Shown here piece after piece: positions 1 through 64,000 of a stretch of DNA of 64,000 nucleotides. The stretch's first letter is position 1, and the number at the start of each line of letters is the position of its first letter. The stretch comes from a plasmid: the sequence record NZ_CP082905.1. The stretch is one strand, 5' to 3'. The notes under the pieces are model-generated. The model had not been told where the DNA came from. It did not search any database and saw nothing but the letters and a program-made list of their open reading frames with translations. Both the position numbers and the translations under genes were made by a program.

Positions 1-257
1 GTGCAGCATGGGCCGCAACGTTGACGATATCGTCAATCAGCGTTAATATTGAACACAGTTAGCAGGTACAAGCAGCACCGTACAGGCAGCGGTCACCAGC
101 CGCGTCCGGTACAGAAAATTAACTCGGTTTACCAGACCGGGTTTTTTTTCGCCTCAAAGATGCCATTTCCGGCACAACTCAGATCCTATACGCATTCTGT
201 TTATTCCCCTAATTTTCACCGATGGTTTTTAGCGTCTCTTTACGCTTTTATACGCAA

Positions 258-283
258 TTCGGTAAAACGCCCATAAAACCGAA
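258..283. repeat. 26-bp palindromic site S1 (ttcggtaaaacgcc cataaaaccgaa); 12-2-12 layout resembling Hin/Gin hix/gix recombination sites
   Basis: Read directly; the left half-site ttcggtaaaacg is conserved in 6 copies, all in the same orientation. Confidence 0.6.
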
Positions 284-384
284 GCCCTTTCCGGCAGCAT
301 GTCCCTTCGGGTAGCTTTTATCTGAGTCTTTAACATAGCCCATGTGGTAGCCTGCACCGGTGGCTCTCAGAGAGGTTTATTCAA

Positions 385-603
385 TTGAAATGGTTCAAGA
401 TTTATAATCCTAAAAGTAAACAATGGCTTCAGCAAGATGAGGAAAATGGGAGATATGGCACTCGTATTATCTTCACACAGGATGAATCCCGTGCGGGGTT
501 CTGGTCTGAAACAGAAATCCGCTGGATGACCATCCCGCCAGGATCAGAACTTATTTCTTTCAGCCCGAGCCAGGAGGATATCCGATACCGGTATTGGGAA
601 TGA
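385..603 (+). CDS. small hypothetical cassette protein (72 aa), TTG start
   Basis: ORF with an agagg RBS 9 nt upstream; lies between sites S1 and S2. Confidence 0.4.
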   Translation: MKWFKIYNPKSKQWLQQDEENGRYGTRIIFTQDESRAGFWSETEIRWMTIPPGSELISFSPSQEDIRYRYWE

Positions 604-643
604 ACCAAACCGGTCAAGAGATCTTTATGCCTATTCGCCCTTG

Positions 644-669
644 TTCGGTAAAACGCCTATATTACCGAA
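644..669. repeat. 26-bp site S2 (ttcggtaaaacgcc tatattaccgaa)
   Basis: Read directly. Confidence 0.6.
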
Positions 670-696
670 CCGCAGCACTGTACAATGCCTGTCTCA

Positions 697-1344
697 TCAC
701 GCCTGATCTTCAGCTGCTGATTTACGTGCCCGTGCTGCAACACGGCTTGCGTATCTTTCCTTACGGCGTATCGCTGCTGCCGATTCGGATGCTCTTATTT
801 CTATTAAGCGTTTTCTGATGGCCTCTGCCGGATTGAACCCCTCTTCCCATGAGGTATGCCTGATGTTAAACGTCCGGCAAATATCTTCTGACAACTCGAC
901 CACATAAAGGCCATGCTTCGCATACAACTCCCGCCTCTTTGCGAAGTAAGCCGAAAAATCTGGGGGATCTTCAAAATACTCATCATCAAGATTGTCGAGT
1001 GTGTTGATGACCTGAATATGTTTAGATTCGATGCTGTGCAGCCGGTACAGCATATTAGTATTAAGGTATTTAAATTCGCCTTTTACCGCTGAGAGTTTTA
1101 GCTCTGGTTTATTATATTTCATTGACACATATTCCAACTCTTGGCTATATATACCATCATTGCTCGCAAGAAACTCACACTCGGAAATATATTTATCAAG
1201 AATAAAAACAAGCTGAACAATAATATATCTCTCTTCTTTTTTTCCTTTTTTTGTTTCCCAGACAAGCTCTTTGACTGCATTAAAAATCAGGGGTACTGCT
1301 ATCGCAGCCGCAGCCCCCAGTAATGTCCATGTTTCCTTTTCCAC
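697..1344 (-). CDS. membrane-anchored hypothetical protein (about 216 aa); proposed GTG start at 1344 with a GAGG RBS. The 273-aa track ORF extends N-terminally across site S3.
   Basis: AT-rich ORF with a TM helix LLGAAAAIAVPLIFNAV; GAGG lies 6 nt upstream of the GTG; it is the only minus-strand cassette in the array. Confidence 0.45.
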   Translation of the reverse strand: MEKETWTLLGAAAAIAVPLIFNAVKELVWETKKGKKEERYIIVQLVFILDKYISECEFLASNDGIYSQELEYVSMKYNKPELKLSAVKGEFKYLNTNMLYRLHSIESKHIQVINTLDNLDDEYFEDPPDFSAYFAKRRELYAKHGLYVVELSEDICRTFNIRHTSWEEGFNPAEAIRKRLIEIRASESAAAIRRKERYASRVAARARKSAAEDQA

Positions 1345-1445
1345 TGAAACCCTCGCCCATGCTGCAAGTATTCTTACCCTACAGTTTATACTGTACGACA
1401 GGATGGCCTGCTTAGCTTTTACCAAAGCTGACCTATCTCTCCGGA

Positions 1446-1471
1446 TTCGGTAAAACGCCAATTCTGCCGAA
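1446..1471. repeat. 26-bp site S3 (ttcggtaaaacgcc aattctgccgaa)
   Basis: Read directly. Confidence 0.55.
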
Positions 1472-1537
1472 CCGTGAAACGGCGCACGCTGCCGGCTATA
1501 ATTGCTGTCGCGATTCATTCACTAAAAGGAACAAATC

Positions 1538-1849
1538 TTGAAAACGGGATTAATTTCACTGAGCTTGCTGGCCGCCGTACTGCTTACCGGCTGCGATGCA
1601 GGCGCGCAGAGCCTTGAATGGTATAAGGCGCATGATAAGGAGCGAAACGCAAAAGTTGAAGAGTGTAAGAAAGCCTCGAATCCGCGTGGCACCGAAGACT
1701 GCCGTAACGCGATTGATGCTTCTGTTCGTGCTGGGGGCAATATTACACATAGCAAACCTAAAGAGTGGACTCTCGATGGTTCTAAGGGTTATCTGGGGAT
1801 AAGCCGCCGCGAGGCGGTTTTTTTACGCTCTTCTCCGGGCATTCGGTAA
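1538..1849 (+). CDS. small lipoprotein (lipobox LLTGC); possibly an entry-exclusion-type (TrbK-like) lipoprotein
   Basis: Signal peptide with an LTGC lipobox; Cys-containing mature region. The TrbK analogy is a weak recollection only. Confidence 0.45.
   Translation: MKTGLISLSLLAAVLLTGCDAGAQSLEWYKAHDKERNAKVEECKKASNPRGTEDCRNAIDASVRAGGNITHSKPKEWTLDGSKGYLGISRREAVFLRSSPGIR
1803..1827 (+). terminator. Rho-independent terminator (gccgccgcgaggcggttttttt)
   Basis: GC stem followed by a T7 run, immediately upstream of site S4. Confidence 0.7.
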
Positions 1850-1867
1850 AACGCCTATAAAACCGAA
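1842..1867. repeat. 26-bp site S4 (ttcggtaaaacgcc tataaaaccgaa), the most symmetric copy
   Basis: Read directly. Confidence 0.6.
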
Positions 1868-2236
1868 TTTGCCATGTAAACAAAAAATCCGCCCCAGTGG
1901 GACGGCCTAAAACGGTAAGCTGTTTTATGTCCCCAGGGGGACTTCATCTCCGATTAAAGAAAATTTTCGATTAGGGACAGTATAACTGTCACCAGATTAA
2001 TCACTGCCGTAATAAGCTCGATCATAACCCGCATCCTCATGCTGATGCGTGGCGTTTACCTACCTCCCGCCGTATATTCGCCCAGAAGGTTTCGGAACTC
2101 CGCTTTCGCTAAGAATGAAGTTAACCACACATATATTGCCCCCGGCCCAGGGATGCGACCCCCTTCGTCTGGGACTCCTTCCTTACAGCTCGTTCCCTCT
2201 GTTACCAAAAAATCAGTTCTAACTTAGGAGATTAAA

Positions 2237-2320
2237 ATGACTGATTACCGCAGTGTTGCGCGGTTTTTTACTGAAGCACTATATGGATTCATCTTAGCGA
2301 TGCGGAAGTATAAAGCGTAA
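2237..2320 (+). CDS. 27-aa peptide MTDYRSVARFFTEALYGFILAMRKYKA with a strong AGGAG RBS
   Basis: taggagattaaaATG context; flanked by a duplicated 23-bp motif gctaagaatgaagttaaccacac at about 2110 and 2381. Confidence 0.3.
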   Translation: MTDYRSVARFFTEALYGFILAMRKYKA

Positions 2321-2470
2321 GCACGACTTATCAAAGCGGGATTTGATAAGGTAGGTCATATGACGTACACTGAAAGAGCTAAGAATGAAGTTAACCACAC
2401 CGTTATGCCAGCCTGCGAAACTGACGTAACGGTAAGAAACCCTGCCCTAGAGCGGGGTTTCTGCCATCTG

Positions 2471-2497
2471 ACCGCCGCCAGGCGGTTTTTTTACGCC
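2471..2497 (+). terminator. Rho-independent terminator (accgccgccaggcggttttttt)
   Basis: GC stem followed by a T7 run, upstream of site S5. Confidence 0.7.
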
Positions 2498-2509
2498 CTT
2501 TTCCCGCCG

Positions 2510-2535
2510 TTCGGTAATACCTCAATCCTGCCGGA
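2510..2535. repeat. 26-bp site S5, degenerate (ttcggtaatacc tc aatcctgccgga)
   Basis: Read directly. Confidence 0.45.
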
Positions 2536-2664
2536 TGGTTCCCGCTGCGGCCTGTTGGTTCTGTTTTTCAAGGCTATTGTCGGGGCTACATTTAGTAATT
2601 TGAAAAACTCCACAAACTGATATGATTATCTTCATCTACCTAAGGCCAACACACAGAGCAAAAC

Positions 2665-3702
2665 GTGTCCATGCATAAATCAAAAGAACAAGTTGCAGAA
2701 ATATTGAGCGATTATTTTACTCTTTGTATTGCAATTGTGACTGAAGATTCTTCAGATTATCAAAAGCACGTTCTAACCTATCAATTTTCCCGGCAACAAG
2801 TCTTGGGGCTGGATAACGAGTTAATGCTCCCTAATTGGATTTTAGCCGCTGCAAGTATTCCTCTTTTAAAGTCTCATGTTGACTTACATGTTCAGGGGGG
2901 GGCGGGAAGTTGGGCCAGGAGACGAACTTATCTCCACTCAGTAATGGACACCATTCTGCAAACCTATAGAAATCCTGTAGCATCTAACTTTTCGCAGGCA
3001 ATGGCTGATGCTTTTAAAGCAGCTAAGTCTGCCCCACCTTCTTATCAAGACGCGGGATCATCTAACTTTTCGCAAGCAATGGCTGATGCTTTTAAAGCAG
3101 CTAAGTCTGATTCACCTTCTTATCAAGACGCGGGATCATTGCTTTTATCACAGCATGCTGAAAATTCACATAAATCCTCTTATGAACACCAGGGTAATGT
3201 CTCTTATCCATCTAAGCAACCGACAAGTGACAACATTCGTCAGGAAGAGTTAAAGCTGGGTATGTCTAATGCCGGAAGCCCAGACGTGGAAAGTAAAAAG
3301 AAGGTGTTTATAGTTCATGGCCATGATGAGCTGTTAAAAAATGAAGTATATGTTTTTCTGAGTCAGGAAGGCTATGAACCCATAATACTCCATCTTCAGG
3401 CAAATAAGGGATCAACCATCATTGAAAAGCTTGAAGAGAATATTGCAGACGTTTCGTTCGCCGTGATTTTATATACAGCATGTGATCAAGGTAAATCTTT
3501 TAAAGAGGCTGATTTGAAATCCCGTGCGCGTCAGAACGTTGTTTTTGAGCATGGGTATTTAATCTGTAAGCTTGGCAGAGAACGCGTGGCTGCCCTTAAA
3601 AGTGACGGTGTTGAAATACCTGGTGATCTCTCCGGGCTAATAACTATCCCAACGAGTAACTGGCAGTATGAACTCCTGAAAGAACTGAAAGCAGCCAATT
3701 GA
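2665..3702 (+). CDS. two-domain protein: novel N-terminal region with an internal 20-aa tandem repeat, plus a C-terminal TIR-like nucleotide-binding domain (PF10137-type, CAP12-like); candidate defence effector
   Basis: C-terminus carries KVFIVHGHDE, IILHLQANKGSTIIEKLE, FAVILYTACD, RARQNVVFEHGYLICKLGRERV and EIPGDLSGL, matching the TIR-like family signature as I recall it. An SNFSQAMADAFKAAKS..PSYQDAGS unit is duplicated (nt 2983-3048 and 3062-3127). Confidence 0.6.
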   Translation: MSMHKSKEQVAEILSDYFTLCIAIVTEDSSDYQKHVLTYQFSRQQVLGLDNELMLPNWILAAASIPLLKSHVDLHVQGGAGSWARRRTYLHSVMDTILQTYRNPVASNFSQAMADAFKAAKSAPPSYQDAGSSNFSQAMADAFKAAKSDSPSYQDAGSLLLSQHAENSHKSSYEHQGNVSYPSKQPTSDNIRQEELKLGMSNAGSPDVESKKKVFIVHGHDELLKNEVYVFLSQEGYEPIILHLQANKGSTIIEKLEENIADVSFAVILYTACDQGKSFKEADLKSRARQNVVFEHGYLICKLGRERVAALKSDGVEIPGDLSGLITIPTSNWQYELLKELKAAN

Positions 3703-3717
3703 AACAACAACCGGTAA

Positions 3718-3738
3718 CCGCCGCCAGGCGGTTTTTTT
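3718..3738 (+). terminator. Rho-independent terminator (ccgccgccaggcggttttttt)
   Basis: GC stem followed by a T run, upstream of site S6. Confidence 0.7.
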
Positions 3739-3755
3739 ACGCCCTTCTCCGGGCA

Positions 3756-3781
3756 TTCGGTAAAACCCTTATATTACCGAA
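3756..3781. repeat. 26-bp site S6 (ttcggtaaaacc ct tatattaccgaa)
   Basis: Read directly. Confidence 0.55.
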
Positions 3782-3900
3782 TCGCCCCGCTGCGGCGCTG
3801 AATACTATATGTTGTGCTTTTCCCAGCTGGCAGACATACGAGATATAGTGGTCTGACGGTCATCGCCGGGGCAGGCCGCGCCGGTTTTCCCGCTGCGCCG

Positions 3901-3936
3901 TTCGGTAAAACTCCGGCAGCGGAGGCTTTAACCGAA
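3901..3936. repeat. site S7 variant: the same half-sites separated by a 12-bp spacer (ttcggtaaaact ... tttaaccgaa)
   Basis: Read directly. Confidence 0.4.
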
Positions 3937-4023
3937 TGCGATTTACCGCCAGCGGAGTTTTTCTTCTTGTCTTTTTTCAGAATCATGTCGAGAAGCACTA
4001 ATCCTATTAGGATTATCAGGTGA

Positions 4024-4140
4024 GCCCTTATGACATGTACTAATACGGTCGGTTTCGTACATGTAGAATATAGCCTGTCCGAAAGTTAGTGTTTTTAATT
4101 TCGGACATGCGCTATAATAAGTACACCTATTTCGTACACA
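4024..4140. promoter_or_regulatory. res-like accessory site and promoter region of the recombinase gene (repeated tgtac/gtaca dyads: acatgtactaatacgg...tttcgtacatgt, tttcgtacaca)
   Basis: Imperfect inverted repeats of a TGTAC core immediately upstream of the serine recombinase, as in resolvase res sites. Confidence 0.4.
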
Positions 4141-4150
4141 AAATAACTAC

Positions 4151-4747
4151 ATGTCACGAGTCTTTGCCTACTGCAGGGTATCGACCCTCGAACAGAACAC
4201 TGAAAACCAGCGTCGTGAAATCGAAGCGGCCGGCTTTGCCATCAGACCCCAGCGACTGATTGAAGAGTACATAAGTGGTTCAGTCGCGGCTGCTGAACGC
4301 CCTGGATTTATGCGTCTCCTTGATCGAATGGAAAACGGGGACGTTTTAATCGTAACGAAGCTGGATCGCCTCGGGCGAAACGCCATGGATATCAGAAAAA
4401 CCGTTGAGCTACTTTCTGCGTCAGAAATACGGGTACACTGCCTGGCGCTGGGAGGGGTAGACCTCACCAGTCCGGCCGGAAAGATGACAATGCAGGTAAT
4501 CTCGGCGGTTGCTGAATTTGAGCGCGATCTGCTACTTGAACGTACACATGCTGGTATTGCGCGGGCTAAGGCATCCGGAAAGCGTTTCGGCCGCCCGCCG
4601 GCTCTGGATGACGAACAAAAGAAAGCGGTGTTCTTGCGTCTTAGTGAAGGGAAGAGTATCAGCGCGATCGCCCGCGAATTTGACACCACACGGCAGACCA
4701 TTTTAAGAGTGAAAGCGATAATGGAAGACGCTGATGCTCGTTCATGA
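4151..4747 (+). CDS. serine recombinase (resolvase/invertase family) with a C-terminal HTH
   Basis: N-terminal YCRVSTLEQ catalytic-Ser motif, an LDRLGR motif, 198 aa in total, C-terminal HTH. Confidence 0.85.
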
Positions 4748-4839
4748 GTTGCTTTTCTGCGTATGTCCGCTTTGTGCCATAAGCGGACGTTATTCCGATA
4801 ACAAAGAGCGGAACAACGAAGAATATAAATAGCTAAACT

Positions 4840-5724
4840 TCAGATTTTCAGTATATCAATGACGACTCTCAGTGCCGGCGACACATTGCGGTGAGGATAA
4901 TACAGGAATGAACCTTCCAGGCGCTGGCTGTAACGTGGCAACGCCCTGATAAGATTGCCTTGCTCTAAATCATCAGCGACCAGTTCCTCCGGGACATAAG
5001 CCAGCCCCAGCCCCAGTCTGGCTGCTTTTGCTTCCATGTAGCTGTCAGAAAAGGCCCACTGTCCTTGTGGTCGGTGCGTTATTTTTTTACCGTCCTGAAG
5101 GAGTTCCCACTGATAAAGGCTACCATCGGCAAACTGGTAGGCTATACAAGGATGAATCACTAAATCAGCCGGTGTTTGTGGAAAGCCATAGCGACGAAAA
5201 TGCTCGGGCGTAGCTACAACAACCATCTCCATGTCAGGTGTAATACGCACCGCGACCATGCCCTGTCCTACCTCCGGCCCCAGCCGCACGCCGGCATCAA
5301 ACCGCTCAGCGATAATATCGACGAACCGGCTTTCACTGATGAGTTCAAGCCTGATATCGGGGTAACGGTGCTTAAATAGCGCCAGCTTCGGTAAAAGAAC
5401 TTTATCAATAGCATGCTGGCTGGCATTGATGCGTACCGTACCGGACGGGGTATTCCGGTAATACGCCAGCGTGGCAAGACCCGTATCTAAAGCATCAAAT
5501 CCGGATTCTGTTGTCTGATACAGTTGCTCACCTGCCTGTGTTAACGACAGCCTGCGCGTAGTGCGAACCAGAAGCTGTATACCCAGCCTTTCTTCAAGTT
5601 CACGGACAGAACGACTAACGCCTGATTGTGCAAGTCCAAGACGATGTGCCGCTGCAGTGAAACTGCCCTCCCGCACCACCTGCATAAACAAGTAGAGCTC
5701 ATTATAGTTTTCCCGTTTTGCCAT
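4840..5724 (-). CDS. LysR-family transcriptional regulator
   Basis: N-terminal HTH (LYLFMQVVREGSFTAAAHRLGLAQSGVSRSVRELEERLG) and a LysR substrate-binding fold. Confidence 0.85.
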   Translation of the reverse strand: MAKRENYNELYLFMQVVREGSFTAAAHRLGLAQSGVSRSVRELEERLGIQLLVRTTRRLSLTQAGEQLYQTTESGFDALDTGLATLAYYRNTPSGTVRINASQHAIDKVLLPKLALFKHRYPDIRLELISESRFVDIIAERFDAGVRLGPEVGQGMVAVRITPDMEMVVVATPEHFRRYGFPQTPADLVIHPCIAYQFADGSLYQWELLQDGKKITHRPQGQWAFSDSYMEAKAARLGLGLAYVPEELVADDLEQGNLIRALPRYSQRLEGSFLYYPHRNVSPALRVVIDILKI

Positions 5725-5923
5725 TTGCGCGTCCTCAGAATATCTGGCCGCAAATGATGTCTGCTGCGGCCCTTCATTTATAACAATATGCTATTAATCC
5801 TAGCAATTTTTACCCTCTAATCAGCACTATTTCTGCTACCTATAATGAGCGCATTGCATCAAAGCACAGCAGTACTCTCCGTATGAAACCGGTACCTCAC
5901 TTTTCTTTTTCAGGGGAATTTAA

Positions 5924-7060
5924 ATGAATGTTTTCACCAGAAAGCTGACAGCCGCGCTACCCGCTACGCTGCTATGCGTATCATTAAGTGGAGTTACGAC
6001 AATGAGTTATGCTGACACATCTAATCCGAACTCGCCTGTTTCAATGGTAGAAAAATGGGATAAAACCTTTGCAGAGAGCGATAAGGTTGATCATCGCAAG
6101 GTGGCATTCCAGAACCGTTACGGGATCATATTAGTAGGGGATCTTTACATCCCCAAAAACCGGGGCGAACGTAAACTGGCTGCGATTGCATTAAGTGGTC
6201 CTTTCGGTGCGGTCAAAGAGCAATCAAGCGGCCTGTATGCACAGACCCTGGCCGAACAGGGATTTGTTGCGCTGGCATTCGATCCTTCTTACACGGGTGA
6301 AAGTGGTGGCTATCCGCGTAATGTCGCCTCTCCGGATATCAACACTGAGGACTTTAGCGCGGCGGTTGATTTCCTTGGATTACAAAAAGAGGTGGATCGC
6401 CATCGTATTGGATTACTCGGTATTTGCGGCTGGGGAGGCATGGCACTCAATGCGGCGGCGATGGATACACGCGTAAAAGCAGTTGCAACCAGCGTGATGT
6501 ACGACATGAGCCGGGCGATGGGACATGGCGTTGGTGATGGCAAAGACCGTTATTCAACAGCCGATCGCCGTGCCGTATTACAGTACCTGAACGAGCAGCG
6601 CTGGAAAGATGCTGAAAGCGGAACTATCGCCCGCGGTAGTCACGATATTAATGTGGATAAGAATGGCAGCGTAAGCGCTTCTGAGCGAATTCTGCCGGAA
6701 ACATTACCCGCGAATCCACACCCGGTACTGAAAGAGTTTTTTGATTATTACAGAATGCCACGCGGCTTCCATGGGCGTTCTGTTAACTCTAATGGCGCAT
6801 GGAATGCAACGATGCCCTTGTCGTTTATGAATATGCCGCTGCTTAGCTACGCAAATGAAATCACTATTCCTGTGTTGATTGTTACAGGTGAAAAAGCGCA
6901 CTCGCGCTATTTTGCAGAAGATGCCTACAAAGCGGTTGGCAGCACTGAAAAAGAGCTTGTGATCGTCCCCGGCGCAAACCACGTGGACTTATACGACAAC
7001 GCTGCAGGTAAGATCCCTTTTGCCAGGTTTGAACAGTTTTTCAAAACCAGCTTAAGGTAA
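5924..7060 (+). CDS. secreted alpha/beta hydrolase, dienelactone-hydrolase-like (Cys nucleophile elbow GICGWGG)
   Basis: Signal peptide; G-x-C-x-G-G motif; divergent from the LysR gene. Confidence 0.6.
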   Translation: MNVFTRKLTAALPATLLCVSLSGVTTMSYADTSNPNSPVSMVEKWDKTFAESDKVDHRKVAFQNRYGIILVGDLYIPKNRGERKLAAIALSGPFGAVKEQSSGLYAQTLAEQGFVALAFDPSYTGESGGYPRNVASPDINTEDFSAAVDFLGLQKEVDRHRIGLLGICGWGGMALNAAAMDTRVKAVATSVMYDMSRAMGHGVGDGKDRYSTADRRAVLQYLNEQRWKDAESGTIARGSHDINVDKNGSVSASERILPETLPANPHPVLKEFFDYYRMPRGFHGRSVNSNGAWNATMPLSFMNMPLLSYANEITIPVLIVTGEKAHSRYFAEDAYKAVGSTEKELVIVPGANHVDLYDNAAGKIPFARFEQFFKTSLR

Positions 7061-7416
7061 AAACGCAGCTCAGAATCGTTTAAAAGCCACCTGTAATACT
7101 CAGGTGGCTTTGACTCTGGATCTATCCCGACATGATGTTACATAGAATCCTTATAATATCGCACTTCATTCTCACCCACTCTCATCGTTATTACATGAAT
7201 AGCGTTTATTTCGTTTATGCCTGAAGAAGATCGGGCGCTATTCACAGGTCCTGATAATATTCATAATGCGTCATTAAACATCACAATAGATACAGGGGCG
7301 AGCCTGGCAGCAGAAGATAAATATTATGACAGGATACGCAATGGTATCCCGTCGATATTTCTACATTGTTCCGGTTTAATTGTTCCGATTTAACTTTTAT
7401 AACCGATCAGCGTCAG

Positions 7417-8550
7417 TTAAGGCTTAAGGATAACCTTCGTCCATCCCTCATCGCGATCGTCAAAGTGCTTATATCCCTCAGGCGCCTCAGCAAGTGAAAG
7501 ACGGTGTGAGATTATGCCGCCCGGGCTGGCTTTACCCTGATGGATCAGACGGGCCAGCTGACGATTATAGGCTTTGGCGTTCGCCTGGCCGGTGCGGATT
7601 GACTGTCCTTTAAGCCAAAAACTGCCGAAATCAAACGGCATCTTACCTTCTTTGGCAAGGTCTGATGCAGCTCCCGGATCCTGCGGGATAAACACGCCAA
7701 CCACACCAATTCCCCCGGTTGCTTTGGTTGATGCAACGAGGCTGTTCATAGTGACCGAATTATCTTCATGGCCATGTTTGTTACAGCACTGATAGCCCAC
7801 GCATTCACAGCCACAGTCAGTGCCGCGTCCGTCAGTTAAGTCGAGAATTCGTTGCACGGCTTCATCGCCGGTCGCATTGATGCCCGTCGCCCCCATTTTC
7901 TCTGCCAGCGCTAAACGGTCCTGGTGTGTATCCACTACAAATACCTGTGAAGCGCCTTTTATCATGGCTGAGTGTGCGGCCATCAGACCCACCGGCCCCG
8001 CGCCGTAAATGGCTACGCTTTCGCCAGGCTTTAATCCGGCGAGTTCTGTCGCATGCCAGCCGGTAGGGAAAATGTCAGAGAGCATCACATAATCATCTTC
8101 TTTTTCTACTGCGTCAGGCGGAAGCACCAGGCAGTTAAAGTCTGCAAAGGGGACCCGAAGCAGTTCCGCCTGACCACCCTCCCAGGAGCCCATTTCAGCA
8201 AAACCATAGGCCGCGCCCACAGCACCGGGATTGGTGGTGAGGCAAAAACCGGTCAGACCTTTTTCACAATTCTCGCAAAAACCGCATCCGACATTAAATG
8301 GCAGACAGACATAGTCACCGACCTTAACACGCTCCACTCCTGAGCCAATTTCAACCACCTCACCCAGGTTTTCGTGCCCCAAAATACGTCCCTGCTCAAA
8401 GCTGGTCCGACCCTCGTACATGTGCAAATCCGATCCACAAATATTGGTGGTGGTAATGCGGACAAGCACATCGGTGGGGCGAACAATTTTTGCATCCGGC
8501 ACGTCTTTAACTTTTACATCATAGGGACCGTTGTAAATAACTGCTTTCAT
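7417..8550 (-). CDS. fdhA: glutathione-independent formaldehyde dehydrogenase (Zn-dependent MDR alcohol dehydrogenase, FdhA-like)
   Basis: GHE..G Zn site, a Cys-rich structural Zn loop, GxGxxG Rossmann fold; start MKAVIYNG with an RBS (the track ORF is N-extended). Confidence 0.7.
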   Translation of the reverse strand: MKAVIYNGPYDVKVKDVPDAKIVRPTDVLVRITTTNICGSDLHMYEGRTSFEQGRILGHENLGEVVEIGSGVERVKVGDYVCLPFNVGCGFCENCEKGLTGFCLTTNPGAVGAAYGFAEMGSWEGGQAELLRVPFADFNCLVLPPDAVEKEDDYVMLSDIFPTGWHATELAGLKPGESVAIYGAGPVGLMAAHSAMIKGASQVFVVDTHQDRLALAEKMGATGINATGDEAVQRILDLTDGRGTDCGCECVGYQCCNKHGHEDNSVTMNSLVASTKATGGIGVVGVFIPQDPGAASDLAKEGKMPFDFGSFWLKGQSIRTGQANAKAYNRQLARLIHQGKASPGGIISHRLSLAEAPEGYKHFDDRDEGWTKVILKP

Positions 8551-8732
8551 GATCTTCTCCTGCTTGCGGCCGGAAAGGTGTGGCTGCCCTACCGGGTAAG
8601 TGTCAACTAAGTTTAGCTGCCATGATTGATAACGCAATCGACAGCAAGGCAATCGGGAGGTTTCTTATCGGATACGTTGAGGAATGCTGGCCGGGGATGA
8701 CGGTCAAAGACAGCCGGGAAAAGGTCAGGATC

Positions 8733-8891
8733 ATGCCGCATCAAGCCGAGCGGCAGCAGCCGGTAGCGTTGCGGGAATATTTGCGTAAAACAGTTATCAA
8801 TTATCGGCAGCAATCTCAGACGCAGCCTGAAGGTAAAGACCCGATTTATCAGAAAGATGATTTACCTTACACCCGGCCAGTTTTTGCCTGA
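8733..8891 (+). pseudogene. 3' fragment homologous to the C-terminal half of the 85-aa protein at 15015-15272
   Basis: PVALREYLRKTVINYRQQSQTQPEGKDPIYQKDDL versus PAGLREYFRERLQHYRSVALQFPKGTDSVYQKEE. Confidence 0.4.
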
Positions 8892-9028
8892 TTCACTGCC
8901 AGAACCTTCTCAGAGAGGCACTTCCCGTTAGATACAGAGGTCGCTAAAACCCTGGCCTCGCTGAGCCTGGCACCCTGGATATGGGTTGAACCGCTCCGGT
9001 TTTCCTGGAGAGTATTTTGCCTGAGTGA

Positions 9029-9916
9029 TCAGGCTGCCACATCCCGGTCATTCAGCGAAGCGTAATAGGCTTTTTCTGCCTCCACTGGCGGGATATATCC
9101 GGTCCGTTCCATCAATCGGTGATTATTGTACCAGTCCACCCATTTCAGCGTAGCCAGCTCAACATCCTGTCGGGTTTTCCAGCTTTGCCTGTGGATCACC
9201 TCCGCTTTGTACAACCCGTTGATACTTTCTGCCATCGCATTGTCATATGAGTCGCCCGTGCTGCCTGTTGAAGCCAGCAGCTCCGCGTCCTGCAGCCGTT
9301 GCGTGTACGCCAGTGACACATATTGCGAACCTTTGTCGCTGTGATGGATGGTACCGCTCGGGCGTCTGGCCCACAGCGCCTGCTCCAGTGCATCCAGCAC
9401 GAACGACGTTTCCATCGTGGATGAGACCCGCCAGCTCACGATAACACCGGCGAACACATCAATGATGAAGGCCACATATGCGAACCCCTGCCAGGTGCTG
9501 ACGTAGGTAAAATCGGCCACCCAAAGACTATCGGGCCGTTCAGCCACGAACTGCCGGTTCACCCGATCCTGCGGTGTTTCGGCTTTGTTGCTGCGGGTGG
9601 TTCTGACACTTTTGCCGCGTGTCACCCCACGTAGCTGCAGGGCTTTCATCAGGCGCTCAATGGTGCAGCGGGCAACGCCGACACCTTCACGTTTTAGCTG
9701 TCGCCAGACCTTACGCACACCGTAAACGCTGTAGTTTTCTTCGTATACGCGCTGTATCTCAGGTATCAGCACGGCATCGCGTTTATCCCGACTACTGCGT
9801 CGTTCAGGACACTTCCGGCGTTGCTGATGCCAGTAGTACGTTGACGGAGCAATATCCAGCTCATGACAGACTGGCCCGACCCCGTGTTCACCGCTCAGAT
9901 TTTCCAGAAGCGGCAT
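9029..9916 (-). CDS. IS3-family transposase OrfB (rve integrase core)
   Basis: DDE core motifs (HSDKGSQY..., YDNAMAESINGLYKAE). Confidence 0.85.
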   Translation of the reverse strand: MPLLENLSGEHGVGPVCHELDIAPSTYYWHQQRRKCPERRSSRDKRDAVLIPEIQRVYEENYSVYGVRKVWRQLKREGVGVARCTIERLMKALQLRGVTRGKSVRTTRSNKAETPQDRVNRQFVAERPDSLWVADFTYVSTWQGFAYVAFIIDVFAGVIVSWRVSSTMETSFVLDALEQALWARRPSGTIHHSDKGSQYVSLAYTQRLQDAELLASTGSTGDSYDNAMAESINGLYKAEVIHRQSWKTRQDVELATLKWVDWYNNHRLMERTGYIPPVEAEKAYYASLNDRDVAA

Positions 9917-10257
9917 TATTTTTTCCAGTGGCGGTCGAGCTCCGCCTGGGCAAAATACGCTGAAGCCTGACGCAGAATATCATTGCTGCGGCGCAGCTCG
10001 CGGACTTCCCGCTCCAGTTCTTTCAGACGCTGGCGTTCGCTGGCAGTCAGCGCATTCTGCTCATCATCAACGGGCTCCTGCTGACGGATCCAGATACGCA
10101 ATGTCTCGGGAGTGCAGCCGATCTTAGGGGCAATGGAGCAGATAGCGGCCCATTGTGAGTTGTAGGTATTCTGGTTTTCCAGAACCATACGAATAGCGCG
10201 TTGACGAACTTCAGGGGGAAATCGGTTATGTTTTGTCATCCTGGTTACCTCTCTCAA
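9916..10257 (-). CDS. IS3-family transposase OrfA (HTH)
   Basis: MTKHNRFPPEVRQRAIRMVLE..., leucine-zipper-like C-terminus, overlaps orfB. Confidence 0.8.
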   Translation of the reverse strand: MREVTRMTKHNRFPPEVRQRAIRMVLENQNTYNSQWAAICSIAPKIGCTPETLRIWIRQQEPVDDEQNALTASERQRLKELEREVRELRRSNDILRQASAYFAQAELDRHWKK

Positions 10258-10348
10258 AGAGTGTAGTCTCCAGGATTACCGGGGCGGTTCAGTCTCATGG
10301 TTATTTCCCCTGACAGGGAGTCAGGGGAAGTATCTTTATAGCCGGACG

Positions 10349-10747
10349 TCAGATGAACGTATAAGCCGTGATTTTGTTACCCGCAGGGTCTCGCAGGTAG
10401 GCTGCATAGGCTCCAAGGAGATGGTTGCGCGGGCCAGGCTGGCCTTCATCTTTCCCTCCGGCGGCAAGGCCGGCTGCGTGGAAAGCATCAACCTCTTCCG
10501 GACTTGCAGCTGCAAATCCAACAGTCACGCCGTTGGCCGATGGCGCTTCGCCATTGCCCGGACGTGCAATAATAAAGGCTGGCTTTTCGCGACCATAGAG
10601 TACCCAGCCGTTGCCAAACGGGCCGAGGTTGTTGATGCCAAGCGTTCCGAGTACAGCATCGTAAAAAGCAGCAGATGTTTCGACATCGGATGCACCGATG
10701 AACACGTGAGAAAAGATGTCATTACCAGAAATTACAGGTGTTGCCAT
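10349..10747 (-). CDS. VOC/glyoxalase-family protein
   Basis: Size and motif pattern of glyoxalase/bleomycin-resistance-fold proteins; it occupies the frmB position downstream of frmA. Confidence 0.55.
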   Translation of the reverse strand: MATPVISGNDIFSHVFIGASDVETSAAFYDAVLGTLGINNLGPFGNGWVLYGREKPAFIIARPGNGEAPSANGVTVGFAAASPEEVDAFHAAGLAAGGKDEGQPGPRNHLLGAYAAYLRDPAGNKITAYTFI

Positions 10748-10790
10748 GATTCATTTCCTTCAGTTTGTATTTGTTAAGGTCAGGGCGGGA

Positions 10791-11930
<1,140 letters not shown>

Positions 11931-12206
11931 CTATTTAAGATAGGCACGAACCAGTTCAATCGTATCGTCAACGGATTTACTGATTTCATGGCTGTAGCTG
12001 TCATTCTGGTCAAAGGTTTCCCGTATGTGGCTCTCCAGCACCTCTGCCATAAGACCGTTAGCTGCTCCGCGAACGGCAGCTATCTGCTGAAGAACGGAAC
12101 GGCATTCAGTGCCATTTTCAAGCGCTCTTTCCAGAGCATCAATCTGACCCCGAATGCGGCGAACCCGGGTAAGGACCTTTTTTTTCTCTTCAGGAGTACT
12201 GGGCAT
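11931..12206 (-). CDS. frmR: formaldehyde-responsive repressor FrmR (CsoR/RcnR family)
   Basis: 91-aa CsoR-like protein directly upstream of frmA. Confidence 0.8.
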
Positions 12207-12529
12207 TGTTTACCTCATCTTTTTTGATCTTAGATACTATAGTGGGGTATGTGCTTTTCGTCAACATATACCCCACCATAGTATAAAGGGTGGGGCAGAG
12301 AAAAAACACTGAGCGTTTTTTATTTATGATATAAATCATATTGTTAGTTAATTACTGGCTGTGATCCGGTCGGAAGGAAAGTTGCTACTAAAATGATATC
12401 TACGGATACGGAATTTGGTGCGTAGACAGTTCTGTTAAATTTCGCCAGATATTGGCTCTCTTTGATGGTCAAAAAATGAGCCTAACGTACAGTAATTTTC
12501 GATATCCAAACTGACCCCTAATTGAAGAT

Positions 12530-13486
12530 TTGAGGCTTCCCAACCCATCCATGCCCGTGGGGCGTGATCTTTTGGTCAGAGTCAGAGCGGTCGCGGTTAA
12601 TCCACGTGATCTGAAAAGCCGGCGAAACATAAGCCCTGTTGCAGGCAACCCGGTAGTTATGGGATACGACGCTTCCGGTGTTGTCGAAGCAACCGGCCCG
12701 GATGTAACGTTGTTCAGGCCTGGTGATCACATTTTCTATGCCGGTGTGCTCGATCGTCAGGGAGCCAACGCAGAGTTTCAGCTGGTTGACGAACGTATTA
12801 CGGGGATCAAGCCGGCAGCACTGAGTTTTGAAACTGCCGCGTCAATTCCCCTGACCGGTCTGACAGCCTGGGAAATGTTATTTGATCGTCTGCAGTTGTC
12901 AGTGAACGGCGAGGCTGATCAGACACTATTGATGCTTGGTGGTGCGGGCGGTGTCTCTTGTATGGCTATACAACTTGCGCGCATCCTGAGTCGGGTGAAC
13001 ATCATCGGGACAGCGTCACGGCAGGAGAGCGCCAGAGCAGTTCGCGGATTTGGTGCGCATTATGTTCTGGACCATTCTCGCGCGCTTGCGCCACAGGTTG
13101 CCAGCCTTGCTGGACTCCCTCCCATTACCCGGATTTTCTCGACGCATACTACGTCATCTGCCTGGGAAAATATGGCAGAAATCATTGCCCCACAAGGCCG
13201 TATCGGACTCATCGACGATCCTGAACCACTGGATCTGCGTTTGATCAAATTTAAAAGCGTTTCTGTTCACTGGGAGGCAATGTTTACCCGCCCAATGCAT
13301 GCTACTGCGGACATGTCTAAACAGCATGATATTCTTAACAAACTCTCATGCATGCTGGATTCCGGTAAGCTCAAACCTCCGTTGCTGGCAGAGTATGGCA
13401 GGCTGAATGCTAAAGCACTTCGCCGGGCTCATGAGGACATGGAAAATAAAAATGTGAACGGGAAAATTGTTTTTTCAGGGTTCTGA
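12530..13486 (+). CDS. zinc-binding dehydrogenase / quinone-oxidoreductase-family (MDR) protein
   Basis: MDR fold with an LGGAGGV nucleotide-binding motif. Confidence 0.6.
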   Translation: MRLPNPSMPVGRDLLVRVRAVAVNPRDLKSRRNISPVAGNPVVMGYDASGVVEATGPDVTLFRPGDHIFYAGVLDRQGANAEFQLVDERITGIKPAALSFETAASIPLTGLTAWEMLFDRLQLSVNGEADQTLLMLGGAGGVSCMAIQLARILSRVNIIGTASRQESARAVRGFGAHYVLDHSRALAPQVASLAGLPPITRIFSTHTTSSAWENMAEIIAPQGRIGLIDDPEPLDLRLIKFKSVSVHWEAMFTRPMHATADMSKQHDILNKLSCMLDSGKLKPPLLAEYGRLNAKALRRAHEDMENKNVNGKIVFSGF

Positions 13487-13700
13487 TGAACAGGCCTGTC
13501 AGAGTAAAAAAAGATTCGGGTTCAGCACAATGCTGAATTCTGTCTGGCTATAGAGTAAGAATCGTACCGGAATTGAGCATTTACCCTCAGTACCTGCGGA
13601 TGAAAAAGCAGTCTGCCCTGACATACTGAACAATCCCTTCTCATAAGATGCCTCTCTTTTGCTGTTTAAAGAGCTGACCAGTCCGGGCGGAGACTGACCT

Positions 13701-13724
13701 CGTTCCGCTTTCCAAGCGACCCCC
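13701..13724. repeat. partial Tn3-family terminal inverted repeat (GGGGGTCGCTTGGAAAGCGGAACG, outer end at 13724)
   Basis: Matches the GGGG..GAAAACGGAAAAT..ACGCTAAG pattern of Tn21/Tn1721-type 38-bp IRs. Confidence 0.5.
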
Positions 13725-13806
13725 TTGTTGAAAGTGCGACAAAAGAGATAGAGCGAATGACTATACTTCGCTCATAGCTGCCCGTCATGCCAGCTCAAAA
13801 AATAGG

Positions 13807-13844
13807 CTTAACGTAGGATATTTTCCGTTTTCCAAGCGGCCCCC
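13807..13844. repeat. 38-bp Tn3-family terminal IR (reverse complement GGGGGCCGCTTGGAAAACGGAAAATATCCTACGTTAAG)
   Basis: Close to the Tn21-family IR consensus. Confidence 0.7.
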
Positions 13845-13874
13845 ATAAAGCAGGGAACGGTAACAGCATCACTG

Positions 13875-14363
13875 ATGATGAAAAAGCTGGCAAGCTATCC
13901 GAAGCAGAATGGTCTGGCAAAGGCGCTGAGAGAGATTGGCCGCATCGAAAGGTCATTGTTTATGCTGGACTGGTTCAGGGATCCTTTACTGCGTCGACGC
14001 GTACAGGCGGGGCTGAATAAAGGTGAGGCTCGCAATGCCCTTGCGCGAGCGGTCTTTATGCATCGGCTGGGTGAAATCAGAGATCGGGGGCTGGAGAATC
14101 AGAGCTATCGAGCCAGCGGTCTGACGTTGCTGACTGCGGCGATCTCACTGTGGAATACGGTATATATAGAAAGAGCGATAGATTCTTTGAGACGAAAAGG
14201 GATCCCGATTAATGAGCAACTGATTACCCATCTGTCACCACTGGGATGGGAACATATCAACCTGAGCGGGGATTACGTCTGGAGAACGAACCTCAAACTG
14301 GGACAGGGTAAATACCGCGCATTACGCTCAGTGAATAGTAATGTGTACAAAAAACAGGCTTAG
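13875..14363 (+). pseudogene. tnpA: Tn3-family transposase TnpA, C-terminal 160-aa fragment
   Basis: [18 protein letters not shown]...[17 protein letters not shown] matches the Tn3 TnpA C-terminus; no N-terminus; bounded by IRs. Confidence 0.75.
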
Positions 14364-14396
14364 CGTAGGATAATTTCCGTTTTCCAAGCGGACCCC
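14359..14396. repeat. 38-bp Tn3-family terminal IR (reverse complement GGGGTCCGCTTGGAAAACGGAAATTATCCTACGCTAAG), right end of the tnpA remnant
   Basis: Sits immediately after the tnpA stop, as in intact Tn3-family elements. Confidence 0.7.
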
Positions 14397-14399
14397 AGG

Positions 14400-14974
14400 A
14401 AGGTCACCTCAGCGGCACGCTGCCGCTCGGTCAGGCCGCAGGTTTTCCGGCTCTGGACGTACCGGCAGATTTAATCAGTCGCCTGAACCGGAGTTTTGCC
14501 CGTGAGCTTGGCGACTGGCGGCGCGGACAGAAAGTCATGTTGATTGCCGAAACCGATCCGCCGGTGAAAAAATTCAGACAGCGTGACGGGAAACCTGTGC
14601 CGTACAGCACCTGCAGGGTTATCGATGCGGCCCTGATGACCGTCAGTGCCCGGTTTATTCCTCTCGACTCCTCCTGGGAGGGCGTGATCGAAGAAAAACT
14701 CTGGCAGGAGAAGCGGCATTTCATCAAGCCTCTGCGTTATGACGGCGAGGCGGACGTTTTCCCTGATTTTTTGCTGAAAGATGTGCCGGGCAGGGAGATT
14801 GTGCCGCTCGAAGTATTTGGTATGAACACGCCTGATTATCTCGCGCGTAAGGCGGTCAAGCTTGCACATTATCGCGAAGAATATGGCGAGGGGAACTGGT
14901 GGTGCTGGGACGCTTACACGGCAGGTGCTGCTAATAACATCCCGCCGTTTCCTGATAGCCAGCTCATAAAATAA
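14400..14974 (+). pseudogene. 5'-truncated ORF, cut by the Tn3-family end; its C-terminal region contains a possible PD-(D/E)xK-like motif
   Basis: The reading frame is open from the IR boundary with no start codon; 14537-14974 is only the ATG-containing tail. Confidence 0.4.
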
Positions 14975-15014
14975 GTCAGCCCGTGGCAGGGGAATTTCAT
15001 TCAAATCCCCGGGC

Positions 15015-15272
15015 TTATTTACTCTCTTCTTTCTGATAGACCGAATCGGTACCTTTTGGGAACTGCAGCGCGACAGATCGGTAGTGCTGCAGCCTTTCAC
15101 GGAAATATTCTCGCAGTCCAGCAGGCTGTTCCATTTCTGTCTGCTGTGGAATTACCGGCAAATTCAGACGTTCTTTATAAGCCACTCCGGAGGCTGCCAG
15201 GTCAACATTGATTTTATCCCGTTCTTCACTGGTACGGGCGGCAAGATTATGGCCAGTTTCAGTACGGTTCAT
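15015..15272 (-). CDS. hypothetical protein (85 aa); a truncated paralog lies at 8733-8891
   Basis: Translationally coupled to the upstream gene; homologous fragment elsewhere in the window. Confidence 0.45.
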   Translation of the reverse strand: MNRTETGHNLAARTSEERDKINVDLAASGVAYKERLNLPVIPQQTEMEQPAGLREYFRERLQHYRSVALQFPKGTDSVYQKEESK

Positions 15273-15628
15273 GATTTTGCGTCTTCATTGATATTAAAAA
15301 AACCAACTCTATCCGTTCTGCCATCAAGGGCACCAGGTAAAGGGAATAAGCCAAAAAAATCGTTGTAAACCAGTGGAATAATATGAGTTATATTAGTATC
15401 CAGCCCCAGATCCAGCATAGCCTGATACGCCTCCGTTCGGTTAGCAAACTCTTCAGCATATTCAGCATCAGATGAATAGATAGGCTCTCGTCTTTCGGTC
15501 TCATTTAAGGCAATAAAGGAGCGTCTTTCCGTATCAAACAGCGCAAATCCTACCACGCCAGCTATGTGGTCCTTTTCTAACTGTTGGTTAAGCAGTGCCA
15601 AATTTTTACGGGAAAATTTTGAGCTCAC
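15269..15628 (-). CDS. hypothetical protein (119 aa), first gene of a 2-gene operon
   Basis: ATGA overlap with the downstream 85-aa gene. Confidence 0.45.
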   Translation of the reverse strand: MSSKFSRKNLALLNQQLEKDHIAGVVGFALFDTERRSFIALNETERREPIYSSDAEYAEEFANRTEAYQAMLDLGLDTNITHIIPLVYNDFFGLFPLPGALDGRTDRVGFFNINEDAKS

Positions 15629-15699
15629 AATGTCCCCTTACAGTTATACAGCCGTTTCGTTATCCACTGGATAGAATAACAACAGGATCATATAGGCAT

Positions 15700-15871
15700 A
15701 AGTGTAGATCAACAAAGAATAAGATCTGACTGAACCCAGCAGGAATGCCCCTCTCAGGGGAACTCAATACACTATAGCGGGTGACCGATACACTGGAAAG
15801 GGTAATACATCCACTGTACAGGGTAGATAGTCCACTATACCGGGTGGAACTGCTCCACTGTCACGGGTAGT
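15700..15871. promoter_or_regulatory. iteron array / origin region of the RepFIB-like replicon (repeats of about ccactgtacagggta / ccactataccgggtg)
   Basis: At least five copies of a CCACTrTAC(A/C)GGGT(A/G) motif upstream of rep; more copies at 16795-16860. Confidence 0.7.
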
Positions 15872-16789
15872 ATGATAATACTGTCCACACCGGCGCTAAT
15901 GTTGAATAAATATATGGATAACAATAAGTTAGCTTTGGTTATAGAAGAAAAAACTAAAGATACAGGCGAAGTTATTCACCTGATACCTACACTACGTCAG
16001 ACTATCCAGCCCAAAGTCCTGTTGCGCTTAGGTGTGTTTGTTCCAACACTTAAATCTACTGGAAAGGGTGGCAGAAAAAACCACAGCATTGACGCAACAG
16101 AATCACTTTCACGCCTGTCCATTGTAGAGGGTGAAGGTTATGAGCAGATCCAGATTTATGGTCCACGCCTCGATATGGATACCGATTTTAAGGTCTGGGT
16201 CGGCATAATCTATGCGCTGTCTACGCTAAAAGTCGACAGTGAAAACCAGCTCATGGTTAATTTTGCTGATTTTGCAAAATATTGTGGCTTCGATACCAAA
16301 CGTATCGATCGGCAGCTTAAAATGCGTTTCGATGCATCTCTGACGCGGATATCCCGCACCAACATAAGCTTTGTGAAGCCCATACCCGGTACAGATGATC
16401 GAATAACCATTAACATGCATCTGGTCGAAAACACTTATTTTGACAGTAGCACGGGACAGATAGTCATTGTTCCTAACTCAAGGCTTAATACACTGTACAG
16501 GGTGGACGGTAAAACCAGACTGTATCTGAAGGCCCTACAAAAGCTTTCGCGCAAAGAGTCAGCCCAGGCACTGTACTTGTATCTGGCTGAACTGCCACCA
16601 ACGTTCTACCGGATTGGCTTTGATCGCCTACGTGAGCGTCTGCAACTGACCTCTCACCTGGGTAACCAGAACGCAACGGTTCGCAAAGCGCTGCAGCAAC
16701 TTAATGAAATTGGTTTTCTGGAATATACGGTCGAGAAAGAAGGAAAAGATTACGTTCTGAACATTCTCAAACGTAACACAAAATTATAA
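15872..16789 (+). CDS. repA: iteron-type replication initiator, Rep_3 family, RepFIB-like RepA
   Basis: VLLRLGVFVPTLKS, GPRLDMDTDFKVWVGII and RKESAQALY match IncFIB RepA / F RepE-family initiators. Confidence 0.85.
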   Translation: MIILSTPALMLNKYMDNNKLALVIEEKTKDTGEVIHLIPTLRQTIQPKVLLRLGVFVPTLKSTGKGGRKNHSIDATESLSRLSIVEGEGYEQIQIYGPRLDMDTDFKVWVGIIYALSTLKVDSENQLMVNFADFAKYCGFDTKRIDRQLKMRFDASLTRISRTNISFVKPIPGTDDRITINMHLVENTYFDSSTGQIVIVPNSRLNTLYRVDGKTRLYLKALQKLSRKESAQALYLYLAELPPTFYRIGFDRLRERLQLTSHLGNQNATVRKALQQLNEIGFLEYTVEKEGKDYVLNILKRNTKL

Positions 16790-16794
16790 AGCAC

Positions 16795-16860
16795 CCGGTA
16801 TAATGGATATCCACTATACCGGGCGTAATACCCGGTACAGTGGATATTATTTAACTAAGA
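16795..16860. repeat. downstream iterons of the RepFIB replicon (inverted pair ccactataccgggcg / cccggtacagtggat)
   Basis: Read directly. Confidence 0.6.
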
Positions 16861-16915
16861 CCAGTTCAGGCTACCTCATGAATCACCAGCGTTTCACAGG
16901 CACGTGAGACGGGGC

Positions 16916-16999
16916 TTATTTTAAGCGTTCCAGAACGATAATGATGATGGCCATTATCGGATGGATCAGCTTAAAGAAGAATAAAAGCTTATTGAGCAT
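16916..16999 (-). CDS. 27-aa hydrophobic peptide MLNKLLFFFKLIHPIMAIIIIVLERLK (possible type I toxin-like small protein); speculative
   Basis: Translated by hand; weak SD; no partner RNA was verified. Confidence 0.15.
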   Translation of the reverse strand: MLNKLLFFFKLIHPIMAIIIIVLERLK

Positions 17000-17341
17000 T
17001 TTTTCATCTCTTGCCGGGTAAGGTCCTTGCGCGAGTGCCTCTGGGTTACCCTTCGCGCCTGGTGCAACGGACCTACAGACGTCACACCTGACATACCTGG
17101 TTCAGGCTGGAACAGTTCACCGGTCCCCACCAGTTACCTGTTCTGGGATTTATTCCTAATAACAAAAAAATTTATTTACCCTAGTAATATCAGCAGGTTT
17201 CTTCCGGAAGCCTTACGCGTTATTTTGCCTTTCTTGAAAGCCAGTTTGCGATTCGTTATCCTTTAATGCACCTACAGACGTCACACCTGATTGATGGGAT
17301 GTCTAAAACAAAGCCGGTTCCCCAGCCAGGCTTTGAACTAA

Positions 17342-17363
17342 ACCCGCTACGGCGGGTTTTTTT
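17342..17363 (+). terminator. Rho-independent terminator (cccgctacggcgggttttttt)
   Basis: Perfect 7-bp GC stem followed by a T7 run. Confidence 0.6.
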
Positions 17364-18454
17364 ATACGTATAAGGTTGCTTTGTTGATAACCACTCCGGG
17401 CATAAGCGCTATATGTTGTGCTTGTTGTTTATAAAATAACAACATAGTGAGTATTCTAGTAATTAATCGCGTCTAAACAAGCCTTGATTTTCGCAAAGAA
17501 TTCGTGATCGCAAGGTGGTTAATTCCCTAAGTCCACGTTTCATAAAGCCAGCTAACTAAGTCAATTGTTTGAAAAAAAAACTTTAGAATTTGATCGAGCG
17601 CCTGGTTCTTGTGCATGTCGCTATTTTTTACGTTTCTGACAGGCTTTACCTTATGCGCGTAGCGCATGGGAAGGGACAAAGGCTGTTTCATGTCACGCTG
17701 ATGTCGAACGTCCCTGGAGACGCGCCGCAGGCGCCACAAAGCTATAAATTGCACAACTCCCACCACTCCCTGCAAAGCCTGACGGGCTTATCGCGATAAA
17801 TCAGGTTATCTAAGCCCTTTAGCCCCGGTGAGCGGGCTTAACGGCGCAGAGCGACGTTAAGGGCGTGATTTCCGGGGTCTTGTCCTCTGACGGCGTTTAA
17901 GGCCGTCAGAGGCTAGAGGCTTAGTTACATCATTCATTAAAGCCACTCCTGTTCCGGGCCGAAGGCCCGGGCGGGCGGGGCTTTTAATGGGTAGGGATAC
18001 GCTGATGTTACCGATATTTCCGATCCAGTTAACAGGCTTCTCTTCTTATGTTGTAACTAATATCATGCCCAACGCGAAGCGGTGGGAGGAACTTAATATC
18101 TGAGCGGCGCGGCCGTCAGGCCACTGCAAGCGAAGGCTACTTTTTTTTATTCACAATCTTACCGAAGATAAAGGATCACCATGCTACGTAAGTAAGCAGG
18201 GGATTAACTACAGGGTTTAGGAAGGTTTTGCGGGTTATGTGTTCTCTGTTTCCAGCTTTGTCCAGTTATTAGATTGCGGATTTATGTGGATAACCGGAAT
18301 GGAGGCCTAAAAAAAGACGCTGTCGCGTCCCGTATTTCCTTTTTTACTACTGTGAAACATTCGTAAGCTCAAAATACAGCCATTTTTATGAACCAGAACC
18401 AACGCCAAAAGCCCCAAAGAGGGGCATGATTTAGACAAAGTCTTTAGTGAACAG

Positions 18455-19501
18455 CTACGCTGGCGGTACGCCTGACTGGAAAAGCTCCATCTGGTACAGC
18501 TGTTGAATGGCCAGCTTTTCCAGCCGATCGGATGAGCAATAATAGGCTTCATCTGCCGACATGGATTTAAGAATATGTGTGGCCATCTCATGGACCTGAG
18601 CGTCCCACGGTAACTTCGCCAGTCTGTTGGCCCGTTTACGCTTTGCAGCCAGCTCGCGCCGGCGTTTGAGTGCCTGAGACGTCATTTTTTCTGCCCAGCG
18701 CCGGCGTGCAGCCTGTGGAGAAATGTCTTCATCCTCCGTCATTAGGCCCATTTCAATCAGCTGATGTCGTTCTTCGCTTCTTCTCAGTGCTTTTTCCTGC
18801 TCTTTTGCCAGTTTGACCAGATCGACGCCGAGTGCACGGAAACCTTTTTCTGTGATCCAGACGTATTTTGGTAACCATTGTTTAGCTGCACGGTCCCATT
18901 CCAGCTCACGCGATACATCAAGCAGACCAAACCTGATTTGCTCTTTGAGAAGGCGTGAAATCCGGGGAACCGTGATCTCCTGATCTTTAATCACATTACC
19001 CTTACTGTCTTTTGGGCTGAGTTCTCTGGCCAGTCGCGAAACACACATACCGACAGAATGCTTACCGGCATCACAGAAACTGATGAGAACAGGCCACATA
19101 GCATCCAGCAGGCGCTGTTTTTCGGGACGGAATGCGTATTTACGCCCCGCTTCAATGCGACCCTGAACATAGATTGGATGGCGGGACATATGAATGCGAA
19201 TCTGCGTGGTACCGGTCGCTTTATCCGTTTTTACGAGCCGGTTATAGGCGTAACCCAGCTGACCACCCAGCGTGCGGTAATGAGATGGCCGGAACCAGCG
19301 TGGATTTTCACACTTTGGCTTCGTGGAATGATTACCCCGCCGGCGCTTCGTTGGTTTTTTCAGCGGTAAGTGAACGGAATCGCCGCTTTCAGAAACCAGA
19401 AAGGAGGTAATTTCTCCGGCATCTACGCGTTGCCAGAAACGTACCTGCGCTTCTTCATCAAGCTGACTCCAGTGCACAGAGGCGTGATTTTTATCAGCCA
19501 T
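18455..19501 (-). CDS. repA1: IncFII-family replication initiator RepA1
   Basis: Architecture and motifs of the IncFII RepA family (348 aa, basic C-terminal tail); the adjacent upstream repA2/copB confirms the replicon type. Confidence 0.75.
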   Translation of the reverse strand: MADKNHASVHWSQLDEEAQVRFWQRVDAGEITSFLVSESGDSVHLPLKKPTKRRRGNHSTKPKCENPRWFRPSHYRTLGGQLGYAYNRLVKTDKATGTTQIRIHMSRHPIYVQGRIEAGRKYAFRPEKQRLLDAMWPVLISFCDAGKHSVGMCVSRLARELSPKDSKGNVIKDQEITVPRISRLLKEQIRFGLLDVSRELEWDRAAKQWLPKYVWITEKGFRALGVDLVKLAKEQEKALRRSEERHQLIEMGLMTEDEDISPQAARRRWAEKMTSQALKRRRELAAKRKRANRLAKLPWDAQVHEMATHILKSMSADEAYYCSSDRLEKLAIQQLYQMELFQSGVPPA

Positions 19502-19941
19502 TTAGCCGCTCCTTACCATGCTGAGCATAGTGACGAACGACATCATGATCGGAAAGAAATCGATTCAGAATTCCTTCACGCCTGGCAGAACCGATGAAAC
19601 GTAGAGAAGGGGTGTTTTTCTGGACGGAATTCCAGAATGAATTTTGCGCGTCAGCCATTCCTTCCTGCGCTTATGTTGCACAGAAGGAGTGAGCACAGAA
19701 GGTGTTGTCTTTTTCTGAGCATGAAACTATACTCCCCGTATAGAGCAACAGCTTCTATACAGTTAAGTGGACCCCGTTAATCTTTCGTCTCCGCCAAGAA
19801 ACATGAAGATTATCGGGGTTTTTGCTTTTCTGGCTCAGCTAAAATGCTGTTAAACCAGTTCCCTGCCACCTTACGGCGTGGCCAACCAGTAAATCCTGCT
19901 TATCCGTAATCTACCACTTCAAACTCAGTTCAGTAAAGGCT
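19502..19941 (-). promoter_or_regulatory. copA: IncFII control region: expected position of the copA antisense RNA, the repA leader peptide (tap) and the PrepA promoter
   Basis: Position between repA2 and repA1, as in R1/R100; the RNA structure was not verified. Confidence 0.4.
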
Positions 19942-20178
19942 TTACTCTAAAAGGCCTCGCTTTCTGAGCTCGTCCTCTATAAGTTTTTCAACAAACTGAG
20001 CCTGATTAACGCCTTCCCGTTTACACTCATTTATCATCAGATCTTTTAACGGGTTACGCACAAAAACCTTTATTTCTTTATGCGTTAGCCGTTTCCTGGC
20101 CACAGCGGCAAGCTGCTTTTCAGAATCCGTCATCCGTCTGACTTTTTTAGAGGAAGTAACCGTTTGATCACGCGGCAT
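19942..20178 (-). CDS. repA2: IncFII copy-number repressor RepA2/CopB
   Basis: [33 protein letters not shown]...[18 protein letters not shown] is near-identical in pattern to R100 RepA2. Confidence 0.85.
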
Positions 20179-20386
20179 TAGCGCTACCTCCAGAATGAGA
20201 TTTTCTGCAGGATAACACAGCTTTAAAAAAGTGGGTTTACATAATTTTGCCCAGCTATCCACTGGCGTCTGGACAGGATGAGCTTACGGAGTAAAGAATT
20301 TATTCTTTTAAAATGGTCGTGAATGGTCAGGATTTTCAATCCTGACCGTGAGGGACCGGCCAACCGCAGGGCGGCAGGCCGTTTGT

Positions 20387-20898
20387 TCATTCTGCTTTGC
20401 CGGTTACAAGCACGTTCATCAGCCCTAAATCTGAATACGCGTAGCGCAGCAGCTGCAGGCCGGCAAAGAACACTGCCGTGTTCAGAAAGGGCAGCAGCCA
20501 CAGGCTCATGTTGTGCATGGCCATGCCGGCCAGCGGTGGCATGATAAGCGCGCTCACACCCGTGGCCACAAACACAGCAGTCAGGTTTCGTCCGCGAGCA
20601 AAGCGTCCTTTTTCACGTCTCACCAGCTGCGGGTGCAGCAGAAGGGTCACGGGCATCATCCCGGGGCGGCTTTTCATTTCCCGGATACGTGCCGTTTCGG
20701 CGTCCGTCAGGTTATGTATACCTGAAAAGTCCTGAATAAATGCCTCCACCACGCTCTGCACGACCTCACTGCAGCGGGGCTCGCCCCCCCCTTACTCCAG
20801 CGTCGAAGCAGCGCGCCTTTAGCCCTGAATTCAGGCAGCCAGGCCATCAGCATCATCAGGGAAACGGCCGCAGTGGCCGCAATCAGCAGTAATGTCAT
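20387..20898 (-). pseudogene. membrane protein gene split into two frames (20707-20898 and 20387-20761) at a G8 homopolymer (plus-strand C8 at 20784-20791)
   Basis: Hand translation shows frame 2 opens immediately at the G tract; a +/-1 slip fuses the two ORFs into a protein of about 170 aa. Confidence 0.5.
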
Positions 20899-20903
20899 AG
20901 GGT

Positions 20904-23900
20904 CTACTCCAGCGTTTTTTGGGGTTTATGGCCAAACTCCGGCTCGGGTTCGCTGCGCTCATGGCGCATGACGTTTACTCCATCGTTCATCATCGTGGCG
21001 CGGTCTTCCCGCTCCGGCGACAGGTGATAGTCGCGGTAATCGAATGCCTCCTCTTCACGCAGCTCTTCCAGTGCCGCCGCAAGCGCAGCCTCGCGTTCGC
21101 TGTCCCTGTCATCCGGTGCGCTCCGCGCCTCATCGGGCATGACGGGTTCCGGCTCTTTCTCCTCCTGCTCCTGTGCCGCTTTAACGGCTTTCTCCAGCGC
21201 CTCGGCCTCGCGACGATCCAGCTCCTCACCCCCCGACTCTGCAGCTGCCGGCGCATTCCTGTCATCGTGACGCTCACTGTGTTCAGCCGCGAGCACCACC
21301 GGGCTGTCCGGGTTGTCCTTCATCAGCTGCAGCGCCTCAGCAATATCCGCGGCTTCCAGCACCTTTCCGTGCTTTTCCCCACGCTGCAGCACGATGCGGC
21401 TGCCGTCCGCTGCCCCTTCATAGTGAGCGGCAGAAAAATCCACTTCCCCGCTTGAGGGCGAAACGGGAACGTGCCAGTTGCCCCGCTGTCTTCCGTGCTC
21501 GTTAATAACCGGCCAGAGCATCTCCGGCGTTTTACCCGCCATAAACCGCGCATCCGCCGTCAGGTCCTGGTCAACCCGGTCCGCCAGTCGCGTCCCGGAC
21601 ACCGGCAGGCTTTTCTCCCATGCCTGCACCTCCCGTCCCGCACGCACGTCCTCCGCCCGCATCAGCACGTCGTGCACCGTCTGGCGCCGCCCGCTTTTGC
21701 TTTCAACCCGGTCGGCCCAGCCGGACAGGTTGTCGAAGTAGGTCTGAACGTGTTCTTTTGCCCTTGAGAGCTGCACATAGGTGCTGTCCAGGGCGGCCAT
21801 CATTTTGCGCGCCCCCTCTTCCCCGAACAGGCCAATCAGGTATTTTACTGACGCGCCCTGCGAGCTGTAGGTGGTGACGCCGTAGCCGTAGTCCAGATGA
21901 CGGTCGGCGTAACGCGCGGCCGGCTCAAATGACAGCTGACGGTCGCCGGTATCAAGCGTGATTTTTCCGTCCGCCGCAATGCCTGACACCACGGCCATGT
22001 CGCTGGCGCGCAGGTTGCGGTCGCGGTCGGTGGCCGTCAGGCGGATTTTTTCACCGGGGCTGATTTCCCTCGTCACCTCCTCAAATACCGCCACCTCTTC
22101 CTTGCGCAGTTCGGCAGGTCTGACCCAGCGGTCAGCGGCTCCGTCAAGCCCGGCCATGCGCACCACGCCGCTTTCTGCGTCTGTTTTGCCGATCCGGTAA
22201 TACTGTTCGCCCCGCTTAACCACTTTCCCCTCCTGCTCTTCCCAGAACGCCTGCCGCCCGAGGTCGGCATTACTGTTATTAATGCGCATCAGCAGCGGCA
22301 GCGTGACACCGTCACCCAGCGTGCCCTGCTCCCGAAGGCGCGCATGCACCGCCTCATTTATGGCCTGGCGATCGGCATTGAGCTCCGTCACGATAAGCGT
22401 GTTGTCACGCGCCTCCGCCGTGCGCCCGCTGTAATCGTCCGCAATAAGGCCGATGAGGTCCGGGCCCGTTTTCTCATCCGGACCGGTCTCCTCTTTTTCC
22501 ATTTTGCTGCCGTCCATCGTGCTGCTTTCCGGCACGTAGGCGCCCGGCTGGCGCGGCACGCTCTGCGGGCTGGTTTCGGCCGTTATCCGTACCGCCTCAC
22601 GCACGTTGCCGGCAATAACGGCCTCCACGGCAGGCTTCAGCGCGGGGATCTGACGCACGATTTCCTTCATCACCGCGACATCGGCCGCGCTGCGTTCAAG
22701 CGCCAGTGCAAAGGGCGCACCGGACTCCAGCGATTTCAGCTGGTCCTGGTCACCGCTCAGAACGGCGCGGCCGCCGCCTTCGGCGATCACGTTCATCAGC
22801 GAGGCCATCTGGGCGTTGCCGTTCATGGACGATTCATCGATGACAAAGAGGGTGTTTCGGAAGTCACGCGCCTGCCCGGCGGCCTGCCACTGGCTGCTTT
22901 CGCTGAGAAAGCTGGCGATGGTCTGCGAAGGAATGCCCGCGTCGGAAAGTTCACTGACGGCGCGGTGCGTGGGTGCCAGGCCGCGAATTTCCGGGCCGTC
23001 CGCCACGGCTGCCAGCGCCGCCGCCACGGTGCGGTACTGCGTGGTTTTCCCCACCCCGGCGTAACCCTGGATGGCGGTGAAGCGGTCGCGCGTGGTCAGG
23101 ATAAGGTTGCCCGCCCCGCGCTGCCCCTCCGTCAGGCCAGCCGCGTTCTCCTCACTCAGCCCCCCTGTCAGCAGCGGCTTCACGCTGTTTTTTCCTTCGG
23201 CGACGTGGCGCAGGATAGATACTTCGTTTTCAAAGTTTTCGCGCGAGATGTATCTGCCTGCCGCGCCCTGCTCCGCGCTGAGTTCAAAAATCTCGCCGCG
23301 CTGCACCAGGCGTGACAGCTCCTCCTGCGCACGATCGGGGGTTATGCTGCGGTCTGTACTGATAACGTTAGCCAGCACCCGGACCCCCGTGAACGTGACG
23401 TCCGTGCCGGCGGCTTTCTCAATGGCCAGGCGCATTACGCGCTCCGGCTGCGACATCCTGCGCGATTCCAGCTCGCGCAGCGCGTCGGTCAGGTCGCTTT
23501 CGCCCGAGAGCGACTTAATGCCCTGCGTCACGCTCACCACCGGGCGGTTTTCCTCCAGCCGGCGGCCGATGGTGACCTCGTCCAGCGGGGTGAAGGCGAT
23601 GACATTTGAGCCGCTGCGGCGCAGCATGTTGACGGTCGCGTCGTTCACTTCTTTGCCCGCCAGCACCGCCACCACGCTGCCCTCCGTGCGCCGCGTGGCA
23701 CCAAAGGACTCTGTATAGGCGTAATCGGCGTACAGCGGCGCGTTGCGGTCCAGCTTCACGCGCTCGCCTTTTGCGTTTTCCATCAGGATGACGTCCTTAA
23801 ACAGCCAGCGTCCCTCTTTCACACCGGTGACGGTCAGCCGCTCGCCGCTGCCGGCACGGCTGCCGAGCTCAGCCGTGGCGCGCAGCTGCTCGCCCTCTCG

Positions 23901-26024
23901 CAGCTCCAGCTTTTTCTCCCGGAACAGCCGGTAATGGCTGTCAATGCTGCTGATGCTGATCCCATGTTTCTGGCCCTTTTCGTCCGACACCGTCAGCAGG
24001 TTGTGACGCTCGCTGACGCCGGTAATGGTAAAAACCGACTTCTGCCCCGGCCCCTCGTGCTGCTCCAGCACCATGCCCGCGCGGTACACGCTGCGGTCGT
24101 TGCGGTTGGTGGCGTCCAGCCACACCGGCACCCGTACCGTGGCCTCACCCAGTACCCGTCCGAGCTGGCCCTCATCGGTCAGGATTTCCCGGGTGCGGGC
24201 CGTGAGCTGGTCGCGCGTGCGCGCGTTGCCCGCCTGCAGCGATACCGGACGCCCCAGCGCCTTTTCCTGGGCGTAGTAGCGCGCCGCCACGCTGAGCCGG
24301 TCTTCTACCGTGTCCTTCTGCACCATCGTCACGCGTACGTTTTCGGTTTTCGGGGTGGCGGTGAACTGCTTCACGCCCGCGCTGCTCAGCACTTCGGACG
24401 CAAAGCCCGCCGTTCGCCTGGCGTGCGTGTCGGTCACAAGCGTGGTGCCCTCCTGCTGCGCGGCCGCTTTCAGCACGTCGTGCAGCCCGGAGGTATTAAA
24501 CCGCTCAGCCTCCGCGACCAGCACCAGCGGACGTGCCGGCAGCTCAGCGGTTTTCATCTCCTCCGCCGTCATAAGCATCACACCGGGTTTATCCCCGAAG
24601 GTGGCCTGCTGGCGCTTTCGCGCAGCTCCGTCGGCCGCCACCACGATTAACGGACGTTTGTTTTCGCCGGCCATCGCCATGATGCTGCGGTTCAGATCGC
24701 TGATGAACTGCGTGCCGCCGCGCACATCGATGAGCGACACGGCACGATCGCCGTCAGCCACCTGCACCAGCACGCCCTTTTCTCCCGCCAGTGCCAGAAG
24801 CCCGCCGCGTTTCTCCGCAAGACCTGCGGCCAGCTGCGCCAGGCGCGCCTCGTCGCGGACGTGGGCTGCGGTGGTGAACAGCGTCTGGTTCTTGTCCACG
24901 GCGATCAGCTGACCGCGCCCGATGGCATTATCAATGGCACTGCGGGCCTGACCGTACACACCCGGCTCAACCGGGACGTGATTCAGCACGCTCGTCATCA
25001 CGTCGTCGTAGGTCACGCGCACGCTTTTTGAGGACAGGCGATCAATCGCCTCGCGCACCGCACCGTCCAGCAAGGAAGGTGTGGCCACCTTTTTCTCTTC
25101 ATTGGCGCTTTTTGCCTCCAGCGTCTGGCGGCGCGCCGCCACTTCCTGCCTGAACGTCTCCGCATCAAAACCGGTACCCTTCAGCACTGACTGCCAGTGT
25201 TCGCGCAGCGTTTCGGGATCTTCAAAATGTTTGGCCTGCCGGGAGTCGAGCGCAGCCATGCTCTTTTGCTTCGCCGTGGCGTTCTCGCCGACCAGATCGA
25301 CTATCTCTTGGCGGCGCGAGGAAAACGGCTTTACCGGCACGCCGGTGATGTCCCATTCGCCGCGCGGGCCGGTGTCTTCCGTCTGGTAGCCCGCCGGCTC
25401 AATAATGGAACGGAAATGGCCGCGATAGAGCGCGCCGATGCTGACCTGCTCGTTCCACACCACGTCGGTAAAGCCCTGTTTGCCGTTGATATCGGTGGAA
25501 AGGGTTTTCCAGCCGTTTTCCGAGAGCGTGGCGTTGGCAATGACCGCGTGCGTGTGCATCGCCGGGTCCAGGTTGCGGCTGGTATCGTGCATGAAGGTGG
25601 CAATTACCAGATTGCCGGTTTTCTCCATTTCGGTGATGCCGTCGGTCATGGTGCGCGTGGTGGCCAGCTTCTCCACCTCGTCCAGCGTGCGCCGCACCGC
25701 CTCTTTATGGGCATCCACCAGGAAGGTATCGCCGGTTACCAGCGCCAGTACCGACGCGCTTTTGGGCGCCGAGAACGTCAGGTCATAGCCCGGGCGGTGT
25801 TTATTAATCCCGCCCTCCATGCGACGCATGTCAGTGCCGTCCGGCAGCTGACCTTCCAGCACCGCCACGAAAGTATCGCGGTTTACCGGGCCTTCCAGGC
25901 CCAGGTTTTCCGCACCGGTGCCGTACCACTCCGTGGACTGCTCGCCGAGAAAGTAATAGTTATCTTCACTGGTATAGTAGGCGCCGGCCTTGCCGGCGTT
26001 TTTGACTGAAGAGACTGACAGCAT
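20904..26024 (-). CDS. traI: TraI relaxase-helicase (MobF)
   Basis: 1706 aa; N-terminal relaxase MLSVSSVKNAGKAGAYYTSEDNYY; RecD-like helicase motifs (GYAGVGKTT). Confidence 0.95.
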   Translation of the reverse strand: MLSVSSVKNAGKAGAYYTSEDNYYFLGEQSTEWYGTGAENLGLEGPVNRDTFVAVLEGQLPDGTDMRRMEGGINKHRPGYDLTFSAPKSASVLALVTGDTFLVDAHKEAVRRTLDEVEKLATTRTMTDGITEMEKTGNLVIATFMHDTSRNLDPAMHTHAVIANATLSENGWKTLSTDINGKQGFTDVVWNEQVSIGALYRGHFRSIIEPAGYQTEDTGPRGEWDITGVPVKPFSSRRQEIVDLVGENATAKQKSMAALDSRQAKHFEDPETLREHWQSVLKGTGFDAETFRQEVAARRQTLEAKSANEEKKVATPSLLDGAVREAIDRLSSKSVRVTYDDVMTSVLNHVPVEPGVYGQARSAIDNAIGRGQLIAVDKNQTLFTTAAHVRDEARLAQLAAGLAEKRGGLLALAGEKGVLVQVADGDRAVSLIDVRGGTQFISDLNRSIMAMAGENKRPLIVVAADGAARKRQQATFGDKPGVMLMTAEEMKTAELPARPLVLVAEAERFNTSGLHDVLKAAAQQEGTTLVTDTHARRTAGFASEVLSSAGVKQFTATPKTENVRVTMVQKDTVEDRLSVAARYYAQEKALGRPVSLQAGNARTRDQLTARTREILTDEGQLGRVLGEATVRVPVWLDATNRNDRSVYRAGMVLEQHEGPGQKSVFTITGVSERHNLLTVSDEKGQKHGISISSIDSHYRLFREKKLELREGEQLRATAELGSRAGSGERLTVTGVKEGRWLFKDVILMENAKGERVKLDRNAPLYADYAYTESFGATRRTEGSVVAVLAGKEVNDATVNMLRRSGSNVIAFTPLDEVTIGRRLEENRPVVSVTQGIKSLSGESDLTDALRELESRRMSQPERVMRLAIEKAAGTDVTFTGVRVLANVISTDRSITPDRAQEELSRLVQRGEIFELSAEQGAAGRYISRENFENEVSILRHVAEGKNSVKPLLTGGLSEENAAGLTEGQRGAGNLILTTRDRFTAIQGYAGVGKTTQYRTVAAALAAVADGPEIRGLAPTHRAVSELSDAGIPSQTIASFLSESSQWQAAGQARDFRNTLFVIDESSMNGNAQMASLMNVIAEGGGRAVLSGDQDQLKSLESGAPFALALERSAADVAVMKEIVRQIPALKPAVEAVIAGNVREAVRITAETSPQSVPRQPGAYVPESSTMDGSKMEKEETGPDEKTGPDLIGLIADDYSGRTAEARDNTLIVTELNADRQAINEAVHARLREQGTLGDGVTLPLLMRINNSNADLGRQAFWEEQEGKVVKRGEQYYRIGKTDAESGVVRMAGLDGAADRWVRPAELRKEEVAVFEEVTREISPGEKIRLTATDRDRNLRASDMAVVSGIAADGKITLDTGDRQLSFEPAARYADRHLDYGYGVTTYSSQGASVKYLIGLFGEEGARKMMAALDSTYVQLSRAKEHVQTYFDNLSGWADRVESKSGRRQTVHDVLMRAEDVRAGREVQAWEKSLPVSGTRLADRVDQDLTADARFMAGKTPEMLWPVINEHGRQRGNWHVPVSPSSGEVDFSAAHYEGAADGSRIVLQRGEKHGKVLEAADIAEALQLMKDNPDSPVVLAAEHSERHDDRNAPAAAESGGEELDRREAEALEKAVKAAQEQEEKEPEPVMPDEARSAPDDRDSEREAALAAALEELREEEAFDYRDYHLSPEREDRATMMNDGVNVMRHERSEPEPEFGHKPQKTLE

Positions 26025-26032
26025 GATTCACC

Positions 26033-28192
26033 TCAGTTGCGGTCCAGACCAAAATCCGCGTGTTTATGTTTAACCACATCCATAACCTGCAGCGGCCGCT
26101 CAGTTTCGCGCTCTGAAACCGGTGCTGGCGCAGGGCTGTCGGCTGCAGGAGCACGTGTGGGATCAGCAACAGGCGGCGGTAAGGCGGTAACCCGGCCGCC
26201 CTTCTCGTCCGGCGCTGACTGCGCTGAGGCCGTTTCGGCGGCGTTTGTCGCGCTTTCAGCCGGCGCCGCTGCGCTCTGCGCTCCCGCTGCGGCCTGAGCG
26301 CTTTCGGCTCCCTGCTCGTCTGCAGCGGTTGCTGCCGCGTCGCCAAACAGCCTGCCCACAATCTGGCCCGCCTGGTCATCGCTGGTTTCGCCCGCCAGCG
26401 TCGCCTCGATGTCCGGGTCAAACACATCTTCCACATCGCGGGGAATACGCCCCTCAGCGATTTCGCGGTAGGCTCTCCAGGTTAGCTTCATGCGCACCAC
26501 CGGCCACTCGCCCGGCAGAGTGATGTAGCACTCAAGGTCATTAAGGCTCTGCACGTCGGAATAGCTGACCAGGAACTCGTTCACCTCGTCTTTGGAGAAC
26601 TGCACGCCGTCGCGAATGATGTCGATGCCGTAGCTGTACTGGTCCTTGAACTTCTTATGGCGCTGCTCGCCAATCTCCTTCTGTACCCAGTCCGCAATCG
26701 AGCCACTGGGCGCACGGTAAAAGACGCGGGTGTTCAGCAGGTCCCAGATCGATTTAGCCGCATTGGTACCGTACGTCTCTTCCAGCTGCGGGAAGTTCTG
26801 CAGGCCGGCGACGGTACAGCCGCCGAACTTACGGCCCTCGGCGCAGAACTCCGGCAGAATGGGCAGTTTGTGCAGGGACGGCAGCTCGTCCAGGAAGATC
26901 CAGATGCGACGATTGCGGTCGGCCTTCAGGCCGAGAATGCCGGACATGGTCATATAGAGCCACGCGCTCAGTAGCGGCTTCAGCGCATTGTGGTTCTGGC
27001 CGTCGCTGGAGATAAAAATCCACGGATTGACGCCGCTTGCGTCTTCGGTGTGCAGCCAGTCGCGGATGTTAAACGGACGGCGCCCGCCCTGATCGAGCCC
27101 CTGCAGGTAACGCAGCGAGCGAACGTAGGTGGTGAGAATGGTGCGGATGGTCATCGCGGTTTTCTCGATGCTGCCGTCCACCAGGTTCGCCGCGTCTGTG
27201 CCTTCCAGGAACTGGCGCAGGTCCGCCAGGCTGATGGACATCAGCTTTTTCAGCAGCTCACCGATGCTGCGGTTCTTTTCGCGAGCCATGCGCCGGGCGG
27301 TGGCCACAAACAGCGAACGGGCCGACAGCACCCAGAACGGATCACTGCTGCCGCTGCTGTCGGGCAACAGCGAGGTGGCGAAGTTTTCAAAGTCGCCCAC
27401 CGTCCGGCACTCTTCCCAGAGGTCCCACGGTGCGCAGCGCGCATCGAACGGGTTGAGAATGAGATCTTTATCCTGACGGTAAAACGTCGGGATAAAGTTA
27501 TTGCCTTTGTCGTACACGATGACGCGATCGCCGCGCTCGCGAAGCTGGCGCAGAAGGTCGTTAAGCGCGGTACTCTTGCCCGACCCGACGGTACCGTGCA
27601 GGCCAAAATTCTGCATCTCGGAGTCTTTCAGGATATGCAGACCGCAGATGCTGAGCGGGGACATCACGCCGGCCTTTCTGAGCAGACGATTCACGACAGC
27701 AGGACTTGTCGCGAGAATACGGCCGCCGGTAAGCTCGCTCTCGCGCTGTTTAGCACCTTTGTTGCCCAGAAACCAGGTGATGGCCATAATGGCGGCGACG
27801 AAGGAGAACGCCGCAATGCCCCAGCCGTAAAACGCCGTGTCCTTGACGTGCTGGCCCATGAGCACAAAGTACGGATCGTTCATCACCTGCAGCGCCGTGT
27901 GTTTAAACGCCACCACCTCGCCGTTTGGCCGCTCAAAGTGAAAGGTCCAGCCGGACTGAGAGGGTCTGCCGGAGAGCTTCGACAGCGGCATGATGAACCA
28001 CTTAATCAGCCAGTAGGCGCTGCCGTGAATGAACTCCTGCAGCGTGAGCCGCAGGAGCATCCAAGAAAAGAATATCAGCACAGAAAAGAGCACAACCCAG
28101 TAGGAGGCGATATTCATGATCTGCACAAACATGCCGATCATGTATTTCATCACCTGGCCGCCCTGGGTGAAGTCGCGGGCGTTGAGGCTCAT
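26033..28192 (-). CDS. traD: TraD type IV coupling protein
   Basis: MSLNARDFTQGGQ N-terminus, TM helices, Walker A GTVGSGKS, acidic Q/P-rich C-terminus. Confidence 0.95.
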   Translation of the reverse strand: MSLNARDFTQGGQVMKYMIGMFVQIMNIASYWVVLFSVLIFFSWMLLRLTLQEFIHGSAYWLIKWFIMPLSKLSGRPSQSGWTFHFERPNGEVVAFKHTALQVMNDPYFVLMGQHVKDTAFYGWGIAAFSFVAAIMAITWFLGNKGAKQRESELTGGRILATSPAVVNRLLRKAGVMSPLSICGLHILKDSEMQNFGLHGTVGSGKSTALNDLLRQLRERGDRVIVYDKGNNFIPTFYRQDKDLILNPFDARCAPWDLWEECRTVGDFENFATSLLPDSSGSSDPFWVLSARSLFVATARRMAREKNRSIGELLKKLMSISLADLRQFLEGTDAANLVDGSIEKTAMTIRTILTTYVRSLRYLQGLDQGGRRPFNIRDWLHTEDASGVNPWIFISSDGQNHNALKPLLSAWLYMTMSGILGLKADRNRRIWIFLDELPSLHKLPILPEFCAEGRKFGGCTVAGLQNFPQLEETYGTNAAKSIWDLLNTRVFYRAPSGSIADWVQKEIGEQRHKKFKDQYSYGIDIIRDGVQFSKDEVNEFLVSYSDVQSLNDLECYITLPGEWPVVRMKLTWRAYREIAEGRIPRDVEDVFDPDIEATLAGETSDDQAGQIVGRLFGDAAATAADEQGAESAQAAAGAQSAAAPAESATNAAETASAQSAPDEKGGRVTALPPPVADPTRAPAADSPAPAPVSERETERPLQVMDVVKHKHADFGLDRN

Positions 28193-28365
28193 TGAAAATC
28201 CTTTATGTGGAAACAGTGGTAAACGTGCAGAGCTGCGGACAGGCGTATGCCAGGCAGGTAGCTGCGCGGGGTTTAATTACGGTGTGAACGTGCCCTGCTG
28301 GGCTGACGTGATATTCCGCCTCCTCCGCCAGACGCAGGGCGCGTCAGGCTGTGCGGCGGGCGGTC

Positions 28366-29283
28366 TCAGCGGTCTGAAACCTGAAACAGCGGCTGGTTAA
28401 TCTGGTACTCGACAAACTGCTTTTCGGCGCCAGAAAGGGCGCGAAAATGCGCGGAAAAACGACGGATACAGTTCATCAGGTTAGTGGTATTGGTAAAAAA
28501 CACCGGGCATACCGCGCGAACTTCCTGCAGCACGGGCTGAATGATCGACGTAAACGCATCGAGCTCCCCGGTTTCTTTCATGTCGCTTTCGATAAGCTCT
28601 TCATGCTCTGTAACCGGACACACCGTCACGCCCGGATAGGCGTAAAGCACACGCAGCGTGTCCGCGTAGTCGCGTACTTTGCAGTCAAAGGCGTCTTCCA
28701 GCGCCGGCAGGCGGTTGTTGCTTCTGGCAGGCGAAAGCAGCCGTTCAGGCTCCACGGTCGCGGCAGTATAGTATTCGGTCTGCTGCCGGATAATCCCGGC
28801 CGGGTCTGCGCGACGCCAGATAGCCGGTTCACGTACAGACGGCCTGTCGCCGGCATTCACGGTCAGGCGAGGCTGACAGGATGCGGGTATCCAGTTTTTC
28901 GTGAGGTCGGGAGCCTTATCCCGGAACGGCGTATTCCGGACGCCACTCCAGAGATGAATGACGTCCGTTGCCGCATCGTCTGCACCCACGATGTGCATAT
29001 GTACCCGGTGCAAAGACACATCGCCCTGCACGAACCAGCGGGTAATTACGGTAATATCCGTTACGTAAGTGTCCGTATTCAGCAGAATGCCGTGAATGGC
29101 CTTACGGCCTTTTTTACGGCAGACATAATGCAGGCGCTTATTTGGCGACGGGAACCGAACGGTAATATCTCTTTCAGCCTGCAGATGCAAACCCAGCTCA
29201 GGAATTTCGACATCAATTAAATCAACAGAGATATTTGAGTAGTTAAGAAAAAAAGAGGGGGTCAGATGAATTAGCATTATCAC
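28366..29283 (-). CDS. hypothetical cytoplasmic protein (305 aa) in the position normally held by traT
   Basis: No signal peptide or lipobox; no similarity to the TraT pattern as I recall it; sits between traS and traD. Confidence 0.5.
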   Translation of the reverse strand: MIMLIHLTPSFFLNYSNISVDLIDVEIPELGLHLQAERDITVRFPSPNKRLHYVCRKKGRKAIHGILLNTDTYVTDITVITRWFVQGDVSLHRVHMHIVGADDAATDVIHLWSGVRNTPFRDKAPDLTKNWIPASCQPRLTVNAGDRPSVREPAIWRRADPAGIIRQQTEYYTAATVEPERLLSPARSNNRLPALEDAFDCKVRDYADTLRVLYAYPGVTVCPVTEHEELIESDMKETGELDAFTSIIQPVLQEVRAVCPVFFTNTTNLMNCIRRFSAHFRALSGAEKQFVEYQINQPLFQVSDR

Positions 29284-29349
29284 CTCAAATCTTTAATTAA
29301 AGAAACATTGCCCGCCATTTTATGACGGGCCTAACGTGAAGATGGGCAA

Positions 29350-29883
29350 TTATCGATTTAAATTATCTTTTGCGGCGCTTAAAACACCAAATAAACCAGC
29401 CAACTGAAAGCGGGATATATCAAAATTAAAAGCGAGTGCAATAATCACTGTGGATAACAGAGATATACCTGCTAATGCTATGATATTTAATATTGAAAAG
29501 ACAGAAACCAACCCAGCCACAACTATGGCAGCAACCCAAACCAGATAGTAAACCTTTACTTTTTTGGTATAGATTCTCACTATCTCATACCTTTGCCCGG
29601 CGTCTTTAGGGAGCATGGAAAAAATCCGCCCATACCCACTCATAAATAAAGTAATAAATACCCAAAAAAATATTGATATTACCCCAACACCCTGCCAAAC
29701 CGTCTTAATGTACACATCGGTGTATATACAAGCAATGTAAAAGCAGAAATATATCAACGCAGGTAATAGTCCACCCTTAATGCTTTGAAAAACACCTGGA
29801 ACTACCGAATTTGACCTGGCAAGCTCTTCCGAGATTTGCCTCACCTCAAGTTTAATTTGATTATATGTGATACTCATACTCAA
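29350..29883 (-). CDS. traS: TraS-like entry-exclusion inner-membrane protein
   Basis: AT-rich, 177 aa, 4-5 TM helices, immediately downstream of traG. Confidence 0.6.
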   Translation of the reverse strand: MSMSITYNQIKLEVRQISEELARSNSVVPGVFQSIKGGLLPALIYFCFYIACIYTDVYIKTVWQGVGVISIFFWVFITLFMSGYGRIFSMLPKDAGQRYEIVRIYTKKVKVYYLVWVAAIVVAGLVSVFSILNIIALAGISLLSTVIIALAFNFDISRFQLAGLFGVLSAAKDNLNR

Positions 29884-29911
29884 ACCTCAATTTTAAATTA
29901 GTGACCATTGG

Positions 29912-32782
29912 TTACGGCTTTTTCTTTTGCTCATCAAGGAATTCTTTTGTCTTCTCATTTTTATTGAGCATATCATTAGCTTCTTTTGGGAGCCAATTCC
30001 CTTGAGCTTTATCAGCTGCAGTCTTTTCACGCTGATAATTTTGACCTGCTCGGCTAAATTCATCTTGTCTTTCATTTACTCCTGCCTGAGATTTAGCTTC
30101 ACCTGAATTCAGTTCCGTCTGTGCTTGGCTCGCTCTTTTATTCACGGCTGCACTTTGGGCCTCAACTTCTCCGCTCACATCTGTACGAATGCTGTTCTTG
30201 GCCACACCCGCTTTAATGCTCTGGTTTGCGCTGTTATATCCGCTACCAAACTGCGTACCTGCTGTATTCGCCGGTGCGCCCATACCTTCTCCCGTACTTC
30301 CTGAGTTGCGCGCATAATCACCATCAATACGCCCCTGAAGCTTCTCAGCAAAGAACTCCTGAACCAGACCGTCACGCTGTTTCTGAACGTTTTCATCTGA
30401 AGTATTGGTAAGAATGGTTTCGGCATTACCTGGCGAACGCTGCATTGCCCACTGCACAAACTGCTGCGTGTAGTTGTCGCGCGCGCCTGCGCTGAGCGTT
30501 TCGGTCTCAGAGGCCATCTTCTGCAGCTCATGCGTATGTGACTGGCTGGCAGTGTACTGCGCATATTTGCTGTCAGAGGTAGTGATGCCAGAGGAAATCT
30601 GGTTCATCAGGCCGGACGCGTTGTTATCAACGTGCTGTCCATTGTAAGTCGTGCTGTAGTTACGCAGCACGTCCATACCCTGACTGAAGTCCTGCGATTC
30701 GCGTGCAGAAATGGTCTGGGAGTTGTCGTTTCCTTTTTGTCCTCCCTGAGTAGTCTGTGATGTTGAACCTGTTCGCCCCGTTGTCTCAACCCCAGCATGC
30801 ACATCTGCTTTACCTGAAAAACCAGTTACGAGTTCAGCACCCTTTCCAAACAGATGCTTGCTGCTATCAACACCAGCCTGTACGCGCGCGCCACCATTAA
30901 CAGCCAGATCGCGCGATTTGTTTTCAAGCTCAGAGTACGCCTCATTAAGGGAGATATGGTTACGGGTCGCATAGTCCTGCGCCACATTCTGCATTTTGTT
31001 CACACGCTCGGCATCGGTCACGCTTAAGCCGGTTGAAGCTGAGAGCGTTTTCGAGTCGCTGTTGCCGAACTGCTCATGGAACTGTTTGAGCTGCGAGCCG
31101 GTTTCCTGCACCGAGTGGTTGTAACCCTGCGCCGCCATTTCGGTCTGTGCCATGCTGTCACGCACCGAGCGCTGCGCTGCGCTTGCCAGATTGCGGTCAA
31201 GGTGCAGATCGACCGGCAGCCGGCTGGTTGCACCTGATGCGTCATACACCGTCTGCCCCTCCTGCGTCATGGTGCGCATCGCCCCGTTACCCAGCTGCAT
31301 CGTGGTATTGCCCTCGCGGTATACACGGTTCAGGTCTGTTTTGTGCCCGTTAATGTTATCGAGCTGCACGTTACCCACGCTCATGTTGCCGGACGCCACC
31401 GCGCCGGAATCTGCGGCAGACGCGCTGCTGAGCGCGCTGCCCAGACTGGAGCTGAGACTCGCAAAGCCCTGGCCCAGCCCCGTGAAAAGACGGAATGCCA
31501 GGAACGGTATCGAGAGCATCAGCCAGCCTGCTATACCTGCCGTGGTGGTGCTGGTTTCCATCAGGCGGTTCATGTTGGACAGCGTCGGTCCCGTGGCGTG
31601 GAAGCTGTTCTGCGTGCTGTAGTTCACGGCAAAGTTAAAGATGGCGAACATCACCGGCCAGAGCATCAGGCTCCCCATAAAGTTCAGGTAGTTCTTGATA
31701 ACCGACCAGGCAATTTCCCGCACGTACAGCGCCAGCACCATCACCGGGAAGATGCAGATGCAGAACAGCAGCAATACCGTATGCAGCTGCGGCAGCACCT
31801 CCGTTGCGATGGTGTAGCTCACCGCATGCGACAGCCTGAGCTTCATCAGCGACTGCTCGGAGGCAATGTCCACCATCGAGGCGGTGTCGTTCATGCCCTT
31901 CACGTAGCTGTTCAGCCCGCGCCGCAGGCCCGCGACGGCGATGTTCTGCATCATGATGGTCTGCGCAGACTTACTGCTGTCAAAAAAGTATTCGTAAGAA
32001 CCCGCCAGCTGCTCGGCATAGACCGTCTGCGGCGCCCGGTTACCCGGCAGCATTCTGGCTGCATGATCCATAAAGGTTGCGCCGGTGTTGTTTCCCTGTG
32101 CCGTCAGCAGGGTTTTTAGTCGCGGTGCCGCCTCGCGGCACACCATGAATGTGGTGCCGGTACCATCACGCCAGTAGACGCCGCGCAGCGGGCTCGGGTT
32201 TTCAAATATCAGCGACGCGACGTCCTCTGACTCCATGACATCCTGCATGCTGTATTTTTGGTTCAGCATGATGTCCGGCACAACGCAATTTTTAGAAAAC
32301 TCCCCCATATTGTAGGTGAGCACCGGGTCACGGCTCTGAACAGTAAAGCTGTCCTGCATCAGCTTGCTGGCGAACAGCATGCCGGTTTTGGTATAAGACC
32401 GCTCATCCGGGAAGTGAAAAATATCTTCATAGCCTGTCGTGAGCGTATAGCCCGCGCCGGTAACAAGATACAGCGGCATCGCCAGGCCTACCGGCACATT
32501 ATCCACCCGCCCTATAGTATCCGGAGCGGTCAGATCGTTGACCACCACGGTGACCTTTGGCGTCAGCAACAGCGCGGTGACCAGCACGAACGTCATTCCC
32601 CACCCGAACATGGCGGTCATGTTATGCGTGCGCAGATAGGTCATTACGCAAAAAGCGATGCCCAGCATCTCCGCCACCCAGATTGTGCTGTGCCAGCCGC
32701 CGTTTTCCATCATGGTCGCCACGGCGTTAAGGCCCATCGTGATCATGCCACCGGAACTCACCACCCAGATATCAAGTGCCAT
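29912..32782 (-). CDS. traG: TraG (F-type mating-pair stabilisation / entry-exclusion determinant)
   Basis: 956 aa, N-terminal polytopic membrane domain, large periplasmic C-terminal domain; position and size match. Confidence 0.9.
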   Translation of the reverse strand: MALDIWVVSSGGMITMGLNAVATMMENGGWHSTIWVAEMLGIAFCVMTYLRTHNMTAMFGWGMTFVLVTALLLTPKVTVVVNDLTAPDTIGRVDNVPVGLAMPLYLVTGAGYTLTTGYEDIFHFPDERSYTKTGMLFASKLMQDSFTVQSRDPVLTYNMGEFSKNCVVPDIMLNQKYSMQDVMESEDVASLIFENPSPLRGVYWRDGTGTTFMVCREAAPRLKTLLTAQGNNTGATFMDHAARMLPGNRAPQTVYAEQLAGSYEYFFDSSKSAQTIMMQNIAVAGLRRGLNSYVKGMNDTASMVDIASEQSLMKLRLSHAVSYTIATEVLPQLHTVLLLFCICIFPVMVLALYVREIAWSVIKNYLNFMGSLMLWPVMFAIFNFAVNYSTQNSFHATGPTLSNMNRLMETSTTTAGIAGWLMLSIPFLAFRLFTGLGQGFASLSSSLGSALSSASAADSGAVASGNMSVGNVQLDNINGHKTDLNRVYREGNTTMQLGNGAMRTMTQEGQTVYDASGATSRLPVDLHLDRNLASAAQRSVRDSMAQTEMAAQGYNHSVQETGSQLKQFHEQFGNSDSKTLSASTGLSVTDAERVNKMQNVAQDYATRNHISLNEAYSELENKSRDLAVNGGARVQAGVDSSKHLFGKGAELVTGFSGKADVHAGVETTGRTGSTSQTTQGGQKGNDNSQTISARESQDFSQGMDVLRNYSTTYNGQHVDNNASGLMNQISSGITTSDSKYAQYTASQSHTHELQKMASETETLSAGARDNYTQQFVQWAMQRSPGNAETILTNTSDENVQKQRDGLVQEFFAEKLQGRIDGDYARNSGSTGEGMGAPANTAGTQFGSGYNSANQSIKAGVAKNSIRTDVSGEVEAQSAAVNKRASQAQTELNSGEAKSQAGVNERQDEFSRAGQNYQREKTAADKAQGNWLPKEANDMLNKNEKTKEFLDEQKKKP

Positions 32783-34152
32783 CAGTTACTCCCGAATTGA
32801 TAGTTCGACAGCACGCTGTCGGAGACGGATGAAGAAAGCTGCTGGCGCGTCTCGGACAGGCTGCGATCGTACTCAGCCAGTCCGTTCTGTTGCACCTGAA
32901 TGCGCGCGACGCGCTGGCTCAGCTCGTTACGCACCTGACGCAGGTTCTCGCGAAAATGCTTGTTCTCTTCTTCGGTATCGAGCGTGCCGGCGGCGCCGCT
33001 GGCGGCCACGTCAATCAGCCCGTTGATATAGGACATCACCATGTCGGCCGCGATGTACTCCGCCAGGCTGCTGACCACGCTCTGATCCATGCCCACCGAC
33101 GCCGAGTCGATGGTGTAACGCAGGATACGCACGCGGGTGCTGCTGATGAGCGCCTTCTCGCTTTCGGTCAGCGCCGTATCGCTGCGGGCCTTATCAAAAA
33201 TGTCGTTAAGCATGTCACGCACCCGGCCGGTCATGCCTTCGTCTTCCGACAGGGTCAGATTCGCAATGGTTGGCGACAGACAGGTGGTGTTGTCGTTACA
33301 GCGGTAGATTTTCTCGGTTCCGCCGTTCAGCAGCGTGTTAAACATCGACTCGCTGCCCCCGCGCGGCTGCAGGAATGTCGGGTTACCGTTCGCGTCATAA
33401 ATCACTGTGCCAACCATCGACATAATGAATTCCTTGAGTGCGCGGTCGTTGCTGAAGAACTGGTTCAGTTTTGTGAACGTTTCCCATGTCAGGTTGCGGT
33501 TACGCGGGATGCGCTTCTTCTCTTCGTCAGTCGCCTTGCTGAACACGCTGTTGGTTTCGCCACCGACACCGCAGCCCTGACGGGACGCCGCCCAGTCGGA
33601 AAACACATCGTGTTTGGTGCCGAGGTCCTGGCAGATTTGCGCGCTGGCCGCCTGCGTCTTTGGCCACAGGCCGCCGACGATGGACTGCGCGGCCTGACAG
33701 GTGGAAATATTCATGTTGTTGGTGTCCGCCGCAAGCTTCTGCAGGTAGTCCTTCACCGCCTTGCACTGCGGGCAGATGGTTTCGAGCCCGAGGTCAAAGG
33801 CGTAACCGGCAGCATTGCTGAGGATCTGCTTGCCCATGATTTTGATGCTGTCGCTGTTGATGAAGCTGAACGAGCCCAGATAGGCGTCGATGCCGCCGCA
33901 GCCCGACTTGATGTCCGGGAGCGTCACCGAAATCAGCTGAATATTGCGCACCGGCGTACGAATAAACAGGTTGCCACCGGTAAGGTAGCCCGCCGACTGC
34001 CCCTGCCACGCGGCCGCCTGCGTGTAGTTGCCTCCGCCGCCGCCCATCTCGTTAAAGAACTTGTTGATGTCGTTCTGCACGTCCGCACTCGCCGCAGCGG
34101 AGAACAGCAGACCGGCCACGATGCCGGCATTCAGCGTAAATTTGTTCATCAC
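32782..34152 (-). CDS. traH: TraH
   Basis: LPDI..GCGGIDAYLGSFSFIN and SCQAAQ motifs as in F TraH. Confidence 0.9.
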   Translation of the reverse strand: MMNKFTLNAGIVAGLLFSAAASADVQNDINKFFNEMGGGGGNYTQAAAWQGQSAGYLTGGNLFIRTPVRNIQLISVTLPDIKSGCGGIDAYLGSFSFINSDSIKIMGKQILSNAAGYAFDLGLETICPQCKAVKDYLQKLAADTNNMNISTCQAAQSIVGGLWPKTQAASAQICQDLGTKHDVFSDWAASRQGCGVGGETNSVFSKATDEEKKRIPRNRNLTWETFTKLNQFFSNDRALKEFIMSMVGTVIYDANGNPTFLQPRGGSESMFNTLLNGGTEKIYRCNDNTTCLSPTIANLTLSEDEGMTGRVRDMLNDIFDKARSDTALTESEKALISSTRVRILRYTIDSASVGMDQSVVSSLAEYIAADMVMSYINGLIDVAASGAAGTLDTEEENKHFRENLRQVRNELSQRVARIQVQQNGLAEYDRSLSETRQQLSSSVSDSVLSNYQFGSN

Positions 34153-34715
34153 AGCACCCCCAGACGCACGGCCAGCGCAAAGGATTCATCCAGGCGCTGC
34201 TTCAGCGCATCCTCACCCATTTCCCCCTGTGACAGCGGGATGGTCACCAGCGACTGCGTGTTGATAATGAAGTCGGTGGGGGTTGCCTGTGGCAGTTCGG
34301 CGAAGAAGTCCTTCAGAATAGCGTCGTTTACCGGCATAACGTTCGGGAACACCGCGTCGCCCTTGCCGTCAAAGCTGTAGACGAACACGCCGATGCCGGT
34401 CTGCTCAGACACTGACTTCAGGGTCGGGTTGAAACGGTGGCAGTAGGGGCAGTCAGATCGGACAAAATGCACGATCTGCCAGTGCCCCACATCCACACGG
34501 CGACCGTCGCTCAGGTGATACCACACCGGCTTCGTGGGCGCTTGCTGCTGCGCGCCCTGCGCCTTATTTGCAGACGCCTCTCTTTGTGGCTGCCTTTCCG
34601 CCGGCGCGTCCGCGCCCTCTTTCGCCTGCTCCAGGCGGGCAATGTCGTCAATCGTGCTGGCCGTCGCCAGTACCGGCGTAAACATCAGCAGTACGGCAAA
34701 GAGTTTCGAAATCAT
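34149..34715 (-). CDS. trbB: TrbB thioredoxin-like disulfide isomerase
   Basis: Signal peptide and a CPYC motif. Confidence 0.85.
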   Translation of the reverse strand: MISKLFAVLLMFTPVLATASTIDDIARLEQAKEGADAPAERQPQREASANKAQGAQQQAPTKPVWYHLSDGRRVDVGHWQIVHFVRSDCPYCHRFNPTLKSVSEQTGIGVFVYSFDGKGDAVFPNVMPVNDAILKDFFAELPQATPTDFIINTQSLVTIPLSQGEMGEDALKQRLDESFALAVRLGVL

Positions 34716-34718
34716 GGT

Positions 34719-35495
34719 TCAGTCCTCGGGCTGGAAATCGGTAACGATGTTGAGCATGCGCCTGGCCAGGTCATCCTGGGTGATGAAACCGTACGCCAGC
34801 GGCTGGTATTTCTTCGTGCGCGGCTCGACCAGGTAAATGGCCGGGAAGTGTTCGATCTTCATCTTCTCCGCCTGCCCGTTGTTCTGCCGGGTATCCGGCA
34901 GGTCGGGGCTCGCGCGCCCGTCGACGGTGACGGGGATAACGGTCAGGCCGTACTGCTCGCTGAACTCCTTCACCACCCCGCCGAGCCGGTTATCCAGTGG
35001 CTCGTTGCCGCGGTAGAAGAAAAACACGCCGTAGCGCTGGTTCACGTAGCGGATGGCCGCCTGCTGCTTCTGACGCTGCTCGGTGTACTGGATGTTGGCG
35101 GTGCCGTTGTAAAAAGGGTGCTTCAGGCTGTAGTCGAGCTCCGGGTTGTCCAGCAGTACCTTCTCCCAGCGCGAGGCGAACATGCTGGCCTGATTCACCA
35201 TCCAGTCCTGCACGATTTTGTAACGCCGGATGTTCTCGGTGGAGGGGTGCAGCATCGCCTCGTTCATCAGGTTGTCGCGAAACGCCTGCAGGCGCTTCAT
35301 CTTCTGCGTGGGCGTCTCCTGCGGCGGCGCGGGGGGCGGCGCGGGCGACTGCTCGTCCTCATCCTTCTTTACCGGCTCGTTGTACCAGTACCAGCCGACG
35401 GCCGGGTCGTAGTGGTAGCCGTCGGGCTTTTTTTCCTCTGCTGCGTGCAGCGGAAGTACCGCAAGCAGCAGCGTCAGGCCGATAAGTTTTCTCAC
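34719..35495 (-). CDS. traF: TraF (thioredoxin-fold pilus assembly protein)
   Basis: PLAYGFITQDDLARRMLNIVTDF matches the F TraF C-terminus. Confidence 0.9.
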   Translation of the reverse strand: MRKLIGLTLLLAVLPLHAAEEKKPDGYHYDPAVGWYWYNEPVKKDEDEQSPAPPPAPPQETPTQKMKRLQAFRDNLMNEAMLHPSTENIRRYKIVQDWMVNQASMFASRWEKVLLDNPELDYSLKHPFYNGTANIQYTEQRQKQQAAIRYVNQRYGVFFFYRGNEPLDNRLGGVVKEFSEQYGLTVIPVTVDGRASPDLPDTRQNNGQAEKMKIEHFPAIYLVEPRTKKYQPLAYGFITQDDLARRMLNIVTDFQPED

Positions 35496-35497
35496 GC

Positions 35498-37342
35498 TTA
35501 GTCTCCTGATTTGAGGCTGTTCCGGATGTCAGAGGTAATACGCTGGTTCAGTGCATCCTGATCGGGCAGTTTGATGTTGCTGTTGAGATCGTCGTAAAAA
35601 TCGCTGAAATCGATGTGGTCAAACTTAATGCCCTGCAGCTCAGCCACTTTTATTCCCCGGCAGTCCGGGCTTTCACCAGAACCGAAGCTGATACCCAGCT
35701 GGTCACGGCGCCCCTGCTCCTGCACAATGCGGGCGAGCTTGCTGTCGAAGACGCAGTAGCCCTCTTTCTTCTGCAGGCAGACCCCGAGCACCTTTTTCGA
35801 GCAGTAAGAGCCAACCTTCACGACCAGCTTTTTCTCCTTGCCGGTACCAATCTCTTTTTCCTCGGTATTGCAGTGCGCAAGTCCCACGTCCTGACCCCAG
35901 CCCCCGCTTTTGCAGCAGTTACTGAAGCCGGCCGCGCTCTTGCGACATGCCATTGCCTTGCCCGTAAAGGCCGTCACCGAATTGGGGTCCATGCCCGCGA
36001 AGTCTTTACCTGCCGCTGCGAGCGCAGCCAGCTGAGACACGGCGGCTTCAAAGTTCTGGTTCTGGCCCGCCTGCATCGCCGAGCAGCTGCCGTCCGAGCA
36101 GTAAAACTCCGAGCCGCAGATGTAGCCGGTGCTCTTTACGGTGTGTGCGCACTGGTAAGTCAGTTTGCTGTAAACACAAAGATTGCCGATTTTTTGGGTA
36201 CAGGTGCGTGTACCCTCACTGCAGTTCGGATCGTTGATGTACGCCTGACAGGTGTTGGTGTCGTCTTCAAAAATGTTCCACTGCGTGGTGTAGCCCCAGC
36301 AGTCGCTGTAAAGACTGTAGGCCTTGCCGCCGACGGTCACAGAGCGGGTGCCGCCCGGGTCGCTGCAGACCTCACTCATCTTCACGGCATCCCCCATATC
36401 TGCCGGGCAGCTGCTGGTCCACTGAAGCGTCGGTACAACCGTATCCCTGACAGCCTCCATCGGCAGGGTAATGCGCAGAACAATCCAGCCCTTTGTTATC
36501 AGCTGTATCATTCCCTCCCGGCCCTCATCGTAATGCCCGTCGGTGTTGTAGCGTATCCGCATGCTGATAACCTGACCTGCCTCGACCTGCTGAGAGGTGA
36601 TGCTGAAGGTGCCGGAATTGTTAATCTTTGTGCGGACCGTTTTTCCCATGACCTGGAAAGAATAATCAAGGCGATCGCCGTGCCAGCTACTGCTTCTCGG
36701 ATATAACAGTTCCCATGTCCCGCTGCTCACGGTGCCGCTTTCCGGTACTGTGACGTCGTACTGCACCCAGCCATCACTCATCCGTTTACCGGTTACGCTG
36801 CCGGCATTCAGCACCAGTTTCGTGCTGTACGTCTCGCGTGACCCCGTTGTCACGATGGTTGCCTTACGTGTACAGGCCTGTGTCAGGTTATTGGCCATTT
36901 CACAACGGTGTGTGGTGTACGTGGTTTTGTTCAGCTCCTGGGCCACGCACTGGCTGCCGTTCACGCCGGTAATGGCATTGGCGTTTTCCCGGATTTCGTC
37001 GCTGTACTTCATCATGTCGGAGTCATAGCTGAGCGTGTCCGCCGGGTTGTTCACATAGGATTCGCGCGCGGTTTGTCCGAGGTCGGACTCACTCAGTTCC
37101 GTCTGTCCCTTCACGTCGATGTTTGTGGACGTCTGTGTCGGGTCGCCGTACAGGGCGCGCTGCGGCGCGTCTGCGCTGTAATTCTCGAAATAACTGTTCG
37201 GGTTGGCGCTGGTTGTGCCGTCAGCGGCTCTGCCGGCGTTGATGCCTTCCTGATTTGAGGCATCCATCGACGCCGCCAGTGCGCCGGCAGACAGGCAGGT
37301 CAGCAGCAGGCCCTGCAGCAGGGTGCGGGTTGCTTTTTTCAT
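35498..37342 (-). CDS. traN: TraN (Cys-rich outer-membrane mating-pair stabilisation protein)
   Basis: 614 aa, signal peptide, many conserved Cys. Confidence 0.9.
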   Translation of the reverse strand: MKKATRTLLQGLLLTCLSAGALAASMDASNQEGINAGRAADGTTSANPNSYFENYSADAPQRALYGDPTQTSTNIDVKGQTELSESDLGQTARESYVNNPADTLSYDSDMMKYSDEIRENANAITGVNGSQCVAQELNKTTYTTHRCEMANNLTQACTRKATIVTTGSRETYSTKLVLNAGSVTGKRMSDGWVQYDVTVPESGTVSSGTWELLYPRSSSWHGDRLDYSFQVMGKTVRTKINNSGTFSITSQQVEAGQVISMRIRYNTDGHYDEGREGMIQLITKGWIVLRITLPMEAVRDTVVPTLQWTSSCPADMGDAVKMSEVCSDPGGTRSVTVGGKAYSLYSDCWGYTTQWNIFEDDTNTCQAYINDPNCSEGTRTCTQKIGNLCVYSKLTYQCAHTVKSTGYICGSEFYCSDGSCSAMQAGQNQNFEAAVSQLAALAAAGKDFAGMDPNSVTAFTGKAMACRKSAAGFSNCCKSGGWGQDVGLAHCNTEEKEIGTGKEKKLVVKVGSYCSKKVLGVCLQKKEGYCVFDSKLARIVQEQGRRDQLGISFGSGESPDCRGIKVAELQGIKFDHIDFSDFYDDLNSNIKLPDQDALNQRITSDIRNSLKSGD

Positions 37343-37397
37343 CTGGATTTCCGGTAATGGGGTGAAAACGGCCCGCCGCAGCGGGCAGTGGGATCAG

Positions 37398-37838
37398 TCA
37401 GGACTTGTTACGACAATCACCGCGTTCATTGATCATGCCCAGCGCCTGGTTCAGCGCCACGTTGCCGTACACGATGTCGAAGTGTTCGCCGCACTTCTTC
37501 ACCAGCGCCGGGACCTGCTTCACGCCGTAGCGGTCAAAGCGAACCGGGTCAATCTGCACGCCACGAACCCGGTAGGTGGTGACCATGTACATCATGTACT
37601 TCGCGGTCTGCTCCATGCTGTCGCCGACCAGTCCCCGGAAGTACACCGGGATGTCCCGCGCTTCGGCCGCCTTCATCAGGATGGCCAGCTCTTTTTCCGG
37701 CACCGAGGCGGACAGGAAGTAGGCCGTCTCGTTTTCCGTGCTACCGACCTGTGTGCCCTGCGGCGCGTCTTCGGCCCGTGTGGCCAGCGCCGCCGTAAGA
37801 CCGGCGACAAGCAGCAGCGTGTTGCGTGTTTTCCTCAT
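37398..37838 (-). CDS. trbC: TrbC
   Basis: Position between traN and traU; signal peptide; pattern of the TrbC C-terminal domain. Confidence 0.7.
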   Translation of the reverse strand: MRKTRNTLLLVAGLTAALATRAEDAPQGTQVGSTENETAYFLSASVPEKELAILMKAAEARDIPVYFRGLVGDSMEQTAKYMMYMVTTYRVRGVQIDPVRFDRYGVKQVPALVKKCGEHFDIVYGNVALNQALGMINERGDCRNKS

Positions 37839-37848
37839 ATGTCCTCGC

Positions 37849-38856
37849 TTAAAGCACGACGCAGTTGCGCTTTTTCCAGATGAGATAGCCGTAGTTCTTT
37901 TTGCTGTTCGGCATTTCCTTGCCGGTCTGCCACAGCATCACGTTGCGCCCGAACGGATGACACGCCGCCACGTCCGGGATGGTGTTCACCATCTGATAGC
38001 GGTAGCGGCTTTTCGGCATGATCGCAGACGGGTACTCGTAGCAGACGGCCGTGTTATAGGGCACGGTATCGAGGATGAGTCCCTCACGGTGCAGCTTGAA
38101 ATCCATGCGCTCAGAGAGCAGCGCCCCGCTGTTAAGCCCGCTGGACTCGTTCACAATGTTGCCGGTAAACGGGTACATTGAGCCGTGCGAGCCGGCACAC
38201 CAGAACAGCGCATCAATTGGCTTGCTCACCCCGGCCGCCACCGCGTCCGCCGCGCAGGCCATCTGCGCAATCGGGTTGGCAAACAGCATTACCTCCGGGT
38301 TCAGAAACAGCGCCAGGTTGTCATTCTGCCAGGTCGGGTCCAGCTCCGAGAGGTAGCCGATGTCATACTCCCCGCCCTGCATACACATCTCAGAGGTAAT
38401 GATGTTGAGCCAGGAGATCAGCGGGTACTTGTACCAGTGAACGTGATAGAACGTGCCCGGGTGCTCATTCGCCGTTTTCGTGCCGGTGCCTGTGCCGGTG
38501 TTCGGGATATTGATGTTAAAGCCGCCCATGTTCACCATGCAGCCCGGCGAGCGCGTCACGTCCGTCATCGCAAACGGCTCCCAGAAACCAATCGCGATGC
38601 CCGGACGCTCAAAAACGGGTGGCGGTGCCGGGCAGAACTGAATGGGCGATGACGGGTTTTCGGTATCCGGCAGCGACCCGGCTGACACCTGCACGCTGCC
38701 GATACTCATCGGGAACAGACACTCCCAGCACACGTCGGTGATGGGGTTAACCCAGCGCCCGTCACAGGTCAGGGAGGTATTGCCGCTGCTGTCAGCGGCC
38801 TGTGCCGGCTGGCAGCCCCACACCGCGAGCGCCAGTAAAAGCGTGCGCCAGACCAT
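37849..38856 (-). CDS. traU: TraU
   Basis: CDGRWVNPITDVCWECLFP... matches the F TraU signature; start trimmed to MVWRTLLLALAV. Confidence 0.9.
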   Translation of the reverse strand: MVWRTLLLALAVWGCQPAQAADSSGNTSLTCDGRWVNPITDVCWECLFPMSIGSVQVSAGSLPDTENPSSPIQFCPAPPPVFERPGIAIGFWEPFAMTDVTRSPGCMVNMGGFNINIPNTGTGTGTKTANEHPGTFYHVHWYKYPLISWLNIITSEMCMQGGEYDIGYLSELDPTWQNDNLALFLNPEVMLFANPIAQMACAADAVAAGVSKPIDALFWCAGSHGSMYPFTGNIVNESSGLNSGALLSERMDFKLHREGLILDTVPYNTAVCYEYPSAIMPKSRYRYQMVNTIPDVAACHPFGRNVMLWQTGKEMPNSKKNYGYLIWKKRNCVVL

Positions 38857-38857
38857 G

Positions 38858-39667
38858 TCAGCCCCCTGCGCCGCGCGCTTTTTCCACTGCCGCCTGCAGC
38901 GCCTGCAGGTCAGTCGCCCCCGGGATAACGCTGATATTCTCAGCGGTGGCACCCTTCACCGGCATCACGAAGAAAGCGGGCGTGCCCTGAATGCCGAGGC
39001 GTTTTGCAAGCGCGTTATTTTTCTCCAGCGCGGCGCCCATTGCCTCAACCTCTTCTTTCGGCGTGGCGGTCACGCCTGCCTTCACCGCCGCCTGGCGGAT
39101 ATCCTCATCCAGCAGCTTCCCTTCGTTGTGGCCGGTGGCATAGAGCGCGGCATGGTAGCGGTGGTACGCGTCGGCGCCGCCGTCTTTATAAACGGACAGG
39201 CCAACTTTCGCTGCCTGCACCGAGGCGGGCCAGCGGCTGCCAAAAATCGGCCACTCCTTATAGATGAAACGCACGTCCGGGTTCTGGCGGATGAACTGCT
39301 CCACGGTCGGGGCGACCTTCGCACAGTAGATGCACTGGTAGTCAAAGAACTGAATGACCGCGACATCGCCCTTCGGGTGCAGCACCGGCGAGGTGGGGTC
39401 ATTCAGCAGGGCGTCCTGATTTTCCAGCGCCGCGCCGGCGGCGGCGGTCATCTGTTTTTCCTGCGACTGTGCCTGCAACTTCTGGCTCATTTCGATCAGG
39501 ATTTCCGGGTGCGCGCGCAGGTAGTCTGCCGCGACCTCACCAATCTGCTGCTTCTGCGCGTCGCTGAAAGTGCTGGCTGCACCTGCAGCGGCGATCCCGG
39601 CAGTGTCAGCGGTGGCGTAGCCGGCCAGGCTCAGCATCAGGGCGGCGGCGAGGATGTGCTTTTTCAT
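38858..39667 (-). CDS. periplasmic thiol:disulfide interchange protein (DsbA/DsbC/ScsC-like) encoded inside the tra operon
   Basis: Signal peptide, a CIYC thioredoxin motif, and a DsbC-type N-terminal dimerisation region. Confidence 0.8.
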   Translation of the reverse strand: MKKHILAAALMLSLAGYATADTAGIAAAGAASTFSDAQKQQIGEVAADYLRAHPEILIEMSQKLQAQSQEKQMTAAAGAALENQDALLNDPTSPVLHPKGDVAVIQFFDYQCIYCAKVAPTVEQFIRQNPDVRFIYKEWPIFGSRWPASVQAAKVGLSVYKDGGADAYHRYHAALYATGHNEGKLLDEDIRQAAVKAGVTATPKEEVEAMGAALEKNNALAKRLGIQGTPAFFVMPVKGATAENISVIPGATDLQALQAAVEKARGAGG

Positions 39668-39678
39668 GTCTGGCTCCG

Positions 39679-40329
39679 TTAGCGGTCGGGAAGACCGAAT
39701 TCTGTAATAAGGAAGAGTTTTTGCCCCGGTGCCTGCTTCACTTCCGCAGGTACCTGCGTGATGCCGAATTTTTTCGTGATACTGCCGGTCTGGTCGAAGT
39801 ACACCCGGCTGCCGAGCGCTTCAGCGCTGTCGCGCACGTTGCCGTTGACCAGGATGATGCGAGAAGTCGTCGTGTGCGGCACCTGCTGCTTCATCCAGGT
39901 AATCTGCCGGTCGTCGTCGGCGTCGATGAAATACAGCGTCTCGTCAAACACCGGGATGACATCAAAGGGGTTCACCTTCTGCCCCTTATGCGCGAACACC
40001 ACGCCGTTGTGGTCGGCGATGTCGCGCTGCACCGTGAACGACGGGTCAAACAGGCGGCTGTGCGTCTCGCGCCCGGTGGTGAGTCCCGGCACCGGTGGCG
40101 GGCGCATCGCCTCGTCTTCAGCCTTTTGCTGCATCTCCCGCTCGATGTCGGCCTGCGACCGGCCCTCAAAGTGCTGCTTCAGGTTGTCTTTCAGGACGGC
40201 AATCAGGTTGCGCTCGCGGATGTCCCAGGTATCGCCGTACGTGCCGAGCTCAGCCGCGCCCGCGTGCAGGCTCAGCGTGGCGAGCAGCGCGCCGGCGGCA
40301 ATGCGCGCCAGCGGAGTTGCATGTTTCAT
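39679..40329 (-). CDS. traW: TraW
   Basis: AELGTYGDTWDIRE matches F TraW (ADLGTWGDLWPV); 216 aa. Confidence 0.9.
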   Translation of the reverse strand: MKHATPLARIAAGALLATLSLHAGAAELGTYGDTWDIRERNLIAVLKDNLKQHFEGRSQADIEREMQQKAEDEAMRPPPVPGLTTGRETHSRLFDPSFTVQRDIADHNGVVFAHKGQKVNPFDVIPVFDETLYFIDADDDRQITWMKQQVPHTTTSRIILVNGNVRDSAEALGSRVYFDQTGSITKKFGITQVPAEVKQAPGQKLFLITEFGLPDR

Positions 40330-40362
40330 CGGGGGGCTCCCGGTTGAGGTGATCGGGCAGGG

Positions 40363-40716
40363 TTATTGCTGCGGCGTCGCTTTCATCAGCTCAGCCAGGC
40401 GCGCCTGAATCTCCGGCGTGGCGTCCGGCAGGCCGGTAACGACAGCCGGGCTCACCAGAATGGCCGCGCCGCGTTCAGTGGCGTATTCCGCCGTTGCGGT
40501 GGTGACGCTGCGGTCAAAGCGCCTCAGCAGCGCCCTTCGCTGTTCGTCGGTGAGGTCCAGCTTCGCGCTCTGGCGGATCAGCGCATTGGTCGTGCCCTTC
40601 ATGTCGAACGTAACCAGCGTGGGCGGCTTCAGCCAGAAAAACCAGGCGGCCGCGCACGCCCCCACGCTCAGCACAACCGACAGGCTGCAGCCCGCCACAA
40701 GGTGTTTTGTATTCAA
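40363..40716 (-). CDS. trbI: TrbI
   Basis: 117 aa, single TM helix, position between traW and traC. Confidence 0.75.
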   Translation of the reverse strand: MNTKHLVAGCSLSVVLSVGACAAAWFFWLKPPTLVTFDMKGTTNALIRQSAKLDLTDEQRRALLRRFDRSVTTATAEYATERGAAILVSPAVVTGLPDATPEIQARLAELMKATPQQ

Positions 40717-43319
40717 AGTTGCATCTCCCGCAGCATGTTGATGATGTCGCGCTTGTGCGCATCGTTCTCGGCCATCTCAAACAGGATGTCCTTGATGTCC
40801 GCCCCCTCGCGCAGTCGTTTTTCGCGGTAGGTAAAGTCTTCACCTTTCGAGGAAAACAGTCCGTCGCTCAGCGGATCGAGAATGAGGCGGTGGAAGCTGG
40901 AAAATTCCCCGACGCTCAGCAGAAACGAGCTGTAGCGCGCCTTTTTCGCCGGCGGAAACTTGCGGATCATTTCCCACTCCAGCTCGTTAAACGCATGCGG
41001 CTCCTCCTTCTGGAAGGTGGTGAACGACTTGGCGTCCTGCATACAGGTGAACTTGAACGAGCTGTTGTCATAGGCCGCAAGCGCCGCCGTGGACAGGTTT
41101 TTATCGCGTATCGCCTGCGTGACCGTACCGTATGAGCCGTTGTGGCGGCGGGCGGTGCGGTAGCCCTCCTCGATAAAGTCCTTGATTTTGGTACTGGACC
41201 CGCCGAGCAGTTTCCACCCCTCGTCGATGATGTTCATCTTGCGCATGCTGCGCGGCGTGGTGTACATCATGTTCTCGTTCCAGATCATGATGCTGAACAG
41301 CACCGCTGACAGCAGGTCCTGCTGCTTGCGCAGGTCACCCAGCTCGGTGACCACGAACTGCAGGTCAGGCTTCAGCGTTGGCTCGGATGAGTTGAAGAAC
41401 CTGCCGTAGATCCCTCTGGTGCTGTACTTACTGAGCAGCGTGGTGATTTCGTCAATGCGCCCGCCAATCAGCGAAGAGTGTTCGCGGGTGATGGCCGCCT
41501 GCCTCGTCTTCAGGTAGTCAATGACGTGATCGATGCGCATGTCCTGCTGATACGTCGGCCATGATTCGGTAATGGCCTCCAGGATCATGGATTCATGTAC
41601 CTCATCCAGCAGGCCGTTGGGGCTTGCCAGAATGCACAGCTGGTCGCGGATGCGCTCGGCGGCAAGCGTAATGTCGGTGACGTTCGCAAACGGGTTAAAA
41701 CGCAGGTTTTCGCCGTTAATATAGGTGCCGCCGAGGCTGCTGCAGGCGGCTTTATAGGAGTCACCGATATCCTGCACCGCCACCGTACCGCCCTTGTCCA
41801 GCACTGAACGCGCGATGGAGTTGGCCAGCACCGATTTGCCCGCGCCCGAGGTACCGGACATAAACCAGTTGAAGTTAGTGTTCGGCAGGCTCTCGTCAAA
41901 CACGTCGATAAACGCGACCTGGTTGCGATAGCTCGGAATAAGAATGCCCGAGGCGCACAGCTTGTTATCCCCGATAACCGGCATCAGGTTCACCGCATGA
42001 AACGACTCCGATCGCTGTATGCCGCCGGTCTTGCGGCAGTCGTCGCGCAGCTTCTTGTTCACCATCGCAAACGGCAGCGTGGCCAGCAGGTTGCGCAGCT
42101 GCATAAAATCGGCGCGCACGAAGCGCAGCCCCTGCGCGGCGAAGGCGTTGCGCGTTTTTTCGGTGTAGCGCGACGTCAGATCGTCGTCATCCGGGCAGAA
42201 CAGCGTGATACCGTAGAAGTAGCTGGTCAGTGAGGTCTGGTTCGACAGCAGCCGCGCACGGGCATCTTTCCACTCGGCGTGCTGACGCGTGGTGGACGGG
42301 ATGTACTTGGCGTAACTGGTGTTCACGCGCGAGTCCAGCGCCAGAAAGCGGCTGTTCGCCTCGCCCTGGCTTTTCATCTGCTCCTCGGTGGTCAGCACCA
42401 TCGTGCAGATAAACGGGCAGGGTATGCCGTTGGTTGGCGACATCAGGTCCTGAATGATGTTGCCGTTCTGCCAGAGGTAATGCTCCTGCGGGTTGCGGTC
42501 CAGGTTAAGGTTCACCATGCGCGCCGCAAACGGTCTGTTTTTCGCATCACTGCCCTCGATGCGGATATGTGAGGGCTTTACCCGCCAGGACGTGGTGCGG
42601 TCCACGAACTGGGTGCTGAGGTCGGCCGCCGGATCATACTCGCAGTCATAACGATCAAGCCGCGCCGGGTCGTGGTTGAAGAACTCGCGCAGCACGCTGC
42701 TGAACTCCGCCACGCCGATAGCCGACGACCACAGGTCGGCGGCGTTGAGCGCGTTCAGCAGGTTACGTCGCACGTCGCGCACGCGGATCATATCGGTTTC
42801 GGTCAGGTGCTTCACCGGCATCGCCCAGATAAAAAACAGACGGTAGTCGCGAAGGGTCAGCGGATGATCCAGGCCGTTGCTGTAGGTATAGCGCGCGCCG
42901 TTCAGGAAAAAGCGGGCGGTGACGTCGTTGCACTCGTCCGCCCGGTGTCCCTTCCAGGCAAAATTTTTCAGGCCCTGCTCGACCTGCTCTTTCACTGCCC
43001 GGGTGGAGACCAGCATGACCTGCAGCGGAATATCGCGCGGGGCCACGTCGCGAAGCAGGTACTCCAGGCTTTCCGCCAGCTTCTCGTTGGCGCCGATCAG
43101 CGGCTGTGATTCCACCACAAAGCCCACCGACTCCTTGTTCACCCAGATCTGACTTTCGCTGTCGTAATCTTTATAGGGCAGCAGGTCGCGGATGTGCGGG
43201 TAGTCCATGTCCTGCAGCTTCTGGCGCGTTTCGTTCGTGGTGTCGCGCTCCCCCAGAATCCCCGCCACCGTCTCCACCACGTTCAGCGGGTCAAAGCGGA
43301 AGCCTTTCAGAAATTTCAT
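40713..43319 (-). CDS. traC: TraC (VirB4-family ATPase)
   Basis: 868 aa with Walker A GTSGAGKS. Confidence 0.95.
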   Translation of the reverse strand: MKFLKGFRFDPLNVVETVAGILGERDTTNETRQKLQDMDYPHIRDLLPYKDYDSESQIWVNKESVGFVVESQPLIGANEKLAESLEYLLRDVAPRDIPLQVMLVSTRAVKEQVEQGLKNFAWKGHRADECNDVTARFFLNGARYTYSNGLDHPLTLRDYRLFFIWAMPVKHLTETDMIRVRDVRRNLLNALNAADLWSSAIGVAEFSSVLREFFNHDPARLDRYDCEYDPAADLSTQFVDRTTSWRVKPSHIRIEGSDAKNRPFAARMVNLNLDRNPQEHYLWQNGNIIQDLMSPTNGIPCPFICTMVLTTEEQMKSQGEANSRFLALDSRVNTSYAKYIPSTTRQHAEWKDARARLLSNQTSLTSYFYGITLFCPDDDDLTSRYTEKTRNAFAAQGLRFVRADFMQLRNLLATLPFAMVNKKLRDDCRKTGGIQRSESFHAVNLMPVIGDNKLCASGILIPSYRNQVAFIDVFDESLPNTNFNWFMSGTSGAGKSVLANSIARSVLDKGGTVAVQDIGDSYKAACSSLGGTYINGENLRFNPFANVTDITLAAERIRDQLCILASPNGLLDEVHESMILEAITESWPTYQQDMRIDHVIDYLKTRQAAITREHSSLIGGRIDEITTLLSKYSTRGIYGRFFNSSEPTLKPDLQFVVTELGDLRKQQDLLSAVLFSIMIWNENMMYTTPRSMRKMNIIDEGWKLLGGSSTKIKDFIEEGYRTARRHNGSYGTVTQAIRDKNLSTAALAAYDNSSFKFTCMQDAKSFTTFQKEEPHAFNELEWEMIRKFPPAKKARYSSFLLSVGEFSSFHRLILDPLSDGLFSSKGEDFTYREKRLREGADIKDILFEMAENDAHKRDIINMLREMQL

Positions 43320-43326
43320 GCAGACC

Positions 43327-43878
43327 TCACATCAGAATGCCGCTCCAGTCACCGTGACTGGAGACGCTGTAAATGACCTCGCCCATGTGGACGTTGTTGT
43401 CAGGTGAGACGTAGGGTGCTATCCAGATGCGCGCCACGCCGTCAGGGCGGCGGAACGCAGCGGCAGGTTCAGGAAAGCAGTGCGCTGCGCTGCAGTACGC
43501 GGTCTGATCCGTGGTGGTGCGCAGCACGCCGTTTTCACGCGTAAACGGGCGGACCCCGCCGGTTGATGCCAGACGCACCGGAATGCCGTCATTCAGGCCG
43601 CTGCGGCGTGCCTGCGCGTCGGTCTGCGGGTCCAGACGAATGGTGCCGGTATCAATCAGGCGGTAGTCATCCAGGCGGATGCCTGCGCCGGTGAAGCCGT
43701 TCGGCGCAGTAGCTGCGGGCGCGTTCCCGCTGCTGCCCGCAGACATATCGTCGGCCTGCGACATCCAGACGCCGGAGTCTTTAGCGGGCTTGTCAAATTC
43801 AAAGTCTTCGTTCATGCCCGCGCAGCCGCTCAGCATGATGGCCAGCGCGCTGACCATAAAAGGATTCGCTTTAGTCAT
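43327..43878 (-). CDS. traV: TraV lipoprotein
   Basis: LSGC lipobox; position upstream of traC; start trimmed to MTKANPF. Confidence 0.8.
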   Translation of the reverse strand: MTKANPFMVSALAIMLSGCAGMNEDFEFDKPAKDSGVWMSQADDMSAGSSGNAPAATAPNGFTGAGIRLDDYRLIDTGTIRLDPQTDAQARRSGLNDGIPVRLASTGGVRPFTRENGVLRTTTDQTAYCSAAHCFPEPAAAFRRPDGVARIWIAPYVSPDNNVHMGEVIYSVSSHGDWSGILM

Positions 43879-44227
43879 GGTGTTCTCCATCAGCGCTGTC
43901 AGGTGAAAGCGCATCAATTTCGGTAAAGTCGATAAAGAGATCGCCGTTTTTGCCGCTGGTCCCGAGCCGGGACAGCATGTTCATCGCGAAGGTGTCGCCG
44001 GGAGCCACCTCCAGCAGGCGGCGCAGCGTTTCCCCGAACAGCGTGACGTAGCCGTCGTCCGGGATGAGGCCGGGTTTGCAGTAGAGCTTTTTGACGCCAA
44101 ATCCCAGCGCCTGCAGCCCCGGAATGCGGGCATCGGCGTCGCGTCCGAAGCAGTTAATCGTCCGTTCGGTAAAGACCATCCAGCCGCAGTGCTCTGCGTG
44201 ACGAAGCCGGATTTTCCTGTCCGTCAT
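43871..44227 (-). CDS. hypothetical soluble protein between traB and traV (the traP/trbD/trbG position)
   Basis: 118 aa, not membrane-like, translationally coupled to its neighbours. Confidence 0.4.
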   Translation of the reverse strand: MTDRKIRLRHAEHCGWMVFTERTINCFGRDADARIPGLQALGFGVKKLYCKPGLIPDDGYVTLFGETLRRLLEVAPGDTFAMNMLSRLGTSGKNGDLFIDFTEIDALSPDSADGEHHD

Positions 44228-45612
44228 TGCGCCACACCCTGCGGAGTCATGTTCCTCGCCTGCCCGCCGTTTGTCGGGGTCACAAAGTCATTCATGTTCA
44301 GGCGCGTCGCGTCACCGAGCTTGCCCACCAGGTCCGGCGGCAGGCCGCTGTTGCCCTGCTCGCGCGTTTGCGTGTCCTGCTGCTGGCCGCCGGCGCGCTG
44401 CTGCTCCTTCGCCAGCTTCGCGGCCTCTTCATCCTCAATAAACTTCGCGCGGAAGCCCTCGATAAACACCACCTCCACGCGGTTCGCCGCGCCAATCGGG
44501 ATAATCGGGTGATACTGCTCGGCGCGCTCGATGTAGTAGTCGGCCAGCTTGTCCGCTGCCTTGCCCACGCCGCCACCAATTGCCCCGCGCGCCACGTCCC
44601 CGCCGCTCACCGTGCTGGTTGCGCCAATGCCGGTGACCGTCTGGCCGACCTGCGAGGCGCTCTGCCCCAGCCCGCCCAGCGCACCGGCGGTAAACGCCAG
44701 ACCCAGAATCTTGCCGTTGCGCATTACCGGCACGCCCTTGATGCCGTTCTTGCCGTAGAAGGCGACGTGTCCCTTCACGGCCTGGTCGATGTGCTTGCCG
44801 TCAATGATGCAGGAGAGGCGCTGCAGCTGAACGATGGCGCGTTCGCTGGAGATGTCGCCGTAGGCCGCTGCCGTCACAAAGCAGTTATCCAGCTGCACCA
44901 TTTTGTTGTTGCCCGGCATGTGCGCCCTGCCCTTGAGCTTGAACTGCATCGGCACCAGGTTGTTCTCACCGCGCACCGAAGCGTTGGCGTCGGCCCCTTC
45001 AATGATGATGGCATCAGAGAACGTACCGGTCGGCACCCAGAACGAGGCGTCTTTGGTTTTTGGCTCAAACTGCGAATAATCGAACGTCTGGTTGTCGATC
45101 TGCCCGGTCTGCACCGGCGCGGGCGCAAACGAGTATTCCGTGCGCGGCGGCGTGTAGCCCGCGCCCTGCTGCGCCCCCTGCTGCGCGCCCTGTTGTGCCT
45201 GCTGACCGGCAGGCGCCTGCTTTTGCTGGTTCTGCTGATTTTTCAGCTGTTCCATCAGGTCGCTCACGTTCTGCTGCAGCGATTTGTTGTTGTTCATCAC
45301 ATCCGACATCTGGTCTTTCAGTGATTTGAAGTCTTTCTGCATAGCGGAAAGCTGCTCGCGCGCCTCCTTCTCGCGGTTCTGCGCGGTGACCAGCAGCGAG
45401 CCCTGTGCGGAACCGTCAAAGGCATTCACCACGCCCCCGCCGGTCAGGTCCGGCTCGGCGGTGGCCCTGTCCGGTTTTTCCTCTTTACCACCGGTGTGCC
45501 CGGCCGCGCCCCGGTTAGCCAGATAGAGCCCGCCGATGATCACAGCAGCGGCGGCCAGAATGATGCCAAACAGCCGGCGCTGCTTGCTGCGGACCAGCGT
45601 ATTAAGGTTCAT
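44224..45612 (-). CDS. traB: TraB (VirB10-like)
   Basis: TM anchor, Q/P-rich linker, VirB10 C-terminal domain. Confidence 0.9.
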   Translation of the reverse strand: MNLNTLVRSKQRRLFGIILAAAAVIIGGLYLANRGAAGHTGGKEEKPDRATAEPDLTGGGVVNAFDGSAQGSLLVTAQNREKEAREQLSAMQKDFKSLKDQMSDVMNNNKSLQQNVSDLMEQLKNQQNQQKQAPAGQQAQQGAQQGAQQGAGYTPPRTEYSFAPAPVQTGQIDNQTFDYSQFEPKTKDASFWVPTGTFSDAIIIEGADANASVRGENNLVPMQFKLKGRAHMPGNNKMVQLDNCFVTAAAYGDISSERAIVQLQRLSCIIDGKHIDQAVKGHVAFYGKNGIKGVPVMRNGKILGLAFTAGALGGLGQSASQVGQTVTGIGATSTVSGGDVARGAIGGGVGKAADKLADYYIERAEQYHPIIPIGAANRVEVVFIEGFRAKFIEDEEAAKLAKEQQRAGGQQQDTQTREQGNSGLPPDLVGKLGDATRLNMNDFVTPTNGGQARNMTPQGVAQ

Positions 45613-46327
45613 CCGGGCCTCCTTTCGTGCGGAACACGGTGATCACCGAGACCTTTGCCCCCGGCTCCAGCACGTCGAGCTGCGGATGAAACGCCACTGC
45701 CATGACGCCCGGGCTCCAGAAGTAGCGTTCGCTCAGACGAATACGCTGTGAGGAAAGGCTGGTAATGTCGGTGCGCACGATGCGCACCCGGTCGCCCTGC
45801 CACGCGGTGACCGGACGCAGCGAAAAGGCGCTTTCCACCGCTCCGCTCACCGGTACGTCGGTGTTTTTACTGAACACGTAGCCTGCCGGCTTCCGGTTGG
45901 TGATGAAGCGCCCGACCAGCCCGCTGATGAGCGCGCTGTAGGTGTCCTGCTTCTGTTCATACTCCCGCGCCTCTTCCGTACCCTTCACGTCGCGGTTATC
46001 CACCGTCAGGCTTAAGCCCGCACGTTTGCCCGGCGTCGCCTGTACCGAGAAGGCAAAACCGGACGCGGTCTGCACGAACATGGTGAACGGCTTGTCGGTC
46101 ACGGTAGAGAACACAATCGCGCCTTCCGGCGTGGGTGATTTGGCGCTCAGCACCCCCTGCGCCGCCTGCACGCTGAGGATACGGTCGTCATTAACGCGCA
46201 GGTAGTTCGGGTTGGTATTGCTCACGGCCGCGTTCACGCGGGCGCCGGGATTAAGCGTCAGCTGTTCGGCGTGGGCGCCGAAGACGGTCAGCAGCGCCAC
46301 GGCGCTGATTAGCAGGGATTTACGCAT
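45602..46327 (-). CDS. traK: TraK (secretin-like/VirB9-like)
   Basis: Signal peptide, 241 aa, position. Confidence 0.85.
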   Translation of the reverse strand: MRKSLLISAVALLTVFGAHAEQLTLNPGARVNAAVSNTNPNYLRVNDDRILSVQAAQGVLSAKSPTPEGAIVFSTVTDKPFTMFVQTASGFAFSVQATPGKRAGLSLTVDNRDVKGTEEAREYEQKQDTYSALISGLVGRFITNRKPAGYVFSKNTDVPVSGAVESAFSLRPVTAWQGDRVRIVRTDITSLSSQRIRLSERYFWSPGVMAVAFHPQLDVLEPGAKVSVITVFRTKGGPDEP

Positions 46328-46892
46328 CAGGAACCTCCAGGAAAGCGCTCCAGCAGAGACGGTTGTTGCGGGTGTCAGTGCGCAGGCGGTAGTGCTTCTT
46401 CACCGGCTTACCGTCATGCAGCCCATAGCTCAGCTGCAGATCGCCGGTAACATCCACGATGCCCCTGTCCGGCCAGACGCTGACGTCTTTGGGATAGAAC
46501 ACCGAGCCGCCGCTGTTGCCTTTCACGCGTGAGGCTTCATCAGCCAGCACACCTTTGAGTGATTTCTCCGCGCCGTCGCAGGCACCTGCCAGCAGCATTT
46601 CGTGGCTGGCTTCTGCATTTTTGTCGGAGATATTGAGGCGCAGGTTCAGCCACGCCAGCGCCATCAGGCGCAGGTAGCGGGCATCGCCGCGCTCGCCGGT
46701 AAAGCTGAACGGAGTGTCTGCGCCGTAAGGAACGATGATGGTCTGACGGTTATTGAGAAGCTGATTCATCAGCGCGCGGTTATCACTGTAAAGGCGCCAG
46801 CAGAGTATGAGCGCGAGGATTGCGATAACGAGCAGCACCAGAATAGCCACGGCCATATTGCGGTTTCCCGCCGAACGCAGCTTTAATTCCAT
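46320..46892 (-). CDS. traE: TraE (VirB5/8-like inner-membrane pilus assembly protein); the track ORF is N-extended and the start was set at MELKLRS
   Basis: 190 aa, N-terminal TM, position. Confidence 0.85.
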   Translation of the reverse strand: MELKLRSAGNRNMAVAILVLLVIAILALILCWRLYSDNRALMNQLLNNRQTIIVPYGADTPFSFTGERGDARYLRLMALAWLNLRLNISDKNAEASHEMLLAGACDGAEKSLKGVLADEASRVKGNSGGSVFYPKDVSVWPDRGIVDVTGDLQLSYGLHDGKPVKKHYRLRTDTRNNRLCWSAFLEVPDA

Positions 46893-46909
46893 GTTGTCTC
46901 CGGAGGGGG

Positions 46910-47206
46910 TCAGGCGACCCAGTGCCGTTTGTAGCTGTCTGGCAGGATGCTGATAAAGAAGCGCATCACTGAGGTGGGCAGGCACCAGTACGCAAGGTTG
47001 AGAAGATACTGAGAACCGCGGCCTTTCTTGAGATGACGAATTCCGACCACGGCAGCCAGGAGCGTGGGGCCGAAAATCCACATGTTGAGAAAAACTGCCA
47101 GCAGCGCCAGCGGCACATACAGGCAGAACTCATCAGGTGGCAGCCCCACGAAGCGCCTTTGCTCGGAAAACGTAGCCGCATAGGTATACCGGTCACGTTT
47201 TTCCAT
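46910..47206 (-). CDS. traL: TraL
   Basis: 98 aa two-TM protein immediately downstream of traA. Confidence 0.85.
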   Translation of the reverse strand: MEKRDRYTYAATFSEQRRFVGLPPDEFCLYVPLALLAVFLNMWIFGPTLLAAVVGIRHLKKGRGSQYLLNLAYWCLPTSVMRFFISILPDSYKRHWVA

Positions 47207-47215
47207 AAGCAGTCG

Positions 47216-47545
47216 TTAAGAAGGGATCACGTTAAAGGCGACGTTAACGAAAACCAGCAGCGCGGCGATGCTACCGAACAGCGCCAAGTTTTTGGTTTTG
47301 ATGTAGGTGAACGCGATGAATGCAATTTCCAGAATATAAAGGATGTAAACGACAGCTGAATTACTACCAAAGGTATCGTTAACATCAGTTTTGGCCCCGG
47401 CGAAGTAGTCTACGGCGTGGGCGGGCATGGCAGAAACAGCCAAGATCGCCAGTGCAGAGAACAACGCAGTCTTGTTCACTTTTTTCCACGCTACCGCCCC
47501 TGCCTTGCGGCAGTAATTTACACACGAAGAGAGAGTGCCCTTCAT
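47216..47545 (-). CDS. traA: TraA propilin, pED208/IncFV-like subtype
   Basis: Leader ...SAMPAHA followed by AVDYFAGAKTDVNDTFGSNSAVVYILYILEIAFIAFTYIKTKNL, resembling the pED208 pilin rather than the F pilin. Confidence 0.85.
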   Translation of the reverse strand: MKGTLSSCVNYCRKAGAVAWKKVNKTALFSALAILAVSAMPAHAVDYFAGAKTDVNDTFGSNSAVVYILYILEIAFIAFTYIKTKNLALFGSIAALLVFVNVAFNVIPS

Positions 47546-47828
47546 AGGATTTTTCCTCAGTTAGAGATATAATGATGAGTTGGTTAAACTATCTTTTGTT
47601 GCTGTCGGTATTACCTTAAGTCAAATTACTGTTGTGCCGGTTACGCCTCCTTTACATATCTGTGGTATCGCAGCAGAAACTTACGTTTTCCTGACGGGTT
47701 GACGTTTTTTTACGCTTCCGGATCGCATGCTTCAATTTAAGTTATTGGTCTTACTGATCAATTTCATTTATCGTGATGGTGAGAATTTTCGCTTGTCTCA
47801 CTAACTGGCTGAATGGAAAAGAAAAATT
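47546..47828. promoter_or_regulatory. divergent promoter region between traA (minus strand) and the 442-aa multi-HTH gene (plus strand)
   Basis: 284-bp AT-rich intergenic region; no traY ORF present. Confidence 0.5.
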
Positions 47829-49157
47829 ATGGCTGACACTGCCGACCTGGTTGTTCTTGTCGCCGATCCGGCGGGCTTTGCGGCTGAATTTTTTAGGATA
47901 AATCATGAGGTACCCTTAACTGTCCTGCTTAATGAAGCCCTGTTTCATTACAGGCGCGACCCCGGCTGGTTTGAAGTCATCGTCAGAGACAACCGCTACT
48001 ATGCCTGCCAGCTCGTCACGATTCCCCTGCTCGTATTTATTAAAAAACGCGTTCCCGCCAGGCAACTACAGGCAGCTGCGGAACGAACGCTCGCGCAACT
48101 GAGCATGTATTCAGATACCGCTGATCCGGACGCCTGGATAATGATAAATGCGAATTTTTTCTCCCCCCTTCCCCGTCCCTGCGTAAACCTCTGGCAGGCT
48201 CGTAAATTAAAGAACAGCCTGGAAAAGGCGATATTTACCGATGCGGGTGAATACGCCGGACCGGAAAAAAAGCCTGCACTGCCGGCGGTTAAAAATACCG
48301 CGGAGGCTGCTGATGAAAATGTACCCACGACGCAGAGAAAAAGAAAAAACGGCCCCGACGCGGAGAAAGTCATGGCGCGCGTTATGCTTGGCTGGCGCGT
48401 CAGGGATATATGTGAAGAACAAAACTGCTCTGAAGCCTACGTTTATAACCTGATTAAAAAACGCAAGGGAAAATCCGCGATGGATTACCGCTGGAAGCAG
48501 TGGGAACTGATTTCAGCCATGTATCATGCTGAACCAAAGATGACGCTGGAAGAAATTGAAAAGGCCTGCGGGGTAACGCGGGCGGGAATTTATCATGCAA
48601 TAAGAAAAATAGCAGAGCGTGATGGAAAAGAAATTACGCCCCGTGAGAGAGAAAAAAAACTGACACCGGAAGACGTCGAGACGATAAAACAAAAATTAAG
48701 CCAGGGCATGCTCAGGAAAGATATTCTTTCCGAATACCGTATTTCGGCAGAAACGCTCATCAGATACATAGGCACACGCGATGAGCACAGGGTAATATCC
48801 GGTGACCTCAAAGAGGTTGCGGTGCGACTGCGGATTCAGGGTAAAACGCTCCAGCAGACTGCTGATATTCTCGGTGTGAACCTTGACTGGGTAAAAAAAG
48901 CGTGGAGAGAAAAAAAGGATTCGCCTGTTATTAAAGAAAAACGCGTCAAGTATGATAATCGCAATGTGCTCTCAAAACGCGACCGCGATCAGGCTGTGAA
49001 TGCTGTTCTGCGTGACGGACATACACGCAAGCAGATTTATACGCAGTACGGAATTAATGCACTCACGCTGCGGCGCTATATAAGAGATGCACAAAAAAGA
49101 GAGACAGAAGCATTAAAAGAAGAGGAAAAAGATTCAGACCAGCATAATGAAAAGTAA
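47829..49157 (+). CDS. 442-aa protein with an unknown N-terminal domain and five tandem HTH-like repeats; candidate transfer regulator occupying the traJ/traY locus in reversed orientation
   Basis: Long ORF in AT-rich DNA; repeated units such as ICEEQNCSEAYVYNLIKKRKG, LEEIEKACGVTRAGIYHAIRKIAER, RKDILSEYRISAETLIRYIG, LQQTADILGVNLDWVKKAWREK, RKQIYTQYGINALTLRRYIRDAQK. Confidence 0.6.
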   Translation: MADTADLVVLVADPAGFAAEFFRINHEVPLTVLLNEALFHYRRDPGWFEVIVRDNRYYACQLVTIPLLVFIKKRVPARQLQAAAERTLAQLSMYSDTADPDAWIMINANFFSPLPRPCVNLWQARKLKNSLEKAIFTDAGEYAGPEKKPALPAVKNTAEAADENVPTTQRKRKNGPDAEKVMARVMLGWRVRDICEEQNCSEAYVYNLIKKRKGKSAMDYRWKQWELISAMYHAEPKMTLEEIEKACGVTRAGIYHAIRKIAERDGKEITPREREKKLTPEDVETIKQKLSQGMLRKDILSEYRISAETLIRYIGTRDEHRVISGDLKEVAVRLRIQGKTLQQTADILGVNLDWVKKAWREKKDSPVIKEKRVKYDNRNVLSKRDRDQAVNAVLRDGHTRKQIYTQYGINALTLRRYIRDAQKRETEALKEEEKDSDQHNEK

Positions 49158-49202
49158 AGAGTTATGCCTGACGCAATACAGAAAGCATCAGGCACCTGAT
49201 AA

Positions 49203-49604
49203 TTATTTAAAATATTCCTGCAGTTTCCCTGCCACGCGCTCATTGACAGCTTTTAACCACTCAGGCTCAAGGATCATTTCGTTTTTAATGACTTTAGCAG
49301 GATCGACGGTTTCCTTCTGAATGCCAAAAATGGCGTCAGTTATAAAACCGCTGACCAGAACGTTCTTGGCGATAAATTCCAGCTTCTGGTCCAGCGTCTT
49401 TTCTGAAGTGTCCTTGCTGATTTTATTTTCATAAACGCGAAGTCCCAGCTTAAACATCTCCATGATAAAAGCTGACCGGTTCGCCGTTTCGCGTGACTCT
49501 CCGTCTTCAAGCTTCTTTTCAACGTGTGCATCAACCTTTTCTATAAGTGAAAAGGGAACGGTAAGATTGACGCGATTACTTTTGGGTGTGTTCTGCTCTG
49601 ACAT
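49203..49604 (-). CDS. traM: TraM (RHH oriT-binding relaxosome protein)
   Basis: VNLTVPFSLIEKVDAHVEKK...SAFIMEMFKLGLRVYE parallels F TraM; it is adjacent to oriT. Confidence 0.85.
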   Translation of the reverse strand: MSEQNTPKSNRVNLTVPFSLIEKVDAHVEKKLEDGESRETANRSAFIMEMFKLGLRVYENKISKDTSEKTLDQKLEFIAKNVLVSGFITDAIFGIQKETVDPAKVIKNEMILEPEWLKAVNERVAGKLQEYFK

Positions 49605-50017
49605 ATATTTTGCCTCATAACCTGATATTAGAGCGAACCGTAACCGGATGACCGGGCGACGGATTGTTCATGCTGCATGAGAAAATAAACTCAACGCACC
49701 CACTTTTCAAGTAACCACAAAGTAACAACAAAGGGCTTCAACAGTGTCTGCACAGACACTTCTAAGTTCAAATATTAGTAAGTACTTGTTTTTAATAGCA
49801 GCACTTCGCAGTTACTTACAAGGAACTATTAAAGCACTATAAAGTTTCTTTGAAGAAATTTCGTTATGGGCTAAAATTTCTACGATTTACAACTAACTAA
49901 CTGATATTAAATAATTAAAACCGCAAAAATAAATTTGCGAGTGGTGTGTAAAATCCCACTTCTTATGATATTATTGAGTTAATAAGCACCCCCGAACTTT
50001 TCAAATCAGGAGCCGCT
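49605..50017. other. oriT: oriT region: nic-like core GCGAGTGGTGTGTAAAATCCCAC (about 49936-49958), an 18-bp perfect palindrome AGTGTCTGCACAGACACT (49743-49760), A-tracts
   Basis: Resembles the F-family nic region (TTTGCGTGGGGTGTGGTGCTTT); lies between traM and orf169. Confidence 0.7.
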
Positions 50018-50518
50018 ATGCGTTTATTTATACACGCTGCAGCCCTGCTGGCTACAGGCATTTTCTCAGCCAGCGTGAATGCGGACTGTTTTATTAAAGC
50101 CGGTGAATGGTATTCCATTGATCCGGACTACCTGCGTGCTATCGCATGGCAGGAATCCCGCTACAATCCTGCCGCCATAAATACGAACAAAACCAAAGAC
50201 GGAAAGCCCGGCAGCAGCGATTACGGCATCATGCAGATTAATTCGGTGACCATGCGCGGATTACAGAAAGAATATCCCGGCCTCAGTAAAGAAAAGCTCC
50301 TCAGCGATCCGTGCCTGAATATTTTCATCGGTGCCATGCTGCTGCGCCGTAACTTCAATCAGTACGGCACAACGTGGCTGGCAGTGGGAATGTATAATGC
50401 GGGAATGAAAAATATTCCGGTGACGATCAAGAACCGGTATAACTATGCGATGATTATCGACGCACATTATAAGGCCATCAAGGCGGGTAAAATCCCACGT
50501 ACGGCAATCAACGGATGA
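50018..50518 (+). CDS. lytic transglycosylase (orf169 / gene X / P19 family)
   Basis: Signal peptide and SLT-domain motifs (AIAWQESRYNP, GIMQIN, AYNAG). Confidence 0.9.
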   Translation: MRLFIHAAALLATGIFSASVNADCFIKAGEWYSIDPDYLRAIAWQESRYNPAAINTNKTKDGKPGSSDYGIMQINSVTMRGLQKEYPGLSKEKLLSDPCLNIFIGAMLLRRNFNQYGTTWLAVGMYNAGMKNIPVTIKNRYNYAMIIDAHYKAIKAGKIPRTAING

Positions 50519-50777
50519 ATGATTAAAATCCTTATTACGGACTGCATTACTTTTTTTCTTCTGTGCCTGTGCTGGTTTAAATCCGTCAATGCAGTCTGCG
50601 CACAGAATTAACCGTTCCCGGTTCAATGCCGGGTACGGTCAACATGAGTAACGCCCCTGATGTTTTACCGCGCCGTGCAGGAAGAGTTTGCACCGGTTTT
50701 TATTTATTTGTCACCGGTTCAATACCGGTGACGGATAACAGGCCCCAAAAAAATGGAGCCATCCGGCCCCGTGCTGT

Positions 50778-51632
50778 TTATGCTTTCATTTCAGAAAGTA
50801 TTCTGTTTATTTCACCGTGAACGCCCTGACTGTGCCAGAAGCAATCCCGGCCGACCCGGTACAGTTCGCCCGATTTAAATCGTGCCAGCGTAATTTCCTC
50901 TCCCTCCAGGCTGCTGCCATATTTTTTAGCGATGGTATCCACCGCTTTTTGTTTCATGGCATCGGAATAATTTCTGTCAGTAAAGACATAACCCACTCCG
51001 CCGAAAATACGATTAAAGGGAGACGCACTGGAAACAGACATATCCTGCATGGGATCGAAATAGCTGTCTTTATACTTATCAGTGACAGATTTAACTTCCT
51101 CCTCCGTAGGTCCGTCTGTCCAGATAACGCTTACGCTGTCATAACTGCGCTTGCGAACGGAAAATTTAATGCCCGGAAACTTCGCCTTAAGTTCCCTGCG
51201 TATATTTGACGTGACCTGTACCGCGCCGTTTTTATCCTGCGAAAGCGAAGCATATTCTGGTGCCGTTTTCAGACGCTGACATTCCGCTTCATATTTGCGG
51301 GCTTCTTCCTCCCGCGCCTGCTTTTTACGGCGTTCTTCTGCCTCTGCCTGTTTTACGATGCGCGTCGTTTCTTTACCGCTTTTTATTTCCGGGAATATGC
51401 TCCACTGTTTCCCGTAAAGGATACTTTCAGGCAGCGCGCGCGATATTCCGCCGCTCTCGAATGCAATGTCAAATGTCGCATTCCCGCCGTACGAAACGCA
51501 TCCCGAAAGTGAACCCACTGACGCCGGTTTCTGCTCGCCGTGGATCGCAAAAATCACACCCCGTCCGCGATTGTAAAGAACTGTGCTGACAACCTGCCCC
51601 ACAACCAGAGACTGCGCATTCTGTATTTTCAT
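50778..51632 (-). CDS. hypothetical leading-region protein (284 aa) with a coiled-coil/charged central segment
   Basis: ORF only. Confidence 0.4.
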   Translation of the reverse strand: MKIQNAQSLVVGQVVSTVLYNRGRGVIFAIHGEQKPASVGSLSGCVSYGGNATFDIAFESGGISRALPESILYGKQWSIFPEIKSGKETTRIVKQAEAEERRKKQAREEEARKYEAECQRLKTAPEYASLSQDKNGAVQVTSNIRRELKAKFPGIKFSVRKRSYDSVSVIWTDGPTEEEVKSVTDKYKDSYFDPMQDMSVSSASPFNRIFGGVGYVFTDRNYSDAMKQKAVDTIAKKYGSSLEGEEITLARFKSGELYRVGRDCFWHSQGVHGEINRILSEMKA

Positions 51633-51698
51633 ATCAGTTTCCCTTAATGCTGATGAAAGAGAGGCGCGACCCGTTTTCTTCCGGGCCGCAGGACATTT

Positions 51699-52289
51699 TC
51701 AGAACGGGATATCGTTTAAGGTGGTATCAGCGGCACCGGCAGTTACCTGAATGTCTTGCGCAGGATTCAGGGCGCTTTCCAGTGAGATGATGCCGCGTGC
51801 GACGTCGCTGGCCTGGTAATAATCAAGCCCTGCATCACACGCTGCATGAAACCTGTCGAAAAACTTTTTCGCCTCTTCCGCCATTACTGAGGAGGAGCGC
51901 CGTATATACTCCCGGCAGGCGTCCTGCCATGAGGCAGTGCGGTAATAAATTTGTCCCCGGCTGGCAATGATGTAACGTTCCGCAGAGATGTCGCCCACGT
52001 CGTACAGCGCCGTCATGCCACGGGCTGAACTCGTCAGACGCGGCAGCGCGCGATGTCCCGCCGCCAGTAATGCCGCCACTTCAGTTTCATCGAGCAACAG
52101 CACATCTGCGCCATAACTGCCGTTTCGCGTCGGATAGTGCTTTCCCTTTGCAGGCGTGGCGTTTTCATTCCCTGCGTCAGTGTTATGCCAGCGGGTGCGC
52201 AGATCGTTCGCGCTGACGCAGATTTTCTGGCCTTTAACCCATGTTTTGGAAGCTTCTGAAGCGGCGATGTTGACGTTCTGTGTGTTCAT
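51699..52289 (-). CDS. hypothetical leading-region protein (196 aa) with the shared N-terminal leader MNTQNVNIAASEASKTW
   Basis: Starts inside repeat R1. Confidence 0.5.
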   Translation of the reverse strand: MNTQNVNIAASEASKTWVKGQKICVSANDLRTRWHNTDAGNENATPAKGKHYPTRNGSYGADVLLLDETEVAALLAAGHRALPRLTSSARGMTALYDVGDISAERYIIASRGQIYYRTASWQDACREYIRRSSSVMAEEAKKFFDRFHAACDAGLDYYQASDVARGIISLESALNPAQDIQVTAGAADTTLNDIPF

Positions 52290-52897
52290 GCTGGTTCTCC
52301 TCTCAGGTGGTTAATCATGTTTCGGTGAGTTCCTCGCGGCAGAGGGCAAGTAAGCGGCGTCAGGCGGGCAGTGCAAGGGCGCCGCAGGCGTGCATTTCAC
52401 CCTTGCGCTGAACGAATGACGTTGCTACGACCAGCCCTCCGCGGGGAACCATCCGGAACATGAAGGCACCGTTCGTGAGGACAGCATGAACACACCCCGG
52501 ACGTCTCCGACGGCCGGTCCTTACAGGTTGCCGCGCAGCGGTAACCTGCAGAAGCGCCAGCGTCAGCTGGCTGCAGGGGTTGACCTGGCCCTTGCCATCA
52601 GACCCTAGCCGGCAGGCCCGGAACGCTTGCGGTCCGGCGGAGCTTACCGGCTTTGCCGGTTAGCGCAGTGGGGCTGACGACCCGGCAACGCCGGGGAGCC
52701 GAAGGTGGCCATTACGCAGTGGATGTTTTTGACCTTCAGTCAGTGAAAGACAAAGAAGCAGCTGCAGCGCAGGAAGCGAAGAGAGAAGACCATGAGACAG
52801 CACCCCGGAGAGAGAAAGCGCAGGCGAAGGGAGAGAGACGGTGCGTCAGCACCGTCTTTTCCCGGCCCGCAGGGCCGCCGGGTTTTAGCGGTGTTTA
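52240..52897 (-). repeat. leading-region repeat R1 (Frpo/ssi-like ssDNA promoter candidate, includes the RBS and first 17 codons)
   Basis: 658 bp; about 95% identical to R2; hairpin cagtgcaaggg..cccttgcgctg; a TTGACC motif. Confidence 0.6.
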
Positions 52898-52977
52898 CCG
52901 GACAGGATGCCCTGCCCGGAGCTGATGCATAACGTTTTAGCTTGGGTATACCGGCGCCCCGATCGGCGCCGTTATGG

Positions 52978-53280
52978 CTAAAAATCGAACCCGGCAGCCT
53001 TCGCCAGTTTAATGAATTTTTTATAATGCGCTGCGCTTACCGGGCAGATGTGTCTCCCGTCTCGCTGCGTACCTGTGCTGACTGCATAGCTATAGGCTTC
53101 ATTCATTTTTTCCGGGTAGCATTTCCGGAATTCTTTCAATTTTTTCAGAGAACTGAACTCATAAATCTCAAAGTCTGCGTGATCCCCTGCCTTACTCCCC
53201 TCAGCCAGTAAAATTTTTGGGTATTCATTCCATGTTTTGGAAGCTTCTGAAGCGGCGGTGTTGACGTTCTGTGTGTTCAT
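52978..53280 (-). CDS. hypothetical leading-region protein (100 aa) with the leader MNTQNVNTAASEASKTW
   Basis: Starts inside repeat R2. Confidence 0.45.
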   Translation of the reverse strand: MNTQNVNTAASEASKTWNEYPKILLAEGSKAGDHADFEIYEFSSLKKLKEFRKCYPEKMNEAYSYAVSTGTQRDGRHICPVSAAHYKKFIKLAKAAGFDF

Positions 53281-53899
53281 GCTGGTTCTCCTCTCAGGTG
53301 ATTAATTCATGTTTCGGTGAGTTCCTCGCGGCAGAGGGCAAGTAAGCGGCGTCAGGCGGGCAGTGCAAGGGCGCCGCAGGCGTGCATTTCACCCTTGCAC
53401 TGAACGAATGACGTTGCTACGACCAGCCCTCCGCGGGGAACCATCCGGAACATGAAGGCACCGTTCGTGAGGACAGCATGAACACACCCCGGACGTCTCC
53501 GACGGCCGGTCCTTACAGGTTGCCGCGCAGCGGTAACCTGCAGAAGCGCCAGCGCCAGCTGGCTGCAGGGGTTGACCTGGCCCTTGCCATCAGACCCTAG
53601 CCGGCAGGCCCGAAACGCCGCTTCTGGCGGTTCGGCGAAGCTTACCGGCCCTGCCGGTTAGCGCAGTGGGGCTGACGACCCGGCAACGCCGGGGAGCCGA
53701 AGGTGGCCATCACGACGTTGACTTTTTTGACCTTCAGTCAGTGAAAAACAGAGAAGCAGCTGCAGCACAGCAGGATTAACAGCAGCAGGAAGCGAAGAGA
53801 GAAGACTGTGAGACAGCGCCCCGGAGAGAGAAAGCGCAGGCGAAGGGAGAGAGACGGTGCGTCAGCACCGTCTTTACCCGGTCCGCAGGGCTGCCCGCC
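53231..53899 (-). repeat. leading-region repeat R2 (Frpo/ssi-like)
   Basis: Perfect 11-bp IR cagtgcaaggg/cccttgcactg, and a second long near-palindrome. Confidence 0.6.
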
Positions 53900-53955
53900 G
53901 TTCAGCCGCCGGTGAATGCAGCTGCAGGGCCATAAACGGCCCCGCCCTTGTTGCG

Positions 53956-54321
53956 TTACATTTCCTCCAGTTCTGCCTGATAGTGCATTTCTGCCATGCT
54001 GACCAGCGATGCAAATGTTACCTCCCCGCCCGTTATGCCTTCCTGCCCGCACAGGTGCATCAGGTTGGCTATCAGATCCTGAACGGCGGTATATGCATCC
54101 TCTCCCCGACCATCAAGCCCGGTTCGCCTGGCAAAGATCCATAACGCTTCAGCCGCGACCGTTGCCCGATCTGTGTTACCCCAGATAAGCGCCGGACTTT
54201 CTGTGCCTTCAGCCATTGCGGCAATCTCTTTTATGGTGCTCATGGTTACCGGCTCGTGGTTATCGTTCTGTTCAGGGTTTACTGTTGTGGTATCTGTCGG
54301 TAAAGTTGACTGTGTAGACAC
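53956..54321 (-). CDS. hypothetical protein (121 aa) downstream of the RadC-like gene
   Basis: ORF only; holds the position of an antitoxin-like gene in prophage yee/yfj modules, but no recognisable similarity. Confidence 0.35.
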   Translation of the reverse strand: MSTQSTLPTDTTTVNPEQNDNHEPVTMSTIKEIAAMAEGTESPALIWGNTDRATVAAEALWIFARRTGLDGRGEDAYTAVQDLIANLMHLCGQEGITGGEVTFASLVSMAEMHYQAELEEM

Positions 54322-54524
54322 ATTGATCTCCTGTTTTGTGGTCAGTGTTTCTCTGATGCCCCGGCTTCGTCGTGGATACCAGGGGCGGAATCTGGCAGGG
54401 TTAACCCCCTGCCTTTTTTCTGTCCGTTACTCCGGCTTGTATGCCATGAGGGTGATCACGCGCCCCCCCGTACCGGCAAACATATTCTCCAGCGGCTCTG
54501 ACCAGCTGTACTCCCAGCCCGGCA

Positions 54525-55088
54525 TCAGACAAGCCCCTTTCTGGCCATTGATACGGCCTCATTACCTGCCACGATGATGTGATCGATGACCCGCACAGCG
54601 ACCAGCTCAAGCGCTTTTTTCAGGCGTACGGTGATTTGCACGTCTGCGCGGGAGGGTTCGGTACTGAATGAGGGATGGTTATGACTCAGGATCACCGCTG
54701 CAGCGTTCAGCCGCAGGGCTGCGCGAACCACTTCACGGGGATGAATTTCGGTTGATGCAATGCTGCCAATAAATAACTCTTCATAAGCAATCAGCTGATG
54801 CTGGTTGTTCAGAAACGCAACAGCAAAGGTTTCTCTTTCACGTCCGGCTAGTTTTGCCCGGAAAAATTCCTCTGACACTTCTAATGATTCAAAGACGGTG
54901 CCTGCCGGGTAACGGAAATCGACTGCCCGCGTTGCTTCTGTAAGGATCTGGCTGACAGAGGCCATAACATAATTCCCCTGCGTGTCCCGGACGTGCAGGT
55001 GACTGAAAAAGCTGATATTGCCTCCCACTGTTTCCAGCGCGGTTTCTTCTGATTCTGAAAAACTGGTAATGATGCTCTGCTGTGGCAT
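54525..55088 (-). CDS. RadC-like JAB/MPN domain protein (YeeS/YkfG family)
   Basis: HNHPS motif (ILSHNHPSFSTEPSRADVQ); start trimmed to MPQQSII. Confidence 0.8.
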   Translation of the reverse strand: MPQQSIITSFSESEETALETVGGNISFFSHLHVRDTQGNYVMASVSQILTEATRAVDFRYPAGTVFESLEVSEEFFRAKLAGRERETFAVAFLNNQHQLIAYEELFIGSIASTEIHPREVVRAALRLNAAAVILSHNHPSFSTEPSRADVQITVRLKKALELVAVRVIDHIIVAGNEAVSMARKGLV

Positions 55089-55138
55089 ATTGCGTCTCCC
55101 GTGTGACTGGCTGTTATATTTTCCGGCTTTACCGGCTG

Positions 55139-55348
55139 TCAGCTTTCGCTTATCAGAACGAAAAACCGGTGCCGCTGATCGAGTAAAAACTCCCGTGCCT
55201 GCCCGCTTATTCCCGGTCGTGCGGCTTCGGCGGTATAGCGGTTGTAGGTGATGCATTCCGCTCCGGTCATAACGTGGCCGGTGTATGTCACGTATCCTGC
55301 CTGCAGCGGATTTTTCAGCGCGGCCGCCAATCGTTCCTGTGTATTCAT
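55139..55348 (-). CDS. small DUF987-like protein (YeeT/YkfH-like, 69 aa)
   Basis: Size and position between the antirestriction-like and RadC-like genes, as in yeeT-yeeS or yfjX-yfjY modules. Confidence 0.45.
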   Translation of the reverse strand: MNTQERLAAALKNPLQAGYVTYTGHVMTGAECITYNRYTAEAARPGISGQAREFLLDQRHRFFVLISES

Positions 55349-55394
55349 TGCTTTCTCCTGTTTCCCCTGCAGCGTGCTGCAGGGGAATGAATCA

Positions 55395-55973
55395 TTAACC
55401 TTTCAGGCGGGAAAACTGCCAGTGACAGAACGGGCTGTATTCATCTGCTTTCGGCAGGCTGGCCTGCGCATATTTTTTCAGTCCCTCATGTTCTGACCAG
55501 AACAATTCCAGCGCCGCCACGTTAAGCAGTCCCGCTGACTTATATACATTGGTGGTCTGATATTCGTTGAGCTCCACATACTCTTCGTCGCCGATGGGGT
55601 TTGCTGAATGCACGACACGGGTTTCATAGGTTTCCGGTGCCGCGCCAGCTTTGGGTGCAAACACGGCAACGGTAATGAGGAGCTTTTCATGCGGGTTAAT
55701 CAGCATAAGATCTGTTGTGGAGCGGTAACTCCCCGTATCAAATGAAGCCTCGTCCCGTGTAAACGTCGCCGCCGCCAGGTACTCCAGATGCATTTTAAAA
55801 TCGCTGCGCAGCGCTGCGGTATTCACGTTGAACTGCGGATAATCGACGTAAAAAAGATTGCGACGAAAGGCGCGGCGTATAGCCTCATAGCTGATATCTT
55901 CTGCGGGTTTTGTCGTTGAAAATGATGATTCTTTAGATTCTGAAGCCGTGGTGTTGACGTTCTGCTGTGACAT
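55395..55973 (-). CDS. antirestriction-family protein (YfjX/YubI-like) with the leader MSQQNVNTTASESKESS
   Basis: Position at the head of a RadC module, as in CP4-57 yfjX; the family assignment is by recall only. Confidence 0.45.
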   Translation of the reverse strand: MSQQNVNTTASESKESSFSTTKPAEDISYEAIRRAFRRNLFYVDYPQFNVNTAALRSDFKMHLEYLAAATFTRDEASFDTGSYRSTTDLMLINPHEKLLITVAVFAPKAGAAPETYETRVVHSANPIGDEEYVELNEYQTTNVYKSAGLLNVAALELFWSEHEGLKKYAQASLPKADEYSPFCHWQFSRLKG

Positions 55974-56445
55974 GTTGTTTCTCCTGTTCAGGGTTAAGTG
56001 ATGTTTCTCTGAGTTCCTCGCCGTGAGGGCAGAACAGGCGACCGGGCATCAGGCTGAACGCAGGGGGAAACGGCAAAGCCGCAGCCCGCAGGGACCGGGT
56101 GCAGACGTTTAGCTGTGCGACCCTTGCGTGAAGACGCCCGGGTGCCAGGTTTCTGCACGGCGAAGGGGCTCAGGGGAACAAAACAGGACAACAGGTGATG
56201 AACAGGGTACAGCCCCGGAACGGCACACCACGGTGCCGGTCCGGTCCTTACAGGCTGCCGCCTCGCGGCGGCCTGCAGACGCGCCGGCGCCAGCCGGCTG
56301 CACGGGGGTTGACCTGGCCGTTGCCATCAGACCCTAGCCGGCAGGCCCGGAACGCGACGCGGTCCGGCGAAGCTTACCGGCTCAGCCGGTTAGCGCAGTG
56401 GGGCTTGACGACCCGGCTGTGCCGGGGAGCCGGAGGGGGCCACAG
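55924..56445 (-). repeat. leading-region repeat R3 (variant 2, Frpo/ssi-like)
   Basis: Shares the MSQQNVNTTASES leader and the upstream roughly 470 bp with R5 and R6. Confidence 0.6.
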
Positions 56446-57510
56446 AATTTTTGATTTTAATGTCCGCTATGTTCCAGAAGCGGAAGTTGGGATGCCAGAG
56501 ACTCTCTAAAAGTGGATGGTTCTTTTTAGGGAAACGTACAGTGGCGGCAGGCATGATAGAGCTGATAAGCTATGTATAGAGTTAAAAATTCATTTAATCG
56601 CGAGATAATAATCAAATTATGAAAAGAATTATTCCTGATAAAAATTGGTGGGATAACGAGAGTCATAATCGAAATGCTGCAACAGTTTGTCCATACGCTA
56701 ATTCGCATAGCTGCCCTCGATATCATTACAGTGTAGTTCTGCTTAAACGTATTAACATGATAGCGGGCATAACGGATAAAAAAGAGGAGGAGTTGAGTGA
56801 GTATTGGGAAAGAACTAAATTTTCATCTTTATGTGATGAAGAAACCCCCTCGGTTTATTCCAATGAAAATGGCGGCGTTTCATCAATCATTAACTTTTGC
56901 CCTGAAATATCATATAAGTATTTTTACTATTATGCTGATTACATGTGTAAATATGTCGATGGAATTGATCAAGATTCAGGCGTACGCATTGCGGAAAAAG
57001 AAAATTTAAAAAATGACTGGAAGTATTCATGGATGGAAGTTCATCCTAGATTTTATTTGGATTGCGATGTATTTAATCATGTTAAACTGTTTAATGAAAC
57101 TTTGGGAAATGATTACCTAAAAAGATTGCATCCCAATATTGTTCAGCAAATAAGTAGAATGAATAATTGTTTAGATTCCAATGACCCGGCAGGAGCGTTG
57201 CACGCTGCCTCTAACATTTTAGAAACAATGGCGAAAGATATTTCTCAAAATCCAAATGTATCAAATCAATCACTGGGTGGTTTTTTTGAGCAATTCAAGA
57301 AAAATTCAAGCTTACCTGATAACCTTATTGATGCGATTAAAGATATTTACAATTTGCGTAACAGATTACCTACTGCTGGACACGGAAGTCTGGACAAGCC
57401 TGAATTGACTATGGCAGATGCTATAGCTATTGCTGCATTGACAAAAGCGATATTAGAAATTGAATATCGAAGCAAGGCCATCTAATAAGTCAAATTCATT
57501 AACGCTTCAA
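56446..57510. other. AT-rich island inserted into the repeat array
   Basis: Sharp GC drop; it removes the promoter-proximal half of repeat R4. Confidence 0.6.
56619..57485 (+). CDS. Abi_C-like (abortive-infection C-terminal domain) protein, 288 aa
   Basis: C-terminal LHAASNILETMAKDI...IYNLRNRLPTAGHGS resembles the RN..aHG signature of the Abi_C domain; the gene is AT-rich and on the strand opposite all other leading genes. Confidence 0.5.
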   Translation: MKRIIPDKNWWDNESHNRNAATVCPYANSHSCPRYHYSVVLLKRINMIAGITDKKEEELSEYWERTKFSSLCDEETPSVYSNENGGVSSIINFCPEISYKYFYYYADYMCKYVDGIDQDSGVRIAEKENLKNDWKYSWMEVHPRFYLDCDVFNHVKLFNETLGNDYLKRLHPNIVQQISRMNNCLDSNDPAGALHAASNILETMAKDISQNPNVSNQSLGGFFEQFKKNSSLPDNLIDAIKDIYNLRNRLPTAGHGSLDKPELTMADAIAIAALTKAILEIEYRSKAI

Positions 57511-57777
57511 TTCCCCAGCGCGGGACCTTTCTCGGCAAAGAGCATGCACGCGACGGCGATCAAACAAAGCAGTGCCGGCGAAGCCGTATACTTCAGCCTT
57601 GCTTTTTCCAGGCGAGGGGGCGAAACCCGGCCCTCCGCGAGAGAGCCGCTGAGAGATGCCACCGATAAAAGAGGGAATGCATACACCCGGCGCGCCATTG
57701 AGGCGTGACGATAGTAAAGTGATGGCAGACTTATGTCGTCAAGGTGAGGCCGCGGGCGTCAGCCCGCTGAGGCAGTT

Positions 57778-58099
57778 GGTCATTAAAGCCATCAGACCCA
57801 AGCCGGCAGGCCCGGAACGCCACGCGGTCCGGCGGAGCTTACCGGCGCCAGCCGGTTAGCGCAGTGGGGCTGACGACCCGGCTGTGCCGGGGAGCCGGAG
57901 GGGGCCATCAGGATATTGATGCTTTTGACCTTCAATGCGCGAAACCCGGTGACGCAGCTGCATTACAGCAGAAAGATTAACAGCAGCAGGAAGCGAAGAG
58001 AGAAGACTGTGAGACAGCGCCCCGGAGAGAGAAAGCGCAGGCGAAGGGAGAGAGGCGGTGCGTCAGCACCGTCTTTACCCGGCCCGCAGGGCCGCCCGC
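57778..58099 (-). repeat. leading-region repeat R4, distal half only; the proximal half is replaced by the AT-rich island
   Basis: Aligns to R1/R2 positions about 52585-52897. Confidence 0.55.
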
Positions 58100-58158
58100 T
58101 TTTCTCGCGTGGCCAGAGTCTGCAGCAAGCCGGACAGGCTGCGCCCGGCTTAACAGGT

Positions 58159-58890
58159 TCAGGGACGGAACGTCAGCAGTACGGGCAGCGCAAACCGGTC
58201 GGTCATCCTGCTGAATGCGCTCAGCTCACCGGCCAGAATGCTGATATCGAGCATCACGCGCCACAGCGGCTCGCCGTACCACTCCAGCGGATCGATATGG
58301 CGGCATGACACAAACCGCTTCAGCCACGCCAGTATCAGCGACAGAAGATCGCTTTCAAAAATATCCCGCGCCTGCCAGTGCGCATACCATCCTCCCACCG
58401 TCTGCGGCGTGTAAAACGCCAGCTCCAGCGCAGCCTGCGCCAGCCGGTTCTGATAGCGCCTGCGCTTCTGCTCGCGCTCCCGGCTCTCCCGGTTCTGCGC
58501 CCTGCTCTGACGCAGCGTTAAGCGCTTTTCCCGACGCTCCGTGAAACGGACGGCGGTCAGCGGAAACAGCCTTGAGCCGGTATCCTGCGACAGCGGCGCA
58601 GGGCAGCGCTCGCCGCGTGAGGCAATAAGCGTATCGAGCGCAGCCAGGTATTCCCGCGCAGGCGGCGCAGAGCGATCACCGGGTGTGTATTCAGGCATGA
58701 CCCGGCGCAGCTGATCAGCCTTAATGGTGCGTGTCCCGCAGTAATGGCGCATAAAGGCACTGGCGTAGGGGTGCGCGCCGCGCGCCGCTCTGCCCTGCAG
58801 GCGCTTTTCAACCTCGGCAACGGCCAGGCTGATGGCAAAGGTGTACGGGCAGGCGGGAACGATTGAAAGGTGCCGGGGAATGGTATTCAT
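58159..58890 (-). CDS. psiA: PsiA-like protein (plasmid SOS inhibition locus protein A)
   Basis: 243 aa; an AHPYASAFMRHYCG motif resembling the PsiA YPYAGAFFR region as I recall it; leading-region position. Confidence 0.5.
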   Translation of the reverse strand: MNTIPRHLSIVPACPYTFAISLAVAEVEKRLQGRAARGAHPYASAFMRHYCGTRTIKADQLRRVMPEYTPGDRSAPPAREYLAALDTLIASRGERCPAPLSQDTGSRLFPLTAVRFTERREKRLTLRQSRAQNRESREREQKRRRYQNRLAQAALELAFYTPQTVGGWYAHWQARDIFESDLLSLILAWLKRFVSCRHIDPLEWYGEPLWRVMLDISILAGELSAFSRMTDRFALPVLLTFRP

Positions 58891-58941
58891 CAGGTTTCCT
58901 CCTTGTCTGTAGTGACCGCCCGGACGGGCGGTCTGCCGCTG

Positions 58942-60939
58942 TCAGCCTTCGCTGCCCGTTTCGTCTTCGCTGCCGTTTTCCGTCACTGCAGGCTGCAGGG
59001 GTTTCATCCATGCAGGCACCCAGCGGGCATCTTTCATCACCTCTTCAGCAAATTCAGCGGCGTCTCCCTTCTTCATCTTTTCCGCATCGCTGGCATTACC
59101 CGTTTTACCGGCCTCCTTCAGCGCCCCGGTAATCTGCTCTTTGCTCATGCGTTTAAAGAAGCCCTCAGCGCCCGGCTGCCACCAGTCGGCCAGGTCAAAG
59201 CCCAGCGCCATTTCCAGCGTATCGAGGTTACTGGTCTGGCTGCGACCATAAATGCGCTCCTGGAAGCTGCACACCGCCGTGGCGCTGCAAAATCCCAGCA
59301 GCCCCAGCACGTCCCCCGTGCTCCAGCCCATCAGCCAGCGGAAGTCCTGCGACCAGTCTTCTGGGAGTTTCGCCTCCCACTGCGCCTTCTGCTCCTGAAT
59401 GAACTGCCAGGCCTTTGTATCTTCCTTTGCGGTCGTCCCGGCAATCAGCGCGGAACTGTTGTCCGTAAGGCTGATTTTCATCGGGGTTCCGTCATAGTTG
59501 CGGTGGCTGAAGGTGCTGCGGCACAACGTCCAGGTCAGCATGGCAAGCGCGATGTCCGGCTTCGTACTCAGCGCCGCCTGTACCGCCAGTGAACGTTCGC
59601 ACGACATCGAGCGAACCAGCGTGGCGGAGTAGTCTTCGGAAAGCGTCTGCAGGTCTTCCTTATTTCCGGGCTTCGCCTTCTTCGGCAGGTCGGCCTGACG
59701 CTGCACCCCGCGCTGAATAAAGCAGCTGCCGCGCTCAAAGCAGACCAGCGCCCCGGTTTTGTCCTTGTCCGCGCCTGCCCAGCTGCGCTTCAGCCCCGTT
59801 TCTTCCAGCGCGGCAACCTGCTTTTTCAGCTGCGCAACCAGCGCGTCGTCGTCGCTGAGTTTCACCCGGGCGCGAAGTTCGCTCAGCTCTTTATCTTCCT
59901 CCGGCGTCAGCTCCGGGCAGCGCTCCGGCAGCAGGTAATACGTTTTTTTCACCTCGCTGCTCCAGCTGTGCAGACGGCTGTCCATTCTGACTTCAGCCCA
60001 GGCAAACCCTTCTTCTTTCTCGACGGCGGCGGCAATCTGCTGGAGCTTTTCAAGCGTCAGCTGCTCAACCAGCGCCGTATCGATATAGCCCTCGTCTTCA
60101 TCGCTAAACAGGTCGGTGCGAATGGTTCCGCCCGCCGCGAGATAGGCATCTTTACCGATAAAAGCGAACTTTAGTGAGTGGCTAATCGCCGTCTCAGTGG
60201 AGGTGATTAGCTTACGGATGATTTCAGCGGAGGCGTTGTAATACCCCGAGGCCTGTTCCCATACCTCCAGTTGACGCTCATGCGTGTCAGCCAGCGCCAG
60301 CGCCTGACACTGATCGATCGTGATGCTATCGGCGGCCAGCTCGTCAAGAATGGCGGGTGCCAGGCCAGTCAGCTTCAGGCAGCGCTGAACGTGGCGTGAG
60401 CTGTAGCCCATGAGGTCGCCAATCTGCGCTGGTGTTTTGCCCTCGTCTGCCAGCGCCTGAAAACCGGCGATCTGCTCGGCAGGGTGCATATCCTCACGCT
60501 CGCCGTTTTCGACCATTGAAGCCGCCCGCGCCAGCTCCTCAGTGACGCGCTTGACCGGGATGGGCTGATCGGGCTGATACACGCCCTGCGAAACGAGCAG
60601 CTGCATCGCGGTAAGACGGCGCCCACCGCAGGCCACGCCCAGCATCCCGTCAGCCATATCGTGCGCGATCAGGTTATGCAGCAGCCCGACGTTTTTAATG
60701 GTGGCGGCAAGCGACTCGATACGTGACCGGACGTAGATCTTACTGCGCACGTTGAGAGGTGAAATCATCAGTCGCGAGAGTGGGATCATCTCGATGTCGA
60801 TTTTCTCCAGTGCCTGCTCTACCGCCGCTGCTGCAGCTTTGTCAGCTTTCGCTTTCGCGGGACGACGCGTTTTTTTTGTTTTTAAAGATGATGATTCTTC
60901 AGATTCTGAAGCCGTGGTGTTGACGTTCTGCTGTGACAT
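58942..60939 (-). CDS. ParB-like nuclease domain protein (large leading-region ParB/Srx-fold protein) with the leader MSQQNVNTTASESEESS
   Basis: ParB N-terminal domain (LSRLMISPLNVR..., GGRRL, HVQRCLKL) in a protein of about 665 aa. Confidence 0.8.
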   Translation of the reverse strand: MSQQNVNTTASESEESSSLKTKKTRRPAKAKADKAAAAAVEQALEKIDIEMIPLSRLMISPLNVRSKIYVRSRIESLAATIKNVGLLHNLIAHDMADGMLGVACGGRRLTAMQLLVSQGVYQPDQPIPVKRVTEELARAASMVENGEREDMHPAEQIAGFQALADEGKTPAQIGDLMGYSSRHVQRCLKLTGLAPAILDELAADSITIDQCQALALADTHERQLEVWEQASGYYNASAEIIRKLITSTETAISHSLKFAFIGKDAYLAAGGTIRTDLFSDEDEGYIDTALVEQLTLEKLQQIAAAVEKEEGFAWAEVRMDSRLHSWSSEVKKTYYLLPERCPELTPEEDKELSELRARVKLSDDDALVAQLKKQVAALEETGLKRSWAGADKDKTGALVCFERGSCFIQRGVQRQADLPKKAKPGNKEDLQTLSEDYSATLVRSMSCERSLAVQAALSTKPDIALAMLTWTLCRSTFSHRNYDGTPMKISLTDNSSALIAGTTAKEDTKAWQFIQEQKAQWEAKLPEDWSQDFRWLMGWSTGDVLGLLGFCSATAVCSFQERIYGRSQTSNLDTLEMALGFDLADWWQPGAEGFFKRMSKEQITGALKEAGKTGNASDAEKMKKGDAAEFAEEVMKDARWVPAWMKPLQPAVTENGSEDETGSEG

Positions 60940-61545
60940 GTTGTTTCTCCCGTGTGGTTGCATGTGATGTTTCTCCGAGTTCCTCGCCGTGAGGGCAGAA
61001 CAGGCGACCGGGCATCAGGCTGAACGCAGGGGGAAACGGCAAGGCCGCAGCCCGCAGGGACCGGGCGCCGCCGTTTAGCTGTGCGACCCTTGCGTGAAGA
61101 CGCCCGGGTGGCAGGTTTCTGCACGGCGAAGGGATTCGGGAAACGAAACAGAACGCGGAAGGATGAACAGGGCACAGCCCCGGAACGGCACACCACGGTG
61201 CCGGGCCGGTCCTTACAGGTTGCCGCGCAGCGGCAGCCTGCAGAAGCGCCGGCGCCAGCCGGCTGCAGGGGTTGACCTGGCCCTTGCCATCAGACCCAAG
61301 CCGGCAGGCCCGGAACGCCATGCGGTCCGGCGGAGCTTACCGGCTCTGCCGGTTAGCGCAGTGGGGCTCGACGACCCGGCATCGCCGGGGAGCCGGAGGT
61401 GGCCATCAGGATGTTGACGTTTATGACCCTGAGAGGAAGTAAGTTCGCGAAGCAGCTGCCGCACAGCAGAAGCCGCAACAGCAGCAGGAAGCGAAGAGAG
61501 AAGACCATGAGACAGCGCCCAGGAGAGAGAAAGCGCAGGCAAAAG
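60890..61545 (-). repeat. leading-region repeat R5 (variant 2, Frpo/ssi-like)
   Basis: Read directly. Confidence 0.6.
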
Positions 61546-61664
61546 CAGAATAACCGCCGTGGCGGCGCAGCCGCCGCAGCCGTTATCAGCGGCCATTGAC
61601 GTTTGCGGCCTCAGCTGTCGGCACAAATCCGGCCCCGCGTGCGCGGAACCGGCGATACTTTCTG

Positions 61665-62228
61665 TCAGACATCAATGCGGACAATCATCGTGGAAACGTC
61701 TGTGTATGCGAATGCCCCGCATGGAAGCACCTCCTGATGCGTTGCAATATGCTTAAATTCCCGCTGCTGGCGCGGACCATTTGCGCAGACCGCTACAAGG
61801 TTACCGCCCGGCGCCAGCATTTTTAGCGCATGCCGGATATGTTTCAGATCCTCACAGTGGCGGAAAGGTGGATTCATTAAAATCCGATCATAAACGGCCT
61901 GCGGGGCGCAGCTCAGGAAATCCGCGCAGGTTACGGGCACCTCCGGAAATGTGTCTTTAAGATGCTGCGCCAGCGCCGCGTTCATTTCCACACATTCACA
62001 GCGGACCGCAGGCACGGCGGCAAGTACGGCGCGCAGAATGGCACCCGTTCCCGCGCTGGGCTCCAGCACCCGGTTTCCTGGCCGGATATCGGCAAGGGTG
62101 ACAAGCTTCTGACACACCGGATCTGACGAAACAAACAGTTGCGTGTCAGCATGTACCCGGGCGACGGGCTGCATACTGCTGAGTTTCTGTTGCATCTGCG
62201 CAATTCGCGCGCTGAGTTCGGTTCGCAT
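61665..62228 (-). CDS. small SAM-dependent methyltransferase with an NPPF catalytic motif; candidate orphan DNA amino-methyltransferase, though an rRNA methyltransferase fold is possible
   Basis: Motif I VLEPSAGTG and motif IV NPPF; 187 aa. Confidence 0.6.
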   Translation of the reverse strand: MRTELSARIAQMQQKLSSMQPVARVHADTQLFVSSDPVCQKLVTLADIRPGNRVLEPSAGTGAILRAVLAAVPAVRCECVEMNAALAQHLKDTFPEVPVTCADFLSCAPQAVYDRILMNPPFRHCEDLKHIRHALKMLAPGGNLVAVCANGPRQQREFKHIATHQEVLPCGAFAYTDVSTMIVRIDV

Positions 62229-62320
62229 TTTTTTTCTCCCATGCCGGCGCTTGCCGGCATGCTTTGTATAGCTATTTGTATATGCACAATTTCCCCGGCC
62301 ACGCCGGGGAGCCTGGTTTG

Positions 62321-63694
62321 TCAGCGCGGCACCTCTACTGTCTTCATATCGGTGATATACACCGGCGACAGGGTGTAACCCGTGGACATGACGCGGCGTA
62401 TCCGGTAAGCCTTGTGATCGTCACCGGCCGCAATGCCCTTCACCTGTTTAAAATCGGCGTGCTTTTTGCTCCATTCCTCCTTTGTCATGCTTACGAAGCC
62501 CTCACCCGGGTAGTTAACGATCGGCGGACGCTTCGCGGCCGCCTTAGCCGCTTTTGCCTCCTCTGCGCTGGGCGCCTTATATTCGGTGATGCGATCGGGC
62601 GTGATGGTGGTTGTGGCGCCTTCCCGACCCATGAATGAATATTCCGGGGTGACCAGCGAGCTGATTTTTCCGCCGCTGCGGTTTACGCGGATGATGGTCA
62701 GCCACTCACCGCGACTTTTTACCTGGCCGCCCGGCACCATTTCGGTATCTGAGGCCAGCACGCCGCCGTGCTCGTCCAGCATGGCGCGCTCGTAGGCAAT
62801 GCGGTTGCGGTAGTGCGCTGTCCAGCGGCTTAACCGTGTGATGGTGCGTTCATGACAGGGAATGCAGATATCCCGCGCCTGCTCAGCGGTAATAATGTCC
62901 TCTTCGAGGGCAGACCAGATGCTGCGGCTGCCTTCGTACTGGCTTTTTTCCGGCGGGCGCGGGTACTTCTCCAGGGTAAAGCAGCAGTGAAGGTGATCAA
63001 CGTTCGCTATGACAAGAGCCATCGCGCGGTTAAGGTTTTCAGATGACCAGAGTTTGATAAATTTCTGACAGTCCTGCAGGCGGCGATCTGCCTTGCGCAA
63101 ATCGGCCTCAATCTTTTTGATGCGGCGCCAGCGCACGTCCGGGCGCTCTTTGTAAGCCGCGTGACGCAGCGAGGCCTCTGCGCGGCGCTCCCAGTATTCT
63201 GACGTTTCAAACAGGTTTACGGCGCGGCGCATGCCGTTCTCAATTTTCTGCGCGTGCTTACGCGCGCGGCGCTCGCTGTGGTGCCCAACCAGAATTGGCT
63301 GACCGAAAGGAACAGCCGAAGCCAGGCTGTCCACGGCGGCCAGCACCTGCCCTGACTCGGCTGCGCGCTTTTCGCTGTACTCTTCAAAACGTTCCGCGCG
63401 CTCCTCCTGGCGGTCAAACAGCGTCTGATCTTCGTCTTCAATTTCGCCCGCCAGTTCGATTAGCAGGTCTTCCCGATCGGGCGTCCACATTGGCGCCACA
63501 AAAAGTGCCTGGCGCGGCGCGTATTTAAAGCCCGCATCTTTAACACGTTGATACGTATCCTCATCCAGACGGTGCAGCGAATACAGGCGCAGCTTGTTAT
63601 CATCCGGTGAATACGTTGCACGGTAGTTTTCGCGTTTAAAAAAAGATGATTCTTTAGATTCTGAAGCCGTGGTGTTGACGTTCTGCTGTGACAT
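62321..63694 (-). CDS. hypothetical leading-region protein (457 aa) with the leader MSQQNVNTTASESKESS
   Basis: Starts inside repeat R6. Confidence 0.5.
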   Translation of the reverse strand: MSQQNVNTTASESKESSFFKRENYRATYSPDDNKLRLYSLHRLDEDTYQRVKDAGFKYAPRQALFVAPMWTPDREDLLIELAGEIEDEDQTLFDRQEERAERFEEYSEKRAAESGQVLAAVDSLASAVPFGQPILVGHHSERRARKHAQKIENGMRRAVNLFETSEYWERRAEASLRHAAYKERPDVRWRRIKKIEADLRKADRRLQDCQKFIKLWSSENLNRAMALVIANVDHLHCCFTLEKYPRPPEKSQYEGSRSIWSALEEDIITAEQARDICIPCHERTITRLSRWTAHYRNRIAYERAMLDEHGGVLASDTEMVPGGQVKSRGEWLTIIRVNRSGGKISSLVTPEYSFMGREGATTTITPDRITEYKAPSAEEAKAAKAAAKRPPIVNYPGEGFVSMTKEEWSKKHADFKQVKGIAAGDDHKAYRIRRVMSTGYTLSPVYITDMKTVEVPR

Positions 63695-64000
63695 GTTGTT
63701 TCTCCTGTTCAGGGTTAAGTGATGTTTCTCTGAGTTCCTCGCCGTGAGGGCAGAACAGGCGACCGGGCATCAGGCTGAACGCAGGGGGAAACGGCAAAGC
63801 CGCAGCCCGCAGGGACCGGGTGCAGACGTTTAGCTGTGCGACCCTTGCGTGAAGACGCCCGGGTGCCAGGTTTCTGCACGGCGAAGGGGCTCAGGGGAAC
63901 AAAACAGGACAACAGGTGATGAACAGGGTACAGCCCCGGAACGGCACACCACGGTGCCGGTCCGGTCCTTACAGGCTGCCGCCTCGCGGCGGCCTGCAGA
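63645..64000 (-). repeat. leading-region repeat R6 (variant 2), truncated by the window end
   Basis: Identical to R3 over the visible length. Confidence 0.6.

Follow-up and report, generated by a model that had tools for sequence, protein, structure and literature searches.

Five minus-strand open reading frames (ORFs) in one F-like plasmid of the Pantoea/Mixta/Erwinia group carry a common N-terminus, and all of them start within a copy of the same repeat. This raises the question of what these repeats are and why unrelated proteins share their first residues, as a sequence-only reading of the locus had already claimed. The window analyzed here is a stretch of 64,000 nucleotides, and the repeats lie within the leading region of the plasmid. 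A repeat search and an alignment of all six copies with MAFFT (A1) recovered the repeats at essentially the coordinates reported earlier (Table 1). The claim that all six copies supply a start holds in part: five (R1, R2, R3, R5 and R6) are full repeat heads, but R4 is a headless fragment located directly downstream of psiA, beside an AT-rich insert. Because R4 has no hairpin or leader and is not 5' of any minus-strand gene, five cassettes, and not six, provide a start. Each head equips its own minus-strand gene with an SD, an ATG and 17 codons (MNTQNVN… or MSQQNVN…), and the core GTTGACGTTYTG is present five times in the window, in 5/5 cases on the plus strand in a leader, with 0.02 occurrences expected by chance. 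The ORF listed at 58942-60963 has its start 8 codons 5' of the leader ATG.

The repeats have a G+C content of 0.60-0.70, compared with about 0.50 in the flanks, and over 300 nt, R3 and R6 are 100% identical and R1 and R2 99% identical. Their architecture is modular. Module L consists of the leader, the SD and a hairpin and occurs as subtype a (R1 and R2) or subtype b (R3, R5 and R6), module M consists of a set of small hairpins and the 120-nt four-way-junction element M2, and module P, which is missing in R3, is a purine-rich tract followed by a terminal hairpin. Compensatory changes are seen in helices 14 and 15 of R1 M1. M2 is found in 4,404 plasmids. It was also considered as a known structured RNA family or tRNA-like gene, which was rejected: an Rfam cmscan of 48-64 kb (E up to 1) gave only a chance snoRNA match at 50281-50332, outside the repeats, and no tRNA-like gene was found with ARAGORN.

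Table 1. Features of the leading region and its repeats.
Feature	Position	Strand	Details
traM	49203-49604	-	
oriT nic-like motif TTTGCGAGTGGTGTGT	49934-49949	+	between traM and SLT gene
SLT gene	50018-50518	+	
ORF, R1	51699-52289	-	N-terminus MNTQNVNIAASEASKTW
R1 translation start	52239-52303	-	SD AGAGGAGA 52296-52303; ATG 52289; 17 leader codons MNTQNVNIAASEASKTW + 196-aa protein
R1 hairpin, subtype a	52272-52505	+	ATG and SD in lower 5' arm; apex near 52385; dG -72.4, z -9.4; covariation
R1 module M1	52506-52593	+	two small conserved hairpins GGTTGCCGCGCAGCGGTAACC, GCGCCAGCGTCAGCTGGCTGC, 3' of main hairpin
R1 module M2	52594-52712	+	conserved four-way-junction element, GCCATCAGACCC…GGTTAGCGCAGTGGGGCTGACGACCCGGC…
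Further M2 copies	53586-53710, 56323-56443, 57788-57908, 61286-61406	+	
R1 module P	52716-52900	+	purine-rich tract (transferred strand); end hairpin GACGGTGC-GTCA-GCACCGTC, then TTTT (52837-52860)
Further P copies	53724-53895, 57981-58103, 61468-61549	+	
ORF, R2	52978-53280	-	N-terminus MNTQNVNTAASEASKTW
R2, subtype a, L+M+P	53230-53905	+	leader MNTQNVNTAASEASKTW, ATG 53280, joined to 100-aa F YgeA homologue
R2 hairpin	~53271-53488	+	apex is a perfect 11-bp dyad
Relic leader, no hairpin	55038-55110	-	RadC, ATG 55088, begins MPQQSIITSFSESEE
ORF, R3	55395-55973	-	N-terminus MSQQNVNTTASESKESS
R3, subtype b, L+M	55923-56445	+	leader MSQQNVNTTASESKESS, ATG 55973, SD 55980-55985, joined to 192-aa protein
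R3 hairpin	55945-56234	+	z -6.3 on +, -3.6 on complement
R4, headless, M2 + P only	57788-58103	+	no hairpin, SD or leader
ParB ORF, R5	real start 60939	-	N-terminus MSQQNVNTTASESEESS
R5, subtype b, L+M+P	60889-61600	+	leader MSQQNVNTTASESEESS, ATG 60939, joined to 665-aa ParB-like protein
R5 hairpin	~60912-61200	+	
ORF, R6	62321-63694	-	N-terminus MSQQNVNTTASESKESS
R6, subtype b, cut by window end	63644-64000	+	leader MSQQNVNTTASESKESS, ATG 63694, joined to 457-aa DUF3560 protein

The minus strand carries all cassette genes and also encodes the tra operon. The gene order, from traM over the nic-like motif and SLT to the leading-region genes, matches that of F, in which the nic motif GTGGGGTGTGGTGCTTTT is on the template strand of the leading-region genes. 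It follows from the strand of the tra operon and the F-like order of traM, nic-like motif and SLT that the plus strand is the one transferred, and it serves as template for all leading-region genes, in agreement with the earlier claim that the downstream genes are complementary to the strand entering first. The uniform orientation also bears on the origin of the repeats. Near-identical multiple copies with a long internal inverted repeat could resemble a MITE or IS remnant scattered across the region, but such an origin is extremely improbable and was rejected: the copies have one orientation relative to the transferred strand at every locus examined, are always at operon 5' ends and fused in frame, show neither terminal inverted repeats nor target duplications nor a transposase, and occur in leading regions only, the remaining 50 kb of the window being free of them.

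On the plus strand, each head forms an imperfect hairpin of 215-290 nt that encloses the ATG, with the SD, the start codon and the initial 3-10 codons inside the lower stem. This bears out the long inverted repeats described before, including the perfect dyad cagtgcaaggg/cccttgcactg in R2. For R1 and R3, 0 shuffles fold equally well. In 45/45 distinct copies from 27 loci, the fold of the transferred strand is more stable than that of the complement (mean 13.2 kcal/mol), and 96% of cells are paired in alignment A3 and 97% in A2, with 30 and 16 pairs changed on both sides, respectively; because the copies share ancestry and have undergone gene conversion, both the covariation and the 45/45 count represent fewer independent events than the numbers imply. 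In both alignments, the observed values were reached by 0/500 shuffles, and slid controls were 36-51% paired. One-sided changes are mostly G·T wobbles as read on the transferred strand, and changes at codon 2 (AAC/CAC) are matched by changes at the paired position of the 3' arm (pair 57/306). The conserved GTTGACGTT core pairs inconsistently and is left unexplained by the hairpin model. Compensatory changes maintain the hairpin, and its higher stability is specific to the transferred strand. This makes it quite improbable that the structure works at the RNA level, as a translational attenuator or processing site formed by a long 5'-UTR hairpin that masks the SD and AUG of transcripts from double-stranded DNA. 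The mRNA-sense fold is predicted at -133 to -144 kcal/mol and buries the SD and AUG, but the opposite strand is the stabler one in every copy, the G·T wobbles become C·A mismatches in the mRNA sense, and the repeats are probably homologous to DNA-level promoters.

The promoter motifs themselves are less clear. The TTGACC and TTGACG sequences previously put forward as promoter motifs are in the wrong place: TTGACG is part of the leader and lies at the hairpin base, on the template arm, and TTGACC is outside the hairpin, so neither can be a -35 toward the genes. In R1, a candidate -35-like hexamer TTGCGC (52403-52408) is followed after 17 nt by TACGAC (52426-52431) at the -10 position, overlapping a 7-nt internal loop (52427-52433), with 6/12 consensus matches. 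In subtype a, TTGCGC/TTGTAT, a 17-nt spacer and TACGAC/TTTGAT are found in the same column in 11/17 copies (6-7/12 matches), and the second hexamer overlaps the conserved 7-nt internal loop. For subtype b, no consistent -35/-10 hexamers were found; an internal loop is present at the equivalent place. The search for a -35/-10 in the folded single strand, suggested in the sequence-only reading, thus yielded no convincing pair reconstituted in the stem of subtypes a and b. Also, no double-strand sigma-70 consensus promoter was found in the repeats for any cassette. The putative transcription start, about 45-50 nt 5' of the ATG, is inferred from where the TGGACA box lies in the homologous part of class-1 elements.

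F Frpo also primes DNA synthesis, and the F stem-loop ssp2 stalls conversion (10.64898/2026.01.09.698686; PMC7690428). The hairpins could likewise be single-strand initiation signals or roadblocks that set the site and timing of complement priming and synthesis, with ordinary promoters driving the genes, and the weak -35/-10 match and the absence of an obvious promoter role for M2 and the small hairpins would fit this. However, it is considered unlikely, as the sigma-70 consensus that ordinary promoters would have on double-stranded DNA was missing for every cassette, every head is exactly at an operon 5' end with SD and ATG included, and early expression in vivo depends on the related class-1 elements (PMC9849209). 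In addition, priming and promoter roles are compatible.

The homology was assessed against multiple known elements. F Frpo1/2 matches the repeats over 43 nt at 77% identity (E 5e-4) and shares the GTGCATTTCACCC motif (21-nt block), a similarity that is marginal overall, weak but specific. The class-1-like Frpo' 5 matches at E 2e-6, and intermediates from Klebsiella and Salmonella have the F-type hairpin top and the leader together. No ColIb ssi match was found by similarity search. In Supplementary Table 2 of Samuel et al. 2024, clear similarity (E down to 3e-36) was found to 'Frpo* 2/4/5' and Frpo' 5, with E 3e-36 to 8e-12 for Frpo* 4 and 2 and E 4e-10 for Frpo* 5; these values are below the BLAST E of 1e-6 that, in leading-region intergenic space, defines Frpo* membership in that study. 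Frpo* are low-certainty candidates with a Frpo-like fold and divergent -35/-10 (Samuel et al., Nature 2024). Frpo* 4 and 2 show 89% identity over 111 nt (M2) and 73-74% over 120 nt (hairpin 5' arm) and Frpo* 5 is 79-89% identical across three blocks, placing Frpo* 2/4 (insect-gut metagenome OFEI01000013.1) and Frpo* 5-7 (Salmonella) in the same family as the repeats. Judged from these matches, the repeats are probably distant homologues of F Frpo and putative folded-DNA promoters of a known, Frpo-like kind.

The likeness extends to organization. F Frpo1/Frpo2 (ssiD; 'ssp1', class 1) and ssi1-3 of ColIb-P9/pESBL are likewise G+C-rich leading-region repeats ahead of operons templated by the transferred strand, with an imperfect transferred-strand hairpin of 220-320 nt followed by small hairpins. 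The shared blocks are the GTGCATTTCACCC motif and, in the lower stem, …CCGCGGTTTTGACGTTTTGCGG…, corresponding to the leader here; the A/T-rich hairpin top and TGGACA box of class 1 are absent from the repeats of this plasmid. In F and pKpQIL, the repeat ends about 20 nt ahead of each gene's own SD/ATG, and the leader-homologous stretch is untranslated, with AGG replacing ATG, whereas in this plasmid the SD, the ATG and 17 codons are within the repeat, inside the stem. Class 2 and class 3 promoters (Frpo3/ssp2 and ssp3), of which the 5' ends were mapped in IncI1 (Wen et al., NAR 2025), are also leading-region hairpin promoters; no sequence similarity to these was found, and the F regions upstream of ardB and the methylase gave no window matches.

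The embedded start is translated, because the leader is in frame with the gene in all 15 families, the SD is strong and the conserved protein domains start ahead of any other Met. There is a small chance that the leader is a functional shared N-terminal tag, involved in rapid turnover, localization or recognition by the conjugation machinery, and that the repeats are kept partly for the peptide. M-x-(Q/T)-Q-N-V-N-T is kept across 49 ORFs from 15 families and several genera, the reading frame is always preserved, second codon positions are the least variable, and F-like systems have been reported to move leading-region proteins across (PMC8406263). However, substitutions by codon position (32/18/26 and 37/8/33) are not wobble-biased, with first-position changes as frequent as third-position changes, and residues 2, 9, 11 and 13-17 vary freely. 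The near-invariant core CAG AAC GTC AAC is also fixed at third positions (AAC in 45/45 at both Asn, GTC in 44/45, CAG/CAA at Gln) and is homologous to non-coding DNA of F and pKpQIL, orthologues function without the leader, and no Pfam model covers it. Also, a RadC gene without a hairpin still has a recognizable SD and leader, of which the AACGTCAAC core has drifted; RadC has a complete cassette head in L002, L060 and L040. The relic leader decays after hairpin loss. Since substitutions show no wobble bias and the matching DNA of F and pKpQIL does not code for protein, the leader is probably a by-product of DNA-level constraint and not a functional peptide, making 'leader peptide' a likely misnomer. 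The shared 17 codons would then exist since the start codon sits in a nucleic-acid element under this constraint, and the peptide itself is most likely a hydrophilic tag that the proteins tolerate.

The best overall explanation, with a probability of roughly two in three, is that the repeats head expression cassettes of the leading region and are organized around a single-stranded-DNA promoter from the Frpo/ssi lineage. The related class-1 elements in F and IncI1 have been studied in published experiments (PMC9849209, PMC12672017, PMC11541004). In this plasmid, the hairpin on the incoming single strand would present a duplex-like promoter to the host RNA polymerase, with an internal loop already open at the -10 position. 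Transcription would begin in the stem and run toward oriT along the incoming strand, and because this strand is used, the cassette genes would be expressed ahead of complementary-strand synthesis, which in turn would abolish the hairpin and switch the promoter off. As an mRNA begun inside the hairpin would carry one arm only, its SD and AUG would be free, whereas read-through RNA from upstream would carry both arms and refold over them. The computed probability that the SD-AUG is unpaired is 0.27-0.36 in full-length RNA vs 0.64-0.68 from the putative start. Such a read-through lock would limit translation to transcripts begun on single-stranded DNA.

The idea of a portable module with a recombination route is supported by the comparison of related plasmids that had been proposed: proteins of 15 unrelated families carry the same leader in frame, it is absent from orthologues in pKpQIL, F and E. 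billingiae, and the promoter heads group by plasmid and not by downstream gene. By analogy only, integron gene cassettes (attC) are also arrays of exchangeable genes on a conserved, strand-specific folded hairpin. Unlike integrons, the repeats have no integrase and no attC core sites, are 5'-end elements giving expression signals and not recombination sites, and are presumably exchanged by general homologous recombination. The Frpo* entries are 400-nt upstream regions ending at the start codon, and in Samuel et al. 2024 the extension into coding sequence, the shared N-terminus and the L/M2/P make-up are undescribed (its text does not have the word 'N-terminal'); the embedded translation start, with the same leader fused to 15 unrelated families, looks to be undescribed. 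Recombination between heads would homogenize the heads within one plasmid and may have grafted them onto genes with their own starts elsewhere, with modules M and P moving together with the head.

The cassette heads of this leading region are predicted single-strand promoters that contain an embedded translation start and have spread over many genes. The sequence-only reading had described six GC-rich repeats (R1 to R6), each supplying promoter motifs, a ribosome-binding site and first codons to a different gene. A repeat search and a six-way alignment confirmed the repeats with small corrections; the five full heads supply gene starts, and R4 supplies none. Moving away from the gene along the + strand, the modules follow in the order L, M, P. 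Module L comprises the 17 leader codons, the ATG and the Shine-Dalgarno site (SD), followed by a long inverted repeat, and occurs as subtype a (R1 and R2) or b (R3, R5 and R6). Module M consists of two small hairpins followed by a 120-nt element, M2, and module P is a purine-rich tract with a terminal hairpin (GACGGTGC-GTCA-GCACCGTC) followed by TTTT. R3 is without the P module, R6 is interrupted by the window end, and R4 contains only M2 and P, indicating that it is not a promoter copy. The shared N-termini were found as had been claimed: five minus-strand genes begin inside a repeat, with MNTQNVN(I/T)AASEASKTW or MSQQNVNTTASES(K/E)ESS. According to Pfam, one of these is ParB-like, one belongs to DUF3560 and three have no family, including the homologue of F YgeA. 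PADLOC gave no match for the 288-, 196-, 192- and 121-aa proteins. The plus-strand ORF of the 288-aa protein, which also had no Pfam match, sits in an AT-rich island (G+C 0.32-0.38) that separates truncated R3 from headless R4; at equivalent inter-cassette positions, related plasmids carry DUF4145 or other plus-strand genes, or toxin-antitoxin pairs.

Coordinates of the features discussed (window positions unless another plasmid is named)
Feature	Position	Strand	Remarks
tra operon	~47 kb down to traI (20904-26024)	-	
442-aa gene	47829-49157	+	flanked by traM and the pilin end of the tra operon
traM	49203-49604	-	AT-rich gap next
Nick-like motif TTTGCGAGTGGTGTGT	49934-49949	+	inside the AT-rich gap; resembles the F nick region
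Lytic-transglycosylase gene	50018-50518	+	followed by a run of minus-strand genes
R1 hairpin	52272-52505	+	dG -72 kcal/mol, z -9.4
Candidate first hexamer, subtype a (TTGCGC)	52403-52408		17-nt spacer follows
Candidate second hexamer, subtype a (TACGAC)	52426-52431		
Conserved 7-nt internal loop, subtype a	52427-52433		
M2 copies	52594-52712, 53586-53710, 56323-56443, 57788-57908, 61286-61406		
RadC gene start	55038-55110	-	ATG 55088
Start of the 69-aa ORF upstream of RadC	55330-55348	-	ATG 55348
Direct repeats of R3 and R6	55919-56218, 63640-63939		
R3 hairpin	55945-56234	+	dG -76 kcal/mol, z -6.3
AT-rich island	56450-57500		
288-aa ORF	56619-57485	+	
M2 copies, pKpQIL-IT (L064)	3105-3254, 5827-5955, 12001-12131, 15385-15516		
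Untranslated leader homologues, F (L001)	8559-8643, 13950-14035		inside Frpo

The window is a piece of an F-like (MOBF/MPF_F) conjugative plasmid, with its nearest relatives in Pantoea, Mixta, Erwinia and Serratia. The F nic motif had no match in the window at up to five mismatches; a shorter F-nic-related motif was spotted by eye and then confirmed. The order of traM, nick-like motif, lytic transglycosylase and minus-strand genes is that of F, and the F nick motif is located on the template strand of ssb, psiB and ygeA. Together, this indicates that the + strand is the transferred strand, which is predicted to enter 5'→3', from ~49.95 kb towards 64 kb. The + strand is the template of every cassette gene discussed, in agreement with the earlier claim that the genes downstream of the repeats lie on the strand opposite to the incoming one. 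The 14 kb of leading region present (50000-64000) contain neither ssb nor psiB; in three comparison loci (L002, L060 and L061) both are found farther from oriT, past DUF3560, and the window probably stops short of them. The 442-aa gene next to traM is kept in Pantoea relatives, where it is labelled 'hypothetical protein'; it matches the mad1 helix-turn-helix model weakly (E 5e-7) and is a possible gene for a transfer regulator.

When folded as DNA, the + strand of every L module forms a single long imperfect hairpin. None of the shuffled R1 and R3 sequences folds as well, and F Frpo1 and Frpo2, which are class-1 single-stranded-DNA promoters, give the same kind of fold. The hairpin was followed in 45 distinct copies from 27 loci, collected from plasmid records and by a pattern scan of a genome collection; about two thirds of the hits to the pattern of 17 specified bases were due to chance, in unrelated phyla, and were left out. 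The transferred strand was more stable than its complement in 45/45 copies (mean 13.2 kcal/mol), and 16 pairs in the subtype b consensus hairpin (28 sequences, 97% of cells paired) and 30 in that of subtype a (17 sequences, 96%) changed on both sides, counts that overstate the number of independent events since the copies are linked by descent and conversion. Column shuffles matched the observed pairing values in 0 of 500 cases, and slid controls were 36-51% paired. One-sided changes were mostly G·T wobbles on the transferred strand, which would appear as C·A mismatches if read in the mRNA sense. The start codon (CAT on the + strand) was base-paired in all copies except one (44/45), and leader codon 2 (AAC Asn or CAC His) covaries with its 3'-arm partner (pair 57/306), indicating that the coding sequence belongs to the selected DNA structure.

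The promoter boxes are less clear. A sigma-70 consensus scan gave 6 promoter-like sites versus 7.5 expected, and the repeats were free of such sites on both strands. Transcription towards the genes would have the 3' arm of the + strand, read from loop to base, as its non-template arm. The best candidates in subtype a, TTGCGC and TACGAC, share one alignment column in 11 of the 17 copies, with a score of no more than 6-7 of 12, and TACGAC overlaps the conserved internal loop. Subtype b has an internal loop at the corresponding position, and consistent hexamers were not found there. The -35 motifs proposed from sequence alone did not hold: TTGACG falls within the leader, at the base of the hairpin and on its template arm, and the TTGACC motifs lie outside the hairpin without a -10. 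The Frpo-type reading is well supported by structure and homology, with a weak match to -35 and -10 boxes, and the promoters stay predicted ones.

In BLAST, the homology to the Frpo regions of F amounts to just 43 nt at 77% (E 5e-4) and a block of 21 nt, GTGCATTTCACCC. The 43-nt match aligns F CAGGTCCCCGCAAAACGTCAAAACCGCGGCTCCCGAAACTCAA, from the lower Frpo stem, with window CATGTCACAGCAGAACGTCAACACCACGGCTTCAGAATCTAAA, the ATG and leader; at the place of the ATG, F has AGG. Clear matches to the window repeats, with E down to 3e-36, were obtained for low-certainty candidates listed by Samuel et al. 2024 (Supplementary Table 2), namely 'Frpo* 2/4' (insect-gut metagenome) and the Salmonella sequences 'Frpo* 5-7'. 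A Klebsiella copy combines an F-type A/T-rich hairpin top with a window-type leader (MNTQNVNVKTATKESS…) and appears to bridge the two groups. Judged by these alignments, the kind of element is a known one and the window subfamily has already been catalogued.

The leader is shared much more widely than in the window. In the 27 loci, complemented by DNA searches of a plasmid collection, 49 ORFs start with M-x-x-Q-N-[VI]-N-[TVI], and after removal of the first 18 residues they fall into 15 unrelated families: DUF3560, ParB, RadC/JAB, DUF5983 and YgeA-like proteins, and families of 566, 330/314/196, 192, 167, 130, 124/117, 123, 121, 91 and 88 aa. In every family the leader is in frame with a strong SD, and conserved domains start ahead of any alternative Met. 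By DNA search, subtype b was found at 89 places in 50 plasmids (Erwiniaceae, Cronobacter, Enterobacter, Phytobacter and Kosakonia), and subtype a in 1,060 plasmids, mainly as single copies in Klebsiella. In pKpQIL-IT, F and E. billingiae, the orthologues begin with different, unrelated N-termini, which indicates that the head was grafted onto pre-existing genes; homology begins at residue 22 in the window DUF3560 protein versus 16 in that of pKpQIL, and at residues 28-30 in DUF5983 versus 10-12 in its orthologue. Searches of the literature for the leader strings, or for 'N-terminal' together with leading-region promoters, returned no description. In a 481-nt contig labelled Paenibacillus camelliae (L049), the enterobacterial leader is joined to a 123-aa ORF; its presence in a Firmicute-assigned contig is probably due to assembly contamination.

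The leader could be conserved as a peptide or as DNA, and the evidence favours a constraint at the DNA level. Substitutions in codons 2-17 numbered 32/18/26 and 37/8/33 by codon position, and the CAG AAC GTC AAC core is near-invariant, third positions included (AAC in 45/45 copies for both Asn, GTC in 44/45). In addition, the leader-homologous stretch does not code for protein in F or in any of the four class-1 pKpQIL-IT copies, and RadC has a recognisable SD and leader (MPQQSIITSFSESEE) with a decayed core and no hairpin upstream. On these observations, the leader is best read as a translated part of a nucleic-acid element, tolerated as a hydrophilic N-terminal extension. The conserved core GTTGACGTT is only partly paired. 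A 69-aa ORF just upstream of RadC (MNTQERL…) may be a second relic, of a subtype-a leader. In F, the untranslated leader homologues are open in one frame: upstream of ssb this frame continues in frame into ssb, and upstream of ygeA there is a short ORF, MMGAENQREEKAG, with its TGA overlapping the ygeA ATG. The N-terminus of F YgeA, MSTRNIHVNTAS, looks like a second, diverged leader.

Exchange of genes between heads by homologous recombination, as proposed in the sequence-only reading, is supported by head similarity, from which the events themselves are inferred. Across loci, a head is in most cases closest to one that precedes a different gene on its own plasmid, and not to the one that the orthologue carries in other loci, as in ParB/RadC (98.4%) and 167-aa/196-aa (100%) of L002 and 474-aa/130-aa (96.8%) of L044. 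R3 and R6 are identical across 300 nt despite their different genes, and related plasmids differ in cassette content, with toxin-antitoxin pairs or AT-rich plus-strand genes between cassettes. The 100% identical R3/R6 direct repeats, 7.7 kb apart, flank psiA, parB, a methyltransferase gene and DUF3560 and would readily lend themselves to RecA-dependent deletion; the interval holds no toxin-antitoxin pair here, in contrast to L060 and L061.

The M2 element was aligned in 56 distinct copies and folds as a four-way junction of ~120 nt. One arm shows compensatory changes (GC↔AU in 21 sequences and GC↔CG in 18), and the transferred strand gives M2 a small gain in stability over its complement (51/56 copies, mean 2.7 kcal/mol). 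An Rfam scan of 48-64 kb with E up to 1 gave no match inside the repeats, and M2 matched no Rfam family and no tRNA. It was counted at 8,968 places in 4,404 plasmids, 3,621 of which are Klebsiella plasmids, and is nearly always unannotated. M2 lies on the 3' side of Frpo-type hairpins, including each of the four class-1 Frpo' copies of pKpQIL-IT, and also occurs by itself, as in R4. By analogy with F ssp2, the comparison case for a barrier to complementary-strand synthesis (10.64898/2026.01.09.698686), M2 or P could hypothetically form such a barrier or serve as a priming site; M2 might, for example, hold back complementary-strand synthesis into the promoter. A terminator consensus scan did not call the P-module hairpin.

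The SD, ATG and first codons within the promoter hairpin would make the head a two-state switch. An mRNA begun inside the hairpin would carry one arm only, and RNA folding predicts that its SD-AUG region is largely open (unpaired probability 0.64-0.68). Read-through RNA from upstream would hold both arms, and its predicted hairpin of -133 to -144 kcal/mol buries the SD and AUG (0.27-0.36). Only transcripts begun on the incoming single strand would thus be translatable, and later read-through RNAs made from double-stranded DNA would refold and be silenced. Since the SD lies outside the hairpin in F and pKpQIL, such a lock would be particular to the window subfamily. The head together with M2 would form a self-contained early-expression unit, portable by recombination. 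This joint reading, with a two-state switch, a portable unit of head and M2, and M2 as a previously unrecognised single-stranded-DNA element, is tentative, with a probability of roughly one in four.

Leading-region single-strand promoters set which anti-defence and establishment genes are expressed during the first minutes after a plasmid enters a new host. For the plasmid specialist, the cassette heads are a useful and moderately surprising extension, not a new principle: a single-strand-type promoter able to bring its own translation start could be joined to arbitrary genes (here 15 families), a simple way to assemble and reshuffle early-gene arsenals. For delivery of single-stranded DNA, the head may also be regarded as a standardised expression cassette of natural origin, and the leader as a cheap sequence tag to find early-expressed genes of unknown function in plasmids of Erwiniaceae, Enterobacter and Klebsiella. 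In thousands of clinical Klebsiella plasmids, the unannotated M2 adjoins promoters that are now under experimental study.
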